NCBI GenBank assembly: GCA_050084515.1
Contig: CM114271.1
Coordinates: 12,152,001 to 12,216,000, forward strand
Direction of reading: 5' to 3'
DNA length: 64,000 nt
Source: Blasia pusilla
Taxonomy: Eukaryota
In this document: positions 1-64,000 of the stretch, one piece after another
Numbering within the stretch: position 1 is the first letter of the stretch
How the letters are laid out: each line of letters starts with the position of its first letter
Translations under genes and position numbers: made by a program
The notes under the pieces: model-generated
Database searches by the model: none
Told to the model about the DNA's origin: nothing
Seen by the model: only the letters and a program-made list of their open reading frames with translations

Positions 1-636
1 TATGGCTTGCAGCAAGGACATTGGAGGGATTGGGACCTATATTAGCTATGGTTGGCTATGGGTTATCGCTTCAGTTGGCATGCATCCTTGGCATCTTTTT
101 CATCATACTTTTTACTCTATGGGAGATAGTCCGATTTATGTGCGGCTATTTGACTTGAGATGGCGGAGGTGTTGGATCTTGATGACCCAGATGTGTGGGT
201 ACAAGCATGTTCTTGGAGGGCCGAGATTTTTTGTAGAGTTATGTCCATGGGATTAGAGAACTTAGGTGTTGCTCAACACAAGGATACATTGAGGTACACG
301 ATCATTCATGGAGGAGGTTATCGCCCAAGGATTAGGAGGTTCCCTCCTGGAGATATGTGTATTTATAGTAGGCGTCAACCATGACGTTAGATGTCAATGC
401 AGGGCGCACAATTTTTCATGTGAGCGAGGTGTTATCAACCTGAGTCATCACATTGGAGGGAATGTTATGGTTTGGCAAGATCATGTGCGCAACTATGTGC
501 CACACCATCTTCTCAATGTGGACACGATAGTGGATCTGTGCTGGGCAAGGGTACTTACGGGCTTGAGGTGTATGTTGTGCGGATCTGCGAGGGGTGTTGC
601 CACCATGTTGGTGTGTGATTGTTGTTCTTGAAGGTG
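1..636 (+). mobile_element. 3' fragment (integrase C-terminus, start of PHD finger) of the DNMT-bearing Gypsy-like family
   Basis: ORFs 160-384 and 308-631 (WQDHVRNYVPHHLLNVD...CMLCGSARGVATMLVCDCCS) are clearly homologous to 35240-35650 of the full copy; homology stops at about 636. Confidence 0.85.
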
Positions 637-2463
637 GGCATCACTCTTCAAAAAAACTCAGCCCTCTGAGAACATGCTCGCATCTATATATGAGGGTCAT
701 CAAGGTTCAACACCTCACCAACATCTTGACAAATGGCCGCAGGTAAATATGGCTCTCGGCCATAAAGCAACACGTACGGTGAGAAAGACCCTAAGGATGC
801 CTGCCTACTAAATGTGTATCCCATCACCAACCATGACAACTGAAGGTCCCAATCTCCTAGGTGACCTATCTACAAGCCTTACTTGCACAATCCTCTCTTC
901 ACCGCCTGCACGACCCTCTCCACTAGTTCATCCGCTTGAGGATGATCTCGCGACGTGGTGTGGTGGTCGATCAACGTATGATCACACAAGGCTTGAAACT
1001 CCCCATAAAACTCCGTATCCTGGTCTTTCAACACCTCATCTAGTGCGCCGTAATGACTCAACACTCAATCTAGGAAGGCAAACGCTACTCCCTCACTTCC
1101 TTTGTCAGGCAATGCAACTTGCTCTATCCACTCCGAGAAGTGCTCGACCATCACCAACACATAACAACTATGGCGCTCCGTCAAAGGTAAAGGTCCTGTA
1201 AAATCCAAACTCCATCTATAACCTTAACCCATGATTGGAAGTGGATGCAAGTGTGGAGTTGGAGCATTGAACAATGCTCGGACCCGATCACACACCATGC
1301 ATCTGGCAAAAAATTGATGAACGTCAGTCTACATGCCTCGCCACCAATACTATATCTAGAGAAAGCTATACGTCCGCTTTACTTCAAAATGACCTAACTC
1401 CTCGTGGGCATGACGCACCAAATGTGCTCTCTACAAAGAATGAGGCACTACACATACTCAAAGATCCTCCCAAACTCGCAACACATGTGTCCCCTCCCAC
1501 CGAAATCGTCTGGCTTGCTGTAGGATCTGATCCCACTCTCTAGGATCCACTCTGCTCGCAACACGGCCAATACGTAGGTACTCCAAGACTACTCCATCGT
1601 CGTGAATGTCTCGGCCACCTTTCATCTCCTCACCGGCCTGTGGATCTAAGGACTCTCCATTAGACCTCGCCATCAAAGTCTTAGCAATCATGCTCTCCAT
1701 AGCCAAGAAGCCCAAAAAGGATGACGCGTACCATCTTGGCACGAACCTCCTCATCACTTTTTCCATGCCAATGAGCTTTGGTTGCATCCCGCTAACTCAA
1801 GCATGGGTTACGGCTCAAACCATTTGCATCCTAGTTGAGCGTCCCAGGTCTATGCACCACCTAGAAATCATACTTCATCAACAACAGAGCCCACCTCGCA
1901 AGCTTCCCTGTAAAGTTGTCGGACTCCATCAACCACTTAAGTGGGTGGTGATCAGTAATAATGGTAAAGGGGTTGCTGAATAGATAACACCAGAAATGTG
2001 CAACAGCCAAGCATTCACCCTCATACGAGCTATACTTTGCCTCTGCAATATTAATGTTGTTTGAGCGACTAGCGTAAGCCACCACGAACTCTCTATCCTC
2101 ATCGTCATGCTAGGTGAGCACATCTCCAAGCCCTAAAATGCTCCAATCGGTATGCAATTGGAAAGGACACCCTCTGATTGGTCTCCTCTATATGGGCGCG
2201 GACATCAATCTATCCTTGATGAGCTGAAATGCTCTCCCTCGCTAATCCCCCCAGTGCCACTCTTGATCCACCTTGGTCAGCAAGGTTAGCGGCTTCGCAA
2301 TCGAACTGAAACCCTTGACTTATAGTTGATATAAGTTCACCAAACCCATGAATGCATGAACTCGACTCATATCTGTAGGGCGTGGAATACGTGAAATAGC
2401 CTCTACCTTCGTGTGTTGCATACCAAGGCCACCTGGGTATATGGTATGACCAAGGTACTCAAT
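637..2463 (-). pseudogene. RT end, RNase H and integrase of the minus-strand DNMT-Gypsy copy (3' segment)
   Basis: VAYASRSNN..AEAKYSSYEGECLAV..TDHHPLKWLM..GKLARWALLL (RNase H) and DQDTEFYGEFQALC..DHPQADELVERVVQAVKRGL (rve core); reverse-complement match to 33560-35325. Confidence 0.9.
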
Positions 2464-2538
2464 GAGGAGTGGTAAGGGGAGAGGAAGAGAGGAGAGAGGA
2501 GAGAGGAAACTACCTTCAACCCAAAGAGATACTTTTTT

Positions 2539-4905
2539 TTAAGAGAGTTTTCTGTGATTTGAAGAGAGGAACAGAAATAGTGGATTGAGATCATCCACCT
2601 TCTCCAAGTACATGTTGACATCAATCTTGGGTTGAATACAAAATGCGAAGGTCTCTATAATGCGAACATGCTCTAAACTTCCTCCATCTACGAGTGTGAA
2701 AGCGGCACTTGTAAGATTGTCCACTTTGTCCTGAGTGCAATTTGTACTTGCGGCAATGGGCCAAATCGTGGGGGTATTCCCTCGAGCTCCAATGGCAGCC
2801 GGATAAGACTTTTGGAAAGCGTATGGTTCATTTGGGCAAAAGAAGTACTTCAATTGATCCCCGGTCCTCGTGAAACGATCAAAGGTTTTGAGTCCCCAAA
2901 ATGTAGGCAGTGGTCGTCCAGTCCTTGTAGAGTTCTTATTTAGGAAAGTGTCGCATGCTCTGCTAATGCCATAAGATCCTGCCCTGCAAGTGGATCCACG
3001 TCCAGGGTTGCTCTGAGATATATGCCACCATTTGAGGTTGCAATCCACCTCAATGATCGGAATCCCATACTGTTGATCCACTCCAGCGACCGAATGTTGG
3101 AGACTTCTAGCAACGGAGGGCTTTTGAAATAAAACTTTCACTGATTATGGAGAAGTTACCGCATCACGGATTTGGGAGCAATCCGGGGTCTTCGAATACC
3201 TGGGCGGCATAATTTCTTCATCCAAATCAATCATCGGGTTTGTTCCTCGATGTTGCTTCTTCACTTACCTCAAGTCAAGATACTTATTTGGTCTCCACGA
3301 GTCTCGCTCGGACTGCTCTACCACCATCTGTATGGGACGTCTTGAAACACACCCACGAGTATCCCCACCAATGTGTATATCTTGCTCGAGGGGAGTTCCT
3401 GCTACGCACCAATTGAAGGCTTCCACATAGAGTTTCTCATCACCAGATCTCACAGCCGCCCTCACATAGAGCTCGTAAATCGAAGGCCCCTTTCCTTTTG
3501 TTATGCCTTTTATAAGGAAGATATGGGATGCTGCACACTGTAGCATTGCTCTTGCTTGGTCTTGTTGGCATGCCTCCACAAGTGAAATTCTTTGGCATGC
3601 TTGTGACGACCTCCAGGAGGAATGAACACTTTCTGCTCAACTTGTGTTGGGGAAGAGGGCATTTTCATGAATGTTCAATCCCTACAACGATGGCAATGTG
3701 AGAAGGGAATGAAAATAGCTCTATGAGAAAAGAAAAAAGCTACCTGTCAGAACCAGACGGGTTGCAAGTCGGAGGCATCCCAAGAATGACTCTGTGACCC
3801 TTCGGTTTTTGACGTGTTGCAACACCCAGGAACCATCTACTCCATCCCGTCGGATTCAGACGGGTTGCAAGTAACTTTGGCCACTCTGGGCTGGAAGATC
3901 CAAGTGCAAGTCATCCGAATCCAAAGAATCGCACATGGATTTTCCAGCCTCCGAATTGAAACGGGTTGCAAGTAGGAGACATCCGTGGAATGTCCCAGTT
4001 ATCTTTTACTGCAACCTAGCACCCAGGAACATGCTACTGCAACCCGTTGGAATCAAACGGATTGTGAGAAGCAGGCCGGTCCGGTCTCAAAAATCCTTGT
4101 GCAACCTGTCAGATTCTGTTGGCTTGCAAGAAGTGTCCACACACGAAGCTTTGCAACTACTGGAATGCGACGGGTTACAATGAACTTGAATTGATGCAAC
4201 GTGTCTGGATGCGACTTGGAGACAACCGCAACATATATGAATGCGATGAGTCGCATATAGACGCAACTAGTCGGAATTTGATGGGTTGCAGACCGAGTTA
4301 ACTCGTAGCCTTGCGGCTTGCAACCCATCTGGGTCGAACTATTTAGAGGCCTTGTATACATGCAAATTGCAACATGTCGAGATTCGATAGGTTGCACACT
4401 CATGCAACCAATCGGGTTCCGACGGATTGTACAAACATTCCTTGTACATGATGTCGCACTCTGACGGGTAACACAAACACTCTTGATGCAACCCGTCGGT
4501 TTTTTACGGGTTGCGCACTCAGGAAACCCGTCGCATCCGACAGGTTGCTTGGTTTCTTCGGTTTGAAATCCCTATAGTGCCTACGCTTCTCAACTTGAGC
4601 TGCAACTTTTGAAACAATTCTCAGCATGAGCTCGACAAGACGAAATACTGAACTCACCTACCGCATGAAGTTTCCCCATTGTCTCATTCGTACAGTCCAC
4701 CAAGTGAGCCACGAGCAAAACTCTTTGTACTTCCCCTCAATTGCATGCTTCCTCCACCACCCATGAAGTTCTTCTTGGCACTCCATGGCCTGTTTCAAGG
4801 TTTTGTTGTCCTTGCAGCGTTGGAATAGAGTGAGATGCTCTGTTCTCTTATTCTCCTTGACCTAAGATTTGGTGTACCGGATCAGAGATTGTTGCCAATG
4901 GAAAG
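2539..4905 (-). pseudogene. MULE-type DDE transposase, 3' half (exons 4905-4658 and 3681-2539; intron 4657-3682)
   Basis: Manual translation gives FHWQQSLIRY (tail of the CxxH motif, cut by the LTR at 4906)...WLTWW..RMRQWGNFMR, a phase-0 GTGAG..TTGTAG intron, then PNTS*AESVHSSW (catalytic-Glu motif). Several in-frame stops. Confidence 0.75.
3740..4550. repeat. Array of degenerate palindromes TGCAACCCGTCGGAnTCCGACGGGTTGCA in the transposase intron
   Basis: More than a dozen copies by eye, e.g. near 3844, 4039, 4263, 4368, 4487. Confidence 0.9.
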
Positions 4906-5910
4906 TGTAATGTACAAGAGTTTCAATTTTATAGTCGTTTATTGAGTTCGATCCCCAAGTGGATCATTGTTTGATGAAAAGAGAGTTCGAAATTACAATT
5001 CTGTTGTAATAGTTGTATTTAAATATGTATGATTTATATTCAATGTTTTATCAATATATTCAGATCTTTCTTAGTACCAAGGTTTCTTTTCTCAATTCTC
5101 TCTAGTGGAGTTGACAGCATGCTCAGGTAGATTTCCTCTCGATATCAAGAAACCTCTCAGAGACCTCAACATGAAAGCTGGCTTCTGCTACTTTTGGAAC
5201 TCAATCCGTCTCGGCAGGTACTCTCTGTCAAACAGATTTCCTACAACTCTATGTTGATTATTCCATTGATGAGATAGGTTCGCCTCATTCACTCTTCACT
5301 CTGCAGACCCAAAAAGAATACTCAGACATAAGCATCGCACATCACAATAAATGAATGATTGCTTTACTACTCCATCAAGAATGAGAAAGCTTCAAAAGTG
5401 TATACAAGCTCGAGAGGGTACTACTCCCTTGCCCGGACCATTCCTACAGCATAAGGACTTCGTAAGAGAATGATGATGATAGCTACTTCTATGCTTCTTA
5501 AATACTCTCTGAAGTAGGAGTGATCCAAAGATTCGAAGCGTTCTTGATGAAGTTGGTGTCTCTTCAACATTTGTAACTACCTAGATCTATGGTGCTCTTT
5601 TCTTTTCCTACTATCCCTATGAATCCGCAGAACAAAATTGTCTTAACTACCTATCTGATACAAAGAGTTGCATCTTTTCCTATTCTAACTGTTCTAACTA
5701 TGTGTCGCTTGAAATCATTGTCAATCTTAGCTTCGCTGCTAATTCTGGACCCCTTTTGCTTCGCTTGAGGACAAAGCTCTTTCTCCTAATCTGAAGACAA
5801 AGCGCTCCATTCTTTGTTCTTGTTCCAGGTGCTTCGTTCTTCGTGCTTCGTTCAAGAGCGAAGTACTTCTTTCTCTTCTTCACCATGCTTTGTCATGCTT
5901 TGTCATGCTT
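4906..5910 (-). mobile_element. Truncated LTR of family A (inverted), inserted in the MULE transposase
   Basis: Reverse complement of LTR 5911-7130, starting from its ...TACATTACA end; about 270 bp of the LTR 5' part is missing. Confidence 0.9.
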
Positions 5911-7130
5911 TGTGATACCCACAATTTTGTACTCCTGAAGAATATATCTTTTTATTCAAGGAAGACTCTTATATATTATGATTTTGATTAAGATTATTTA
6001 TTATTATGAAGAAGAATGAGTGAATCATGAAGCTCTCGGGACAAGGCAGAGAGATGGAAGATCAAGGATTTGCCTTAGAGGAGAGGAAAACGCAATAACG
6101 AAGTCTCCAGACTCAGAACGAAGCTTAACGAAGCTCAACAAAGATGTACGAAGCTCTGTCTTTGAAGTACTTCGCTACATAACGAAGCATCACGAAAGAA
6201 AAGAAGAAAGACGTACTTTGCTCTTGTACGAAGCATGAAGCACCGGAAATAAGAACGAAGCATGGAGTACTTCGTCCTCATGAAGTCCAGCGAAGCGAAG
6301 CTAAGCTAAGAAGGACTGTGATTTCAAGCGACACATGTAAGAACAGTTAAACTAGGAAAGGGCGCGACCCTTTGTATTTAATTGGTAGTTAGAACAATTT
6401 TGTACCGCGGATTCACACGGATCGTAGGAAAAGCTAAGGGAACCATAAATCTAGGTAGTTAGAAATAGTGAAGAGCCACTAGCTTCATCAAGAACGTTTC
6501 GAATCTTGGGATCCCTTCCACTCCAGGGAATATTTAAGAAGCAAGGCAGAAGCCATAATCATCATTCTCTTACGAAGTCCTTATGTTGTAGGAATGGTCC
6601 GAGCAAGAGAGTAGTACCCTCTCGAGCTTGTATACACTTTGAAGCTTTCTCGTTCTTGATGGAGTAGTAAAGCAATCATTCATTCATTCTGATGTGCGAT
6701 GCTTATGTATGAGTATTCTTTTTGGGTCTGCAAAATGAGGAATGAATCAGGCGAACCTTTCTCATCAATGAAATAATCAACATGAGTTGTAGGAAATCTG
6801 TTTGACAAAGAGTAACCTGCCGAGACGGATTGAGTTCCGAAAGTAGGAGAAGTCAGCTTTTGTGTTGAGGTCTCTGTGAGGTTTCCTGATGTCGAGAGGA
6901 AAATCTACCTGAACATGCTGTCAATTCCACTAGAGAGAATCGAGAAAAGATCCTTTGGTACTAAGAAAGATCAGAAGATATTGATAAGACATTGAATATA
7001 ACTCATACACAGTTAAATACAATTATTACAACAAAATTGTAATTCCGAACTCTCTTTTCATCAAACAATGATCCTCTTGGGGATCGAACTTATTAAAACG
7101 ACTGTAAACTAGAAACACTTGTACATTACA
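5911..7130 (+). repeat. 5' LTR, family A
   Basis: TGTGATACCC...GTACATTACA; ends confirmed by the TSD-flanked solo LTR at 61820-63026. Confidence 0.95.
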
Positions 7131-7147
7131 TATACAAAGAAACTTTT

Positions 7148-7165
7148 TGGCGCCGCTGCTGGGGA
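7148..7165 (+). promoter_or_regulatory. Primer-binding site (tRNA-Asp/Athila-type)
   Basis: TGGCGCCGCTGCTGGGGA resembles the Athila PBS TGGCGCCGTTGCCGGGGA. Confidence 0.75.
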
Positions 7166-7560
7166 TCATATTCTTTGCTGAAAAGGGAGAGAGATACATG
7201 GGGAATCCGGGAGCGAGGAAAGAAGCCTCGTCTCATGGAAAACCCAACCAGCTTGTTCTTACTGAAGACCATCTGATATCTCTAGCTATTCCCCTCAGAC
7301 AATGGACGAAAGAAGATAACAACAGATTTGCTGCATTGGTGCTAGAAAAGATAGAACAATTAAGAAGCCTTGTCAATAAACCAGTCGCCAAACGGTGCTC
7401 CGCCCATGAACGTCAGTTGTACTTGGTGATGACCCGGTACTTCTGTTTATGGGAGGAAAACCTGGCAGGAAGATTAAGAGCACCTGACACACTTCTGTAG
7501 GCTTAGGAAGTAGAAACCTTTAAATTCCCTCCATGGATCCCTCCCTTTTTGTGATCGTGG

Positions 7561-9240
7561 GTGCGGAAGCAAGTTCCCGGATCCCAGAAGGGGCTCATGG
7601 AAGGCTCCCGGCCCTCTTCGCGAGATCAGCGAGCCGACCGACGGAGTAAGCAACAAGAAGATCACCCGGCTTGGAGACCTCCTGGGCTGTCTCCCGGTCT
7701 TCGTCTTTGCACGAAGCCCAAGAGCAAGAAGAGAGACATGAATAAACTCTCCACTACGTCCCCTGCCAGTTTGCAGTCGGACGAAGAGTCAACTTGGGAC
7801 CCCTTTGGAGAGTCAGGGGACGCGGGGTCAACCCAATCAACTAGAGCGGAGCCGCTACCTCCTCTCTCCCGAGCCTCAAGCCCGGGACCCAGCAGCAGAC
7901 CATTCCCCATGGCCAATACTAGGAAGACATTTGCTAAGGTACCCCACCTTTGCTGGGGGACGGCGAGATGATGTGGACAACTTTGTGCTGGAATTTACCC
8001 ATGTAGCCAAGGCAAATGGGGAAGGCTCAGAGGAGGACTTGTTGCGAGTCTTTCCTGGCCTACTGAAGAAGCGAGCAAGCCAGTGGTATGAGGGTCTCAG
8101 AGCAGACGTCACGGAAACATGGAAAAGGGTATTGGAGTCCTTCCTACATGAGTTCCGCGACCTGGAGTTCGAGGATAGACTTCTTACGAAGCTTCGCGAC
8201 CTGAAACGAAAAAAGAAGGAAACTCTCTGGGGGTACACACAAAGGTTTCACAGCCTGGTGAATAAATTGGAACACACCACTACCTCGCAACTAGTAGATT
8301 GGTTCCTGTGAGGACTGTCCAAGGAAATGGACCGGTACTGCCGGCGAGGCCAACGAGATTCCGTCGAAGCAGTCATAGCCTCTGTAGAGGCTTACGAAGC
8401 CTCAGAGAAGTCCCGTAAAACACGAAGACGGCGTCACCAACACCGAGGTTCGTCGCAAACTAGTGCTTCGTCGGAAGACGAAGCGTCCTCCATAGACACG
8501 GAATCCTCTATGGGGGATACTTCGGAGTCCTCAGACTCGAAAAAGATGTAAAATCTAAACGGAAAGGAAAAAGCACGCGCCACCACTCTCCCAAGCACCG
8601 AAGGAAAACCCGACCCACAAAGCACCTTCCCCAGCGGTCGGAAAGTCCAGTAAGGGGGACAGTAAAGAAGGCCGGTAAGTCGGCCATGGAAGAGTTAAGT
8701 AAGCAAATGGCAGAATTAAAGGTACATCTGGCGGCCCAGAAGGACCCCAGAAGACGGCCAGGTCTGATGAGGCCCAACATCTGGTGCAGTACTTGCGGAT
8801 CCCAAGGGCATACTGCCCAGGAATGCCACATGCAGAGGGATGTACGTTGGATCCAGGAAGATCCCACTATAGAAGAAGGGTGGTATGAACCCGAACAGTG
8901 GAAAGGGTGCTATGCCATCCAAGCTGTGCCACCACCAAATTCCGGACGAAGTTGGATCACCCGATATGTGCCTCCGGAATACGGGGAATAGAGACCCCTG
9001 AGACAGATTATGGGCGCGGCAGCCTTCACGCCACCCATAAAAAGGAATTGTTGTTATAATTGGGGTGCGACTGACCATTGGGCCAATAATTGCCCAAACC
9101 CAAAGCGGCCAGTAGGACTCAATCCCTTGTGCGGAAATTGCAAGAAAGGCGGGCACACTATAGTGGAATTCCCGGAGCCCAAGGTTCCGCGGTTGTTGGT
9201 AAAATATGTCAACACCCCAACAGGCCAACTAGCCAACTAG
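7561..9240 (+). pseudogene. gag: Gag with zinc knuckles
   Basis: Retrotrans-gag-like PTFAG..DVDNFVLEF..ASQWYEGL..TWKRVLESFLHEF; knuckles CSTCGSQGHTAQEC, CYNWGATDHWANNC, CGNCKKGGH; stops and frameshifts. Confidence 0.85.
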
Positions 9241-12200
9241 AGTCCAAGAATGACGTAAATGTGCAACTCGTCCGAGTGGAAGAGTTAGGGTCCCCCACGC
9301 GAAAGCGAGTCACTATCAGAGAGGAAGACTCGAACAGAGCGGACGCCGGAGAATCATCAAACTGGCCCAAAGAGTTCCAAGAAACCGTTCTGGCTGTCAC
9401 CACGAGGTCCAAGAGTCAGACCGCGGGGAACCCCAAGGCAAGGAAAGGTGCTTCGTCTTCGCGCAAAGCTCAGGACCCCAAGGCGAAAGGTGTTGACGCC
9501 TTCCGCGCCAGGAAGGCCATCCTAAAAGGCGATGTGGACCCGGCCTTTGATCGAAGTCACCCTAAGTACTTCCATCAGGATATCGAGGACCAGGTTCGGG
9601 CTCAAGTGCGTCAGGACCAGGGACCAGCAGGGAGGAAGACCCCAGAGCTGATGAGAACCCGAATGACTCCGGCAGTGCAAGCCATCGCGACGTCACCGCT
9701 GGTCTTAGAAGCCTACGACCTACTCAGGGACTTGGCGTCAACCCCGGCCAATATAACCTTGTTGCAATTATTAATGGAGAACCCGGTGTACGGCAAAATT
9801 TTGCAGCAGTGGAAGATAAGCGGTAAAAAACCCAAGAAGTCTGCAAAGCATCTACCAGTAGTGGATCTGTTCCGTATTGAAGTGGAAGACTTGGGAGCAC
9901 TAGAGGTAGAGGTGGAGATTGAGGGGCACACCATTAAGAAGGTGCCCATTGACTCAGGAAGCGGAATTAACATTATGACAAAACAGACAACTCGGGCACT
10001 AGGATATACGAAGTACGAGCCCACCGAGAAGTATCTACGGTTTGCGGATCTGTCCCGGAAGCGACCCCTCGGACAGCTCACTCAGATCCCGACCATGCTC
10101 GGGGGGGTGCTATTTCTGTTGGACTACTTAGTCTTGCAGCCCCTGACAACCACGGGCTATCCCTTGCTCATTGGACGACCCTGGCTGTATGGTGCGCGAG
10201 TGACGACGGATTGGAGGAGGCGACGTTTCACGTTCCAGGCTCCGGACCAGGTCTCCAAGCGGCTCATCAAGTTTTCGTGGAAATCACGACCACCCCAAGG
10301 AGAAACGCCACCGACCGACGAGGGCTATACATCAGATCAAGAGCAAACTACAGCAACTGAGTCCTCGTCCAATGTGTATTATTTAGAATGTTACAAAATA
10401 GACGAAGAGTCGATACCTAGCAAACCGATGTCGACCCGAGAAGAAGAGAAGCAAGGTCATAGCACATTCCAGTTTACAGAGAGTATGGTTCAAGAAAAGG
10501 ACTACATCCAAGTCTTAGTTGCAGATCAGAAGTCTCTACGCCTCTCGGCGGATCTGTCTCCCACCGAACTCCTGAAGTATAAAAGATTATTATTTGAGTA
10601 TTTGGATGTGTTTGCATACTCCATGGATGAAATGAGAGGCATTCGAGCACGGTATGGTGAACATAGAATTGACCTAAAAGAAGGTGCGGTACCTGTACGA
10701 ATGAGGCAGTATCGCCTCAACTCGAAACACTCGTTGCTAGTCAAGGACGAGATTGACCAACGTCTCGGAGCAGGAATAATTTATCCGGTGTTAAATAGCA
10801 AGTGGGTGTCTCCCATTGTGATTGTACCCAAAAAATAGACGGGAAAAATTAGAGTGTGCCAGGATTACCGGAAATTGAATGCGGCCACTTTAAAGGACCA
10901 TCACCCCCTACCTTTCACTAACAGTATTTTGGATAAATTTGCCGGCCACGAGCGTTATACTTTTTTGGATGGATACTCGGGTTATAACCAAGTATCCATA
11001 CGAGAAAAAGATCGGCCCCTCACCACTTTCACCACGGACTGGGGAACTTTCGCGTATCGCGTGATGCCCTTTGGGTTGTGCAATGCCCCAACTACCTTCC
11101 AACGAATGATGATCTCCATCTTCCAAGAGTATCTGCGGAAGTTTGTTGAAATTTTCTTGGACGATTTTTGTATCTTCAATACAGAAGCCCAACACTTGGC
11201 GAAATTAGAATTAACCCTCGCTCGTTGTCGTGAAGTTCACTTGTCCCTCCATCCGGAAAAATCGTATATTGCTATGAAACAAGGGATCTTGTTGGGACAC
11301 AGAGTGTCGGCTCAAGGAATTGAAGTCGACAAGGCTAAGGTGGATATTATCGTTGCATTGGAACCACCCACCAATCTCCGAGAATTGAGAGGATTCTTGA
11401 GACACTTCGGATACCATCGACGGTTTATTAAAGATTATGCGGTAAAAGCAGGAGCTCTTACTGCATTACTTAAAAAATCTACCGAATGGGAGTGGACTCC
11501 ACCTTGCCAAGCGACATTTGACACTTTAAAGAGGGCATTGCAAATAGCTCCTATACTCCGGTCCCCTGATTGGACCAAACCCTTCCACGTGTATGTGGAC
11601 ACATCCTCGTTTGCCATTGGAGTGGTGCTCAGCCAACAAGATGACAATAAACATGACTTTCCAATTTACTACGCCGGACGGCAACTCTCTTCGGCGGAAC
11701 AAAAATATACAACCACCGAACAAGAAGCACTAGGCATGGTCTTCTCGTGTAAAAAGTTTCGACACTATTTATTAGGTTACGAATTTGTCTTCCACGTCGA
11801 CCATTTCGCGCTCAGACCATTAATGGTGAAGGCAGACTTGTCCGGTCGCATTGCGCGATGGATCCTTCTGCTCCAAGAATTCATATTCGATGTGGTTACC
11901 CGTGCCGGCAAGGTGCATACCAATGCCGATTTTCTTTCCAGGTTGAGGATGACGAACGCGGACCTCACACAATCCGTTGATGATACCTTTCCCGACGAAG
12001 ACCTGTTCTAGATTACGGCGGACCGGTTGTGCCAATTCTTTTATGAGGATATTTTGCGTTTTTTAATTACTCTGCGACTTCCTGGTCCTATGACAGCAGA
12101 GGAACACGCTATTTTCTTACATAAGATAGGACCATATGAGATATGTCAGGGGATCCTATTCAAATTAGGTGCGGATGAAGAGTATCGATGATGCTTGGAA

Positions 12201-13310
12201 GCAGAAGAAATCCCCCAAGTCATCAGAGCCATGCGTACGGCTGATTTTGGTGGACATTATGCGATAAAAAATACCGTCAAGAAAATCTTGGCCGCACGTT
12301 ATTGGTGGCCAACTATGTACAAAGATGTAGGTCACTTTATCCAGAGTTGTGATGCCTGTCAAAGAGCAGGTTGACCCACGGCAACCTCGCGGTGGCCTTT
12401 GGTACCTATCATGCCCCTAGCTCCTTTTGAAAAATGGGGTATTGACTTTGTAGGCCCTATCTCCCCCGCTACTCGCCAAACACCGCGGAAGTATATTCTC
12501 ATAGCCACCGACTATTGTACTAAGATGGTCAAGGCGGTGGCCACGCGAAAAGATGACAGCGAAGCAGTGGCCAAATTTTTATACGAGATGATTATCACTC
12601 GTTATGGCTGCCCATTGGAATTAGTCAGTGATCGAGGCACTCACTTCTTAAACAAGACTATTTAGACTCTCACTTCCCACTTTCTTATTAAACATCAGAA
12701 AACCACGCCCTACAACCCTAAAGCCAACGGGTTGACAGAAAAATCTAACGGCCTGATCTGCCGGATATTGAATCGATTGACTGTCACGTATTCCTATGAT
12801 TGGGACATGAAAATTTCCGCGGCATTGTGAGCATACCGAACAACTGAGAAGGTTACTACAAAGTATACCCCATTCTTCCTGACTTATGGCGTTCATCCCT
12901 TAACCCCTATTGAATGGGCTTTGCCCACTTATCGAGTATTGGAAGGAACGAGAATGGAGGCCGTCGGCGAAGTTTTCCAAGTAAGGAATGAGACCTTAGT
13001 TGCGTTGGAAGAAGCACGCATGTTAGCGTTACGCCAGACGGAACAGGCGCAAAAAGAACGCAAACAACGTTACGATTGACATCTCCGGCCATAATCTATA
13101 AGCGTTGGAGACTTGGTGTTGTTGTACGATAATCGGCGGCTCAAGTTCCCCGGAAAATTAAAATTAAATTGGATGGGGCCCTATCGGGTATTGGCCATCT
13201 ATGATAACGGATCACTCCATTTGGGGACCTTACAAGGAGAATCCCTGCCCACGCGGGTCAATGGAATGCATGTGCGTCGGTATTACGAGCCTCAACCTTA
13301 TGCGGACTGA
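9241..13310 (+). pseudogene. pol: Pol: protease, RT, RNase H, integrase
   Basis: IDSGSGINIM (protease), CQDYRKLN..FLDGYSGYNQ..MPFGLCNAP..FLDD (RT), YVDTSSFAIGVVLSQ (RNase H), WGIDFVGP..SDRGTHF (integrase), GKLKLNWMGPY (GPY/F). Confidence 0.95.
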
Positions 13311-13628
13311 AACAGGAGGAAGGGGGTAAGCGAATGCCTCTAGCTTTGTAGAAGTGCAAAGCAGCAAAGTGCGAAGTGCAAAGCACGAAGCGCAAAGCAG
13401 GAGTGCAGGGAGCTTTGCAAAGTAGCGAGGCGCGAGAGTTCTTGAGCTTGGCAAAGCAGCGAAGTGCCAAACTAACGGTTGCAGTTCTAGCGCCAACAAC
13501 AACAATCGAAAAATGGGGGGACTATATAAGCGTCCTTATGGAACCAGACGGGTCTTTTCATGGACAGGGTAAACACAAAATTGCGGAGCAGACCAAAGCG
13601 CGGCGTCCACCGAGCGCGATGAACAAGC

Positions 13629-15482
13629 ATGCCTCGCGAAGACTCCATGCCTATTCTGCGAAGTGCGGCAATGCCTATGGTCAAGCTGTCCCCCGAGCTG
13701 GTCGAAGCACTGGAAGAGCGCTCTTTGGCGACTTTCTTCCAATCAAATTGGACACTGACATCAGGAGAGCTCCTCGGGGAACTTCGCTCCTCAACGGCAG
13801 CCGCTGAATCTCGAAGGAAGGGTCTTCGATATCGAGCTCAGCCCCAACATTGGAGGCCGGATGATTGGCAAGCCACTTATATGCTCCCGGTTGCTCCAGA
13901 GTATGAGTATGATACTGAGGCCTTGGTGAAACACGAAGATTTGTTGGCACTCGGCTGTGTCACGTTTGATCGTCTGGGCAGGAATGGTTATAAGGCTACG
14001 TCGTTGTCTCCACCATTATTTGGACAGTTTTGTAAGCATTTGATGACGTTATTTTATCCCGCTCGATCTTACTACCTAACCAATAAGCTCGTCAAGATGA
14101 ACTATCTCCTTTGGAATCAGCACTTGGATCCCGAAGCACCGAGAGTAGACTTCACTTCCTTTGTCAACGGAAACGTACGAGCAATGCTGGAGGCGCTTCC
14201 TCCAAGCACGAAGTCATACTTATCGCCTTTTTTAATCCATCTATATCTTCATAAGCAGGAATTGACGGCGGACAAAGCGCTCGAGTGGTCGCAGGTCACT
14301 CCCGTTCGCTTACCAAGAAAGAACGGAGCGGTCACTAGTGGGAGCCGCGAAGGCACACCGCCAAGCGAAGCAACCCTAAAGCAACATCCGCATACTTTGG
14401 CTTTGGGCAAAGTCGAGGGAATCACCGAACTGCCAAGACCAAAGCACGGCACGGTCAATTTCAAAACACCCTCGGAACAAGAACCTGCTACTCAGGAGGA
14501 CTCCGATGAGACGCCTCGTGCTAGCGATCATCGTCGTGCACTTCGTCTCATGTCCCAAACAGCCAACGATATGGTGTGGTTCTTGAATTTAGCTGTTCCG
14601 GTCATGAATCAACTGCAACACGTTCTCCACCTGGACGACACGGCAATGGTGGACGAGTATTTACAAGGCCTACATGACCTCAATTGTCAGGCTCAGGCTT
14701 CGTCCAACCACGAAGTACAGCGTAAAGTGGCGGAACCAACTCTTCAGTTGCGGGATCAAGAACTCGAAGACACCAAAACCACGCTTTGCAAAGTTCAAAG
14801 CGACTTAGTCCAGAATCAATACGAAGCACGAAATGCGCGCCAATGGGAGAGCTTGGCGATTAACCTGGAGTGTGGGGCTGATCAATTTGCTTCGCAGATG
14901 AAGGAAGCTTCTCACCTCATTCAACAATATCGACACCAGATACATCGCGTGCACAACGAATTCAAGAAATTGGCCACCCAACATGCTGAATCTTCAAAAG
15001 TGCTTCAAGAACAGTAAGAAACAAACAAAGACTTACTAGCGTAGTGGTCAGAGGTTACAGGGAGGATCGCGGTATTGGAGGCGGAGCAGAAACTACTTAA
15101 CAAAGTGCAATTAGACCCGGAAGATGTCAAAGAGTTAATCGAGGAAGCTGCCAAGAGTTTCGAAGAACAAATGAATGAAGAAATTGACTATATCAACAAA
15201 CATTGGAAGCGCCAATTCGACAATCATACAAAGTCTCTTCCAGAAGTTGTACCCACTCTTTCAATTACTCTTGAAGACTTACCATTATTTACTCCATCTG
15301 ATGTCTTAGTCCAGAACGAAGTACTAGGGAGTAAATTAGTTGTTAACAAGTCGCGAGAAAGAATGCGCAATCATACCCCTAACATTATCAACAAACCTTC
15401 TACTATTCACGGTCGTTTTGCACCTACACCTAAATTTGATAGTTTAGATGATACTTTTATGGAGATAGGAGAAACATCATGA
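13629..15482 (+). pseudogene. Extra ORF between integrase and PPT (env-like position), coiled-coil C-terminus
   Basis: 462-aa ORF plus an in-frame 135-aa continuation after stops; Q/E/L-rich heptad-like tail. Confidence 0.7.
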
Positions 15483-15508
15483 AGTGTTCGCCGGGGCGGC
15501 TCACATTT

Positions 15509-15521
15509 GGGGGAGGGGATA
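15509..15521 (+). promoter_or_regulatory. Polypurine tract
   Basis: GGGGGAGGGGATA directly before the 3' LTR. Confidence 0.85.
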
Positions 15522-16741
15522 TGTGATACCCACAATTTTGTACTCTTGAAGAATATATCTTTTTATTCAACGAAGACTCTTATATATTATGATTTTGATT
15601 AAGATTATTTATTATTATGAAGAAGAATAAGTGAATCATGAAGCTCCTGGGACAAGGCAGAGAGATGGAAGATCAAGGATTTGCCTTAGAGGAGAGGAAA
15701 ACGCAATAACAAAGTCTCCAGACTCAAAACGAAGCTTAACGAAGCTCAACAAAGATGTACGAAGCTCTGTCTTTGAAGTACTTCGCTACATAACGAAGCA
15801 TCACGAAAGAAAAGAAGAAAGACGTACTTCGCTCTTGTATGAAGCACGAAGCACCGGAAATAAGAACGAAGCATGGAGTACTTCGTCCTCATGAAGTCCA
15901 GCGAAGCGAAGCTAAGCTAAGAAGGACTGTGATTTCAAGCGACACATGTAAGAACAGTTAAACTAGGAAAGGGCGCGACCCTTTGTATTTAATTGGTAGT
16001 TAGAACAATTTTGTACCGCGGATTCACACGGATCGTAGGAAAAGCTAAGGGAACCATAAATCTAGGTAGTTAGAAATAGTGAAGAGCCACTAGCTTCATC
16101 AAGAACGTTTCGAATCTTGGGATCCCTTCCACTCCAGCGAATATTTAAGAAGCAAGGCAGAAGCAATAATCATCATTCTCTTACGAAGTCCTTATGTTGT
16201 AGGAATGGTCCGAGCAAGAGAGTAGTACCCTCTCGAGCTTGTATACACTTTGAAGCTTTCTCGTTCTTGATGGAGTAGTAAAGCAATCATTCATTCATTC
16301 TGATGTGCGATGCTTATGTATGAGTATTCTTTTTGGGTCTGCAAAATGAGGAGTGAATCAGGCGAACCTTTCTCATCAATGAAATAATCAACATGAGTTG
16401 TAGGAAATCTGTTTGACAAAGAGTAACCTGCCGAGACGGATTGAGTTCCGAAAGTAGGAGAAGTCAGCTTTTGTGTTGAGGTCTCTGTGAGGTTTCCTGA
16501 TGTCGAGAGGAAAATCTACCTGAACATGCTGTCAATTCCACTAGAGAGAATCGAGAAAAGATCCTTTGGTACTAAGAAAGATCAGAAGATATTGATAAGA
16601 CATTGAATATAACTCATACACAGTTAAATACAATTATTACAACAAAATTGTAATTCCGAACTCTCTTTTCATCAAACAATGATCCTCTTGGGGATCGAAC
16701 TTATTAAAACGACTGTAAACTAGAAACACTTGTACATTACA
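15522..16741 (+). repeat. 3' LTR, family A
   Basis: Near-identical to 5911-7130. Confidence 0.95.
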
Positions 16742-16789
16742 TATACAAAGAAACTTTTTGTATATGTAATGTACAAAAAGTGGGTACCC

Positions 16790-17095
16790 GCGCAACCCAT
16801 TGGAGGCCAAGGCTTCCAACGGGTTGCGCGGATACCTTCCCTTGTTACCCCAAGACGAGGGAAGCATGCAACCCGTCAGTCTTTGACGGGTTGCGTGGGT
16901 ACCTCGCCTTGTTACCTGACGACAAGGGATGCGTGTAGCCCATCGGTCTCGAACAGGTTGCCAGGGTACCTCGCCTTGCATCCCCAAGACGAGGGAAGCG
17001 TGCAACCCGTCGGAGACCGATGGGTTGCCCGGGTTCCCATGTGCAAAGTTCCATAATGGCTGACACGTCGCCGTCGGTACGACCCAACGGTCAGC
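16790..17095. repeat. Tandem ~70-bp units each holding the MULE palindrome, upstream of the cargo gene
   Basis: E.g. TGCAACCCGTCAGTCTTTGACGGGTTGCG (16868) and TGCAACCCGTCGGAGACCGATGGGTTGCC (17001); TATAAAAGG follows at 17112. Confidence 0.8.
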
Positions 17096-17392
17096 TCAAT
17101 GGCTCAAAAAGTATAAAAGGCTGAGATTTTGATCATTTCTATTTTTCATTTCGTGATTTCATATGCTCTTCCTTGCAGCTGCTCACGTTACCTTTTCGCT
17201 GCTAAACTCGGTTACATTCACCCCTATGTTGGAAGGTTATGACAATCCAGCACCTGACGCTTCCAGGATTTGATTTCGGCAAGCCCATTTGCTGGAGGGT
17301 CACGGCGCTTCATCACGAAATGCTTAAAGGGATCTATCGTGCAGAGGAGCAGATTAGACTGTCGAGGAGGAAGAACTAACCCAACATGCACC

Positions 17393-20300
17393 ATGACGAG
17401 AAAGAAAACACAAGCAACCAAGGTAGGGAGCATCACTCCCAAGTCCATCAGGACTCCTGCGTCACCATCTCTAGGTCCTCGTTTGGCAAATGAGATAAGG
17501 CAACAAGAAATAGAGGAGCGAGAAAGGGAAGCAGATATGCACAGGCATGAGGTTTTAGCAAAACGTGTTCTGGAGGAGCTCGCCAAGCAAAATGCCGAAG
17601 TTCGGAAGGCCTTGAAGAAAAGAGTCGCAGACGGGAAATGCGAGAAGAAGCCTCTTGACGCCTTCGTCAGGAGAGCAGAATTTGTGAAAGCTCGAAGGGA
17701 AAAAGCAATCGCCATTGAAGAAAGCCCTGCCCGTCCAACAAAGAGTGTTGAGATGCAAGAAATGTCTCCGATGAGGTCTGGGAACACCATGAATCTAAAA
17801 TTGGCTGAGGAAACAGCCGAAGTTCAAGTGACGGACGATGAGATCATGAGGACAGTAAATGTGGAGATGGTGGACATCTCTGAAGAAGTAGGAGAAGAGT
17901 CTTCGTTGTCTTTGAGCCCGGTGGAAGAGATCGACCTTTATCGGATTGATGAGTTCCTCTTGGACTTGCCAGCTGCTGTCCTAGAGTAGCTGGTAGGCCT
18001 GGACACCAACCCAATCTTTGAGCGGGTAAGAAAAATTCGGGTTATATGAAGGCTCAATTATGCAATTCATTGGAAAATTAGTGTATTTTATTGACTTGGT
18101 CCCCATTGTGGCAGGTTGTTAAGCAGATGGAGGGCTAGAAGGCCCCAAGAATTCCACTCTGTCGATTGCGGAAAATAGAGTACGTCCGCGAAATTCAGTC
18201 GGAGGAGGACATTACAGAGCTCAAACAGTCGGCAGCGACTGCATCCTACGTCGACAGTTTCCCTCCATTCTATGTTCAACCTTACGATGAACATGGAACC
18301 AAAGCTCTGATGATGGAAGAGGACTTGGAGGCGTTGGATACTTTCTAGAAGATGAGAGATCAGGAGTTCAGAAGAGCAATTGAAGGAACCCAATTTAGCT
18401 GGATGCGGAACCTTTACTTCTTCATCTGGGATGGGAACCACAGATACATGGCGTGGACGCACTTTGCAGAGGAGCGCCCAAATTCATTGGAGGCACATTT
18501 TTGCGTGAAGGCGATCGTGCTCCATCCATTTCCTCATCACATAACAACGGTGGAAATGGCCATGCATTCGATGAATACGTAAGTTTCCTCTTCCTTAAGT
18601 TTGATTGCTTCAACCCGTCGGAGTCCGACGGGTTGCATAATTGGAAAGCTTAAAGATGGGCAAGAATGATTTGAGTCTCTTGCCACCATCTTGTTTGTGG
18701 TCAATGTCATAGTCAAGCAATCATTGTTGGGCGACGATCTAGTAAATGAGATGGTGGCGAAGGGAGCACAAATAAAAAAGAAGCAATGGGCAAATACCTT
18801 CATTTTTCAAGATGCAGCCGTCACAATCCTATGTTGGTCCAAGATCCAGGCCGCCAAGAAGAGTGCTTCGTTGGAACTAGAGCAAAGGGAGAACGTGTCT
18901 GCGTCGGAGCGTGCAAAGTTTATTCAGGCTGCCGTATCTGCAGCTACAGAGTATACTACAAGCAAGATGTAGCGTTACATTGCGATTCTTAGCCCCGAAC
19001 TTAGCGCGGAGTTTTACAAGGAGCTCAAGACGATAATCAAGCGCCAGCGGAAGAAAGACGAAGATCCACAGTGTCGGATCGGAGGGAAAGTGTCTCTAGA
19101 CCGCGTGCACAGGTTTGCGCTGTCTCAGATATCCGAGTTTAGGCGAATCTGACTAATGAAAGTCAGTCTTGAGGGAACTAAGGCCCAAAAGCGGGCGGCA
19201 TACCACCCTCCGGGTGTTTTAGATCCAGTGATCTCCCATTGGCTACGGGAATGGTCATTCTGGAACGCATTGCGCCTTCTCGGGAAGTCCATTCTCTTGG
19301 GTCTACCAGCGGAGCTGAAGAATATTGAGCTAGTTCCAAAGGAAGGAAACCTAGAAGTTGAAGAAGATTTTGGACTATGGCTTGATGATATCAGAGATAA
19401 GCCCACGAAAAACCCAAGATTCAAGATGATGTTCAAGAATCACATCCTCCCTCAGGAAAACTTGGATGAGGAAATAAACGCCAAAAAATGGGATTTGCAA
19501 AGAAGAAGCGGGATCTTCAGGCCCAAGCGGCCGAGTCATCTTGACAAAGAGCTGCCCAGTGGATGGTGTACAAGTACCTCATCAATTGTATGAATGCAGG
19601 TACCTGGCGAAGATTACCGGCAACATGCAAATTGTGGGCTTCTCTGCCTGATGGAGAGGGATTCTCCATGTACGACATGGAGATGAGACAGGGCATGTCT
19701 GAGTGGGAGGTTATCAATTTTCCAATCTGGTTGGACTTCAACAACCCAGAGGACATTACAAAAAAAAATCTACGCGTGGTGTGTGATGCAGTGGTCGAAG
19801 GTAGGGACGACATTCCGAACTTCGTAAAGCCTGAAATTTTTTTTGAAGGAGATGCGGAGGAGCAAGCCCTTGAGATAGTGGAGTTGGTGGCAAAGGTTGT
19901 CACCCCCAAAGACAAATCCACAGTGGGTTTGAAAGCCAAGGCGAGGGGATCGAGGAATTCCGAGGCCGAGTCTTCTAGAAAAGAGGCTGAGTCCTCAAGG
20001 CGAGAGGCGGAATCGTCCAGGCGAGCAGGGCGAGAGGTCCGGACTAGGTCCTTGTCCAAGAAAACTCCTGTGGAGTCTGAGGTAATAGAGACTCCCACAA
20101 GCCAACACCAGACTCGGGAGAAGCAAAAGCGGGAGGCGTCTAGTTCGTCCGAGGGAGGCGCTAAGGATGTGGAATACACTCCATCCTTCTTGGGCAAGCA
20201 TAGGGAAACTACCACCAAGACAAATGTCCTTATTCAGTTGACTCATCTTGTCGATCAGCTGCAGAGTTTCAGTTCTCAGGAGTCGACACTTGCCATCGAC

Positions 20301-22160
20301 AAATTGATCGTGCTGAGACAAAAACTCCTTCGAAACGGGCCCGCCCCCTGGATGGTGCATGGGGTTGTTGAGGAGGTGGCGATGGACCTCCTCATTGTGG
20401 ATTTTCCTTCTGGGTTTTGCTTGTGGGACAACAATCTGTCTGACACTATCACAGACTAGAATGTCCCGCTTTTGTATGACCAGATCGCGCTGTTGTTTTC
20501 TTTTGCCGATGCGTATGTGAGTGACAGGGGTTGTTTCTTGGTCCTCACTGGAGGGAGCAAAGACAAGCTCTTCAACCTTCAGTGCGCGAAGAGGTTGTTG
20601 AAGTGGAGGACGGCGCAATCATGGGTCATTAAAAACGAGTATCCACTCAGATCAGCGACGAGTCAAGTTTGGGTAAGTCCTCTTTTTCAACGAATTGAGT
20701 TTGACCAGAAATTCAACCCGTTGGATCCCAACAAATTGTGTCTGCGGTGTTGCAATCCATCTGAAAGCGACGGGTTGCAAATTCACCAACAAGTCTCCAT
20801 TGAATGCAACCGGTCGGAACTCAACGGGTTGCAATTTGCACTGCTTTTCCACATGTTTATGGACTGATGCAACCCCTTTGAAAGCAACGGGTTGCTCTAA
20901 TATTAGGAACTTCTCAACTCTGAAAAATTGTATTCTGTTGTAAGCCAACCAGCGGACTCCGACAAGTGGAGGTTCTGTCCAGCAAGATGAGCAACTTGTC
21001 GGCTTCCGACGGGCTGCTCGTGGCCAGTAAATCCACTTAGAGTTGTAAAACAACCCGTCGGACTCCGATAGGTTGTTGTTCTGTCAGGCCTATAGGGCAA
21101 GTTCAGACGAGTTGGTAATCACTTTGGACTAGTATGACAGGTTGAAAAGCAACCCGTCGAACTCCGACAAGTTGCTCCTCTGCCTAGCCAAATGAGCAAC
21201 CCGTCGGATCCCGACGGGTTGCACATTGTGTCACTATATTGAGAGAAGACTAGCGGTCTACTAGCTTTTTCTTTTTGCTGACATTGTTTTCCACCTGCTT
21301 GTTTACAGATGAACCACTCATTTTTCTACAGCTTTGTAAGGCTCAAGCACAACTTCCAGGTGTTCCAAATCCCGGATCCTTGGATCCATGCTCCGATGGG
21401 TAGAACTTAGATAGTCTCTACAATTTCCCCCCCGGGGAATTTACATGTAGGACGGGAACCCCTTACTTGGAGGAAGGGAGAAGTCACCTGCCTTGATGCA
21501 AACGCTCATCAAGCTCTACTCGAGGCTAGTTGACTTGATCTTTGACTTGGTGGGCCTATCAGGGGCGAGTATCAGAGGCGCCTAGCATAGTGGTAGGATC
21601 ATTCTCTGCCTTGAGGGAAGGCCATAACTTTTTGACCTTTGCAAAGAGGCAAAGGCGGATTACGAGAGGCTAGTGGGAATATACAACTTCCTCCAAAGCC
21701 AATAGCTCCAATTCTAGAACCACCATTGATAATGACACCATCGTCACTTCCTACTATTCCAAAAATCGAGAGGGCAAAGCCGACAGTCATTTTGGAAGAG
21801 CTATCGGACGATGACAAGTGAGTTCAAAGATTTATTGGACTCAGCTTTACTGAAGCATTTTGGAGTAGGGATTTAGTGCTTTCCAAGGACGGAGCACATA
21901 TTGATACTAGATGGGTGTCACCTTGCAGAGCATACAAGATTTCTTGTGGAGGAAGGCGTTGGGACTTAAATCATGTTACACGGGACCGCAATGGTGTACC
22001 TAGGGGGGGGCCAAGGCTCTCAAATTCCCCAACATTTATGATCCCCGTCTACAATCGGCCAGAGGAGCCACTTGTATCCCAAGACATTCCTTTTGTATAA
22101 GAACCTAGGAGAGTTAGAAGTAAATTTGTAGATGACGAGGCTGAAGAAATCAAAGACTAG
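17393..22160 (+). pseudogene. Spliced gene: ParB/Srx-like domain fused to a beta-class N4/N6 DNA methyltransferase-like domain
   Basis: Introns at 18026-18114, ~18579-18648 and 20673-21308. ParB-N: IPLCRLRKIEYVREIQSEEDITELKQS..PFYV..YFFIWDGNHRYMAW..VKAIVL..MAMHSMN. MTase: MDLLIVDFPSG..LFSFADAYVSDRGCFLVL..SWVIKN..|MNHSFFYSFVR..GREKSPALMQTLIKLYSRLVDLIFDLVGLSGASIRGA*HSGRIILCLEGRP*LFDLCKEAK (21472-21660, absent from the ORF track). Confidence 0.7.
20710..21225. repeat. Palindrome array in cargo-gene intron
   Basis: About 10 copies, e.g. GCAACCCGTCGGATCCCGACGGGTTGC at 21197. Confidence 0.9.
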
Positions 22161-22304
22161 ATCAAATGTACATTTCCGAGCTTTGCTCAGATGTAATAAA
22201 GGACAAGAAGTTTTTGAACCATGATGGTTTTTGTAAACTTTTGCTGAATTGTTTTTCGTTCTTGTCGATTGTGTAGGTCTATATACTTGAGGTTGTTTAT
22301 ATTG

Positions 22305-22720
22305 TAACTAGTCGGATTTCGACGAGTTGCAACTTGTCACAATATTTTAAACCCCTTTCAGGCAACCTGTCAGATTCTAATAGGTTGGGTCTTGAGTGAT
22401 CCCACTCTTTTCTTGTTAGTCCAACTTTTTAGGCATTCTGGCAGGCTTCTTCACTTTTGCCTCATTCTCCCATTATCGTCACACCATTCTTCTCTAACAC
22501 CGTATTTCAAAGACGTGTTGGATTCCTACTACTTGTCGAATTCTCATGTCGGATTCTCATGGGCTGCAGGGCGGAATGGAATCACTTGTCAAGATCCTTC
22601 TTTTGTTGTGGTGTGCTTGCTTGCAAGGGATGCAACCCATCGGATTCTGACGGGTTGCAAGAGTTGCAACATGTCGGATTTTGACAAGTTGAAAGGGGTG
22701 CAACCTGTCGGATTCCGACA
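22305..22720. repeat. Palindrome array downstream of cargo gene
   Basis: E.g. TGCAACCCATCGGATTCTGACGGGTTGCA at 22631. Confidence 0.85.
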
Positions 22721-23534
22721 TTTAGGGTCTAAATGAAGGGATATGGGTGCATTGGTTCCTCTTTACTCCTGACATCTAACAACCTTTTGGTTCAATTTTT
22801 GTCTCAGTCCGATCACATTTTCTTCTTGATGCATACCGATAATTCTCAGTGGTTGAGAGAATAGTGAAACCAAGTTGTCAAATGCACAGCAGTCCATGGT
22901 ATACTTTATGCACCCATTCATGAGCCAACATCATACAATGATGTCATGAAAGTCTCCGAATACCATCAGTGATGAGTGATTTTTTCTGTTGTGGAAGACC
23001 CCCTCATGGATGAGTATTGATTAGATGGGATATTTAATGCCTTTTGCAAGAAGAGTCAACAATCCATAATGTCAACCACATCTTCATAGAAGTTAAACCT
23101 TGAAGGGCACATGAGTCTATTGGGACCATAGTTAGAGTCTTTATTTGAACCTTTCATTTGAGATGAAATTGCTACTTCTGGTCAAATTATCTGTCGATGG
23201 TCCTTCAACAATAATATCCCTCTGCCCGACTTACAATAGAGCTGGCTTAGACAGGCAATGTGAAGAAAATTGAGCTCACATGGAGAGTGATGGAAGGATT
23301 TTTGTAGTGGTCTTATGATGTCTACTTGTTTTTCCAAGCTTGGAAAAGGAAGGTTACTTTAGGCCCGAATGTGGTCCACTTGCTCCTCTCTTCTAAAGAT
23401 TTCAAGAATTTGAAAGCAAACAAAAATTTCAAAAATGTCAAAAAGTTTTGAAGAGAGGAGGTGGATTCTGCCCTTTTTTTAATAGAGACTCTCCTCTCCT
23501 CTCTTCCTCTCTCCTGACTGAATACCAGCCCCTA

Positions 23535-26444
23535 GTACTCAATCTGGTTGTAGAAGAACTTGCACTTTCCTGGATGTAGCTTCAGCCCATGTAATTGCAA
23601 TAGTCAAAACACCTCATATAGATGTTGCTCATGCTCCTCAACCGTGGCGCTAAAGACTACGATGTCATCAATTTAACACCTAGCAAAATTGAGACCTGCG
23701 AAGATCCTATCCATGATCCTTCGAAACTCAGTCGGGGCGTTCTTTAACCCAAATGGTAAGAACCGCCACTAGTGCAAAAAATCCTTCTCGTGAGGATCGA
23801 TGCCCCAAAATGATGTCTTTTGCATGTCCTCCAATCTGATACGTAATTGGTGGTATGCGACTCAAAGATCTAACGAATTGAAGACCTTTACATGCCCAAT
23901 AGCATCAAAGATCTCCTCAAGGGTAGGCATGGCATACCTACCAGATTTTGTCTGCCAATTGATAGGTCAGTAATCTCCACACATCTGCCTATCCGTCTAG
24001 TTGCCATGCACAGCCTTCTTGGCGGGCATGATAGTGGCAGATATATACTCCATGCGACATCTCCATTAGTCTTGCTCCAACCAAATCATGGCTCTTACTC
24101 TGAATCAGAGCCCTCTCCATGTTACTGTACGTGTAGGGTCTTTGGAAGATCGACATGTCACTCGACAACTCAATGCAGATCCCTGGACCCTTCAACGTAC
24201 CCAAATCATGCATGCTAAATGCAAAACAACTCCTACAACTCCTAAGGAACTGGTGAATCCGGCGCCGCTCTCCTCCTGTCAACTTAGGGCCCATATCTAG
24301 CTCCCAAGTCTCCATCGTGACTACGGTAGGACTCTCTCATGCGGGTGTCGATGGTTGCTATGATGCAACCCCATCTTGAATAGTAGAACTCGACTGCTCC
24401 CCTACATCCAACTGCAAACTCTCATCTCTACGTGCAGTACCCAAAACCACGCTCGATGTTGTGGCTATCATCTCCCCGTACCTGTAAGACATCCCAAGAG
24501 GTCCAAGGGTGTCTCCCGATCACTCCTAGTATATCGATCTCCTCGGGTCTTGCCCTTAGCCACAACCGCAACCGTCTTGATAAGCATGGGGCTCACCAAT
24601 GCAACATCTATAATCTGTCGCAAACCTCAAATGACGTTGCTTAACTACTCCTAAGCTGAAAATCTATATCAAGCAGTTTAGGTCCATCGCCTGACCCAAG
24701 ATATGACATCGTGATGCCTTTGATAGTGACAGTACTGCAATCACTCTTATGGGGAATCCCATTGCTAGCTCTCGCTTATCGGCGTTGGGCTCCATCAACC
24801 GCTGTACTTCGTCATCCCAAACCAAGCCACGCCCAACCTCCCATAGGAAGCAAGAAAACTCACCAATATCGGAAAGGATGCTCGTGGCATGCCAATCCTG
24901 TTGATCACAATCAACGGAGGTCGATCATGGTGTCGTACTGCTTGTGATTGGCGACCTGGATATAGAATAGAATCTACCAACAAATGGGAGAGGTGCTCCA
25001 CTCTCACATACGCCCTACGCAAAACCTCATGTGGCACCAAGTTGGTCCACCAAAGACGCAGGCATGAACCTACATTTGCCGCATCCAACAACACTGCCGG
25101 GCCGATCCATGCGCGCACCTAATGTGCATCCGTCACCACACAGGATCTCGAATCTCCTAAAATAAACACATTCTCCACAATCTATGATGGAGAACAAGAC
25201 TGATGCTCTTGTTAGTGTTGCAAGATCTCCATCATCTCCCAAAATAACCTGGACTGAGAGTCAACTAACCCGCTATCTCATCCAACACTCGACCAACAAG
25301 AAATGACCAAATCTATGGTCCCTACCCGCTCCAAGTCTTGCGCCTCCTACAATGAAATGTCCCTCAGTAGGGATCTCTGGTAACCCTAGATGGCGGACGC
25401 AGACAACAAGTCGGGAAATTGGAGACGTAACTACGTCACATGGTGAAGCGAAGAGCGCCTCATAACATCATCAATCTCAATGTACAAGTATTGCTTCATG
25501 CACACTCCTTCCTACAAAAGAGCAGCTAAGCCAGTGCTGATCCCTCCAAAGAGATCCAACACGCGAATACCCTCCTCTGAGATGCGCCACATAATCGAGG
25601 TGGTTTCCAAAGGGGTTATAGTAGCACTCCTTGCTACCTCAAGTTCCTCTTACCCATCACGCTCTGGTGCAAACACTTCACTTTAGGCTGTCTACACGTG
25701 CTCATTAGATAAACGTCGGAGCTCCTTACTCGAGCTCCTCACTCGAGCCCCACAGCGGTTTCTCTCCTCCACGGAATGATGCGGCTATCATAACACTCCT
25801 CACCCTAGACGTGTTAGGCGCCGGGGTATTCTATGCAAAGACATGCCCCTCAATCAAGTCAAAAGGCCACGTGATGATCGTGCTAAATGGTGTTAGAGTT
25901 GCCATCTCTCTTGGCCGTCGCTCAATCACTCCACACGTGAATGAAACGGGTAATGATGTAAGTCGTCCATCATCGGACTGATATCTTGGTCTGTAGGACG
26001 CTGATTCCTCCCAATAATCCAAGGAAAACCCCATCAGGTACAACATTGCTCCACCAACCAAGACGTCGTAGGACTGTGCATTGTTCACGATCGCCTAGGC
26101 TTACACCACGTACTCATTGGTAGGATGTCTTGGGCAAATCCTCACCACGACCTCTTGTCGGGTGATTAATTGTGTGGTATTCGCTTCACCCAACGATGTC
26201 TGTATCATGAATGGACAACGCTCCACGTCGGCCCTCGTTAGGACCAAACCCGTGAATGTCGCCTTACCCAACATCAAGGGTTATGCTCTTGAATCTAACA
26301 AGACACGCTGCGGAAAAAAAAATCTACCTCCTCGACTCACCAATTGGAAGATCTCCCATTGGTAATCCACCAACAAAACACCTAGAGCAACCATGGCACG
26401 CTCTATCACGGATCTAGCGGACATCTCCGCCATCCTAGCAGCCG
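23535..26444 (-). pseudogene. Middle segment of minus-strand DNMT-Gypsy copy: protease, DNMT, RT
   Basis: Reverse-complement homology to ~30630-33575; SYDVLVGGAMLY (protease end) and METWELDMGPKLTGGERRRIHQFLRS (RT start). Confidence 0.9.
24660..25575 (-). pseudogene. DNMT3-like C5 cytosine methyltransferase domain (copy 2)
   Basis: GIRVLDLFGGISTGLAAL (motif I), YLYIEID (II), IVENV (VI), LDAANVGSCLRLWWTNL (VIII); the PCQ motif is deleted in this copy. Confidence 0.85.
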
Positions 26445-26956
26445 TGTCATGTCTTTTAGGATAGATCGGTGAGATGTAGAAGAGCGCCTTCGTGAGTAGT
26501 GGAGGACTGGCTCAATAGGTCGAGCATGACCTACTCAGAACCCGAGAAACCTGAGAGAGCAAGTTTCCCCTTTGTTTCGGCTCATTTGGAGCCATATTAA
26601 GGAACTTACTATTTTAGGTAAGTACCATTTTGAATATATGATCGACTTTATATTTTTGGTAAGTGGCCCTTGACCTCCTACATCAGGTCAAGAGCCAAGG
26701 AGGTGACTTGGGAGAATAGGTTACCATGGAGAGAGCTTGGGAGAGGGAAGGGGTATACCTCAAGGAGAGAGAGCTTGAGAGCTCATTCTCTCTTTGTTCA
26801 ACCTCTTAGAATGAGGCGGCGGAGCTATGGTCCCTTGCCTTGTGAGTGTAACCCAAGCCTCTCATTAGGAGAGTGGGTTTGGTTTGACATGAGAGAGAGG
26901 GCACACCTTTGAGAGCTATGGTGTGAGATGGTGTAGAGAGATTGGATCTTACTTTA
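26445..26956 (+). repeat. Terminal repeat A1
   Basis: Repeated at 36035-36206 plus 37403-37477 (A2) and inverted at ~41420-41932. Confidence 0.85.
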
Positions 26957-28734
26957 CAAAGAGAGAATGAGAGAGTGAGAGCTTCATGGGGGAGCTCGTT
27001 GGTCACTCGCTGTTTTTGCAAGTTGGGGACCATGTTCCCCATTCAGCGGCTCATGGGAGTGCTCACCGGAGCAAGGGCTGCTTTGATTGTTCTTTGCATT
27101 TGCCGATTTTTCGTGTGGAAGAGTGGCGCGAGGAAGCGCTGCCCAATTTCTGGTAGGGATTGATTATGGTGGCGAGTTGCCCGATGCCGATGTTCTCAGG
27201 AGCAACATGTAGCTTGCTGATTTGTATTTTTACAGGTTTTACATTTTCATTGGGAGAAATCAGCGTGGAAGCTCTGCCAAATTTTGTGTAGGAGAAAGAG
27301 ACATTGGGCTTTACGACAGTCCCCGTCTGTTTTTATTGGAATTTTTTATTCCAAATATTTTTTGACACCGTTGTAGATTGTGAAGCTGTGCACGCTGTGC
27401 AAAAAATGGTGTGCAATTTGAATTGCGAATAAAAAGTTATAATCAATCTTGCAAAACTTCCATTGCTAGGCGATTTCTAGGGTTATATTGTTCAAACCCT
27501 AAACCAGCCGCCATGCCGGCGGCGGCCGTCACCGTCATAGTCACGGTCAATGGTCAACGATCAATGGTCATCGATCAACGGTGACTTTCAATAGTCAACG
27601 GTCACCTTCAACGGTCAACCGTCACCATCAACAGTCAACCATCACCGTCAACGATTGCCGTCGCCCAGCGCTGCTAAGAGCCGCATTCGGCCGCTGTCCA
27701 CCTTTTGGTTGCCATTGCCGCCATTGCGGAGTGGAGGGTCTTCCACGACCACCGTTGATTCTCTAACTTGCACCGCCTCCACGTACTTTGGTTTGGTTGC
27801 CACTCTCATCGCAGTTTCGTCATCAACCCATGATGGCAAGTGACCTCGGGTTATGGTGTTTGAGTTTTCATCTCATGTTTCTATGTTGTGATTGGTAGCT
27901 GCTCGACAATGATCGAGTACCGTGCCTTCACGCCCGTAGCCGCAACGTGCCATCGATTTCCGTGCCGTGCCGCTTGTGGCCGCACCACACCATCTCCATC
28001 GCGGACCCGCTCCTTCACTAAGGGGCAGAGCGTGTGAATTGCTGATTGAGGAGGGTATGCCGCCAAGTGCCGCACCCCATTAATTCAAGAGTGTCATGCC
28101 GTTTGTAGCCATTCCGTGCTGCCAGTGCCACACCGGACCATTGGACTTGCACCGCACATCGAGGAGGTTTGAGCAACGTTAGTACAGAAGGAGTACGACT
28201 TGCTGATTGGAGGAGTTGTCTTCACGAACGAGTTGGGTTCGAGATTTCGCAATTGCCGAGGAGCGACTTCGACATTATTTTCAGGTTACCCATGCTAGTC
28301 TCTAACCCTACACGTGTGAGGGATTTCAAAATATTGGGAAGTTATTTGGGATATTGGGTTTCATGCTGATGCTAGGAGCATCGATGATGTATGGGTTTAG
28401 GGGACATAGACGTGTGTGGGATGTCTTGAGTTGAGGATGGTTTGTCTATGAGACGATAGATTGGTTGATTTACGGCACCACGCTGCTTGTTGCCGCACAA
28501 CACACATCTCGATGAGAGAGTGTAGATTGAGTGCCACATGTTTAGTTTGAGTGATTGAGGGATTACTCACGAGATTGAGAGTGATCATGTGAGAGGGGCA
28601 CGAGGGCCATCACGGCGTCCTTTCGGGATTTTGAGAGGCAAGGTAGTGGACTTGAGAGTAGCTCTAGAGGGTTTACCTAGAATGGTGCGAGGTTTCGAGG
28701 GTCTCCACGTGATAGACCACCTCGATCTCCTTCT

Positions 28735-31350
28735 GTGTCATCTTCAGACGAGGGGGAGCGTGTAGAGGAGTGTGTTAGTGATCCACCGTACATATTGAGT
28801 GGTCCTACCAGTTGGGCGTACGAGATGGACGACCAAGTAGAGGCCCGCGTAGGTTTTCAGGTGCAATAGGTACGATTGAGTTGCACGATTTCATAGCAGA
28901 GCTTAGGAGTTGATGCGACTCCCAGCGGGCAAGGAACTCTAGAGAGTTCAACTTGTTTACAGCATGGAACGGTATGTTCTAGCATTTAGAGGGGGCGACC
29001 ATGGACGATTACCATGAGTTCTCTCAGAGATATGTACGTGAGATCAAGGCGTGGAGGCTCTACTATGACCCACACTATGTGTCATGGACGGAGCCGTTCC
29101 TTGATGAGGAGGAGGAGTTAGAGAGGCTACTTCCTCTTCCACTAGTGATGTTTTAGGAGGGATCACTCGCACTGGAGCAGCTGCACCATCTAGTCAGGTT
29201 CGTCCCAGGTTCAACCTAGTGGTTGAGTTCTTTGCTGAGTTGAGGGCTAGCTACCAAGGGGTACGGACGGAGAAGCTACGGAGCATCCAAAAATTCTAGA
29301 GGCGCCCGCGTGAGAGTTTACGTGAGGCTTACACTCGCTTGGGTCGGTTGATCAACGTCACTCAAGGGATGACGGAGGCTCACACTATCCACTCATGGTA
29401 CGCAATGCTGGACCGGACCCTACAGACACGAGTGCGGGAAAGGGTGCTTCTTATGAACACCTCCCCTATGTTGAGAGATGTTTTTAGGACCGCCGAGAAT
29501 ATTGAGCGCAACATGGCGGAGGAGAGCGTAGCCACCATGGGTTATGGGCGAGAGCAGTCACAATTTTCTGCACCACCTGTGCAGCAACGTGGACTCCGAG
29601 ATAGGTCGACTGTGGCACCACAAGCTCAAGGAGGATATCGGGAGGCCGTGCCATAGAGACATGTGCCTTCATATGCGGCTCAGAAGCAGCCGCCTACGTT
29701 TACTTGTTGTTCATGTGGTGGAGTCCATCATCAACGCGATTGCACTCGTCAGGGTCACGGACGTGTATCTCAGCATGGAGGAGGCTGCACTAGGAGGTTA
29801 TCAGTGTGACTATTGTCAGAGGTATAGTCATACACACGCCAGGTGTTCCAGTTTACATTCTGAGTTACGTCCGGACCAAGGGCCAGAGAGGGTACTAGAG
29901 CAAGTAGCCGGTCCGGGTGGGGCTAGAGGTTGTGCACCGGGTGGTCTCGTTGGGGGACGAGGAGCTAGAGTTGCCCGACAGGGTGGTGGAGCTGCCCGTG
30001 GAGGAGGTAGAGTACCACCAACTAGATGCACCGAGGGAGACGTCGGACGTGAGGCTCGAATGGTTGCTCAGATACAACAGCTACAAGAGCAGATTTCCGC
30101 TATGGCTTTGAGGTTACCCGATGCCAGATCCGTGGCATAGACATCATATAGAGCAGCCAGAGATATGGAGGATCCTGGTTGATGGAGGCAGCCGCGAATT
30201 TGGATCCACAGCGAGGGGAAGCCAAGAAACATACTAGGCTTCTTCAGTCTTTCATTTTGTCTGAGGCGATGAGGACCCCATCGATGGGTCCTGATCAAAG
30301 TTCTTGGAGAGTTGCTGATGTTGTTGGTGTGTAGGCACAGAGGGCGATAGGAGATGCGAGCCTGACGACTCCTATTTTTGATGCGCAAGAGGGGCATCTA
30401 TCGAGCATGTTTTTGGGAGCGGCCACCGTTGTGTACCGCACTCCTTTATTTTCTGCTTTCGATGCTATGACGTTGGGGGGTACGTCCGCCAAGACTTTTT
30501 GGCTAGCCGCTTCACTATGTGAGCGCGGAGTTGGAGGTCCTGGATCACATTTACAGGTGATTGCAGAGGAGGTGATGGACCTACCATTGGAGCGGATGCT
30601 GGGGCCCTCCACATCAGATTCATGGCAGGCTGCGGCTAGTAGGATGGCGGAGATGCCTGCTAGACCCACGATAGAGCGTGCCATGGCTTCTCCTAGTGTT
30701 GTGTTGCTGGATAACCAAGGAGAGCTCTTCTAGTTGGTGAGTCTCGGAGGTAGAGCTTTTAGTCCGCAGCGCGTCTTATTGGATTCAGGAGCGCAACCCC
30801 TGATGTTGGGGAAAGTGTCATTCAGAGGATTGGGCTTGACGAGAGCCGATGTGGAGCGTTTTCCATTCCTGATACAGACATCCTTGGGTGGAGCGAGTAC
30901 CACACAGTATATCACCCGAGAGGAGGTCGTGGTGAGGATTTGCTCGGGACATCCTACTGATGAGTCTGTGGTGTGAGCCAAGGCGAGAGTGACTGATGCA
31001 GAGTCCTACGACGTCTTGGTTGGTGGAGCAGTGTTATACCGGATGGGTTTTTCCCTGGATTACTGGGAGGAGTCAGCGTCCTATAGACCAGGATGGCAGT
31101 CAGGTGATGGGCGCCTTAGTTCATTACCCATTCAATTCACATGTGCAATGATCGAGCGACGGCCAAGAGAAGTGGCGACCTTAGTAACATTTAGCAGTAC
31201 CATCACTTGGCCTAGTGATTTGATTGAGGGACATGTCCATACAGAGGATACTCCCATTCCTTACATTTCTATGGAGAGGAGTGTTATAGTAGCCACATCA
31301 TTCCGCGGAGGAGAGGTGCCGTTGTGGGGCTCGACTAAGGAGCTTTGATG
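28735..31350 (+). pseudogene. Gag and aspartic protease
   Basis: Homologous to MSSSDKGESVEE..LHDFIAEFKSWCD of copy 2; Cys/His knuckle-like CDYCQRYSHTHARC; VLLDSGAQPLMLG (protease). Confidence 0.8.
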
Positions 31351-31492
31351 ATTGGCAGATGAGCACGTGCAGATCACGTGGAGCGAGGCATTTGCATCGG
31401 AGCATGACGGGTCTGAGGAACCCAAGGTAGTAGGGAGTGCTACGATGACACTGTTGGATATGACACCCATTGTGTGGTCTATCTCGGAGGAG

Positions 31493-32465
31493 GGTATTCG
31501 AATGGTAGATCTCTTTGGAGGGATTAACATTTTGTTAGCTGTTGTTTTGCAAGGAGGAGTGCGAGTGCAGCACTATCTGTATGTGGAGAGTAATGATGCT
31601 GCGAGGCGCGTCTGGAGAGTAATGGTGTAATGTGGCACAATTACACCTACGTTTTTACGACTTATTGTCTGCGTCCAGGGTACAGGGGTACCAGAGTTCC
31701 CTACCGAGGGATATTTCGTTGTTGGGGGCGCATGACTTAGAGCGGGTAGGGACCATTGATTTGGTCTTTGCCGGTTGGCCATGTCAAGGCCAATCGAGTG
31801 CTAGACGAGGTAGCCAGTTGGCTGACACTCGATCCAAGTTGTTTTGGGAGATGTTTAGGGTCTTACGGCAGTTGCAAGAGCACTAGTCTCGTTCTCCAGC
31901 CTACATTCTACAGAATGTGCCAATCTTAGGAGACTCCAGTTCATGGGTGGTGACTAGTGCTCATCAAGTGCGTGCCTGGATCGGCCCAATAGTGTTCTTG
32001 GATGCGGCGAGTGTAGGTTCTAGAGCCCATCTCCCTCGTCTATGGTGGACCAACTTGGTGCTCCATGTGGTATTACGAAGGGCATATGCGAGAGTGGAGC
32101 GCCCCTCCCATTTTTTAGTGGATTCCATTCTCGATTGAGGTCATCGATCATAGGTACTGAGGCACGGTGATTGACCACCGTTGACTGTGGTCAACAGGGT
32201 AGGCAGAACGTGGGCAGCCTTGCCTACGTTTGTGAGTTTTCCCGCTTCCTATGCATACAAGGAGGCCGGTCTTGGCTTGGTTTGGGATGACCATGTTCAG
32301 CGGTTGGTGGAGCCCAACGCCGACAAGAGAGAGCGAGCGATGGGATTTCCCATAGGAGTGACGGCTGTACAGTCAGTGTCAGAGGCATCAGGACACCATG
32401 TCTTGGGTCAAGCGATGGACCTGAACTCCTTGACATGGATCCTCAGCTTGGGAGTGGCTGAGTAG
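31493..32465 (+). pseudogene. DNMT3-like C5 cytosine methyltransferase domain inside the polyprotein (copy 1)
   Basis: GIRMVDLFGGI (I), YLYVES (II), DI (III), DLVFAGWPCQGQS..LADTRSKLFWEMFRVL (IV/V), YILQNV (VI), LDAASVGSRAHLPRLWWTNL (VIII), ERAMGFPIGVT (IX), HVLGQAMDL (X). Confidence 0.92.
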
Positions 32466-32765
32466 CATCGTATGAGATCACGATAGATCAGAGCGGTTGC
32501 GTTGGTGAGCCCCATGCCTACCAAGATAGTGGAGGCAGTGGCTAGGGGCGAGACCCAAGGAGATCTACACACTAGGGGAGATCGAGAGAGACACCCTTGG
32601 ACTTCTTGGGATGTTTTGCAGGTACGCCAGGAGCTGATAGCCATAGCATTGAGCGTGGTTCCGGGCATTGCACGTGGAGGAGATCAGAGTTTGCAATTGG
32701 CTGCAAGAGAGCGGCCGAGTGTTGTTGTTCAAGACAGGGTTGCACCATAGCAACCACCGATACCC

Positions 32766-35330
32766 GTGTCGGAGAGTCCTACCATACTCACGATGGAGAC
32801 TTGGGAGCCAGATATGGGCCCTAAGTTGACAGGAAGAGAGCGGCGCCGGATACATCAGTTCCTCAGGAGTTATAGGAGCTGCTTTGCGTTTAGCATGGAG
32901 GATTTGGGTACGCTGAAGGGACCGGGGATCCGCATTGAATTGTCGAGTGATACGCCGATCTTCCAACGACCCTACAGGTACAGTGATATGGAGAGGGATC
33001 TGATTCAGAGTAGGAGCCAGGACTTGGTCGGAGCAGGACTAGTGGAGATGTTGCATGGGAAGTATGCATCTACCACTGTCATGCCTGCCAAAAAGGATGT
33101 GCATAGCAATTGGACGGATAGGCGGATGTGTGGGGTTTACCGACCTATCAATCGGCAGACGAAGTCCAATAGGTATGCCATGCCCACCCGTGAGGAGATT
33201 TTTGATGCGATTGGTCATGCAAAGGTCTTTAGTTCATTGGATTTGCGAGCCGGATACCATCAACTGCCTATCAGATTAGAAGACAGGCAGAAGATGGCAT
33301 TTTGGGGCATCGATCCTCACGGGAAGGATTGTTTGTAGTAGTGGCGGTTCTTACCATTTGGGTTAAAGAACGCCCCGGCTAAGCTTCAGAGGATCATGGA
33401 TAGGATCTTGGCTGGTCTGGATTTTGCTAGGTGTTATATTGATGACATCATAGTCTTTAGCGCCACGGTTGAGGAGCATGAGCGACATCTAGAGGAGGTG
33501 GTTCGACGATTGCAATTACATGGGCTGAAGCTACATCCAGGCAAGTGCAAGTTCTTCTATGACCAGATTGAGTACTTGGGTCATACGATATACCCAAGGG
33601 GCCTTGGTGTTTAGTAGATGAAGGTAGAGGCTATCTCACGCATTCCACGCCCTACAGATGTGAGCCGTGTTCGCGCATTCATGGGATCGGCGAACTTCTA
33701 TCCGTGATACGTCAAGGGATTCAGTTCGATTGCAAAGCCACTGACCTTGCTGACCAAGGTGGATCACAAGTGGCACTGGAGGGATGAGCAGGAGCTAGCA
33801 TTTCAGTTGCTCAAGGACGGGTTGACGTCCGCACCCATCTCGAGGAGACCGATCAGGGGGCGCTTTCCAATTGCACAGAAATTGGAGTATGTTGGGGTTT
33901 GGAGCGATGCTCATCCACTATGATGATGAGGGCAGAGAGTTTTTGGTGGCTTACTCTAGCCGCTCAAACAACGCTGCAGAACCAAAGTTCAACTTGTATG
34001 AGGGTGAGTGCTTGGCTGCGGTGTGGGCTATCGCGCATTTCAGGTGTTACTTATTCGGAAACCTCTTTACCATCATCATTGATCATCAACCACTGAAGTG
34101 GTTGATGGAGTCCGAGAAGCTTACAGGGAAGCTTGCTAGATGGGCTCTATTGTTGCAGGAGTATGATTTTCAAGTCGTACATAGACCTAGAACGCTCAAC
34201 GAGGATGTAGATGGGTTGAGTCGTAACCCATGCCCGAGTTAGCGAGATGCGACTGGAGCTCGATGGCATGGAGAGCCAGAGTGTGGAGACTTCAATGGCG
34301 AGGTCAAGAAGGAGAGTCCTTGGATCCCGAGGCAAGTGAGGAGACGACAAGTGGCCGAGATATTCATGATGATAGAGTAGTCTTGGAGTACCTCCGTATT
34401 GGCAGCATTGCGAGCACCGTGGGTGCTAGAGAGCGGGATCGGATCCTACAACGGGCCAGACGGTTCCGTTGGGAAGGGACACATGTTTTGAGGGTTTGGG
34501 AGGATGGCAGAGTACGCATAGTGCCGCATCCTTTGCAGAGAGCATGACTAGTGCAGCATGCCCACAAAGAGTTGGATCACTTTGGAGTGAAGTGGACGTA
34601 CAGCTTGCTCCAGATTCAATATTGGTGGCGAGGCATGCAGACGGACATTCAACAGTTTGTTGCCAGTTGCATGGTGTGTGATTAGGTCCGAGCATCCTTC
34701 AATGCTCCAACTCCACAGTTGCATCCATTATCGATCATGGGCGTAGGGTAAAGATGGAGTTTGGATTTTGCAGGCCTTTGACAGAGCGTCACAGCCGTTA
34801 TGTGTTGGTGATGGTTGAGCACTTCTTGAAGTGGATCGAGTTGGTTGCATTGCCTGACAAAGCGAGTGAGGGAGTAGCTTATGTCTTCCTTGCCAGAGTG
34901 CTGAGTCATTATGGCGCACCGGCTTAGGTTTTGACAGACCAGGGTATCGAGTTGTGCGGTGAGTTCCAAGCCTTGTGTGATCAAGCGCTAATTGACCACC
35001 GCACGACTTTGCGAGATCATCCCGAGGCGGATGGATTAGCGGAGAGAGTTGTGTAGCCTGTGAAGAGGGGTTTACGCAAGTATGGCTTGGAGAGAGGTCA
35101 TCTAGGGGATTGGGACCTCCAGTTGCCCTGGTTGGCGATGGGATACAGATTCAACAGGCAGGCATCCTTAGCGTCTTTTTCACCGTACTTGCTACTTTAT
35201 GGCCGAGAGCCAGATTTACTTACGGCCATTCGTCGAGATACTATGAGGTGCTCGACCTTGATGACCGAAATGTATGGATGCGAGCATGTTCTCAGAGGGC
35301 TTAGTTATTTCGGAGAGTGATGCCCATGGC
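32766..35330 (+). pseudogene. pol: RT, RNase H, integrase
   Basis: RRMCGVYRPIN..FSSLDLRAGYHQ..YIDD..LKLHPGKCKF; AYSSRS..YEGECLAAVWAI; HHCC zinc finger and rve core. Confidence 0.93.
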
Positions 35331-35574
35331 GTCCGACCAACTATCCGGAGGTTTCATCAGGGAGATTATGTCTACTTCTAAATGATGGCACTAACGACAT
35401 TGGATGTGACTGCAGGGCGCACTATCTTGAGAGTGCGTGACGTTTTTCCATCCAGTGTTCTCTTGCGGGAGGGACGCAATGGTATGGTATGGAAGGACCA
35501 TATGCGTAATTGTGCGCCATGTCACCTTCCCAACATTTATGGTACATTAGATCCAACCTTAGTAGTAATTCCTG

Positions 35575-35726
35575 CAAGCTTGCGTTGTATGTTGTGTGGT
35601 TCTGTCCGTGGTGCGGCCACGATGCTAGTTTGTGATGGATGTTTAAGAGGTTGGCATATGGCATGTCTGACGCCACCTCTCACTAGGGTTCCTCGGGGAC
35701 GATGGATGTGTCCTAGATGTACATAG
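35575..35726 (+). CDS. C-terminal PHD finger of integrase
   Basis: CMLC..MLVCDGCLRGWHMACLTPPLTRVPRGRWMCPRC is a complete C4HC3 PHD with the canonical Trp. Confidence 0.92.
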
Positions 35727-35915
35727 AGGAGATACTAGGTAGGTTTCGATTCCGACTTTTTCTGTGACATGGATAACACAGGAAGGCGACTAACGATGGG
35801 GCCACATGAGCACTCGACCTTTCTTGCTCTTAATGTCTGAGAGATGTATGTTATGGTAGGTAGGGATAGATGGCTATCTAGAGTTAGAGGGACATAACCA
35901 CCAGCTAGGGGGGCG

Positions 35916-36033
35916 ATTGGAGATATTTTAGTACTTCTTGTCTTGTTGTTTGGATGCCATGATTTAGCATGGGATCGTACGTGTTTGTGTCTGTATTCGG
36001 TGACAACGATGTATGTTGTGTATGCGCACGACA
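35916..36033 (+). repeat. Terminal repeat B1 (after purine tract AGGGGGG, 35907-35913)
   Basis: ATTGGAGATATTTTAGTACTTCTTGTC...GCGCACGACA, repeated at 37478-37588. Confidence 0.85.
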
Positions 36034-36200
36034 ATGTCACATATTTTAGGATAGATCGGTGAGATATAGTAGAGCATCTTTGTGAGTAGTGGAGGACATG
36101 CTCAATAGGTCGAGCATGACCTACTCAGGCCCCGGGAAACGTGAGAGAGAAGGTTTCCCCTTTTTTTTGACTCATTTGGAGCCATATTGAAGAACTTACT

Positions 36201-37402
36201 ATTTTATAGTCGATTTAGTAAGTTCGATCCCCAAGAGAATCATTGCTTGATGAAAAGAGAGTTCGGAATTACAATTCTGTTGTAATAGTTGTATTTAAAT
36301 GTGTGTGAGTTATATTCAATATCTTATCAATATCTTCTGATATTTCTTAGTACCAAAAGGATCTTTTCTCGGTTCTCTCTAGTGGAATTGACAGCATGTT
36401 CAGGTAGATTTTCCTCTCGACATCAAGAAACCTCAGAGAGATCTCAACACAGAAGCTGGCTTCTCCTACTTTCGGAACTCAATCCGTCTTGGCAGGTTAC
36501 TCTCTGTCAAACAGATTTCCTACAACTCATGTTGATTATTTCAGTGATGAGAAAGGTTTGCTTGATTCACTCCTCATTCTGCAGACCCAAAAAGAATACT
36601 CAGACATAAGCATCGCACATCAGAATGAATGAATGACTGCTTTACTACTCCATCAAGAACGAGAAAGCTTCAAAGTGTATACAAGCTCGAGAGGGTACTA
36701 CTCTCTTTCTCGGACCATTCCTACAACATAAGGACTTCGTAAGAGAATAATGATAATGACTTCTGCTTTGCTTCTTAAATATTTTCTGGAGTGGAAGTAA
36801 TCCTAAGATTCGAAACGTTCTTGATGAAGCTAGAGTCTCTTCACTGTTTCTAACTACCTAGATCTATGGTTCTCTTAGCTCTTCATATGATCCCTGTGAA
36901 TCCGTAGTACAAAACTGTTCTAACTACCAATTTGATACAAAGGGTCGCGCCCTTTCCTAGTCTAACTGTTTTAACATGTGTCTCTTGAAATCACAGTCCT
37001 TCTTAGCTTTGCTTTGTTGGACTTCAGGAGGACAAAGTACTCCATGCTTCGTTCTTATTTCTTGTGCTTCTTACTTCGTGCTTCGTTAAAGAGCGAAGTA
37101 CTTTGTTCTTCTTTTCTTCGTGATGCTTCGTTATGTAGCGAAGCACTTCAAAAACAGAGCTTCGTACATCTTTGTTAGGCTTCGTTAAGCTTTGTTCTGA
37201 GTCTTGAGACTTTGTTATTGAGTTTTCCTCTCCTCTAAGGCAACTCCTTGATCTTCCATCTCTCTGCCTTGTCCCAGGAGCTTCGTGATTCACTTATTCT
37301 TCTTAATAATAATAAATAATCATAATCAAAATCATAATATACAAGAGTCTTCGTTGAATAAAAAGATATATTCTTCAAGAGTACAAAATTTTGGGTATCA
37401 CA
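36201..37402 (-). mobile_element. Solo LTR family A within repeat A2 (one end lost by deletion)
   Basis: Reverse complement of 5911-7110, ending ...GGGTATCACA; ATTTTA microhomology at the deleted end. Confidence 0.9.
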
Positions 37403-37477
37403 GTTTGACATGAGAGAGAGGGCACACCTTTGAGAGCTATGGTGTGAGATGGTGTAGAAAGATTGCATCTTACTTTA

Positions 37478-37588
37478 ATTGGAGATATTTTAGTACTTCT
37501 TGTCTCATTTTTTGGATGCCATGAGTTAGCATGGGATCATGCTTGTTTGTGTGTGTGTTCAGTGACAGCGATGTGAATGCGCAAGACA
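37478..37588 (+). repeat. Terminal repeat B2
   Basis: Copy of 35916-36033, ends GACA. Confidence 0.85.
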
Positions 37589-40500
37589 ATCGCAATCTGC
37601 CATCAAACTAAAGTGGACGGCCCGAGCATCGGCTCCAAGGGCAAGTCCATCACCTCCTTTGCAATCACCTTTGAATGTGATGCAAGAACACCATCTCCAT
37701 GCTCACATAGCATAGTGGCCAACCAGAAAATCTTGGCGGGCGTACCTCCCAACATCATAACATCGAAAGCAGAAAACTGAGGAGCACGATACTGTGAGAA
37801 AACAGAAAGTGACGAAATCACTCAAAACTTTACAAAACTTAGAGATACAAAGTGGCCTAGTCCGTCCGTGCGCTCACAGAAGAGCTTTGATGGAACCTGA
37901 ACTGGGAGATAACTCGACATACGAGAATGCGCTACCGGTGCGGCTCCCGACTATTTGACTACTCGGGAAAACTAGGGTATTTACCTATTTTTCTTCATTT
38001 CTATTAATAGAAAAATTTTGCTTCAGGATGCCCCGCATCTGATGCAATATAGGGTTAGATAAACCTAGTAACGCTTCTCCTAAAACCACCTACGTCATAT
38101 TACTATGACTCCTTCGAGGTCTAAGTCGGAACCATCAACCTAGGCTTCTCCTCATACAAGGGGGCCCATCAGATTAATGGTGCTTAGAGAAGTGGATGTT
38201 GAGAATCCAAAAAATTCAACAATGAGATTCATCGTGGCCACCCCCAACATTGTACTTGACACATGCTCCTCCGAAGCACCAGCAATAGGAGTTTTTGTAC
38301 TCGTTTCTCGCATTGCCCTCCGTGCCTGCACTTCAACAACATCAACTCTACGGGAACTATGATCAGGACCCATCAATTGGGTCCTCATTGCCTCCAACAA
38401 CGTGAAAGACTGAGGAAGCCTGGTGTGCTTCATGGCTTCCCCTCTGTGTGGATCAACTATGCGGAAGCTCCACGTGTGTAACAGTGGCTGCCTCCAATTG
38501 GATAGTCACGCACATCCACCCAGGATCCTGCATATCTCTGGCTGCTCCATAGGACGTCGATGCCACGGATTTGGCATCGGATAACCTCAATGCCATTGCG
38601 GCAATCTGTTGTTGTAGCTGTTGTATCTCAGCAGCCATCCTCGCCTCATGCCCGGCGTCTCCCTTGAGGCGTCTAGGTGGTGGGACTCTACCTCCTCCAT
38701 GGGCAACTCCACCACCCCCTCGGGCAACTCGAGCTCCTCGTCCCCCAACGGGACCACTTGGTGCACGACCTCTAGGCCCACCTAGACCGGCAACTTGCTT
38801 TGGTGTCCTCTCAGGCCCTTGGTCCAAACGTAACTCAGGGTGTAAGCTAAAATACCTGGCACGTGTGTGACCGTACCTCTGACAATAGTCACACTAATAA
38901 CCTTCTCATGTAGCACCATCTCCTCCTCCATGTTGAGGCACGCGTCCATAACCCTGATGAGTACAATTGCGATAGTGATAAGCTCCATCACATGCCCAAC
39001 AAATAATCGCAGGCGGTTGCTGTTGAGCCGCCTATGAAGGCGCAGGTCTCTATGGCACGGCCCCATGCTATCCTCCCTGAGCTTGTGGAACCATAGACCT
39101 ATCTCAGAATCCATGTTGCTGCATTGGTGGTGCAGGAAATCGTGATTGCTCTTGCCCAGAACCCATGGAGGTCCTAAAACATCAATATTCTTGGAGGTCC
39201 GAAAACATCTCTCAAGGTAGGTGAGGTGTTCCTAAGAAGCACTCCCTCCCGCACCCGTGTCCGCAGGGTTTGGTCCAACATCACGTACCATGACTGAATA
39301 GCGTAGGACTCTGCCACCCTCTAAGTGACGTTAATCAACCGGTGCAATCGAATGGAGGCCTCACGCAAACTCTCACCCGGACGCCTGTGGAAGTCATGGA
39401 TGCTCCGTAACTTCTTTGTCGTTATCCCTTGGTAGCTCGTCCGCAACTTAGCAAAGAACTCAACCACGAGGTTGAACCTAGGACAAACCCAACCGGACGG
39501 TGCAACTGCTCTAGTGTGAGTTACCCCCCCCTAAAACACCATTGGTGGAAGAGGAAGTAGCCTCTCCTGACTCCTCCTCCTTATCTGGGAATGGCTCCGT
39601 CCATCACACATAGTGTGGGTCATAGTACAGTTGCCATGCCTCAATCTCCTGGGCATATCTATGGGAGAACTCATGATAATTGTCCATGGGCACCTCCTCC
39701 AAATGCTGGAACATTCCGTTCCATACTGTAAACGGGCTGAACTCTCTCGAGTTTGTAGCCCGATGTGAGTCACACCAACTCTTAAACTCTGCAATAAAGT
39801 CGTGCAACTCTATTGTGCCTATAGCACCTAGAAACCTACGCGTTCCTCTACCTCGGTCGTCCATCTCGTACGCCCAAGTGGTAGGACCACTCAATGTGTG
39901 CGGTGATGCACTAAAAAACTCCTCTACACTCTCCCCCTTGTCTGAAGATGACACAAAAGGAGGTCGAGGTGGTTCCTCACGTGGAGAACCTCAAAACTTT
40001 GCACTACTCTGGGCAAACCCTCTAGAGCTACTTTCAGTTCCACCACCTTGCCTCTCTAAGTCCCGAAAGGACGCCGTGATGACCCTTGTGTCCCTCTCAC
40101 ACGATCACTCTCAATCTCGCGAGTAATCACTCAATCACTCAAACTAAGTATGCGACACTCAATCTACACTCTCTCACTTAGACGTGTGTTGTGCGGCAAC
40201 AAGCGGCGTGGTGGGGCAAACTGGTTGATTTATCCTCTCATGAACAGCGCATACCCTCAACTCTAGACATCGCACACAGGTCTATGTCCCCTAAACCCAT
40301 ACATCATCGATGCTCTCAGAATTAGCACAAAACCCAATATCCCCAAATAACTACCCTATACCCGGAAATCCCTAACACGTGTTGGGAAAAAGACCAGAAT
40401 GGGCAGCCTGAATAAATGTCGATCGCTCCTCAGCAACTAGAAACCTCGACCCCAACTTGGTCATAAAGACAAACTCCTCCAAGCAGCAAGTCGTACTGCT

Positions 40501-41932
40501 CTAGTATTGACTATGCTCCAAAATCTCCTTGATGTGCGGTGCTGGTCTAGCGATACGGTAGGACATTGGCGGCACATGATGGATACAGACGGCACTTCAC
40601 TCAAGAATGGGGTGCGGCACTCGGCGGCATATCCTCCTCGGTCAACAAAACGCAATCTGCTCCCTAGTGATGGAGTGGCTCTGTGATTGAGACGGTGCGG
40701 TGCGGCCACCAACAACATGGGGCTGCAATCAATGGCGCGTTGCGGCTAAGGGCGTCACGACAGAGTACTTGATCATCGTTGAGCGACTATCAATTATAAC
40801 ATAGCAAAGTGGAAAAGAAATTGCGATCCCATGAATCCAAAAAGGTCACCTTGTCGAAGTCGCGAGTTAACAAGTGGCGACGACTCATACGAATTGACGA
40901 AGTACAGCAGCGACGGCCCTACCTAGCCTTAAACGGTGTCGGCGGCCCGATGCAATCCTAAACAGTGGTAGCTGCGGCAATTGACAATGGCAATGGCGAC
41001 GGCGGCAACTCGTGTTGGCGACGGCGGCGTCTGGTTTAGGGTTTGATAATTTTTACCCTAAAACTTGGAAGTTTACAAAATCGATCATAACTTTTGCTCG
41101 CAGTTCCAAATTGCGCAGCGTTTGTCACACAGCGTGCACAGCTTTAGGAACTACGATGGCATCAAAAAATATTTCAATTGGACCTTCTGATAAGAACTGA
41201 CGGGGACTGTTGTAAAGCCCTTCAATCTCCTATCCTACAAGAATTTTGGCAACGCTTCCATGCTGATTTCTCCCAACAGAAATAGCAAAATTGAGCGGCT
41301 TTTGCTCCGATGAGCACTCCCATGAGCCGTAGAACATGACTCACATTCCCCAACCTGCACCAACAGCGAGTGACCAGCGAGCTACTCCATTGAAACTCTC
41401 TCACTTCTTCATTCTCTCTTTGTAAAATCAATGAAATCTCACATCAATGTCTAACACCAAACTCTCCATGGTGTGCACTTTCTCTCATGTCAAACAAAAC
41501 CCACTCTCCTAATAAGAGGCTTGGGTTACACACATAAGACAAGGAGGACCATAGCTCCGCCGCCTGATGCCAAGAGGTTCAACAAAGAGAGAATGAGCTA
41601 TCAAGCTCTCTCTCTTGGAGGTATACCCCCTTCCCTCTCCCAAGCTCTCTCCTCGATAACCAATGCTTGCAGGTCACCTCCTTGGCTCTTGACATGTTGT
41701 AGCGTATCAAGGGCCACTTCACAAAGTGAAAAGTCAACTATACTCCAAATGGAAACTTACCTGAAATAGTAAGTTTTTCTATATGGCTCCAAATGAGCCG
41801 AAACGAAGGGGAAACCTGCTCTCGCAAGATGCCATGGCCGCAACAGGTCATTCTCGTCCTCTTGAGGCTATCCTATGGTATCTCCAAAGGCGCTCTACTC
41901 AATCTCTCCGATCTATCCTAAAAGACGTGATA
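37589..41932 (-). mobile_element. 5' segment (repeat A, leader, gag) of minus-strand DNMT-Gypsy copy
   Basis: Reverse-complement homology to 26445-30630; begins TATCACGTCTTTTAGGATAGATCGG at 41932. Confidence 0.9.
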
Positions 41933-44900
41933 TGACCTACAAGTGTAGGTCATCCTTCCCTTTATGAGGAGTAGCAACCTTGTAAAGGTTGATCCTCCTA
42001 TCCTTGTGTGGAGCCACTTGGACCTATAGGGTTGAGGGTTAGTTGGTAATTGGTCTCATCAAAGGACCACAAGTGTAGTTGTTAGGGAGTTAGTACCTTG
42101 TGTACTTCAGGTCGTTAGTGACCTGCTTGGAGGAGGTTATATGTCTTTACAAGTTACCCATGGAGGTTTTCGGAGGGTTTACCTTGGATGAAGCTCATTC
42201 AGAGCTCATCTTCCTTAGGATTAGACCCATGTTGGGATCCGTTATACTGTGCGGCTTACATGTACTGAGCTTGGAATCTCTCTTGAAGAATAGGCTAGGA
42301 TAGATTGAAGATCACACATATTGAGAGTTATTTGCATACTTTCTCCTAATTTTGCAACAATGTATATTATTGATATGGATGTTTGGATGAAGCATAGTGG
42401 ATTGCAGATTTCTTCAGAGTTTACAATTCATATCAACTTTATGATTGGGGTTGTCCAGTCATTCATATGGAGATATGTTACGATTCATTGTTAAATGGAT
42501 CTTAGAGTTATATGCATGACAACTGATGTATGTTGGCAGCGATGTCTATTCGCACAACAAAGGAGATAGGGCCCACATGGACAATCCTTCAATAACAAGT
42601 CCACATGCAACTTTGTCTAGGACTTATGCACTCCAAACTTGTATGTGATGCTTTACAATATAGCAAAAGCATAACACACTATTTAGATACATACTCAAGC
42701 TCAAAAGTTTTCTTTGTCCTCATTTTTATGTAGAGGCTTACATTAAACTTTTCCTTCTTCATCAAATTTCCTCTAATGGAAATATAATTTAATGCATTCC
42801 ATACTCAAGAGTTGTACCTTTTTAGAAATTTTTCCAAACTACGTGTCTTTACCTAGCATCCCGAGCCCCTACCTCTTCCTATCTTAATAGTCTTTAGGCT
42901 TCCACAATCTTCGTTATGAAGACCTTTAGTCATTGCTACAAATGTTTCTCCGTAATAGCTTGGTCTTCTTCAAGATATCTTTGATATGAAGACAAATTAT
43001 CTTATTCTTCTCCTTCATGTCTTCCCTAAGTTTTTTCTCACACATTTCTTCATTCCTCTAGAATGAGTACTAGTTTCCTTTAACTTCTTCTTCATCTCCT
43101 TGGAACCCATTCCACATACACTTTCCCGAATACCCAATGCGATTCCATTTTACTCCCAAGATATATGCAAGTTTACAAAATTTTATGTTTTCCCAATTCC
43201 TAATATATTGTAACAATCTCTTTCTAACTCTCATTTCCTCATTCCTTATCCTAAATCTTCAAATTTTCCTAAAGGTAGGTATCACATAGAGGATATTCTT
43301 CTTAGCATTGTAGGCTATTTTGCATTATGTCCTTAGTTTTATACTTAGTGATCTCACTCATACGATGAACTTACCATTGTATCAAGCTTAACTCATTCTC
43401 ACAATCCCCGACTATTGGTTGATCATGTTCACAAATAAGACATTATAACCATGCATGGTAACCTCTTGCTACGATTTACTTCCGGTAGTGCACTACAACA
43501 CATAACACTTGAGCACTACACCCTCTCTAATTTCTATCATTTCACCTACAATTCTATGACTAAGGCTATTACTAGTGCATGATAGTCACGGTTAGAACCT
43601 AGAGATATATTATGCCAATAAAGCTAGCAATCAGGATGCATGGTGTTATTTATTCCAACACTTCCAAACTTTATTTCAATACTCACTCACCTTTTGTTCA
43701 AGAGTGACTCTTACACTAGCCCCATGCATAATTCATTACTCAGTGGCTTTCCATTTAATTTAATTTCCATATCACTCTTATGCTATCTCCTTAAATAATT
43801 CACCACTCCCTAACCTTCCGTTCAAGTTCTCAACTTAGTTCAACCACACACATTAATCCAAGTCTAATTTGGCTGCACACTTGTTAACATCTCAAAGTTT
43901 TCATTTGTATTGAGTTACGTTACCTTCTTTCTACTTTGGTGTGTTGGATGGAGGATGCCCCATTTTTTACTCCAAACAAACCAATCGTAAATTTGACTGT
44001 GTTACTATGTTTAATGCTCCCTATGTCTTGGTTGTTACGGCCATTACAAGCCGTAATTTTTTTTAGCCTATCCACGTGATTTTTTTTAACCTACGGCCCT
44101 CCGTATGTCGAGTTTGGTGATTAAGGAATTGGTCTGAGATAGTGATTCTTCACCAGTTTACCTCAGATCCCGAGAAGAGACATATATCTCATCGCATACT
44201 CAAACGATGCGTACAACTAAGACACCCCTCAACCCAACTGATGAGAGCTTGCACACAATTCATCGTCCATCCTGCGTTGCCGGACGAAAAGGTTGTGAAG
44301 CAACGCGAGCAATTTGTGTCAGATCTGGCTCATGACATTTACTTTCCGATCAAGTGGAAAATTTAATTCATCGTTACAGAAGCTCTGAAACATAGAGTCC
44401 AGCCTGCGTGCGAACTGATACGTGAATATTCGTGACCATCCAGATGTAGATGTTGCTCTGGATCTCCTAACCGTAGTTGTTGAAGATGAGCTATATACCT
44501 CGCGGGCGGGGAAACGAATAGATTTTCGTTCGCCAGATTGAATTCCTAGCTCTTCTTTACTGCCAAAATTTCCCCGTACCTCTCCATATGTCCAATTCCT
44601 TTGTAGTTTGTCACACTATTGTTTTGCGCCGGATACTCTCCGCCCGTCGCTCCTTCACAATTGGCTTTCATGCGTCCCAATATGTGCGACATTGTGTGCA
44701 AACGATCCCAGACGAACTTGAACTCTCGAGTTCTGTTTCTTCTCCCCCGTACTTCTTCTATTCTCGACGGTTTTGCCTCATCCTCGTCATATTTTGTTAA
44801 AACTCAACCAGGACTACAGCCGTGTATTTCACCCCACTCCCACATGTTTCCCAGTTAATGTCTCAAGTTCTTAATCCTTTAGATTCTCGAGGTATTCATG

Positions 44901-47900
44901 TCCTCACTTGGAATACAGCAGGAGCCGCTTGGTGTTCTATGGCTCCGGTTTTCGTGATGAGATTCTGGAGGTGAGTAGGCTCGTCACTTGGTGTGTCAGG
45001 GGCACAGGGGTTAGAGAAACCTTCCTCCTGTGTTCACAAGAGACATATTTAGAGAGAAGAAATCTTCGTCCGTGCATAATAAGGGCATTATGCTAGTTTA
45101 GTTGCGTATTAGCTTCCGCATTCTCAGATTAGCTTCCGTTTATTCTCAGTGTTCGGACTTGGGGATCCTGAGTTCACGGCATTATTCGCGCCTTGTATTG
45201 TCCTCGCTTGAATCTCGTACGTGTTACTATTTAATGTGTGCTGCACCTACTGTCTCAAAAGAACCTTGATGACTGCTGCTCTGGTATTCTATAATGTTTA
45301 TCTCATTTCTCCCATTCTCAACATGTTGTAAGTTCATACATCGACTCGATCTCTCTTTCATGCCGCGTTAAAATCACCACCTTTCGCTCCATCGATCAGG
45401 GGCGTGAAAGCCAGTGGATCTGTCCCATGACGCATCTCGACTAGTCTTGCGATTTTCTAATGTTCTAATCCACCGCTCAAGTTCAGTGTTTTCTGCGTTG
45501 TGCTCTCTCTTCTCATTCTTTACACCGTCTGGCAGCGTCACGACTCCAGCCCAAGTAACCTCGATTTGAGACTCCCCATCACTCTTGGAAGCCTTGTTCT
45601 AACTGCCAGGAGCTCAGAATTGCATTTGCATCTCGCAATTTCGGTGTAACCCTATCTGCTCTGCTCGTTCAGAGGAGCACCATTTGCATTCTGGTCCCCG
45701 CGATTCCATCTGGCGCTAGTTCTACGTATTTTATTTATGCAATGGGACCTACCACAAGCAAGTCCATGAATGAAGCCCTGGGGATGTAGGGAATTGGGGG
45801 GAGGTAGAGTCACACGTTATTTACTTTCGTCTAACTATTTACGTGTTATATTTTAACTCGAAAATCCTATGGGCTAAGACGGCTAGGAATTCTAATTAAA
45901 AAAGAACATGTGTGAAAACGAGAAGGGATCTCAAATCAAGAGGAACTTTCTTATGATATTATATATTGGGATCTGAAAACAATTGCACTTACATCCTTAA
46001 AGTTTCATAAATCATGATGTCTAGGCAGTAGGCGCTTTCAATAAGAAGAAGCCATGGGGGTGATCCCTTCTTTGAAGAAAAAATTGACTCAAAATTGTTT
46101 TTTTAAGACGAAATCTAGAAATATCTAAGATAAAGACAAGACATCTATAGTGACGGCCTACGAAATGTCATGTTACTCCTATCATTCTAAAGTACGAAAG
46201 AAGGAAATTGCGTAGAAACCTGGGGAAGACCAGATTTTGGAAGTAGAACACGAGGATCGTGACGATATGTCACCGTTTCTAAATTTACCTTTGGAAAGTG
46301 ACAAGGATTCCAAGAGTATGGAGGTGAATGATTTGGAGAGGAGCTCCTTTACCAGATATTGTATCTCAATCAACATCGTGCGATCGTAAAAGTAAGTGCC
46401 AATAATTTTCATAATTTCACCCAAGACAAAAGCAGGCAAGCAAGCGCCAATAGTTTTCATGGAGACATCAAAGACAAAAGAACATGTGCAGCTAGCCTTT
46501 GCATCACCATTGCAAACTATCATATGAAGACATTCCCCTTTCCTTAAAAGCTTTATTTTTTAATAGAACGAAAGCTAGCTTCTCCACTTGATCGACTCAT
46601 GGTCTAGCTTTAACGTACAAAAACTTGAATTGCCAAGAGGAATAATGCCAAACTTGTTGGAAAAGAAACTTCGTTACAGTTTCCTTATCAGGATCACGCA
46701 ACTGTTGCGTGAATATTTCCTCAAATGTATCGGAGTCAAGTCAAACAAAGTTATCCATTTCACTAAATAAGGCATTTCTATATCTACTTCTCGAAAATCT
46801 CGTAAGAACACGTACACATGTTTTTAAAGAAAATAGTTTAGATTCCTTTCACAAAGTTCCCTGTTCCCTTAAAAAGAGCAAGAAGTATTCCTAACTTCCC
46901 ATGGAGATCTTCATTCGTTACCTTTGACAAGACACAACTCGAGTTATCATGCAACATTATAAGCCTCCAAATCGGGACAAACTCGTGAAATGGTAAAAGG
47001 GTTTCCCCCTAATCCCCCATCGAGGAAAAGGACGACGGTGAAGTTCGCCAATAATGTTAAGGAAAGCGTCGTCACAAGACCCACCTTTCCCGCACTTCTC
47101 TCATGCTTTCCTCCCAGTTTTCATCCCAGCGCCGTACAGTACATGCGCTGACTGGGTCCGGGAGCGGGCGTTGTAGAGACAAACTTTTGGCAGGAAGACA
47201 AACGTACAGCGGGCTGATCTTAGCAGCATTAGGAACATTCCACATGCCTACATGAAACCTCTTCCCACTGGACTGCACTACAGCTGATCCTCTGACCCAT
47301 TTACTCGTGCAATGTTACAACGCCTACCGCTGGATTGCCGCACTTTCTTAGATATAACGAGATTTGATGATGCTCGACAATTAATCTCTGTACTAGAGAA
47401 TCAATTGACCTTCTCCGATGATTATCGAGGCGGGGAAACGGCTACAGATTCTTAACATTCGTTAAAGGTACAGAAAGGGTTGAAATGCAGCTAAAATGAT
47501 CTCTCGAGTCCTGAAGGCTGACTCTGAGTCTCTCCTCAAGTAGGAACTTTGATCGATCGGTGTCATGAATGACGTCCTTCGTGGTTTCACAGAACTCTCT
47601 TGAGGTTGACTTCCAAACATACATTTTCCATTGCGTACGTACTGACCTCACGGTCAAGGAGTTGTTACAGAAAACTGTAGACAAATCGGATGAGCTGGAT
47701 CAGAATCGAAAGAGTGAAATATCGGTCTTAACTTGAAGCCTGGTGAAATTGTGCGGCTCTGTGTAGTGTCCACAACAAAAACCCAGATGAGAGGTGGGTC
47801 TCTGACAGGGTCCTGGACAAGATCGAGGCGTGCTCCAGGAGGCATTCGACTTTAGGTACAAGCCAAATCAAACAAAACCAGCTTCGGGTTACATGTTAGT

Positions 47901-50059
47901 ATCTAGCTGTAATTCGTGTCAGCTCGACTGAACGACAAATGTGCTAACTAACGGAGACTCTTTTTGCTGGGTTGTTTCCTCATTTCATAGCAACAGAAAC
48001 ATGCTGATCCAAGCATGTTTCTGTTTAGAGACATGGAACCAGTTAGACATCATCTAACTGGTTTGGAGTTGCGGTTTATGTTAAACTCGTTTGGACAAGT
48101 TCCTACAGCGAAGAAGGCAAACGAACTTTTCTCTTAGAGGGATGTTTGGAGGGTATTTCATGTCCAAGGACGTCTCCCGGATTATGGGCGTTTAGGGTTC
48201 AGATCCGCACATTGCTGCATGTTTTAATCCAAGTGTGCAACACTGGGAGCGTAAGTTGCATGTAATTACCACATAAGTTTATTAATTCGACTTCCACTTC
48301 AGATGGCTCCTCTTCTGATTGTACATTTGCCCATAAAAATCAGATTTCACCCCAACTTCGATCTGGGCAAACCTTCGCCAAGTTTATTCTTTGAATCCAC
48401 TTATATCCAGAGGATCTGACCCCTGTTCTCAACGAGCGGGAGAAAAGGACTCTGCAAACTACCGACCAGCTTGACTACCAGTCGCGTAGTTTCCTTGTTG
48501 TACAACGAACGCTACCTGGGACATCCAGTTGTAGTCCCAGATATTAGAAGATTGACGACGGAATATATAATGCGCACACTTCTGAAGCTCAGACAAAGAA
48601 GAACTAGAAGAGGAGTAACTGCTGCTGGTGACTGGTTGGTGAATAGTTGCTGTTGGTTTGTTTGTCTCCATGTGAGCGGGGAAATTCAGAAATATAAAAA
48701 AAAAAATTCGCTTCTCCTCAACTATGTGGCACTGGCGAATTCCTGGTCTATGAAACTCTTTCCAGCAAAGAGTAATGGTCCGAGTCCAACACAACCCTCA
48801 ACTGGCAGCCCGCCGCATGGCACATGCGTTTTCTTTCATTGATCTTGGTAACGCTAATCGAAGGGGTGATCGTCGTTTTTCCGAGATCGCTAGACTAGAA
48901 TCACTGGATGACTGCAAAGAATTGTGGGACTTCTGGTCATTCGGAGTTCATTGATATCATTGTTTAGTGGAACTTGCACCGGAATATTAATGACACGCGA
49001 AAATTTTCCGGGGTTTGTCCGAAGACTGCAGCTGCTGCGACCTGTTAATGCGGTGTTTAATGCGGCCAGATGTAGTTAGGAAGGAACGAGCGAGCTTAAA
49101 TTCATAACATTAAGGGCATTGGTTCACATGGAGGGCAGGTGAATCCTTCCCACCGTTCAATTTTCTTACATTAAGGATCCCGAAGTTTATTGTTTATACC
49201 CCAAATCTTCAAATGAGGGGGAGGTTCTAGTAGTTCTACCAATTCATTCTCTTTTTCTTTTTTAATTTCACAAGCGAGAATTAATTTAAGAAATTAATTT
49301 TAATTCATTAAAAAATTCCATGATTCCTATTTTTCTATTTTATTTTTTATTATTTTTTATTATTTTTATAAAAAAATCAAAAATAAATGTTATCATATTT
49401 TCAAGAAAATTTTAAATCTGAAAATAGAATGATGGGACTTGAGTTATTTTTCAAAATGATGGAACATATGCCTTTAATCTTTCTTTTTTTTTCAAGTTTG
49501 GTGGGGAATTAAGTTGTATTTTAAAAAATAAAATTAATTATTAAAAAATTTCCTTGCGTAGTGAAAAAACATTATTTTATTAAAATAAAATTAGACACAT
49601 TCATTGATATTGTTTTAAAAATTATCATACCATTTTTTAACATTAAACTTTAGAAATTCATTCCAACATCTAGTATAAGCAAAAAATTACCGGTGATCTT
49701 AGTTGCAAAATAGCAATTTAAACAGGCACAAGAAAAAAGTAATTATTTTGATATACTGATGTCAATGGTTTCAATTATACGTCACAAATACATTTTTAAA
49801 ATTTTCAGATCTTATTTTAAATTAATTTCTAAGTATTTAATTTAAAAGGCAAACGGTCACATGATTCACATCGTCTAAACATTCCAAATGTCAATAAGAT
49901 ACGAAATTGCAAAATGAAAGGCATCTCATATAGACAGTAACGTACTTCGGAGCAGGAGTAACGAATAAAGGGCTCGAGGCAGCGGGCGAATGCCAGGAAA
50001 TCCGATCCAATCCCGGGGGATGGGTTTTGGACTGCCGTGAGCCTAACTGGCCCATCACA

Positions 50060-50510
50060 AGTAGTAGTCATAGCTCTCTTGTTGTTGCTGATATTGTCTC
50101 TGCTGTTGGTGAGTTTCGTCGTTAGGGGGGGGAATGCCCCCTTCTTCCTTTTCTGGTCGTGTTGTGGCCTTCAGGTTTTGACTCTTTGAGTCCCCCTCTT
50201 TTGTACTTCCGATGGGTTTTCCATCACTCATTTTTATCGAAGTGCATCTTTGTGAGTTTTTCACAAGAAGGGGACCCCACAAACAAGGCCCACTTAGTAG
50301 TAGTCATAGCTCTCTTGTTATTGCTGATATTGTCTCTGCTGTTGGTGAGTTTCGTCGTTAGGGGGGGAATGCCCCCTTCTTCCTTTTCTGGTCGTGTTGT
50401 GGCCTTCAGGTTTTGACTCTTTGAATCCCCCTCTTTTGTACTTCCGATGGGTTTTATCGAAGTGCATCTTTGTGAGTTTTTCACAAGAAGGGGACCCCAC
50501 AGACAAGGCC
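50060..50510. repeat. Tandem duplication of ~230 bp
   Basis: AGTAGTAGTCATAGCTCTCTTG...GGGACCCCACA(A/G)ACAAGGCC at 50060-50290 and 50296-50510. Confidence 0.9.
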
Positions 50511-53500
50511 GAATTGCCGCAGGAGTCGGAGAGCGCAAAGTTCCACGCAACTCAACGAGCGCAATCAACGAGAAGCAAAGTGAAGGCGAACATAAAAAGG
50601 CGACAGTGTGACGTCTGCTTCCGTCTCCCCACACGTGCAATTTTCAGACACTCACAAACAAGAACTCATAATGCGTAGCACGGGATCTCCCATCCACGAC
50701 AACGATGAGGGTAGACTTTCAGCAGCGTTAGCACGTCTTTCACTACTGCACACGTCCCCAGGTCCTGATTTTCTAAAGTGGTGCGGCAGGGAACAAAGAC
50801 GCCTACGGTTGAAGAACGAATCTCCGAAAAAGTCACCCGCAGAGATGAAAACGCGAAATTTTGACACCCCGCCCCAACTGCCCCGCGGAAACCAAGCCCA
50901 GCCAATGTGGAAGTCCCCGCTGAATTTGCGAGTAAGCAACCCCAATTTGTGGTGACTTCCTAACATGACAGCCCGTTCATAACCAAGTAAACGACTACGC
51001 AAAGCCGTGGTGACCCGACTACACTCGATGATGCCGCTCCGAAAGCATCGTATGGTAGGCCCGCCCAGTGCCAAGACAGACACGCTGCGCTTATGAGAAT
51101 CGCAGCTATCGGTGACAGCAGCTCACACTATCGCGGGAAGAAAAGGAGCAAAAGTTAGTGGAGAGTCACTGACCCAAGCAGATAACGGTAAAGTACCCGA
51201 GGGGCCGCGATGGATGTAGGGAAACTAATCGCTAAAACTCTATCGTCATATTTCTCTGTACCCCACTGCACAAACAAAGCCAAAGTTGCAAGAATCAAGT
51301 TCTACTATGTCCTGAACACCGCGCTGAGTTCGTCTAGGTCGAGGTGGACAGGGGCCCGCAACAGATCAGACCAGCGGGGAAGTAGTATAGGTAGCACTGT
51401 GCTGCGTTCGCGTCGCACTGTTGAAGAGCTAGGGAACCCGGAGTGTAAATCGGGGGCGGCAGCGTGCGCCTGCGCGATCTGCGGTCTCACGCTAAATTCG
51501 GAACGAGCCGATAAGAAGAAGATGCAAAAGCAATGTTATTTCTGTCGGAATGTGACGCCATCCACGATGCGCGACGATTCCCGGAACTGCCCACATTTAT
51601 GTCGTCTCGTCTCCTCTCGTGCTCAGTGCTCACTAATCACCATTAGAGCTAACTGACCTCGTCCGTCACACCCTGCGATTCCATGCTGTCAAATCCCAAT
51701 CTCATCCATACGAATGCACGAATGCATGCACGGGGTTTACCTCTCGAGGATTAGGCAGCCTGAACCCTACTTTACATGCTAACCACAGCTTACGATTCTT
51801 CACATCTTCCTTGAATGCAGAGCTGGAATATCTTAAAAGAAAGCAATCCGTCCGTCGAAAGCGATTTAAGTTACATGGGAGAACTCGAAGGATCCATCGC
51901 AAACCAATGATACCAATCGTAAATACACAATAAGAGTCAGAAATCGAAAAGCCAAACTTTCCCTACAATTGTACAACTAGCGGATGAATACTTTTTGCGC
52001 ATGAATTCCCCCCTTAAATTGCTTTTCATTCGATCCCAATAAACTTAATTCGTCCTCATCCTTACCTTAACTGTCCGAGCTCGCGGAGCTTTGTTCCCTA
52101 CAAGAAGAACTTAAAGCAATGCCGTCCGTAGTGTTATTAGCTGAATTATCATCGAAATGATTGATTTCCGCTGGCTCCATGACGTCAAAACAACTACCGC
52201 ACTCAAAGTGACCGCCGCTAAAATGCCTGTCCTCCGCTATTACAACTGACAAAGTGGACCTCATACAGTGGGCGCCGCTAAGTTCTTTTGTCCTTTCCTG
52301 TTATGACTGACGCTCTGCCTCTTACTATACCTTCGCTATTTACGCTATCGAGTAGTCACTAGTCACCTTGGTAAAGTCGCCACCATTCGATACGCTAGTC
52401 GGTTGTGTTAAAACCATGTCTGATTTCTGGACGCATTACATACATGACGCCATACCCGCCACTCGCCGCTTGCGTTGGACTGCGCTTTACCAGTCAACGC
52501 CCTTCTCGTTGACTGGCATCTTGCGTGACTAGGCCCCCGGTTAGAGCTAGCAGCCACGTGGTATCCCGTGACTTCGGCGGGGAGAAATACCGTAACAGTT
52601 ATTCCTTAGATACTCTTTTCTTTTAAACAAGAACGCGGCCCCTTAGTTGAGGCTATGTGCTGTCCTCATTGTGAACATAGATATAAGAGTAGGAAAATGA
52701 CGGTCGCAACACACAAGGATTGATTGTCTGCGACGGCTAAGGTATTACCCCTAATTCTATGGGTGTTCTGTTTAAGTCAATGAGAGTGAACTTGTGAATA
52801 ATATGTTAGTGAATAATATGTTAGAATAAGTATGGTAGAAAAAGTAGATGGTGAGAGAAAATGATCGACATAACTTTTTGCCTAACAATTATGTGAATGT
52901 CATCGATCGATTGCAGGTAAATTAATAATGTTGAACAGTTGGTAGGATACCCAATTAAATATGAGTTTTTGAAATAGTTGTCGCATGACTACGAGCAAGT
53001 TCAAATCAAATAGAAGCCTCAAAGTGTGAGACTATGCTGTTGTTGAATTTTGGTTTCAGAGGTGTGTGGCATTGGACAGAACCTGGTTGCAGATACTTTA
53101 TATGAATAAGCATACCGATAATAAATAAACTCAACAGTGAATCTCCCTGTTAATTTGTTGTTACAGGTTTTGAGACGATACAACTGTGGCCGTAACCGAG
53201 AATGCTACAATATAACTAGAGTAGGCAGTGCAAAAAAAAGGTGCACAGAAACTAAAGTGATACTTTAAACAATAAGGAAGTATCTCAATAGTGTGCCACA
53301 TCTAAGATATTCTAAACAGAGTATTATCCCAGCAGAAAACCAGAAATAGCTGAGTTGCCACTATCAAAAATGTTAACAAAATATGTGAAAGAAATAACCG
53401 AGAGAAAGTTGCATTTTATGAAAATGTAGGATTAATTTTACTGCATAGTGCAAAATTTTTGAATAGAAAATGGAGTTGTAGAATATAGCCAAGTCTTTGG

Positions 53501-54348
53501 AACAAGTACAGCTCACCGCATGGAGGTATGGAAGACGAAACAGAGATGAAGTAGTTGTAGTGTACACCACATGGTACATTATGTGGGCAAGAGAACACAA
53601 AGTGGCAGGCTGAGTAGCTACATTACAGTAGACAAGTGTTGTAGCTAGCGAATGCATAAATCTAACTCCTCATCACAAGGATGGTGCTTTTTACAATGGT
53701 CACTCAGAGTCATCAACTCAGCAATGATCGATCTAAGTTGTTCATGCACATCTATGATTTTTTCTACACGATGTCCATTGTCCTTCCAGCATATTCCATG
53801 ACTTTCCTAAGTATTTCATTGAGACGCTCACATTTTTTGAGCTAGTCATGAAGGACAACAATATTCTTAAGGGCTGCATCAAATAATGTGATCGGGATAA
53901 TATCAATGGAGTAGGATGCAATGGCAACTTCATTGTTCTGTGCTGCAGAAAAAATTCGACGCCTTTTTTGTTGTGCTTTGCAACGAGTCGGAGGACATGT
54001 AAGGGGTATGCGGTAGGCGCTAGTAGGTGTGTGGCCATTGGAAATAGTCTCCTGCAAGCGATATGAACCAGAAAACTGCAATTAGAAACCCACTACACTG
54101 AATTGGTGACATGGAAATAACTCACAAAAGATCAAATTCAGTGCTCTGAGGCTGAGCTACAGAATGCGAGTACACATGGAAAGAGTGGCTCACTACAGCC
54201 TAGAGCAGAATCAGATAAGGAAAAACTGTTACTAGTAAAAGTTGGTCTTATAGTTAATATAGTTCAACATAATTCTGATTTGGTGAGTTTATAATCATCT
54301 GCCCTAAATTTTTGACATCTAAGAATTGGGATGGTGGTATATTTGTAG

Positions 54349-54877
54349 GAAAACGGCAGAGTCGTACAAAGCGTGATTGTGGACTTATGATGTCTCCATT
54401 AGGAAGGAGCAGAACTTAAAACCTAGATGTGAGCTCATGCCAAATGGTATTCCATCGCCTAAAGATCCAGGTTATGAGCCTTGGCTAAATGAATTGAAGG
54501 TATGGGTGATGAGGTACTTGGACTTATCATGCATTGAGATTAGTAAACAAAATTCTATCAGCATGGCTGTTGTTCAGAATCACATCCTTGAGGCATACAC
54601 ATTTGTGGGTGCATCATCTCTTTCATTTGATTTCATGAAGAAAAAAATAGCACAAATATTGAAAACTGAGCGATCCAATGTCAAGAACTATTGGACATTA
54701 CATGGGGCTCACCGCGCAGTACCGTGTCACCCAGATACCGATGAGGAGTCATGGAATTGATTAGTAGATTATTTGCTATGCGAGAAGGGAAAAATGAAGG
54801 CAGAAAAGATGGCTCGAGCAAGGGCCAAGGTCCAGACTTTAAATTTCTCCAACCGTGTAGGTTTAGATGGACTTGAT
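54349..54877 (+). pseudogene. CACTA TnpA/Ptta-like exon
   Basis: AG..GT-bounded exon ending HPDTDEESWN*LVDYLLCEKGKMKAEKMARARAKV..NRVGLDG, the W..LV.Y.....K..AE....R.K pattern of En/Spm ORF2 proteins. Confidence 0.6.
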
Positions 54878-57289
54878 GTAAGTCATCTTGGCATTCCCTA
54901 GTTTTCTTGCTAAAGTTACAAAATGGTTGAAAACTTCCATTATTGCTTCATTTCCATATTTGCATTGAACCCTTTCATATGCATGAAATTAATAATCTAA
55001 TGTATTTAAGGAGCATGTGCAGGTATAACAACGTACCTCAAAGGAGTCCTTGGGCACATGCTAGAATCTATGGAGAGAGACGAGGTTCCTAAACAACCAG
55101 GTTTCACACAAGTGAGTTCACCATCAAATGTAACTACAAAGTGCATAAGTGAAGAGATTGCATGAACTCTAGGAAGATACTCAACTAAAGCGGAATGAAA
55201 GACTTGTCAAGTACAAGTACATTGATGGAACTACAATGTCATACAATCCACAACACACACAGTTCTTTGGCTAAATTCTTAGGCCAGTGAGAGCACTTGG
55301 TAAATGAGTGGATGTATGACTGAGACATATCGTTCTCGACTAGAGCAGTGTCAACTGTTGGGCTCTCGGCAAATCGTTAGCAACATAAAGATAGACTTAA
55401 GGTCCTACATAAATACAACCTGAGAAATAAATAGAAACAATATGTAGCCGACTAGGGTACAAGCATAAATGTAACTTTTACACAAAGGCCGGGTGATAGG
55501 AATTCAATGATAACAAGCAGTGCATGAGCAGCAACAATCCTAGGGCAAAAAGCAGACATGACCAGCAAACATATGGTGCAGAAGCAAGTAACATTCTATG
55601 CGTTTACAAAGCTTATACAGAGTATTTTGTGCATAAACTGAATTTACATTTACAAATGTAGCCAAGAGTTACAGTTGGCTATTGAGCACAATCACTTGTT
55701 GTAATGAAGTAGCAAGACTGCCCTTCATACTATTTCAGTAGCGAGATAGGAAGGAAAACCGGAATTACTGCCGAATATATAGCAACTTCACCAACATAGT
55801 TGGGCATAGGCCAACAAGTGAAGGAAAAAAACAAGTTAACAATTGTTGGTACTGTGTACAGCCAGCAATTGAGCTCAAAAACTGGTACTGTTGTTCACAT
55901 AGTTGTGTACGACTTTAGAACACTGCACAGGACCGGAACAAGAGAGTCAAAGATGGGCGGCAAGCAATAAACGACAACAAACGCAAGCAATGGCAAGTTC
56001 ATTACACAAACACAAGAGACTAGTGTCGGACTGATCTTTCACACTAAACTCAAGTACATTTTTGCTTGTTTGGAGACTCTCGCAGAATGGGACCAACATA
56101 TGGTGTACCATCGGTGTTGAACTGAAACGTGGCACCACGGCTTGCAGATGCAAACCTTGTTGGATAAGACGTCGAAGTAGGTAGCTGCTGAGAAACACTA
56201 CCTAACCCATCATACAACTCAGGTGAAGTCGATGGTGCGCCATTGTTGCGAATAGCTCTCAAATGTGTGAGAAAATGGGTTGCCTTTGCAGAACTTAGTG
56301 GAATCAACATATCAAGCGGAAATTTCATTTTTACACACAATTATTGAAACTGATCGGGCTTTATACCACCAGTCAAGCGGGCATAGTGAACGGCAACCTG
56401 CTCTCTAGTCAAATCTGCTTCATTAAACTCAATCCCCTTGTACGCCATAACTTCTTTTTGAATTCTTGGTATAGGCCCACATGTAAAACATATAAGAAAA
56501 ACTTAGCAAAGAAAGTCAAAATACTACTATTTAAGCAGTTTATTGCAGTGCAACCAACAACACGCACATGTCGTAGGCGGCTGATTTTTCAGCTCACAAA
56601 TAGATGCTGTCCATAGCTTCCTGTGGTCAATCATCCAACTCGAGATATCGTCACCCCAGTGGGACTGGTCCAATCCTAAGCTATTGGCGTACCTCAGTTG
56701 CGCATCTATTGGTGGGACAACCTCAACACTAGCCTTAGCTGGAAGCTCTAGCATATTGTCAAGAATCATCTTGGCGAAATCCACATACGACCTTGGCACC
56801 TGGATAAAAAAAAACCAGCAGAGTCAAAGAATGCATAGGTGGATAGCTGAAAATTGGGGTATACAAATGGGTTGCATCACCTGTTTGGTATGGCCTAGCA
56901 GTTTCTGATCAAGCAAGTTGAATAGGACTTATTCAGATAGAAGCAAACCTGGGCGCCATACTAAAATTGGTTGTCAGTAGTGGGAGTCGGAAGTTGCCAT
57001 GGTGGTGGCGGCTAGAGGTAATCATCTGAGCTACGGTCGCTCAACAATATTGTAGTTGCGGCGGCCGGAGATGGAGCCATAGCTGGACTGAAGTTCTCTG
57101 GTTGTGCATTTGTGCCGACATGCTTCCTTGTTCTACCTCTTGTTGATCCGTTGTTGGCCGCCATGCTTGCTAAAATCACTACAAGTTAGGTGGACAGGGT
57201 ATAGTTGTGGATGGCACTACACAATGTGCCCATAAACATGAAAGTACGTAGGGCCCAAACTTCCAATAATTCTCAGATTTTCTCTACCT

Positions 57290-59750
57290 TTTACTGCAAT
57301 AGGATTACATACACAAGGCTAGGTGCAAAGGCTACTCTAATTACCAACAAACACTTGCCACTTATAGTCACCCCTTGGGTTTTATGGCCAGTTATTGTAG
57401 AGCCAAGAACAAGAGGAAATGTCTTCATAGGATACCTTTGGTTAGGGCCGTGTCGCAGTGTAGCAAAGTTTGTCCTACTCACTTTCATGACCCTACTATT
57501 TGAGTGCAACATCACTGTAATAGAACTCAGCTCATTTGGTTTATGGGTGCAATCTAGGACTATTATTGAGGCACCGTTTGTTGCCTAATTTTTGCCATCA
57601 ATGTTAGATGTCAACAGAACTTTACAACCAATTGCAATAAATTGTAGTTGGTGGAAAGACGGATCAGAGATCCAATCATGGAACTACGAATCGGGTGGTG
57701 CATTAGTAGAGATATGGATAGGAAGAATTGAACCAGAGCCATAAAGCCTCTGAAGAGAAACAATATTAAATAGTTGGACATGAGCTCGATGGGAGCAAAT
57801 TACATAAGTGTCTTCTTGTATGAAATCTATACCAACATCTTCCTCGACAAAGTAGTCACCAAGACAAGAAGTAATCTGATGTTGTGTAGGTTGCCTGAGT
57901 CTGAGTTCGGACAAGAAAGTAAGGAGCTGGCTGTCCTCGCTATTTCTTATAGCATTAGATAATTTGTACTTGTGTACTGAGCTGAAAAATGGCGATTAAG
58001 ATATATGGCATGCCATACACATTGGAACAACATTATAGCGACTAATTGGTGGTATTTGACAAAGTTCACCTAAAAGAATAACAAGCTTTGTAGAAATTTG
58101 ATGAGGGATCAGACCTCGTGAGGCCTCATGCCAATTATTTGGAGCAACTGAGGTGTAAGCATGGAAAACTTGTCGGCAACTATAACCTTAGCATCTCTGA
58201 GGAGACTATACTGTTCACTTGCAGTGTGCATGTTAGGTAGATTGCCCTTTATGGGGATTGCAAGTGCGGGATGGACACTTGTGGCTTGGTCATGCAGCCT
58301 GACAGCTACTATGCCGGTGGTTGCCGTCAACATGGTGGGCACAGAATTAAGAGACCGGTACTTCTGCATGAAATGGATAAAGAATGTCTTGCCACACCCA
58401 GGGGGTCCACTAAGCATCACTAAACCAGATGTAAGTGTTGTCATTGTTTCATAAAGTGAGCCTTGCTCACCGTTCAGTAGATGAAGCGGCAGTGCAACGT
58501 CGGGAGAAAGCTCAGCGGTATCAGGTGTGGTGCATGCCTACCGTGGTAAACCAACTACTAATTCAAGAAGTATGTTAAAGACAAGGTGTGGCCCAATAAG
58601 GTCCATTACTTTTATGACAACTTCACTCGCGTGAACTTCACTCCAAAGATTGGTGGTAGCATGGTTTCTGAGTTCCTCCACAATAGGCGAAGGGTCCTGA
58701 AATATTTTGCGATAGATACATTCATGCAGATATGTCCAATCAGGCAAGTGCACATATAGTACATCACTCTCCATTCTGAATGTTATATGATGCAGAAGTA
58801 TATTGTAGAAAAACTCATTGGATTGATGGAGCGGGTGGTACTTAGTAAGCCTAACCGGCTTATGTGTCATGTAGACAGAATTGCCTATACAATCATGTCC
58901 TACAAATTTTGTGCTCTTGTGCCTACTGTAAGTACCTCATAGGAAGTCTAGAACTGGAAGAACGTTAATTCACAAAGGCACAAAGGCCGATGAGAATATA
59001 TCATCGTGAGATTGATGCATAGGGTAGTCGCATTTTTGTAAAGTGTAGTTCTTCTATGAGGAGGGCTTGAATCAATATACTGCACACTCTAGGATCTGTA
59101 GATGATTGGTATTCTTATTGTAGTGAGAGTTTCCTGTGTCGATGAAATAGGACGATTCAATACAAGTCTAGATATAAGACGTAGCCTATTCTCATCAAGA
59201 TCCTCAAGGCCCAGGCATCGTGCGCACTCTGTGTTTATATTCAAAGACCCTTGTGGCTCAGATTTCAATGCATATTTCAGCAAATAAAATGACCACTAAA
59301 CATTAGTCACCCGTTGCAGGTTCATGTGTGCTCCCCAAAGTAATAGGATTGTAGAGTGATACGGGATGACATTACGGTGTTCTAAGCCAAGCCTATAATA
59401 TGTCCACTTCAAAGTATGTGGATCAACAAAAGTTTGGGGTTGCAAGAAATCCCATACGACACTATGGTGGATGATCTTTTGTCCCCCTAATGGTGCACAC
59501 TCCCTGTTTACATGTATGTATCTGCTTGGTCGTAACAAATTGGTGCAACCTATGGAGCAGACTAAGCTGGGTGGCCGACTCTCTAGCAGGACTATGAAGA
59601 GAAGGAATATACCAACATATCTCTGAAGTGACACGATTAATATCTTGGTTGCTTACCCATAGTATCATGTGGCAGTGCAAGCTCCCCCGACCTTGGAGCT
59701 CATAACGGACCAGGTAGTTATAAACATGTCCCAAGATCATAGCCAAGTAT
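57290..59750 (-). pseudogene. Helitron Rep (HUH) / PIF1 helicase
   Basis: VRYELQGRGSLHCHMILWV (HUH motif), LKYALKSEP (YxxK), SGPPGCGKTF (Walker A), VIVADKFSML, FPLVLGSTITGHKTQGVTI. Confidence 0.88.
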
Positions 59751-60344
59751 GTAGTATCTCACTCATAGTAAACCTTTATAGGGTAGGTGAGAAAGTAGAG
59801 GGAATATATGAGAACTTTGGGAGTTAAGTCTGAAAAAATACCAACTAAATTCATTGATGGCATATGCTGACCATGTTCATTCTAATCATTTCAATGGCTT
59901 AAGAGAGGAGATTGCTAAAATTCACAATGTGAGCTTGCTGCACGCATGGTACATCTAAATTTTTTGGAATGATACTAACATTTGGAACATTAAATGTGAA
60001 ACGGTGTATGTTCGGAAGGGTCTGAACTAGCAAGAATATTATATAATATTTTCTTCCTTTGGTTGATGGTAGCTCCTAAAAGCATCTCTTGGGTTTGACA
60101 CAGGTTCCATTGGGGGGAGGCAAGGGTTAGCCGCTTGGAGAAAACAAGTGCCCATTTTGATATAAGAAGATACTTTCAAGTCTCAACTAAGTTTGCATTT
60201 TAATTTCAAGGTAGTTGCGGCCTACTTGACAAAACCTCTTTTGTCTCTATTCACGGAAATGTTTCGTTGTAGAGAACAATTGTTGTCCAACATTTTCCTC
60301 CTACATGTATTTACTCATGTTCTTATTAACTTGATGTAGGGGCT

Positions 60345-63300
60345 ATGGTACCACCAAGTTCTGCTCATATCCAATTGGATTTGAGCGATCCCCATAGAAT
60401 CCAAGCCCATGACTACAAGTTGTGGCAAAGGGAATGTACTAGGTCTTGCACATTAGGAAGGGAGAGGGCCAAATGTCCTTGTAGTGAGTGCGAGGGTGGG
60501 ACTACCTTGGGATTAGGCAAGGTAGAAGAACACTTGAGAAAAAATGGATGATCTCATTTTTTTCGCATCCCTAAAAGTAGGGAAGAGTGGGACTCCTCAG
60601 ATGAGGAGTCCCACTTTTGAGTGAGGAGAACCATGACAGAAGGGAGCGTGAGCTTATTATGCAATCCAAGCGCTTGCAAGAATTACCTTACAATAACAAT
60701 TCAAACTTGGATGCAGACATTGATCTCCCTCAGATGCTTAATGACATATTTAGACAATATGATGAACTCCATGATGAAGATGGCACAATTGATGAAGGTG
60801 GTACAGAGGATGTAAACCACCCCAATAAAAGCAAAGATCCAAACATCCCCTCAGATTTTAATGAGCTTGCTGCAGCATGCAAGACGCTCTTCCCAAGAGC
60901 TAAGACTTCTTTACTTGGTTTTATTATGCTCATCTTCAATATTGGTGCTACCCATGGGGTACCCAATATTGCAATCGACGAGATTTTGAAACTTTTAAGT
61001 AAGATGGTACTCCCATCCAATAATCATTTCCCACCATCATACTATGCTGCCAAAAAACTTATCAGCAAGCTTGGAATGAGTTACAACTCTATCCATGCAT
61101 GTCCTAAAGATTGTGTCCTTTTTCATGGGGACTTGGCTGATAATGATGAGTGTCCCAAGTGTGGAAATTCTAGGTTCAAGAAAGTTGGGAGGTCCTTGGT
61201 ACCAAACAAGGTCTTGAGACATTTCCCTATAATCCCTAGGATGCAGCGTATGTATAGATGATGGGCTTTGTCAGAGTTGTTGAATTGGGCTTTTGAAAAC
61301 AAGGGCAAGGATGGTATGGTTGGACATGCAAGGGATAGCAAGGCATGGTATCGTATAGATCATCTGTACCTTGATTTTGTTGTGGAGAGTAGAAATTTTA
61401 GGTTTGGTTTAGCCCTTGATGGGGTGAATCCATATTATAACAAGGCAAGCTCTTGGTCGACCTGGTCGGTCTTATTGGTTAACTAAAATTTGCCACCTTG
61501 GCTTCAAACCAAAAATTTCTTTGTGATGTTGGCTCTTATTATTCCTGGTAAGGAGAGTGTCAAAGAAGAGAACATTAACACTTACTTGGCCCCCTTGGCT
61601 GATGAATTATAAGAGTTGTGGAATGGAGTAGAATTCCAAGATGTGCGTAGACCACATGGATCCTCGAGCTTTCTATTTAGAGCCATGATCTTGTATGGAC
61701 AATAAATGATTATCTAGCATATGGCACAATCTCAAGACAAAGTCATGGTGGGAAACTTGCGTGTATAATATATGGGTCCTTATGTAGATTCGGATTTCTC
61801 CAAAAAATGTGGGAAGCCTTGTAATGTACCAGTGGTTTTTAAATTGATGTTTATACAGTAATTTAATGAGTTCGATCCCCAAGAGGATCATGATTATGTG
61901 AAAAGAGAGGTTAAGATGTCGTTTATCTTGCAATAGTTGTAATTAAGTGTATGTAATTCAGATTCAATCACTTATCAATGTCTTCAGATCTCTCTTAGTA
62001 CCAAGTTTCTTTTCTCTATTCTCTCTAGTAGAGTTGAAATCACGCTCAGGTAGATCTTCACTCAACATCGAAGAACCTCACAGAGATCTCAATAAGAAGT
62101 TGGCTTCTCCTACTTTCGGAACTCAATCCGTCTAGGCAGGCTACTCTCTGTTGAATAGATTTCTTTCAACTCCGTGTTGATTATTTTATTGATGAAAAGG
62201 TTCTCCTGATTCACTCTTCACTCTCCAAACCCAATGAGAATACTTAGACATATGCATCGCACATCAGAATGAAGAAATGAGTGCTTTACTACTCCATCAA
62301 GAATGAGAAATCTTCAAAAGTGTGTACAAACTCGAGAGGGTACTACTCTCTTGCTCAAACCATTCCTACAGCATAAGGACTTTGTGAGAGAATGATGATG
62401 ATAGCTACTTTCATGCTTCTTAAATATTCTCCGAAGTAGGAGTGGTTCTAAGGATTTGAAGCGGTCTTGAGGAATCTGGTGTCTCTTCATCAATTGTAAC
62501 TACCTAGATCTATGGTGCTCTATTCTTTTCCTATGATCCCTGTGAATCCGCTGAGCATAACTCTATTAACTTCCTATCTGATACCAAAAGTTATGCCTTT
62601 TCCTAGTCTAACTGCTGTATCAGAATGCCGCTTGAAATCACTTCGAGTCTTAGCTTCGCTTCGCTGCAAAGTCTGGACCTCTTTTGCTTCACTTGAGGAC
62701 AAAGCTCTTTCTCCTAATCTGAAGACAAAGCACTTCATGCTTTGTTCAAGAGCGAAGCACTTCATGAACAAGTTTTGAATAGGGCTTCGTTGATTTTTCC
62801 AAGCTTCACTCTGAGTCTTTAGACTTCGTTGCTGCATTTCTCTCTCCTCTAAGGCAAATCCTTGATCTTCCACCTCTTTGCCTTGTCCTAGGAGCTTTGT
62901 GATCCATTTCAATATTACTCATTCTTCTACTACACAACCATAATATCCAAAATCATTATGTATACACAAGTTTTCTTCGAATAAAAAGCTCTAAATCTTC
63001 AAAAGTACAAAATTGCGGGTATCACAAGCCTATTTTTGGTTATCGTCGTAGACACTTTCCCAATGATCATGTGTGGAGAGGACAAGCCTATGGTTCCCAC
63101 TTCAATGGAAGGGGTGCGTCTAGGGATGCACCTCCAAGGATTAGAGCAGACGAGATTCTTAGATGGGCATAGGAAAAAAGAATATATGATGAGGATGGAG
63201 GTCAAGAGGATGGTCCAAGTGATCCCTACAAAAGGACTGGGGTGAAGAGAAGGTCTCTATTGTAGGATTTGCCATATTTGAGAGTATCCGCACCAATGTG

Positions 63301-64000
63301 ATTTTATTTTACTCATGCTTGTGATATCTTTTGCATCAAGTATTTTATTTATTTATGATGAACATAGATTTCCTTGACTTGATGGTAGCATCTTTTGATA
63401 CGACATACCCTAGATTTTATGCATGTGGAGAAAAATATTGTAGAGAATCTGGTCAAGACCTTTATAGGGATGAAGGATACTGTGAAGGTTAGAAGAGATA
63501 TGGAAGCTCGTGGAATAAGACCTCACTTGTGGTTACAACCCCATCCAAGTAGACCTCAAGGCCTAGTGAAACCTCAATGTGATTATGTTTTATCACCTTA
63601 AGAGTTGGCCATGTTCTTATTTAGGATTCAGTCCTTGAAAGTGCCCACAAGATATAGTGGTGAGCTAAGAAAGCATGTGGTTAAAAAGAATCTAGGTAAC
63701 ATGAAGTCACATGATTATCATGTGCTAATTCACCAAACCCTTCCTTTTGCCCTTCGTGGCCTAATGAAAGCTCGTGTTTGTTCAACCATTATGCGCTTGA
63801 GTAAAATTTTCAGGTTACTATGTTGTAAAGTGTATGATGCTACATATTCCAAACAACTACACAAGGAAATAGCGATAACCTTATGTCTCTTGGAGATGCA
63901 TTTCCCACCTTCCTTTTTTTATGTGATGACAAATATTTTGATCCATGTGATTGAAGAATTGGACATATGTGGGCCTTTAGCTTGTCGATGGATGTATCCC
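60345..64000 (+). pseudogene. CACTA/En-Spm TnpD transposase (interrupted by solo LTR; runs off window)
   Basis: CPCSEC..EEHLRKNG; IHACPKDCVLF..CPKCG..KVLRHFPIIPR; LALDGVNPY..STWSV..NLPPW; HTLDFMHVEKNI; MKSHDYHVL; LEMHFPPSFF. Confidence 0.93.
61820..63026 (-). mobile_element. Solo LTR of family A with 5-bp TSD
   Basis: TG..CA ends; AGCCT at 61815-61819 and 63027-63031. Confidence 0.95.

Follow-up and report, generated by a model that had tools for sequence, protein, structure and literature searches.

The window analysed here is a stretch of 64,000 nucleotides of Blasia pusilla DNA (contig CM114271.1 of assembly GCA_050084515.1, positions 12,152,001–12,216,000 of the forward strand). It contains a TIR DNA transposon that consists of about 9 kb of its own sequence and of nested retrotransposon insertions, and within this element lies a decayed gene with introns (Table 1). 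The flanking 9-bp TSD, GTACTCAAT, is present in the window at these two places only. The insertion target is the pol region of an LTR retrotransposon, which is cut into 1–2463 and 23530–26444; a contiguous paralogue of this retrotransposon is located at 30.6–35.2 kb and, at about 33.5 kb (reverse complement of 33500–33640), provides an empty site in which a single copy of GTACTCAAT is read straight through. Reads that continue at 23530 into the sequence left of 2455 are found among the DNA reads (808) and in each RNA run (36–44 per run). The gene sits within a TIR element, and the TSD-bounded element of the original prediction is upheld by the TSD at both ends, by the uninterrupted paralogue and by the reads across.

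Table 1. Features of the element and its gene (positions in the window)
Feature	Position	Strand	Description
TSD, left copy	2455–2463		9 bp, GTACTCAAT
TIR DNA transposon	2464–23534		21,071 bp
Left TIR	2464–2510	+	Imperfect; core GAGAGGAAGAGAGGAGAG; left end aligns locally with reverse complement of right end
ORFs (gene X)	2540–3700	-	Putative only; divergent from the ParB gene after removal of nested retrotransposons
Palindrome cluster	3750–4550		11 half-sites; left part of intergenic array
Nested insertions	4938–16726		Split the intergenic array; LTR-like fragment (4938–5819) and Ty3/gypsy-type LTR retrotransposon (5911–16726; LTR pair 98% identical; gag, RT, RNase H and integrase ORFs)
Palindrome cluster	16790–17030		6 half-sites within three 67-bp tandem units, directly upstream of gene
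Pseudogene with introns	17393–22160	+	Start ATG 17393, stop TAG 22158–22160 (read on the sequence)
Exon 1	17393–18025	+	Charged low-complexity N-terminus; one in-frame stop; GT donor at 18026
Intron 1	18026–18114		GT..AG ends; exons joined in frame
Exon 2	18115–18578	+	Predicted ParB/Srx-fold domain (IPLCRL ... WDGNHRYMAW ... AMHSMN); two in-frame stops
DGNHR	18430–18444		Motif in exon 2
Exon 3	18713–20660	+	Start approximate, intron 2 acceptor not fixed; conserved middle region, basic/acidic linker, then N-half of methyltransferase-like domain (LLIVDFPSG, VSDRGCFLVLTGG)
VDFPSG	20397–20414		Motif in exon 3
Intron 3	20661–21309	+	GT..AG ends; 10 half-sites of palindromic motif
Exon 4	21310–22160	+	C-half of methyltransferase-like domain (EKSPALMQTLIKLYS..DLIFDLVGLSGAS..GRIILCLE), then C-terminal tail ending FVDDEAEEIKD
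EKSPALMQ...	from 21478		Motif in exon 4
GRIILCLE	to 21615		Motif in exon 4
Palindrome cluster	22318–22712		6 half-sites, downstream of gene
Right TIR	23489–23534	-	Same local end-to-end alignment
TSD, right copy	23535–23543		9 bp, GTACTCAAT

The gene at 17393–22160 is a pseudogene. On a three-frame translation it has at least nine in-frame stops and at least four frame changes, one of them near 19545–19593 in exon 3, with several frame changes and stops in exon 4. Introns 1 and 3 have GT..AG ends. Both the intron-containing structure and the decay that had been recognized earlier stand; the motif coordinates given at that time all agree with the sequence, except that GRIILCLE ends at 21615 and not at 21614. 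The gene is collinear with proteins of 1191–1207 amino acids of the liverwort Riccia sorocarpa. At E ≤ 1e-3, its frame-1 read-through (X at stops) had 91 matches in a set of 1.84 billion proteins, the best at 4e-29. In BLASTP, exon 3 gives collinear matches to Riccia proteins P0004 and P0097; a frame-0 piece is collinear with P0004 (E 3e-7), LLIVDFPSG lying over LFLDMPSG, and a piece of the last exon matches residues 1106–1161 of P0097 (E 1e-8), residues that in turn match positions 168–218 of the PF01555 profile. The tail motif FVDDEA is common to the Riccia and moss copies. Because of the database matches and the collinear Riccia alignments, the motif pieces are not due to chance. In three RNA-seq runs (sampled at 6–12%), depth was at most 1.7 over 17393–20660 and no splice joints were found. 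The present copy is broken, has no detectable transcription over the ParB and methyltransferase exons, and does nothing itself.

The ParB/Srx and methyltransferase-like domains

The exon that contains DGNHR, exon 2, gives a confident AF2 model (pLDDT 92.1, pTM 0.85), and this model shows a predicted ParB/Srx fold. In Foldseek searches against the PDB, structures of Noc or ParB take ranks 1–12, and sulfiredoxin and KorB come next (probability 0.99–1.00, E 5e-3 to 3e-2, TM 0.42–0.50), and PadC is also among the structural matches. Across 47 sequences, every residue of the DGNHR motif is conserved at 90% or more. The ParB/Srx-type assignment of the original prediction is thus carried by structure matches; the Pfam part of the same check failed, as 10 Riccia homologues showed no ParBc (PF02195) match at E ≤ 0.01 and the pieces of the window's own gene had no match to any Pfam family. 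Among PDB sequences, nothing was found with a profile built on the ParB-like domain.

The C-terminal domain matches beta-class N6/N4 amino-methyltransferases by profile. PF01555 is the only recurrent Pfam family among the Riccia members and matches 12 of 19 of them (best E 1.9e-7; the three scores viewed, 23.7–26.2 bits, are slightly below the Pfam cut-off of 26.7), always at profile positions of about 165–218 of 221. In hhalign, the family profile aligns with four phage methyltransferases at 95.4% probability (E 1.8e-8) over 55 columns confined to the C-half; this stretch, which includes motif X (the xKxxxLxxxLI helix) and motif I with the G-R-x-x-I-x-x-E strand after it, is 40% identical to the phage enzymes. 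With a profile built from Riccia, window and moss sequences (A6), hmmsearch against the PDB returned DpnA (2e-5), M.RsrI (3.3e-4) and CcrM (0.022), and the best five matches are all beta-class N6/N4 methyltransferases. The CcrM match (query 72–281, chain 32–259) spans both halves in permuted order. In phages, all 15 weak tblastn matches fall on the same 60 residues, 13 of them on annotated methylases, and 26 of 30 protein-atlas feature matches carry PF01555, which is a lead only. As judged by sequence, these comparisons show that the C-half is homologous to beta-class N6/N4 methyltransferases, with motif IV preceding X–I as originally proposed. The match is firm for the AdoMet-binding half only; an affinity of the N-half is weakly suggested by the motif pattern and by the A6 alignment, in which DxPS lies over DPPY of DpnA and 'ilddrGcliil' over 'VNPNGCMVI' (per-domain i-Evalue about 90). 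Profile searches thus agree with the methyltransferase prediction, but structure modelling does not add to it, since the AF2 model of the Riccia domain has low confidence (pLDDT 36) and the Rossmann fold was not recovered in it.

The catalytic (D/N/S)PP(Y/F/W) loop is replaced by D-hydrophobic-P-S/T(-G/N) throughout the family. As both Riccia and the moss-like copies have a conserved D-hydrophobic-P-S/T, the DFPS of the window, earlier viewed as degenerate, is indeed an altered loop but a family-wide one and not a product of decay; by contrast, VGLSG is a local degeneration of an FxGGxG-like loop conserved in the family. Riccia, the window, the fern and two moss-like variants all share the D and second P of motif IV; other moss copies have N for D. 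The position of the base-stacking aromatic is S/T in the window, the moss-like copies and the aligned Riccia sequences other than two degenerate D-L-S-S copies, and the fern protein retains an aromatic (DVPFG). In the annotated phage methyltransferases nearest by sequence, motif IV is DIPY and not DPPY, and the first proline is therefore dispensable in that branch. AdoMet-binding motifs are kept in paralogues only 55–60% identical (GDIVIDFAGGWGAT and CIVAE in Riccia, IIVDFNCGMG in moss).

The family and the proposed role of the protein

Dozens of family proteins are encoded in Riccia, where seven consecutive locus-tag pairs split the ParB and methyltransferase halves; 52 loci with the same exon order are present in moss-like metagenome DNA, and one family protein in a fern. 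The moss-like copies are 75–82% identical over more than 13 kb and collinear with the repeated element. In Blasia, DNA depth is similar over the gene and its flanks (20–130 for each mate class, the run being sampled at about 1%), and 8,436 of 10,057 DNA reads are only 90–95% alike, indicating many old copies in the genome. Between moss-like copies, dN/dS is below 1 in all 28 exon comparisons, at 0.08–0.18 for the DGNHR exon (7/7) and 0.19–0.75 for the methyltransferase exons, values that are imprecise, coming from short ungapped segments (16–90 codons) with a bias to conserved parts. The family is shown by these sequence counts to be multi-copy in several land-plant lineages, and purifying selection acts on the moss-like copies.

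The palindromic motif GCAACCCGTCGGA has 37 half-sites in the window (0.78 expected; a count this high did not arise in any of 100 shuffles). All but three are in the element's own DNA, in clusters that adjoin the gene or lie within it; the outlying three are single 2-mismatch matches, two in the nested retrotransposon and one at 53980. Moss copies have inverted-repeat arrays of their own upstream of the ParB exon and in an intron. The 26-bp palindrome at 18611–18636 is found in many further places of the genome, with heterogeneous flanks in 600 DNA reads. Instead of a site dedicated to binding, it may be a small repeat in its own right.

The locus is probably a decayed accessory gene of the TIR DNA transposon, the protein of which would serve the transposon, and not the host, by docking and by its methyltransferase-like domain. 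The intact protein (about 1200 amino acids in Riccia) is predicted to consist of a charged N-terminus, a ParB/Srx domain with the conserved DGNHR loop, a conserved middle region, and a basic/acidic linker that leads into a divergent beta-class N6/N4 amino-methyltransferase-like domain. Its probable docking sites are the element's 26–27-bp palindrome arrays, which flank the gene and fill its introns, by analogy with ParB on parS. The docked domain may bind AdoMet or DNA without carrying out classical amino-methyl transfer, and might for instance shield the element or organize it for transposition; this is mildly preferred to methylation by an unusual catalytic loop. Horizontal origin, self-marking and anti-silencing are conceivable for such a module.

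A rather doubtful alternative, which corresponds to the self-marking of the original prediction, is that the family encodes an active DNA methyltransferase (N6-adenine or N4-cytosine) whose catalytic loop is non-canonical and which marks its own transposon copies through the ParB-like part. The conserved AdoMet-binding motifs, the conserved D and second P of motif IV with the fern's aromatic, the DIPY of the phage enzymes and the dN/dS of the methyltransferase exons are consistent with it, and algal counterparts are interpreted as self-modifying in the available text of a published report (PMC12477816). Against it, the window, most aligned Riccia sequences and the moss-like copies have S/T at the position of the aromatic that stacks on the flipped base, the methyltransferase exons are less constrained than the ParB core, and no confident fold was obtained. 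The low-confidence model would also fit a spurious likeness, in which an unrelated C-terminal domain shares just a glycine-rich nucleotide-binding loop; so would the significant alignment over only about 55 columns, the weak N-half, and the label 'Trimethylguanosine synthase' of some UniRef members, which marks automatic annotation as unstable. Such a coincidence is very unlikely, as motif X, motif I and the G-R-x-x-I-x-x-E strand are all aligned, the five best PDB matches belong to one class with CcrM matched across both halves, and PF01555 alone recurs.

The nature of the carrier is a separate matter. TSDs are 8–11 bp in MULEs, 8 bp in hAT, 3 bp in CACTA and PIF and 4 bp in Sola elements, and a 9-bp TSD with TIRs is a hallmark of Mutator elements, which argues, together with ends that are not CACTA-type, against another superfamily. 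The six-frame read-through of 1–5000, the element's ORFs, the window's 150 longest stop-free ORFs (at least 85 amino acids) and 138 ORFs of 16 related moss-like loci contain neither a MULE, DBD_Tnp_Mut or SWIM domain nor that of any other DNA transposase. The 'MULE' label of the original prediction therefore rests on the 9-bp TSD (and imperfect TIRs), and the gene is tied to transposition machinery by position only. The proposed divergent transposase did not materialize: the minus-strand ORFs at 2540–3700 match no Pfam family up to E ≤ 10, lack a homologue in the range of proteins covered (224–716 amino acids), and have low recognition in the protein atlas. That the element belongs to a TIR superfamily other than Mutator, or is a non-autonomous derivative with a transposase unrelated to these ORFs, is a fair-sized possibility, if not the expected outcome; short moss exons and the decay seen here could conceal a transposase from ORF-based scans. 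ParB-type accessory genes are described, in the available parts of two reports, on Sola1, Plavaka/KDZ, EnSpm and Mutator elements (PMC12477816; 10.1101/2025.02.11.637652), which leaves room for such a carrier. Extremely unlikely is a Pack-MULE-like capture, in which the transposon picked up part of a single-copy host ParB-methyltransferase gene without gaining any function from it: the entire four-exon gene is present with its own flanks, homologues are multi-copy in Riccia, the moss-like contigs and this genome, copies are collinear with more than 13 kb of repeated element, their coding exons are subject to purifying selection between element copies, and none of the searches brought up a single-copy host version. 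Plant MULEs do pick up host gene fragments, as Jiang and colleagues reportedly described in 2004, but an element-borne family, as first proposed, is the far better reading here.

Comparison with known systems

VANC of VANDAL Mutator-like elements is an element-encoded DNA-binding anti-silencing factor that protects its own MULE, and METTL14, of the MT-A70 family that acts on RNA, is a pseudo-methyltransferase with a lost catalytic loop (EPPL) that serves as a binding scaffold. Both offer a functional analogy only, and VANC is related to the present protein neither in sequence nor in fold.

Phage and prophage ParB-methyltransferase modules are described, in the available text, as ParB-Tls loci (Iyer et al., 2015, PMC4738411). 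These modules and small beta-class methyltransferases such as the 'DNA methylase' of Lactobacillus phage Lrm1 represent the same domain families, with the 40% identity in the motif X–I region and a motif IV without the first proline. The phage enzymes found are stand-alone proteins of about 250 amino acids that have no ParB domain and keep the aromatic Y, whereas the plant protein has introns, a 600-residue middle region and a long tail. Marchantia MpDN4MT1a/b (10.1101/2021.02.12.428880) and bdelloid rotifer N4CMT (PMC8885841) are domesticated bacterial N4C methyltransferases, and by their available descriptions are likewise prokaryote-type amino-methyltransferases in eukaryotic genomes. Unlike the present gene, they are described as tandem or low-copy host genes with TSPPY/SPPY motifs and demonstrated 4mC activity, without a ParB domain and not transposon-borne. 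The red-algal Plavaka gene PAG3 encodes, according to the part of the report available, a ParB-like N-terminal domain with a 2OG-dependent oxygenase and has tandem inverted-repeat arrays beside it (10.1101/2025.02.11.637652). Both systems thus place a ParB-like and a nucleic-acid-modifying-type domain on a giant DNA transposon with inverted-repeat arrays adjoining the gene (here 26–27-bp palindromes); the partner here is methyltransferase-like and not an oxygenase, and, as far as described, the transposon superfamily differs.

The closest counterpart is Sola1-1_Ec32 of Ectocarpus, from which the present family differs in its land-plant hosts (relatives in a liverwort, moss-like DNA and a fern), in its 9-bp TSD (4 bp in Sola), in a catalytic loop without PP-aromatic, and in that no transposase is seen on the present copy. 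By its published description, in the text available, Sola1-1_Ec32 is a 21.5-kb transposon with an accessory gene for a 1104-residue protein with ParB-like and N4/N6-methyltransferase domains, and the same report refers to 'similar proteins' on transposons of green and red algae (PMC12477816). The present element and the Ectocarpus one are alike in being large TIR DNA transposons (about 21 kb) with a protein of about 1100–1200 amino acids that joins a ParB-like and a prokaryote-type N4/N6 amino-methyltransferase domain, and binding and modification of the own element is proposed for both. The novelty at first attached to the locus was overstated: going by that description, the present gene is a land-plant member of a kind already published for algal transposons.

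Boundaries and identity of the transposon

The window consists of transposon-rich, plant-like DNA, and the true ends of the element that carries the gene were recognized from an LTR retrotransposon that the element splits. One copy of this retrotransposon is divided into 1–2463 and 23530–26444 (repeats within the window), and a contiguous paralogue lies at 30.6–35.2 kb. The 9-bp target site duplication (TSD) GTACTCAAT occurs only at 2455–2463 and 23535–23543, plus once in the paralogue, and comparison of the three junctions shows a clean insertion whose ends form imperfect inverted repeats that share a core of 18 identical nt. At the right edge, 808 reads of a DNA run labelled as the same species continue at 23530 into the sequence left of 2455, and the same run-on is seen in 36–44 reads in each of three RNA runs. 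Other inverted repeats, close to the gene, were also considered as terminal inverted repeats (TIRs) and proved to be matches to the palindrome motif only. An LTR retrotransposon and an LTR-like fragment, both later insertions, together split a 1.1-kb intergenic array (Table). The 3′ part of the nested retrotransposon contains a 464-aa open frame (13623–15014, +) that matches no Pfam family and may be an extra retrotransposon ORF.

Transposon superfamilies have characteristic ranges of TSD length, and a TSD of about 9 bp together with TIRs is the signature of a Mutator-like element (MULE). Neither a MURA-type DDE transposase (Pfam MULE, DBD_Tnp_Mut, SWIM) nor any other DNA transposase was found in a six-frame read-through of 1–5000. 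Mutator-type and other DNA transposases were likewise absent from the ORFs of the element, from the 150 longest stop-free ORFs of the window (at least 85 aa) and from 138 ORFs of 16 moss-like metagenome loci carrying relatives of the gene, ORF-based scans of this kind being liable to miss decayed genes or short exons. No match was found for the minus-strand ORFs at 2540–3700, which are presumably what had been taken for a transposase, and a word-indexed protein search gave none for the divergent ORFs at 2470–3696. The original prediction of a Mutator-like transposon therefore stands for a TSD-bounded TIR element but not for its transposase, and a MULE identity is putative, read from the 9-bp duplication and the TIRs only.

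Further domain matches occur in the window. Its 150 longest stop-free ORFs (at least 85 aa) include one match to C-5 cytosine DNA methylase (PF00145, E 3.7e-8) and one to PHD fingers (2.9e-11), neither of which is among ten candidate ORFs checked between 38 and 64 kb. A PIF1-like helicase ORF (58112–58537, −) with Helitron_like_N and REP matches nearby indicates a putative Helitron in the 53–62 kb region. At the window end (63602–64000, +) there is a match (E 5e-15) to DUF4218, a domain typical of CACTA/En-Spm-type transposases.

Coordinates of the transposon, its nested insertions, the gene and the palindrome clusters
Feature	Position	Strand	Remarks
TIR element	2464–23534		TSD, inverted-repeat ends, reads
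LTR-like fragment	4938–5819		later insertion in element
LTR retrotransposon	5911–16726		later insertion in element
ParB–methyltransferase-like pseudogene	17393–22160	+	ATG to TAG
Exon 1	17393–18025	+	charged, low complexity
Intron 1	18026–18114	+	GT..AG; exons 1 and 2 joined in frame
Exon 2	18115–18578	+	contains PRIPLCRLRKIEYVRE, then FFIWDGNHRYMAW, then AMHSMN
Exon 3	~18713–20660	+	frame change near 19545–19593; LLIVDFPSGF, then VSDRGCFLVLTGG, end WVIKNEYPL
Intron 3	20661–21309	+	GT..AG
Exon 4	21310–22160	+	HSFFYSFVRLKHNF, then EKSPALMQTLIKLYSRLVDLIFDLVGLSGAS...GRIILCLE; tail end FVDDEAEEIKD
Palindrome cluster	3750–4550 and 16790–17030		upstream array, split
Palindrome cluster	18610–18636		intron 2
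Palindrome cluster	20713–21222		intron 3
Palindrome cluster	22318–22712		downstream of gene

The gene and its family

When the frame is followed in a three-frame translation, the gene has four exons (Table). The coordinates first assigned to it were all correct within one base; the gene itself was correctly observed, and most of the original reading of its domains also holds. Because it contains at least nine in-frame stops and at least four frame changes, the window copy is a pseudogene; it is dead, and its value is only that of a family marker. Many predicted proteins of the family, as seen in the 47-sequence alignment of the ParB-like domain, stop one or two residues past AMHxxN, at the point of the GTAAGT donor of the window read as a TAA stop, which suggests that an intron sits here in a conserved position and cuts automatic gene models short.

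The similarity to other proteins is more than a coincidence of motifs. Against 1.84 billion representative proteins, the frame-1 read-through (X at stops) gave 91 matches at E ≤ 1e-3 (best 4e-29), and of the 20 that were looked up, 18 are hypothetical proteins from Riccia sorocarpa (a liverwort), one comes from the fern Adiantum nelumboides and one is a metagenome cluster. Collinearity with two full-length Riccia members, P0004 (1191 aa) and P0097 (1207 aa), extends through the window gene from its ParB-like exon to its tail; a frame-0 piece of the window gene aligns collinearly at E 3e-7, and its last exon matches P0097 residues 1106–1161 at E 1e-8. In seven Riccia pairs, the ParB half and the methyltransferase half stand on separate consecutive locus tags. 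The frame-0 piece found no match in a word-indexed search of longer proteins and only low-complexity matches in the PDB (phmmer), and Pfam returned nothing relevant for the window's own gene pieces, whether or not stops were written as X. Judged from these alignments, the window gene is a member of a real gene family.

A metagenome scan made with a five-sequence alignment yielded 52 loci in AT-rich, intron-rich moss-like DNA. Their exon order is that of the window: ParB exons, KVDLVI[VT][DN]VPSN about 2.8 kb on, then IIVDFNCGMG and finally a FIDDEA tail. Motif patterns and clustering of ORFs identified the methyltransferase exons of these loci, and tblastn with P0097 against the loci recovered the ParB part only. 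The moss-like copies are 75–82% identical across more than 13 kb, and no ORFs are common to them and the flanks of the window gene. In a Blasia DNA run sampled at about 1%, depth is 20–130 per mate class over gene and flanks alike, and 8,436 of 10,057 reads are only 90–95% alike. Because such depth is impossible for a single-copy locus, the Blasia genome contains many old copies, which probably number in the hundreds. The family has one long ParB-like and N4/N6-methyltransferase-like protein within a multi-copy DNA transposon, the methyltransferase domain being recognized by sequence.

Between moss-like copies, dN/dS (Nei–Gojobori) is below 1 in all 28 exon comparisons, with values that are rough owing to short ungapped segments: 0.08–0.18 for the DGNHR exon (7/7), 0.17–0.60 for the first ParB exon, 0.41–0.72 for the methyltransferase N-half and 0.19–0.75 for its C-half. 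Selection on the element therefore preserves the protein, and within it the ParB core is under the strongest constraint.

Three RNA-seq runs, of which 6–12% was read, gave an RNA depth of at most 1.7 across 17393–20660 (reads from 90% identity) and no splice joints over the gene. RNA reads pile up only at 21.5–22.3 kb, where DNA depth is also 3–5 times higher, and on the flanking retrotransposon; this result speaks neither for nor against expression of intact copies at other sites. Over the last 470 bases (21780–22250), which encode the C-terminal tail, DNA depth is 3–5 times that found elsewhere in the gene, and nearly all of the RNA reads fall there (depth 11–36, mostly 90–95% alike). DNA joints that go back 650–654 (22536 to 21883/21887) suggest that this segment is arranged differently elsewhere in the genome.

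Predicted domains of the protein

Exon 2 has the ParB/Srx alpha-beta fold. Folded with the 47-sequence alignment, it gave an AF2 model with pLDDT 92.1, and in a Foldseek search of the PDB the first dozen rows were all Noc/ParB, followed by sulfiredoxin and KorB (probability ~1, E from 5e-3 upward, TM 0.42–0.50). The central strand is followed by a Gly-x-x-Arg-type loop, here DGNHR, in which D98, G99, N100, H101 and R102 each reach at least 90% conservation among the 47 sequences, and which we take to be the phosphate-/nucleotide-binding box of ParB/Srx proteins. The ParBc profile (PF02195) gave no match at E ≤ 10 in the pieces from the window and none at E ≤ 0.01 in ten Riccia homologues, and a profile of the 47-sequence domain found no ParB among PDB sequences; membership in ParB/Srx is therefore structural only. 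The ParB/Srx-type domain of the original prediction is accordingly confirmed by fold and not by sequence profiles.

The methyltransferase-like domain is recognized by a different set of comparisons. PF01555 (N6_N4_Mtase), which has no match in the window's own pieces, is the only recurrent Pfam family in the C-terminal halves of the Riccia proteins, where 12 of 19 members match it at E ≤ 0.01 (best E 1.9e-7), always over the last 55 profile positions. Three scores inspected (23.7–26.2 bits) lie just under the curated cut-off of 26.7, precomputed calls exist for 4 of 26 relatives, and 26 of 30 named matches in a protein-atlas feature search, a lead only, carry the family. When P0097 was compared with 50,697 phage records by tblastn, 15 weak matches were obtained, all on residues 1109–1174, and 13 of them sit on annotated DNA methylases. 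By hhalign, the family profile aligns with four aligned phage enzymes at 95.4% probability (E 1.8e-8), with 40% identity across motifs X and I and the strand that follows them; the alignment never reaches the N-half, even with relaxed settings. A methyltransferase-domain profile made from Riccia, window and moss-like sequences has DpnA (2e-5), M.RsrI (3.3e-4) and CcrM (0.022) as its five best sequences in the PDB. CcrM is aligned across both domain halves, and DpnA in two ordered segments that place D-x-P-S over DPPY, the N-half alignment being weak alone. A Riccia-only HMM of the domain detected neither window nor moss exons at E ≤ 0.01.

In the Riccia proteins, DxPS lies ~150–190 residues ahead of motifs X and I, which gives the permuted order with IV first and X and I near the C-terminus. 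The C-half is thus homologous, as far as its alignments indicate, to beta-class N6/N4 amino-methyltransferases, and the domain as a whole has the permuted beta-class motif order. The beta-class domain first proposed is upheld by this homology and order but lacks the canonical catalytic motif, and for its putative class-I (Rossmann-like) fold an AF2 model of the Riccia protein P0098 reached a pLDDT of only 36.4 from a shallow 19-sequence alignment.

Across the family, catalytic motif IV, (D/N/S)-P-P-(Y/F/W/H), is altered: the window has DFPSG, the Riccia proteins D[LM]P[ST]G (D[LM]SS in two degenerate copies), the moss-like copies [DN]VPSN and the fern DVPFG. The domain is therefore named methyltransferase-like rather than treated as a proven enzyme. 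Since, among phages, the annotated adenine methyltransferases closest to the plant family have DIPY for DPPY (phage records L053:931–1686, L054:943–1707, L055:940–1686 and L056:940–1686), loss of the first proline is older than the plant family, and the aromatic residue was lost in the family itself. The AdoMet-binding motif I is kept as DFAGGWGAT in Riccia and DFNCGMG in the moss-like copies, in a loop that aligns to DPCAGSGST of the phage enzymes, and has decayed to DLVGLSGAS in the window. Both motifs had been called degenerate (DFPS for DPPY, and VGLSG), and both are so in the window; the change in motif IV is family-wide, whereas motif I, kept in Riccia and the moss-like copies, is decayed in the window.

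Palindrome arrays and counterparts in other lineages

The 13-mer GCAACCCGTCGGA occurs 37 times in the window with at most two mismatches (0.78 expected), mostly as inverted pairs that form 26–27-bp palindromes. All but three sites lie within the element's own DNA; the exceptions are single two-mismatch sites at 9263 and 10061, in the nested retrotransposon, and at 53980. At the corresponding places, the moss-like copies carry inverted-repeat arrays of another sequence. In one of them, L011, arrays such as CCTCCAACTTTTG/CAAAAGTTGGAG are located upstream of the ParB exon (L011:8726–9273) and in an intron (L011:12579–12720).

The 26–27-bp palindrome CAACCCGTCGGAnTCCGACGGGTTG is found at 18611–18636 and also at 17002–17028, 21196–21222 and 22632–22658. 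At 18611, 600 DNA reads have heterogeneous flanks (consensus agreement 0.41), that is, many other genomic contexts, and the DNA depth is 2–4x that of neighbouring exons. Because the palindrome at 18611–18636 lies in so many contexts, it may not be specific to this element, and it could be an independent, very small repeat of the mobile or hairpin kind. As to protein function, which we infer, it seems unlikely that an old land-plant DNA-transposon family (liverworts, mosses, ferns, Blasia) carries a ParB-guided amino-methyltransferase whose putatively active D-hydrophobic-P-S/T loop writes 6mA/4mC on the palindrome arrays. If so, the transposon would encode an epigenetic mark of its own, which counters host 5mC/RdDM silencing or hides from it.

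When a transposon itself encodes a protein that binds and modifies DNA, epigenetic control by the host is no longer sharply separated from the countermeasures of the parasite. For land plants, the architecture is shown to persist in a liverwort, moss-like DNA, a fern and Blasia, with purifying selection and an altered catalytic loop. The family is a tractable system, as intact Riccia and moss copies are expressible and bryophyte models suit long-read 6mA/4mC mapping and genetics. For annotation, it serves as a warning that genes labelled ‘N6/N4 DNA methylase’ or ‘trimethylguanosine synthase’ in bryophytes and ferns may be transposon genes.

The ParB and methyltransferase architecture was noted earlier in transposons of brown, green and red algae. 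A 2025 survey of Ectocarpus transposons describes a 1104-aa ParB-like and N4/N6 DNA-methyltransferase protein, which a 21.5-kb Sola1 element encodes opposite its transposase (PMC12477816), and Iyer et al. list methylases linked to ParB in chlorophytes, chytrids and haptophytes (PMC4738411). No account of a ParB–methyltransferase transposon gene in land plants was found in the literature searched, which covered few subscription journals. The palindrome arrays of the window recall bacterial parS sites. They also resemble the inverted-repeat arrays that a preprint on red algae reports beside accessory genes joining ParB to a 2OG-oxygenase and N6-methylase to SET (10.1101/2025.02.11.637652). Likened to the algal proteins by description, the window gene is a land-plant member of these already noted transposon accessory genes, and is distinguished by the family-wide change in its catalytic loop.

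Follow-up and report, generated by a model that had tools for sequence, protein, structure and literature searches.

The window analysed here, a 64,000-nucleotide stretch of the Blasia pusilla genome (contig CM114271.1, positions 12,152,001 to 12,216,000 of the forward strand), contains what an initial annotation read as a DNMT3-like cytosine-C5 methyltransferase (DNMT) domain embedded in the pol region of a Gypsy-like retroelement. Retrotransposons equipped with the enzyme that normally silences them are an uncommon and little-understood turn in the host-transposon conflict. The question raised by this locus is whether the domain belongs to the element, rides in it as a passenger, or is the debris of a host gene. 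The window very probably holds broken, nested copies of a single Ty3/Gypsy-type retrotransposon of the streptophyte Gypsy-DNMT3 kind, with the order A repeat, gag, protease (PR), DNMT3-like C5-methyltransferase, reverse transcriptase (RT), RNase H (RH), DDE integrase (INT), PHD finger, B, A and B.

This order is read from copy 1 (Table 1), in which the combination of a DNMT-bearing pol with RT, RNase H and DDE integrase is present by Pfam and tblastn. The DNMT had been placed between protease and RT, and the protease ORF with its DSGA motif and the RT do flank it. The gag region encodes a CX2CX4HX4C knuckle (translation of ORF 29532-30140); the Pfam match of the protease to Asp_protease_2 is weak (E = 0.082), as is that of the integrase to rve, which was obtained on one piece. 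Pfam and tblastn gave no match to a phage-integrase (tyrosine recombinase) domain; the relatives have Integrase_H2C2 and rve, and copy 1 has an integrase identified by tblastn. No chromodomain follows the integrase; a PHD finger stands in its place (Pfam, 2.9e-11) and is found at the same place in the related polyproteins P0013 and P0022. No target-site duplication could be clearly read at the junctions of copy 1.

Table 1. Features of the element copies in the window (positions in the window; P0013, P0017, P0162 and P0164 are related proteins used as queries).
Feature	Position	Strand	Basis
Copy 1, whole	26445-37590	+	
Repeat A1, 5' terminal, begins TGTCA	26445-26956	+	Direct repeat of 36035-36206 (88%) and 37403-37477 (97%)
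gag, several frames	28839-30107	+	tblastn, residues 9-413 of Marchantia P0162
Aspartic protease, LLDSGAQ in ORF 30734-30976	30656-31153	+	tblastn, P0017 PR region and P0162
DNMT3-like C5-methyltransferase domain, dead	31466-32465	+	Pfam, tblastn, alignment
Reverse transcriptase, double stop at 33339-33341	32787-33614	+	Translation; tblastn, 61% identity to Marchantia P0164
RNase H	33826-34242	+	Pfam RT_RNaseH, 3e-29
DDE integrase, zinc-binding part and core, 2-3 frames	34332-35364	+	tblastn, P0017 and P0013
C-terminal PHD finger	35586-35720	+	Pfam PHD, 2.9e-11, residues 69-113 of ORF 35382-35726
Repeat B1, ends GACAA, directly 5' of A2	35916-36034	+	83% identity to B2
Repeat A2, split at 36196-37402 by solo LTR of another Gypsy family	36035-37477	+	
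Repeat B2, 3' end of element	37478-37590	+	Direct repeat of B1; A-B junction reads
Copy 2, 5' part: A repeat, leader, gag	37591-41933	-	74-81% identity to copy 1 26447-30634
Copy 2, middle: PR, DNMT, start of RT	23530-26444	-	79% identity to copy 1 30633-33580; tblastn
Copy 2, DNMT3-like domain, dead	24625-25625	-	tblastn, alignment
Copy 2, probable 3' part: end of RT, RNase H, integrase	635-2463	-	79-81% identity to copy 1 33567-35326; tblastn
Third copy, fragment: integrase end and PHD finger, truncated at window edge	1-697	+	tblastn, P0013 residues 1303-1527

The repeats of copy 1 are arranged as A-coding-B-A-B. In genomic reads from the host, the B-to-A junction (B end, A start) is spanned by 1303 reads and the A-to-B junction (A end, B start) by 388 and 153 reads; because both junctions recur in hundreds to 1303 reads, the A-coding-B-A-B layout is a trait of the family. 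An ordinary LTR plus a tandem duplication was considered as an explanation and rejected, as A-to-B and B-to-A junctions are both abundant. The order of the pol domains likewise extends beyond the window: a Marchantia polyprotein running PR-DNMT-RT-RH has the same PR-DNMT-RT order (tblastn against the window), and in related polyproteins (e.g., P0017) PR, DNMT and RT lie in one uninterrupted frame. Three related metagenome loci were found; the best of them (L001, 14 kb) has an intact 2182-aa ORF with the order RT-RH-DNMT-INT-PHD, that is, the DNMT occurs at either of two positions within pol in the wider family. No terminal repeats were found in L001, so this locus provides no independent check of the repeat layout.

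Copy 1 sits antiparallel inside the older copy 2, within the protease-proximal part of the latter. The 5' part of copy 2, whose end at 41933-41294 is A1-like (80% identity), resumes exactly at 26444 on the other side of copy 1; in copy-1 terms the junction falls at 30633|30634. A second block of transposons probably divided copy 2 as well, the 3' part of the copy lying at 635-2463: this segment resumes where the middle part ends (at 23530, equivalent to 33580 in copy 1), and the approximately 21 kb between them consist of other transposons. The third copy fragment is 73% identical to copy 1 at 35081-35329 (blastn). The window as a whole is a heap of nested transposons.

The initial annotation had described C5-methyltransferase motifs in order within the pol of two diverged copies, with complementary lesions, and both observations hold. 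Motifs I, IV, VI, VIII, IX and X follow one another without permutation, a motif order unlike that of DRM, as had also been claimed. In copy 1, the frame of 31352-31630 contains motif I (MVDLFGGINILL) and that of 31623-32465 the remaining motifs (AGWPCQG, YILQNV, GSRAHLPRLWWTNL, EPNADKRERAMGFP and LGQAMDLN), with a frameshift near 31620-31630. The latter frame has stops at residues 88, 172, 177, 184 and 281, that is, four internal to the domain (31884, 32136, 32151 and 32172) and one at its end (32463). Copy 1 keeps PCQ and has three substitutions: ENV to QNV, RxR to LPR (RxR is present in 134 of 137 relatives) and ISTG to INIL. The DNMT3-like wording of the motifs was correctly recognized, although the motif I quoted for it, DLFGGISTG, is that of copy 2 only; copy 1 reads DLFGGINIL. 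In copy 2 (read from 25625 to 24625), DLFGGISTGL and IVENV are present, five residues are missing at the expected PCQ site, RAH of motif VIII is deleted, and there are many stops and a frameshift near 24830. Both DNMT copies in the window are dead: neither has an open frame, and each lacks a different catalytic motif.

The assignment to the C5-methyltransferases was made by profile searches. Pfam DNA_methylase (PF00145) matches the 87-aa piece of copy 1 at 31623-31886 with 33.6 bits (cut-off 22; E = 3.7e-8); with X substituted for each stop, a read-through of the domain matches at 32.8 bits (E = 6.6e-8). A phmmer search against 1.84 billion representatives returned 1246 matches at E<=1e-3, of which 69 were at E<=1e-30 (best, 5.3e-72). 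Against solved structures, the best match of the copy 1 domain is DNMT3A (1.6e-5), and a profile of the family gave DNMT3A (3.6e-29), DNMT3C (4.5e-27) and DNMT3B (3.5e-26) before tobacco DRM (6.6e-18), Arabidopsis DRM2 (2.3e-14, aligned to just half of the profile), M.HhaI (1.2e-10) and DNMT2 (approximately 2e-7); DNMT1 was absent from the matches of the family profile to solved structures at E<=0.01. By this ranking of E-values against structures, the domain is classified as DNMT3-like, that is, it appears closer to DNMT3 than to DNMT1, DNMT2, DRM or the bacterial enzymes.

The alignment of the family profile with DNMT3A is colinear in three blocks. The animal enzymes DNMT3A, DNMT3B and DNMT3C (structures such as 2qrv, 6u8p and 8tci) share with the window family colinear motifs I to X, endings of the ER..GFP and LG.. 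type, and a target-recognition region that is short in both. They differ from it in motif X (LGRSWS in the animal enzymes, LGQAMD in the window family) and in the stretch from motif VIII to IX, which is longer in the window family. The window family is also embedded in a retrotransposon polyprotein and has no PWWP or ADD domain and no counterpart of the land-plant companion domain (Pfam, on ten translated pieces of copy 1 and five related polyproteins). Algal DNMT3s without companion domains are described in the accessible text of a 2025 MBE paper, so this absence is not strictly defining. The DRM enzymes of plants, the second-best group among the solved structures, are also derived from DNMT3; however, they are permuted, with motifs VI-X before I-IV, whereas the window domain is not, and for this reason only positions 82-219 of the profile align with DRM.

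The initial annotation had predicted a catalytically intact family, and the relatives agree: 129 of 137 keep the catalytic Cys, the Glu of ENV and both arginines of RxR (individually 134, 137, 134 and 134), residues used by DNMT3A and M.HhaI to methylate cytosine in DNA. A motif is lost in four of the 12 named bryophyte rows of the alignment, and in 48 of the 137 relatives Glu replaces Pro before the catalytic Cys. Ka/Ks between copies 1 and 2 is 0.38 for the DNMT (305 codons; 0.72 in a frame-shifted control), 0.29 for RT (control 1.04) and 0.42 for PR (control 0.65); this comparison is between two dead copies and is weaker than one among young copies. Together, Ka/Ks and the retention of the four residues in 129 of 137 relatives suggest that the DNMT has been under purifying selection.

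The closest named relatives are proteins of Marchantia, Calypogeia and Sphagnum that are annotated as hypothetical, that is, from liverworts and one moss; diverged relatives number in the hundreds across green algae and bryophytes. In the DNMT tree, the two window copies are sisters (support 99) and fall in a clade of 20 rows (99) with 12 Marchantia, one Calypogeia, one Sphagnum and four metagenome rows; a single change on this tree suffices for the two architectures. In the RT tree, the copy 1 RT is sister to Marchantia RTs (99), and all 49 DNMT-bearing rows group apart from the 14 outgroup rows (100). No Klebsormidium protein was among the 59 and 101 matches, a miss that is weak evidence given the short exact words and length limits of those searches.

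In the host, the family is abundant and transcribed. Genomic records matching the element at >=80% likeness number 186,560 of 12,434,590, and the element accounts for 22.9 of 1965.9 million sampled genomic letters (approximately 1.2%). Most of this family DNA carries the DNMT: relative to RT-INT its read depth is 0.63, and gag is covered to about the same depth as the DNMT. The depth below that of RT could reflect higher divergence or some copies without the domain. Three RNA runs contain 7068, 7360 and 7347 matching reads with a strand bias of 10 to 100:1, and the direction reverses over the oppositely oriented foreign LTR; assuming the usual stranded library chemistry, the element is transcribed in sense. 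Just 9, 3 and 2 of the RNA reads are at least 99% alike to copy 1, so the copy 1 locus has no detectable activity.

Elements of this kind were originally reported from a green alga, and the closest described system is KnitGypsy-Dnmt3 of the charophyte alga Klebsormidium nitens (de Mendoza et al., 2018, Nat Commun 9:1341). According to the accessible text of that paper, it has a non-rearranged DNMT3-type domain inside the Pol ORF, is under purifying selection, and has A-coding-B-A-B repeats, as DIRS elements do. The window family shares these features and the Gypsy domains; this likeness is one of anatomy and not of a joint tree. In contrast, the nearest named relatives of the window family are from liverworts and a moss, and that account reports few copies in K. 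nitens, compared with approximately 1.2% of sampled letters here; it also contains no mention of a PHD finger in its accessible text. Like the window family, SymbioDIRS-Dnmt3 of Symbiodinium has repeats in the A-coding-B-A-B arrangement, a Pol that includes a DNMT3-type domain, and two coexisting domain orders (from the same accessible text), but it encodes a tyrosine recombinase in place of the DDE integrase, with its zinc-binding domain, of the window family. In chromoviruses as in the window family, the integrase ends in a module that reads chromatin, which is a chromodomain in chromoviruses and a PHD finger here. To our knowledge, chromoviruses carry no methyltransferase.

Could the domain have another origin? 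It is exceedingly unlikely that a host DNMT3 gene was broken by transposon insertions, so that the domain is not transposon-borne; although a pile of nested transposons is the setting in which such a break might be suspected, the PR-DNMT-RT order recurs in both window copies and in Marchantia and metagenome proteins, the element matches approximately 1.2% of genomic letters with the DNMT at a depth close to that of gag, and the ten copy 1 pieces and five related polyproteins lack PWWP and ADD. We also give very little credence to a passenger, that is, a functionless fragment that one element took up from a host DNMT3 gene: the death of both window copies and the lost motifs in four of 12 named bryophyte rows fit it, but hundreds of diverged relatives from green algae and bryophytes conserve the catalytic residues, in-frame Ka/Ks is well under the out-of-frame control, and a single frame encodes the domain together with PR and RT, both in P0017 and in the L001 ORF of 2182 aa. 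Independent capture of DNMT3 by the elements of bryophytes, in which the DNMT precedes RT, and by those of Klebsormidium, which would make them convergent look-alikes, seems improbable. The lack of Klebsormidium proteins among the matches, the two positions of the domain in the wider family and the known recurrence of DNMT capture by retrotransposons (de Mendoza et al., 2018, and a 2026 preprint, in their accessible text) favor this reading; against it are the presence, in the published description too, of Gypsy domains together with A-coding-B-A-B repeats, an unusual pairing, the single change that links the architectures, the grouping of the 49 DNMT-bearing RT rows, and the weakness of the Klebsormidium miss as evidence.

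The preferred identity, a transposon-borne DNMT3-like domain of the Gypsy-DNMT3 kind, leaves several options for what the domain does. As one exact mechanism, which we advance tentatively, the DNMT of live copies would be made within Gag-Pol and therefore travel into the particle together with RT, and it would place de novo methylation on newly made cDNA or on the recent insertion; the PHD finger at the C-terminus of the integrase would read histone tails, so that the site is chosen or marked. Packaging and methylation of new cDNA, which the initial annotation had also proposed, is a published hypothesis (de Mendoza et al., 2018, accessible text). It is rather less than likely that the domain is selected but does not perform the proposed de novo DNA methylation, acting instead on an RNA substrate, as a DNA- or SAM-binding structural part of Pol, or as a brake on transposition. 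In the accessible text of de Mendoza et al. (2018), RNA methylation and self-restraint are discussed as options, and yeast expressing the Gypsy DNMT of Klebsormidium showed no methylation, in a test that the authors call inconclusive; the Glu before the catalytic Cys in 48 of 137 relatives also departs from the classic PC dipeptide. However, 129 of 137 relatives retain all four catalytic residues (Cys, the Glu of ENV and both Arg of RxR), which argues against a domain that does not methylate DNA, and the related DIRS-borne DNMT3 domains of Symbiodinium methylate CG in yeast (de Mendoza et al., 2018, accessible text). The broader proposition, that the family is still transposing and that its Pol-borne, PHD-steered DNMT3-like enzyme methylates cDNA or insertions and so contributes to a land-plant methylome, is doubtful; if true, a transposon-encoded de novo methyltransferase would be one source of that methylome. 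We know of no demonstration of activity for any Gypsy-borne DNMT3.

The initial annotation had further suggested that, were the host a land plant, the known range of such elements would be extended. In searchable text, retrotransposon DNMTs are described in dinoflagellates and charophyte algae, and a 2026 preprint, in its accessible part, has the wording 'streptophytes (Gypsy-DNMT3)'; land plants are named as Gypsy-DNMT3 hosts in none of the searchable text. The window family widens the host range of the known Gypsy-DNMT3 kind; the extension is qualified by that preprint wording and by the relatives already present in public Marchantia, Calypogeia and Sphagnum annotations. What the window and its relatives add are bryophyte hosts, growth to approximately 1% of a genome, and transcription there; the two DNMT positions and the PHD finger in place of a chromodomain make a compact case of transposons assembling chromatin toolkits. 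The hypothetical-protein relatives in Marchantia polymorpha, a genetic model, make the idea of self-methylation testable in a tractable plant. Elsewhere, an Rfam search of the whole window gave no match, and a young Gypsy element lies at 10839-12008, for which the best match without a species name has 69% identity and the best named protein matches are from Calypogeia fissa (55-56%) and Marchantia (59%, partial).

Copy 1, a dead DNMT3-carrying Ty3/Gypsy-type element at 26445-37590 (+), was mapped by tblastn with two Marchantia proteins (P0162, gag-PR-DNMT, and P0164, PR-DNMT-RT-RH) and two metagenome polyproteins, together with Pfam. A DNA methyltransferase (DNMT) domain is located in the pol region of this Gypsy-like element between the protease (PR) and the reverse transcriptase (RT), confirming the observation of the initial annotation. 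Because A1 is located at the 5' end and B1, A2 and B2 at the 3' end, the terminal repeats have the unusual layout A-coding-B-A-B; A2 is interrupted by a 1.2-kb solo LTR from another Gypsy family. These repeats are 83-97% alike to each other, as compared with 98.95% for the LTRs of a young Gypsy element in the window, so copy 1 is old. Its coding strand is G-rich (GC skew +0.18 to +0.22, 28001-36000), and copy 2, the older element on the other strand, is the mirror image (-0.19 at 24001-26000).

Features of the DNMT3-carrying elements and of other transposons in the window
Feature	Position	Strand	Remarks
Copy 1 repeat A1	26445-26956	+	512 bp, starts TGTCA, 5' end of copy 1
Copy 1 gag	28839-30107	+	
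Copy 1 PR	about 30656-31153	+	DSGA in ORF 30734-30976
Copy 1 DNMT	31466-32465	+	
Copy 1 RT	32787-33614	+	
Copy 1 RNase H	33826-34242	+	Pfam 3e-29
Copy 1 integrase	34332-35364	+	
Copy 1 PHD finger	35586-35720	+	Pfam 2.9e-11
Copy 1 repeat B1	35916-36034	+	ends GACAA
Copy 1 repeat A2	36035-37477	+	split by foreign solo LTR (36196-37402)
Copy 1 repeat B2	37478-37590	+	after A2
Copy 2, first part	41933-37591	-	A repeat, leader, gag
Copy 2, middle part	26444-23530	-	PR, DNMT (25625-24625), RT start
Copy 2, probable continuation	2463-635	-	RT end, RNase H, integrase
Third-copy fragment	1-697	+	integrase end and PHD finger
Young full-length Gypsy, another family	5911-16760	+	LTRs 98.95% alike

Copy 1 is inserted within copy 2 in the opposite orientation, and the flanks of copy 2 meet exactly between the equivalents of copy-1 positions 30633 and 30634; no convincing target-site duplication was found on reading the copy 1 junctions. 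The middle part of copy 2 ends at copy-1 equivalent 33580, and the fragment that is probably its continuation, judged from sequence, begins at equivalent 33567, with ~21 kb of other transposons separating the two. Both copies, dead and nested, do nothing themselves.

The methyltransferase domain of copy 1 (31352-32465, +) is split over two reading frames, with a frameshift near 31620-31630 between them: motif I (MVDLFGGINILL) is in the frame of 31352-31630, and motifs IV (AGWPCQG), VI (YILQNV), VIII (GSRAHLPRLWWTNL), IX (EPNADKRERAMGFP) and X (LGQAMDLN) are in the frame of 31623-32465, which has stops at residues 88, 172, 177, 184 and 281. Where relatives have RxR, copy 1 has LPR. Copy 2 contains DLFGGISTGL and IVENV as well as many stops, and is short by five residues at the PCQ site and by three in motif VIII. 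Thus, the complementary lesions described in the initial annotation are real, that is, copy 1 keeps PCQ but has QNV and copy 2 keeps ENV but has lost PCQ; the wording DLFGGISTG that it quoted is true of copy 2 but is not that of copy 1. The Pfam DNA_methylase profile matches a single 87-aa piece of copy 1 above its cut-off (33.6 bits vs 22; E 3.7e-8) and the read-through of copy 1 with X for stops at E 6.6e-8. Using phmmer against 1.84 billion representative proteins, 1246 matches were obtained at E<=1e-3, 458 at 1e-10 and 69 at 1e-30 (top match 5.3e-72); the methyltransferase signal in copy 1 is, by these scores, more than chance.

The domain was also compared with solved structures. With the copy 1 read-through alone, the top structure is DNMT3A (1.6e-5). 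With a family profile built from 21 full-domain relatives (alignment A1), DNMT3A again ranks first (3.6e-29), followed by DNMT3C (4.5e-27), DNMT3B (3.5e-26), tobacco DRM (6.6e-18), Arabidopsis DRM2 (2.3e-14), M.HhaI (1.2e-10) and DNMT2 (about 2e-7); DNMT1 gave no match to the profile at E<=0.01. The match to DNMT3A is colinear in three blocks, whereas DRM2 matches profile positions 87-217 only, as expected of a permuted enzyme. The colinearity and the E-value ranking, on which the placement rests, support the proposed description of the domain as DNMT3-like and unpermuted.

By sequence, the named proteins closest to the window DNMT come from Calypogeia fissa (65% identity over 99% of the query), Marchantia polymorpha (more than a dozen models, 51-63%, query coverage 35-99%) and Sphagnum fallax (one model, 49%), all annotated as hypothetical or unnamed; metagenomes and read assemblies supply the remaining relatives. 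The relatives show two architectures. In the first, shared by the window copies and Marchantia, the DNMT is ahead of RT (PR-DNMT-RT-RH-INT; RH, RNase H; INT, integrase); in the second, common in metagenomes, it is located between RNase H and integrase (RT-RH-DNMT-INT-PHD; e.g., proteins P0013, P0022 and P0278 and metagenome contig L001:4860-11405). A search aimed at the second architecture identified Haematococcus lacustris (a chlorophyte; P0278), a EukProt transcript and many metagenome proteins, and this targeting inflates its share of the 300 proteins typed (148, with 67 of the first kind and 85 undecided). In L001 the second architecture occupies one uninterrupted 2182-aa ORF; a 1163-aa ORF lies ahead of it in frame, separated from it by one stop codon, so read-through is possible. 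Two proteins from Closterium (Zygnematophyceae; P0300 and P0301) have a related DNMT domain before RT; one also has Copia-type Pfam domains, and could be either a chimeric gene model or the 'LTR Copia' case of a 2025 MBE survey. In chromoviruses a chromodomain follows the integrase, whereas the window family has a PHD finger in that place, as seen in both architectures.

A FastTree phylogeny built on 242 DNMT domains pairs the two window copies (99) and places them in a clade of 20 rows (99), the others being 12 from Marchantia, one from Calypogeia, one from Sphagnum and four from metagenomes; one change suffices between the two architectures. A quick IQ-TREE phylogeny of RT-RH (63 rows: 18 of the first kind, 30 of the 94 available of the second, the copy 1 RT and 14 ordinary plant Gypsy elements as outgroup) groups all 49 DNMT-bearing rows (100); the second kind is monophyletic (99) and nests within the first. 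Together, the trees fit one DNMT capture followed by one relocation, as judged with an outgroup that is a single Gypsy lineage and contains no Klebsormidium rows.

In the 137 relatives that span the full domain, the catalytic Cys is kept in 134, the Glu of ENV in all 137 and each Arg of RxR in 134; 129 have all four residues, as do 8 of the 12 named bryophyte rows. The initial annotation is right about both the identity of the domain and a catalytically intact family. Nei-Gojobori Ka/Ks values for copy 1 vs copy 2, both dead, are lower in frame than in a shifted frame used as control for DNMT (0.38 vs 0.72, 305 codons), RT (0.29 vs 1.04, 254 codons) and PR (0.42 vs 0.65, 224 codons), so part of their divergence arose under frame constraint. 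In 48 of the 137 relatives, from both architectures, the residue preceding the catalytic Cys is Glu rather than Pro (GWECQ), which is an uncommon form of the PC dipeptide.

Matching one genomic and three RNA runs of the host to copy 1 at >=80% likeness recovered 186,560 of 12,434,590 genomic records (about 22.9 of 1965.9 million letters, 1.2%). The summed depth over the DNMT bins (about 1470-2130, mean 1812) compares with 1973 for gag, 2478 for PR, 2879 for RT-INT and 410-750 for the foreign LTR; thus, most of the family carries the domain, and higher divergence, or loss from some copies, may explain why its depth is lower than that of RT. Genomic reads join the A end to the B start (388 and 153 reads) and the B end to TGTCAC, with which A begins (1303 reads), so the repeat layout is valid for the family. 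At sites where at least one-quarter of the reads differ from copy 1, the copy has A/T and the reads G/C in 585 cases and the reverse in 285, a surplus consistent with C-to-T decay in a methylated, silenced copy. Copy 1, at least, has decayed as methylated plant repeats typically do. The RNA runs gave 7068, 7360 and 7347 matched reads with a strand bias of 10 to 100 times that flips over the oppositely oriented foreign LTR; assuming the usual stranded chemistry, the family is transcribed in sense. Expression of copy 1 itself is marginal at most, since just 9, 3 and 2 reads match it at >=99%. The RNA reads depart from copy 1 at a few fixed places (35530, 34080, 34799) with mutual agreement of 0.95-0.99; this suggests that a small number of near-identical copies at other genomic loci are the source of much of the family RNA.

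In live copies, the DNMT would be translated within Gag-Pol, enter the particle and methylate the cDNA or the fresh insertion, and the integrase PHD finger would read histone tails for targeting; we put forward this mechanism as a whole tentatively, with more doubt than confidence. The main rival, in which the element keeps the domain for another purpose than de novo DNA methylation, we judge to be unlikely. For KnitGypsy-Dnmt3 of Klebsormidium nitens, which has a non-rearranged DNMT3 in the Gypsy Pol ORF, repeats in the order A-coding-B-A-B and Ka/Ks below 0.2, activity was not detected in yeast, a result that its authors call 'inconclusive', and for the DIRS-borne DNMT3s of Symbiodinium CG methylation was seen (de Mendoza et al., 2018). 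KnitGypsy-Dnmt3 is described there as having few copies, whereas the window family makes up about 1.2% of host genomic letters.

The suggested extension of host range holds in that a Gypsy-DNMT3 family is present in a land plant, with named kin in liverworts and a moss, but is only modestly new: a 2026 preprint refers to 'streptophytes (Gypsy-DNMT3)'. In the main-text literature searched, no land plant is named as host. The DNMT and RT trees both group the window copies with liverwort and moss sequences, and this, together with the matches of the young Gypsy element given below, points to a bryophyte, most probably a liverwort, as the host. The additions are a land-plant family that is both abundant and transcribed, the occurrence of the DNMT at two positions in pol, and a PHD finger that takes the place of the chromodomain.

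The young Gypsy element has 1.24-kb LTRs (5911-7149 and 15522-16760), long open gag-pol ORFs at 9090-12011 and an additional 464-aa ORF (13623-15017) not assigned to a family; solo or partial LTR copies of its family are located at 36196-37402, 4926-5897 and 61861-63026. The best named matches to 10839-12008 are from Calypogeia (55-56%) and Marchantia (59%, partial), with angiosperms at 45-51%. A 218-aa ORF at 60605-61261 (+) has a CPKDC...CPKC pattern, which we take to resemble the transposase-associated domain of plant CACTA-type DNA transposons.
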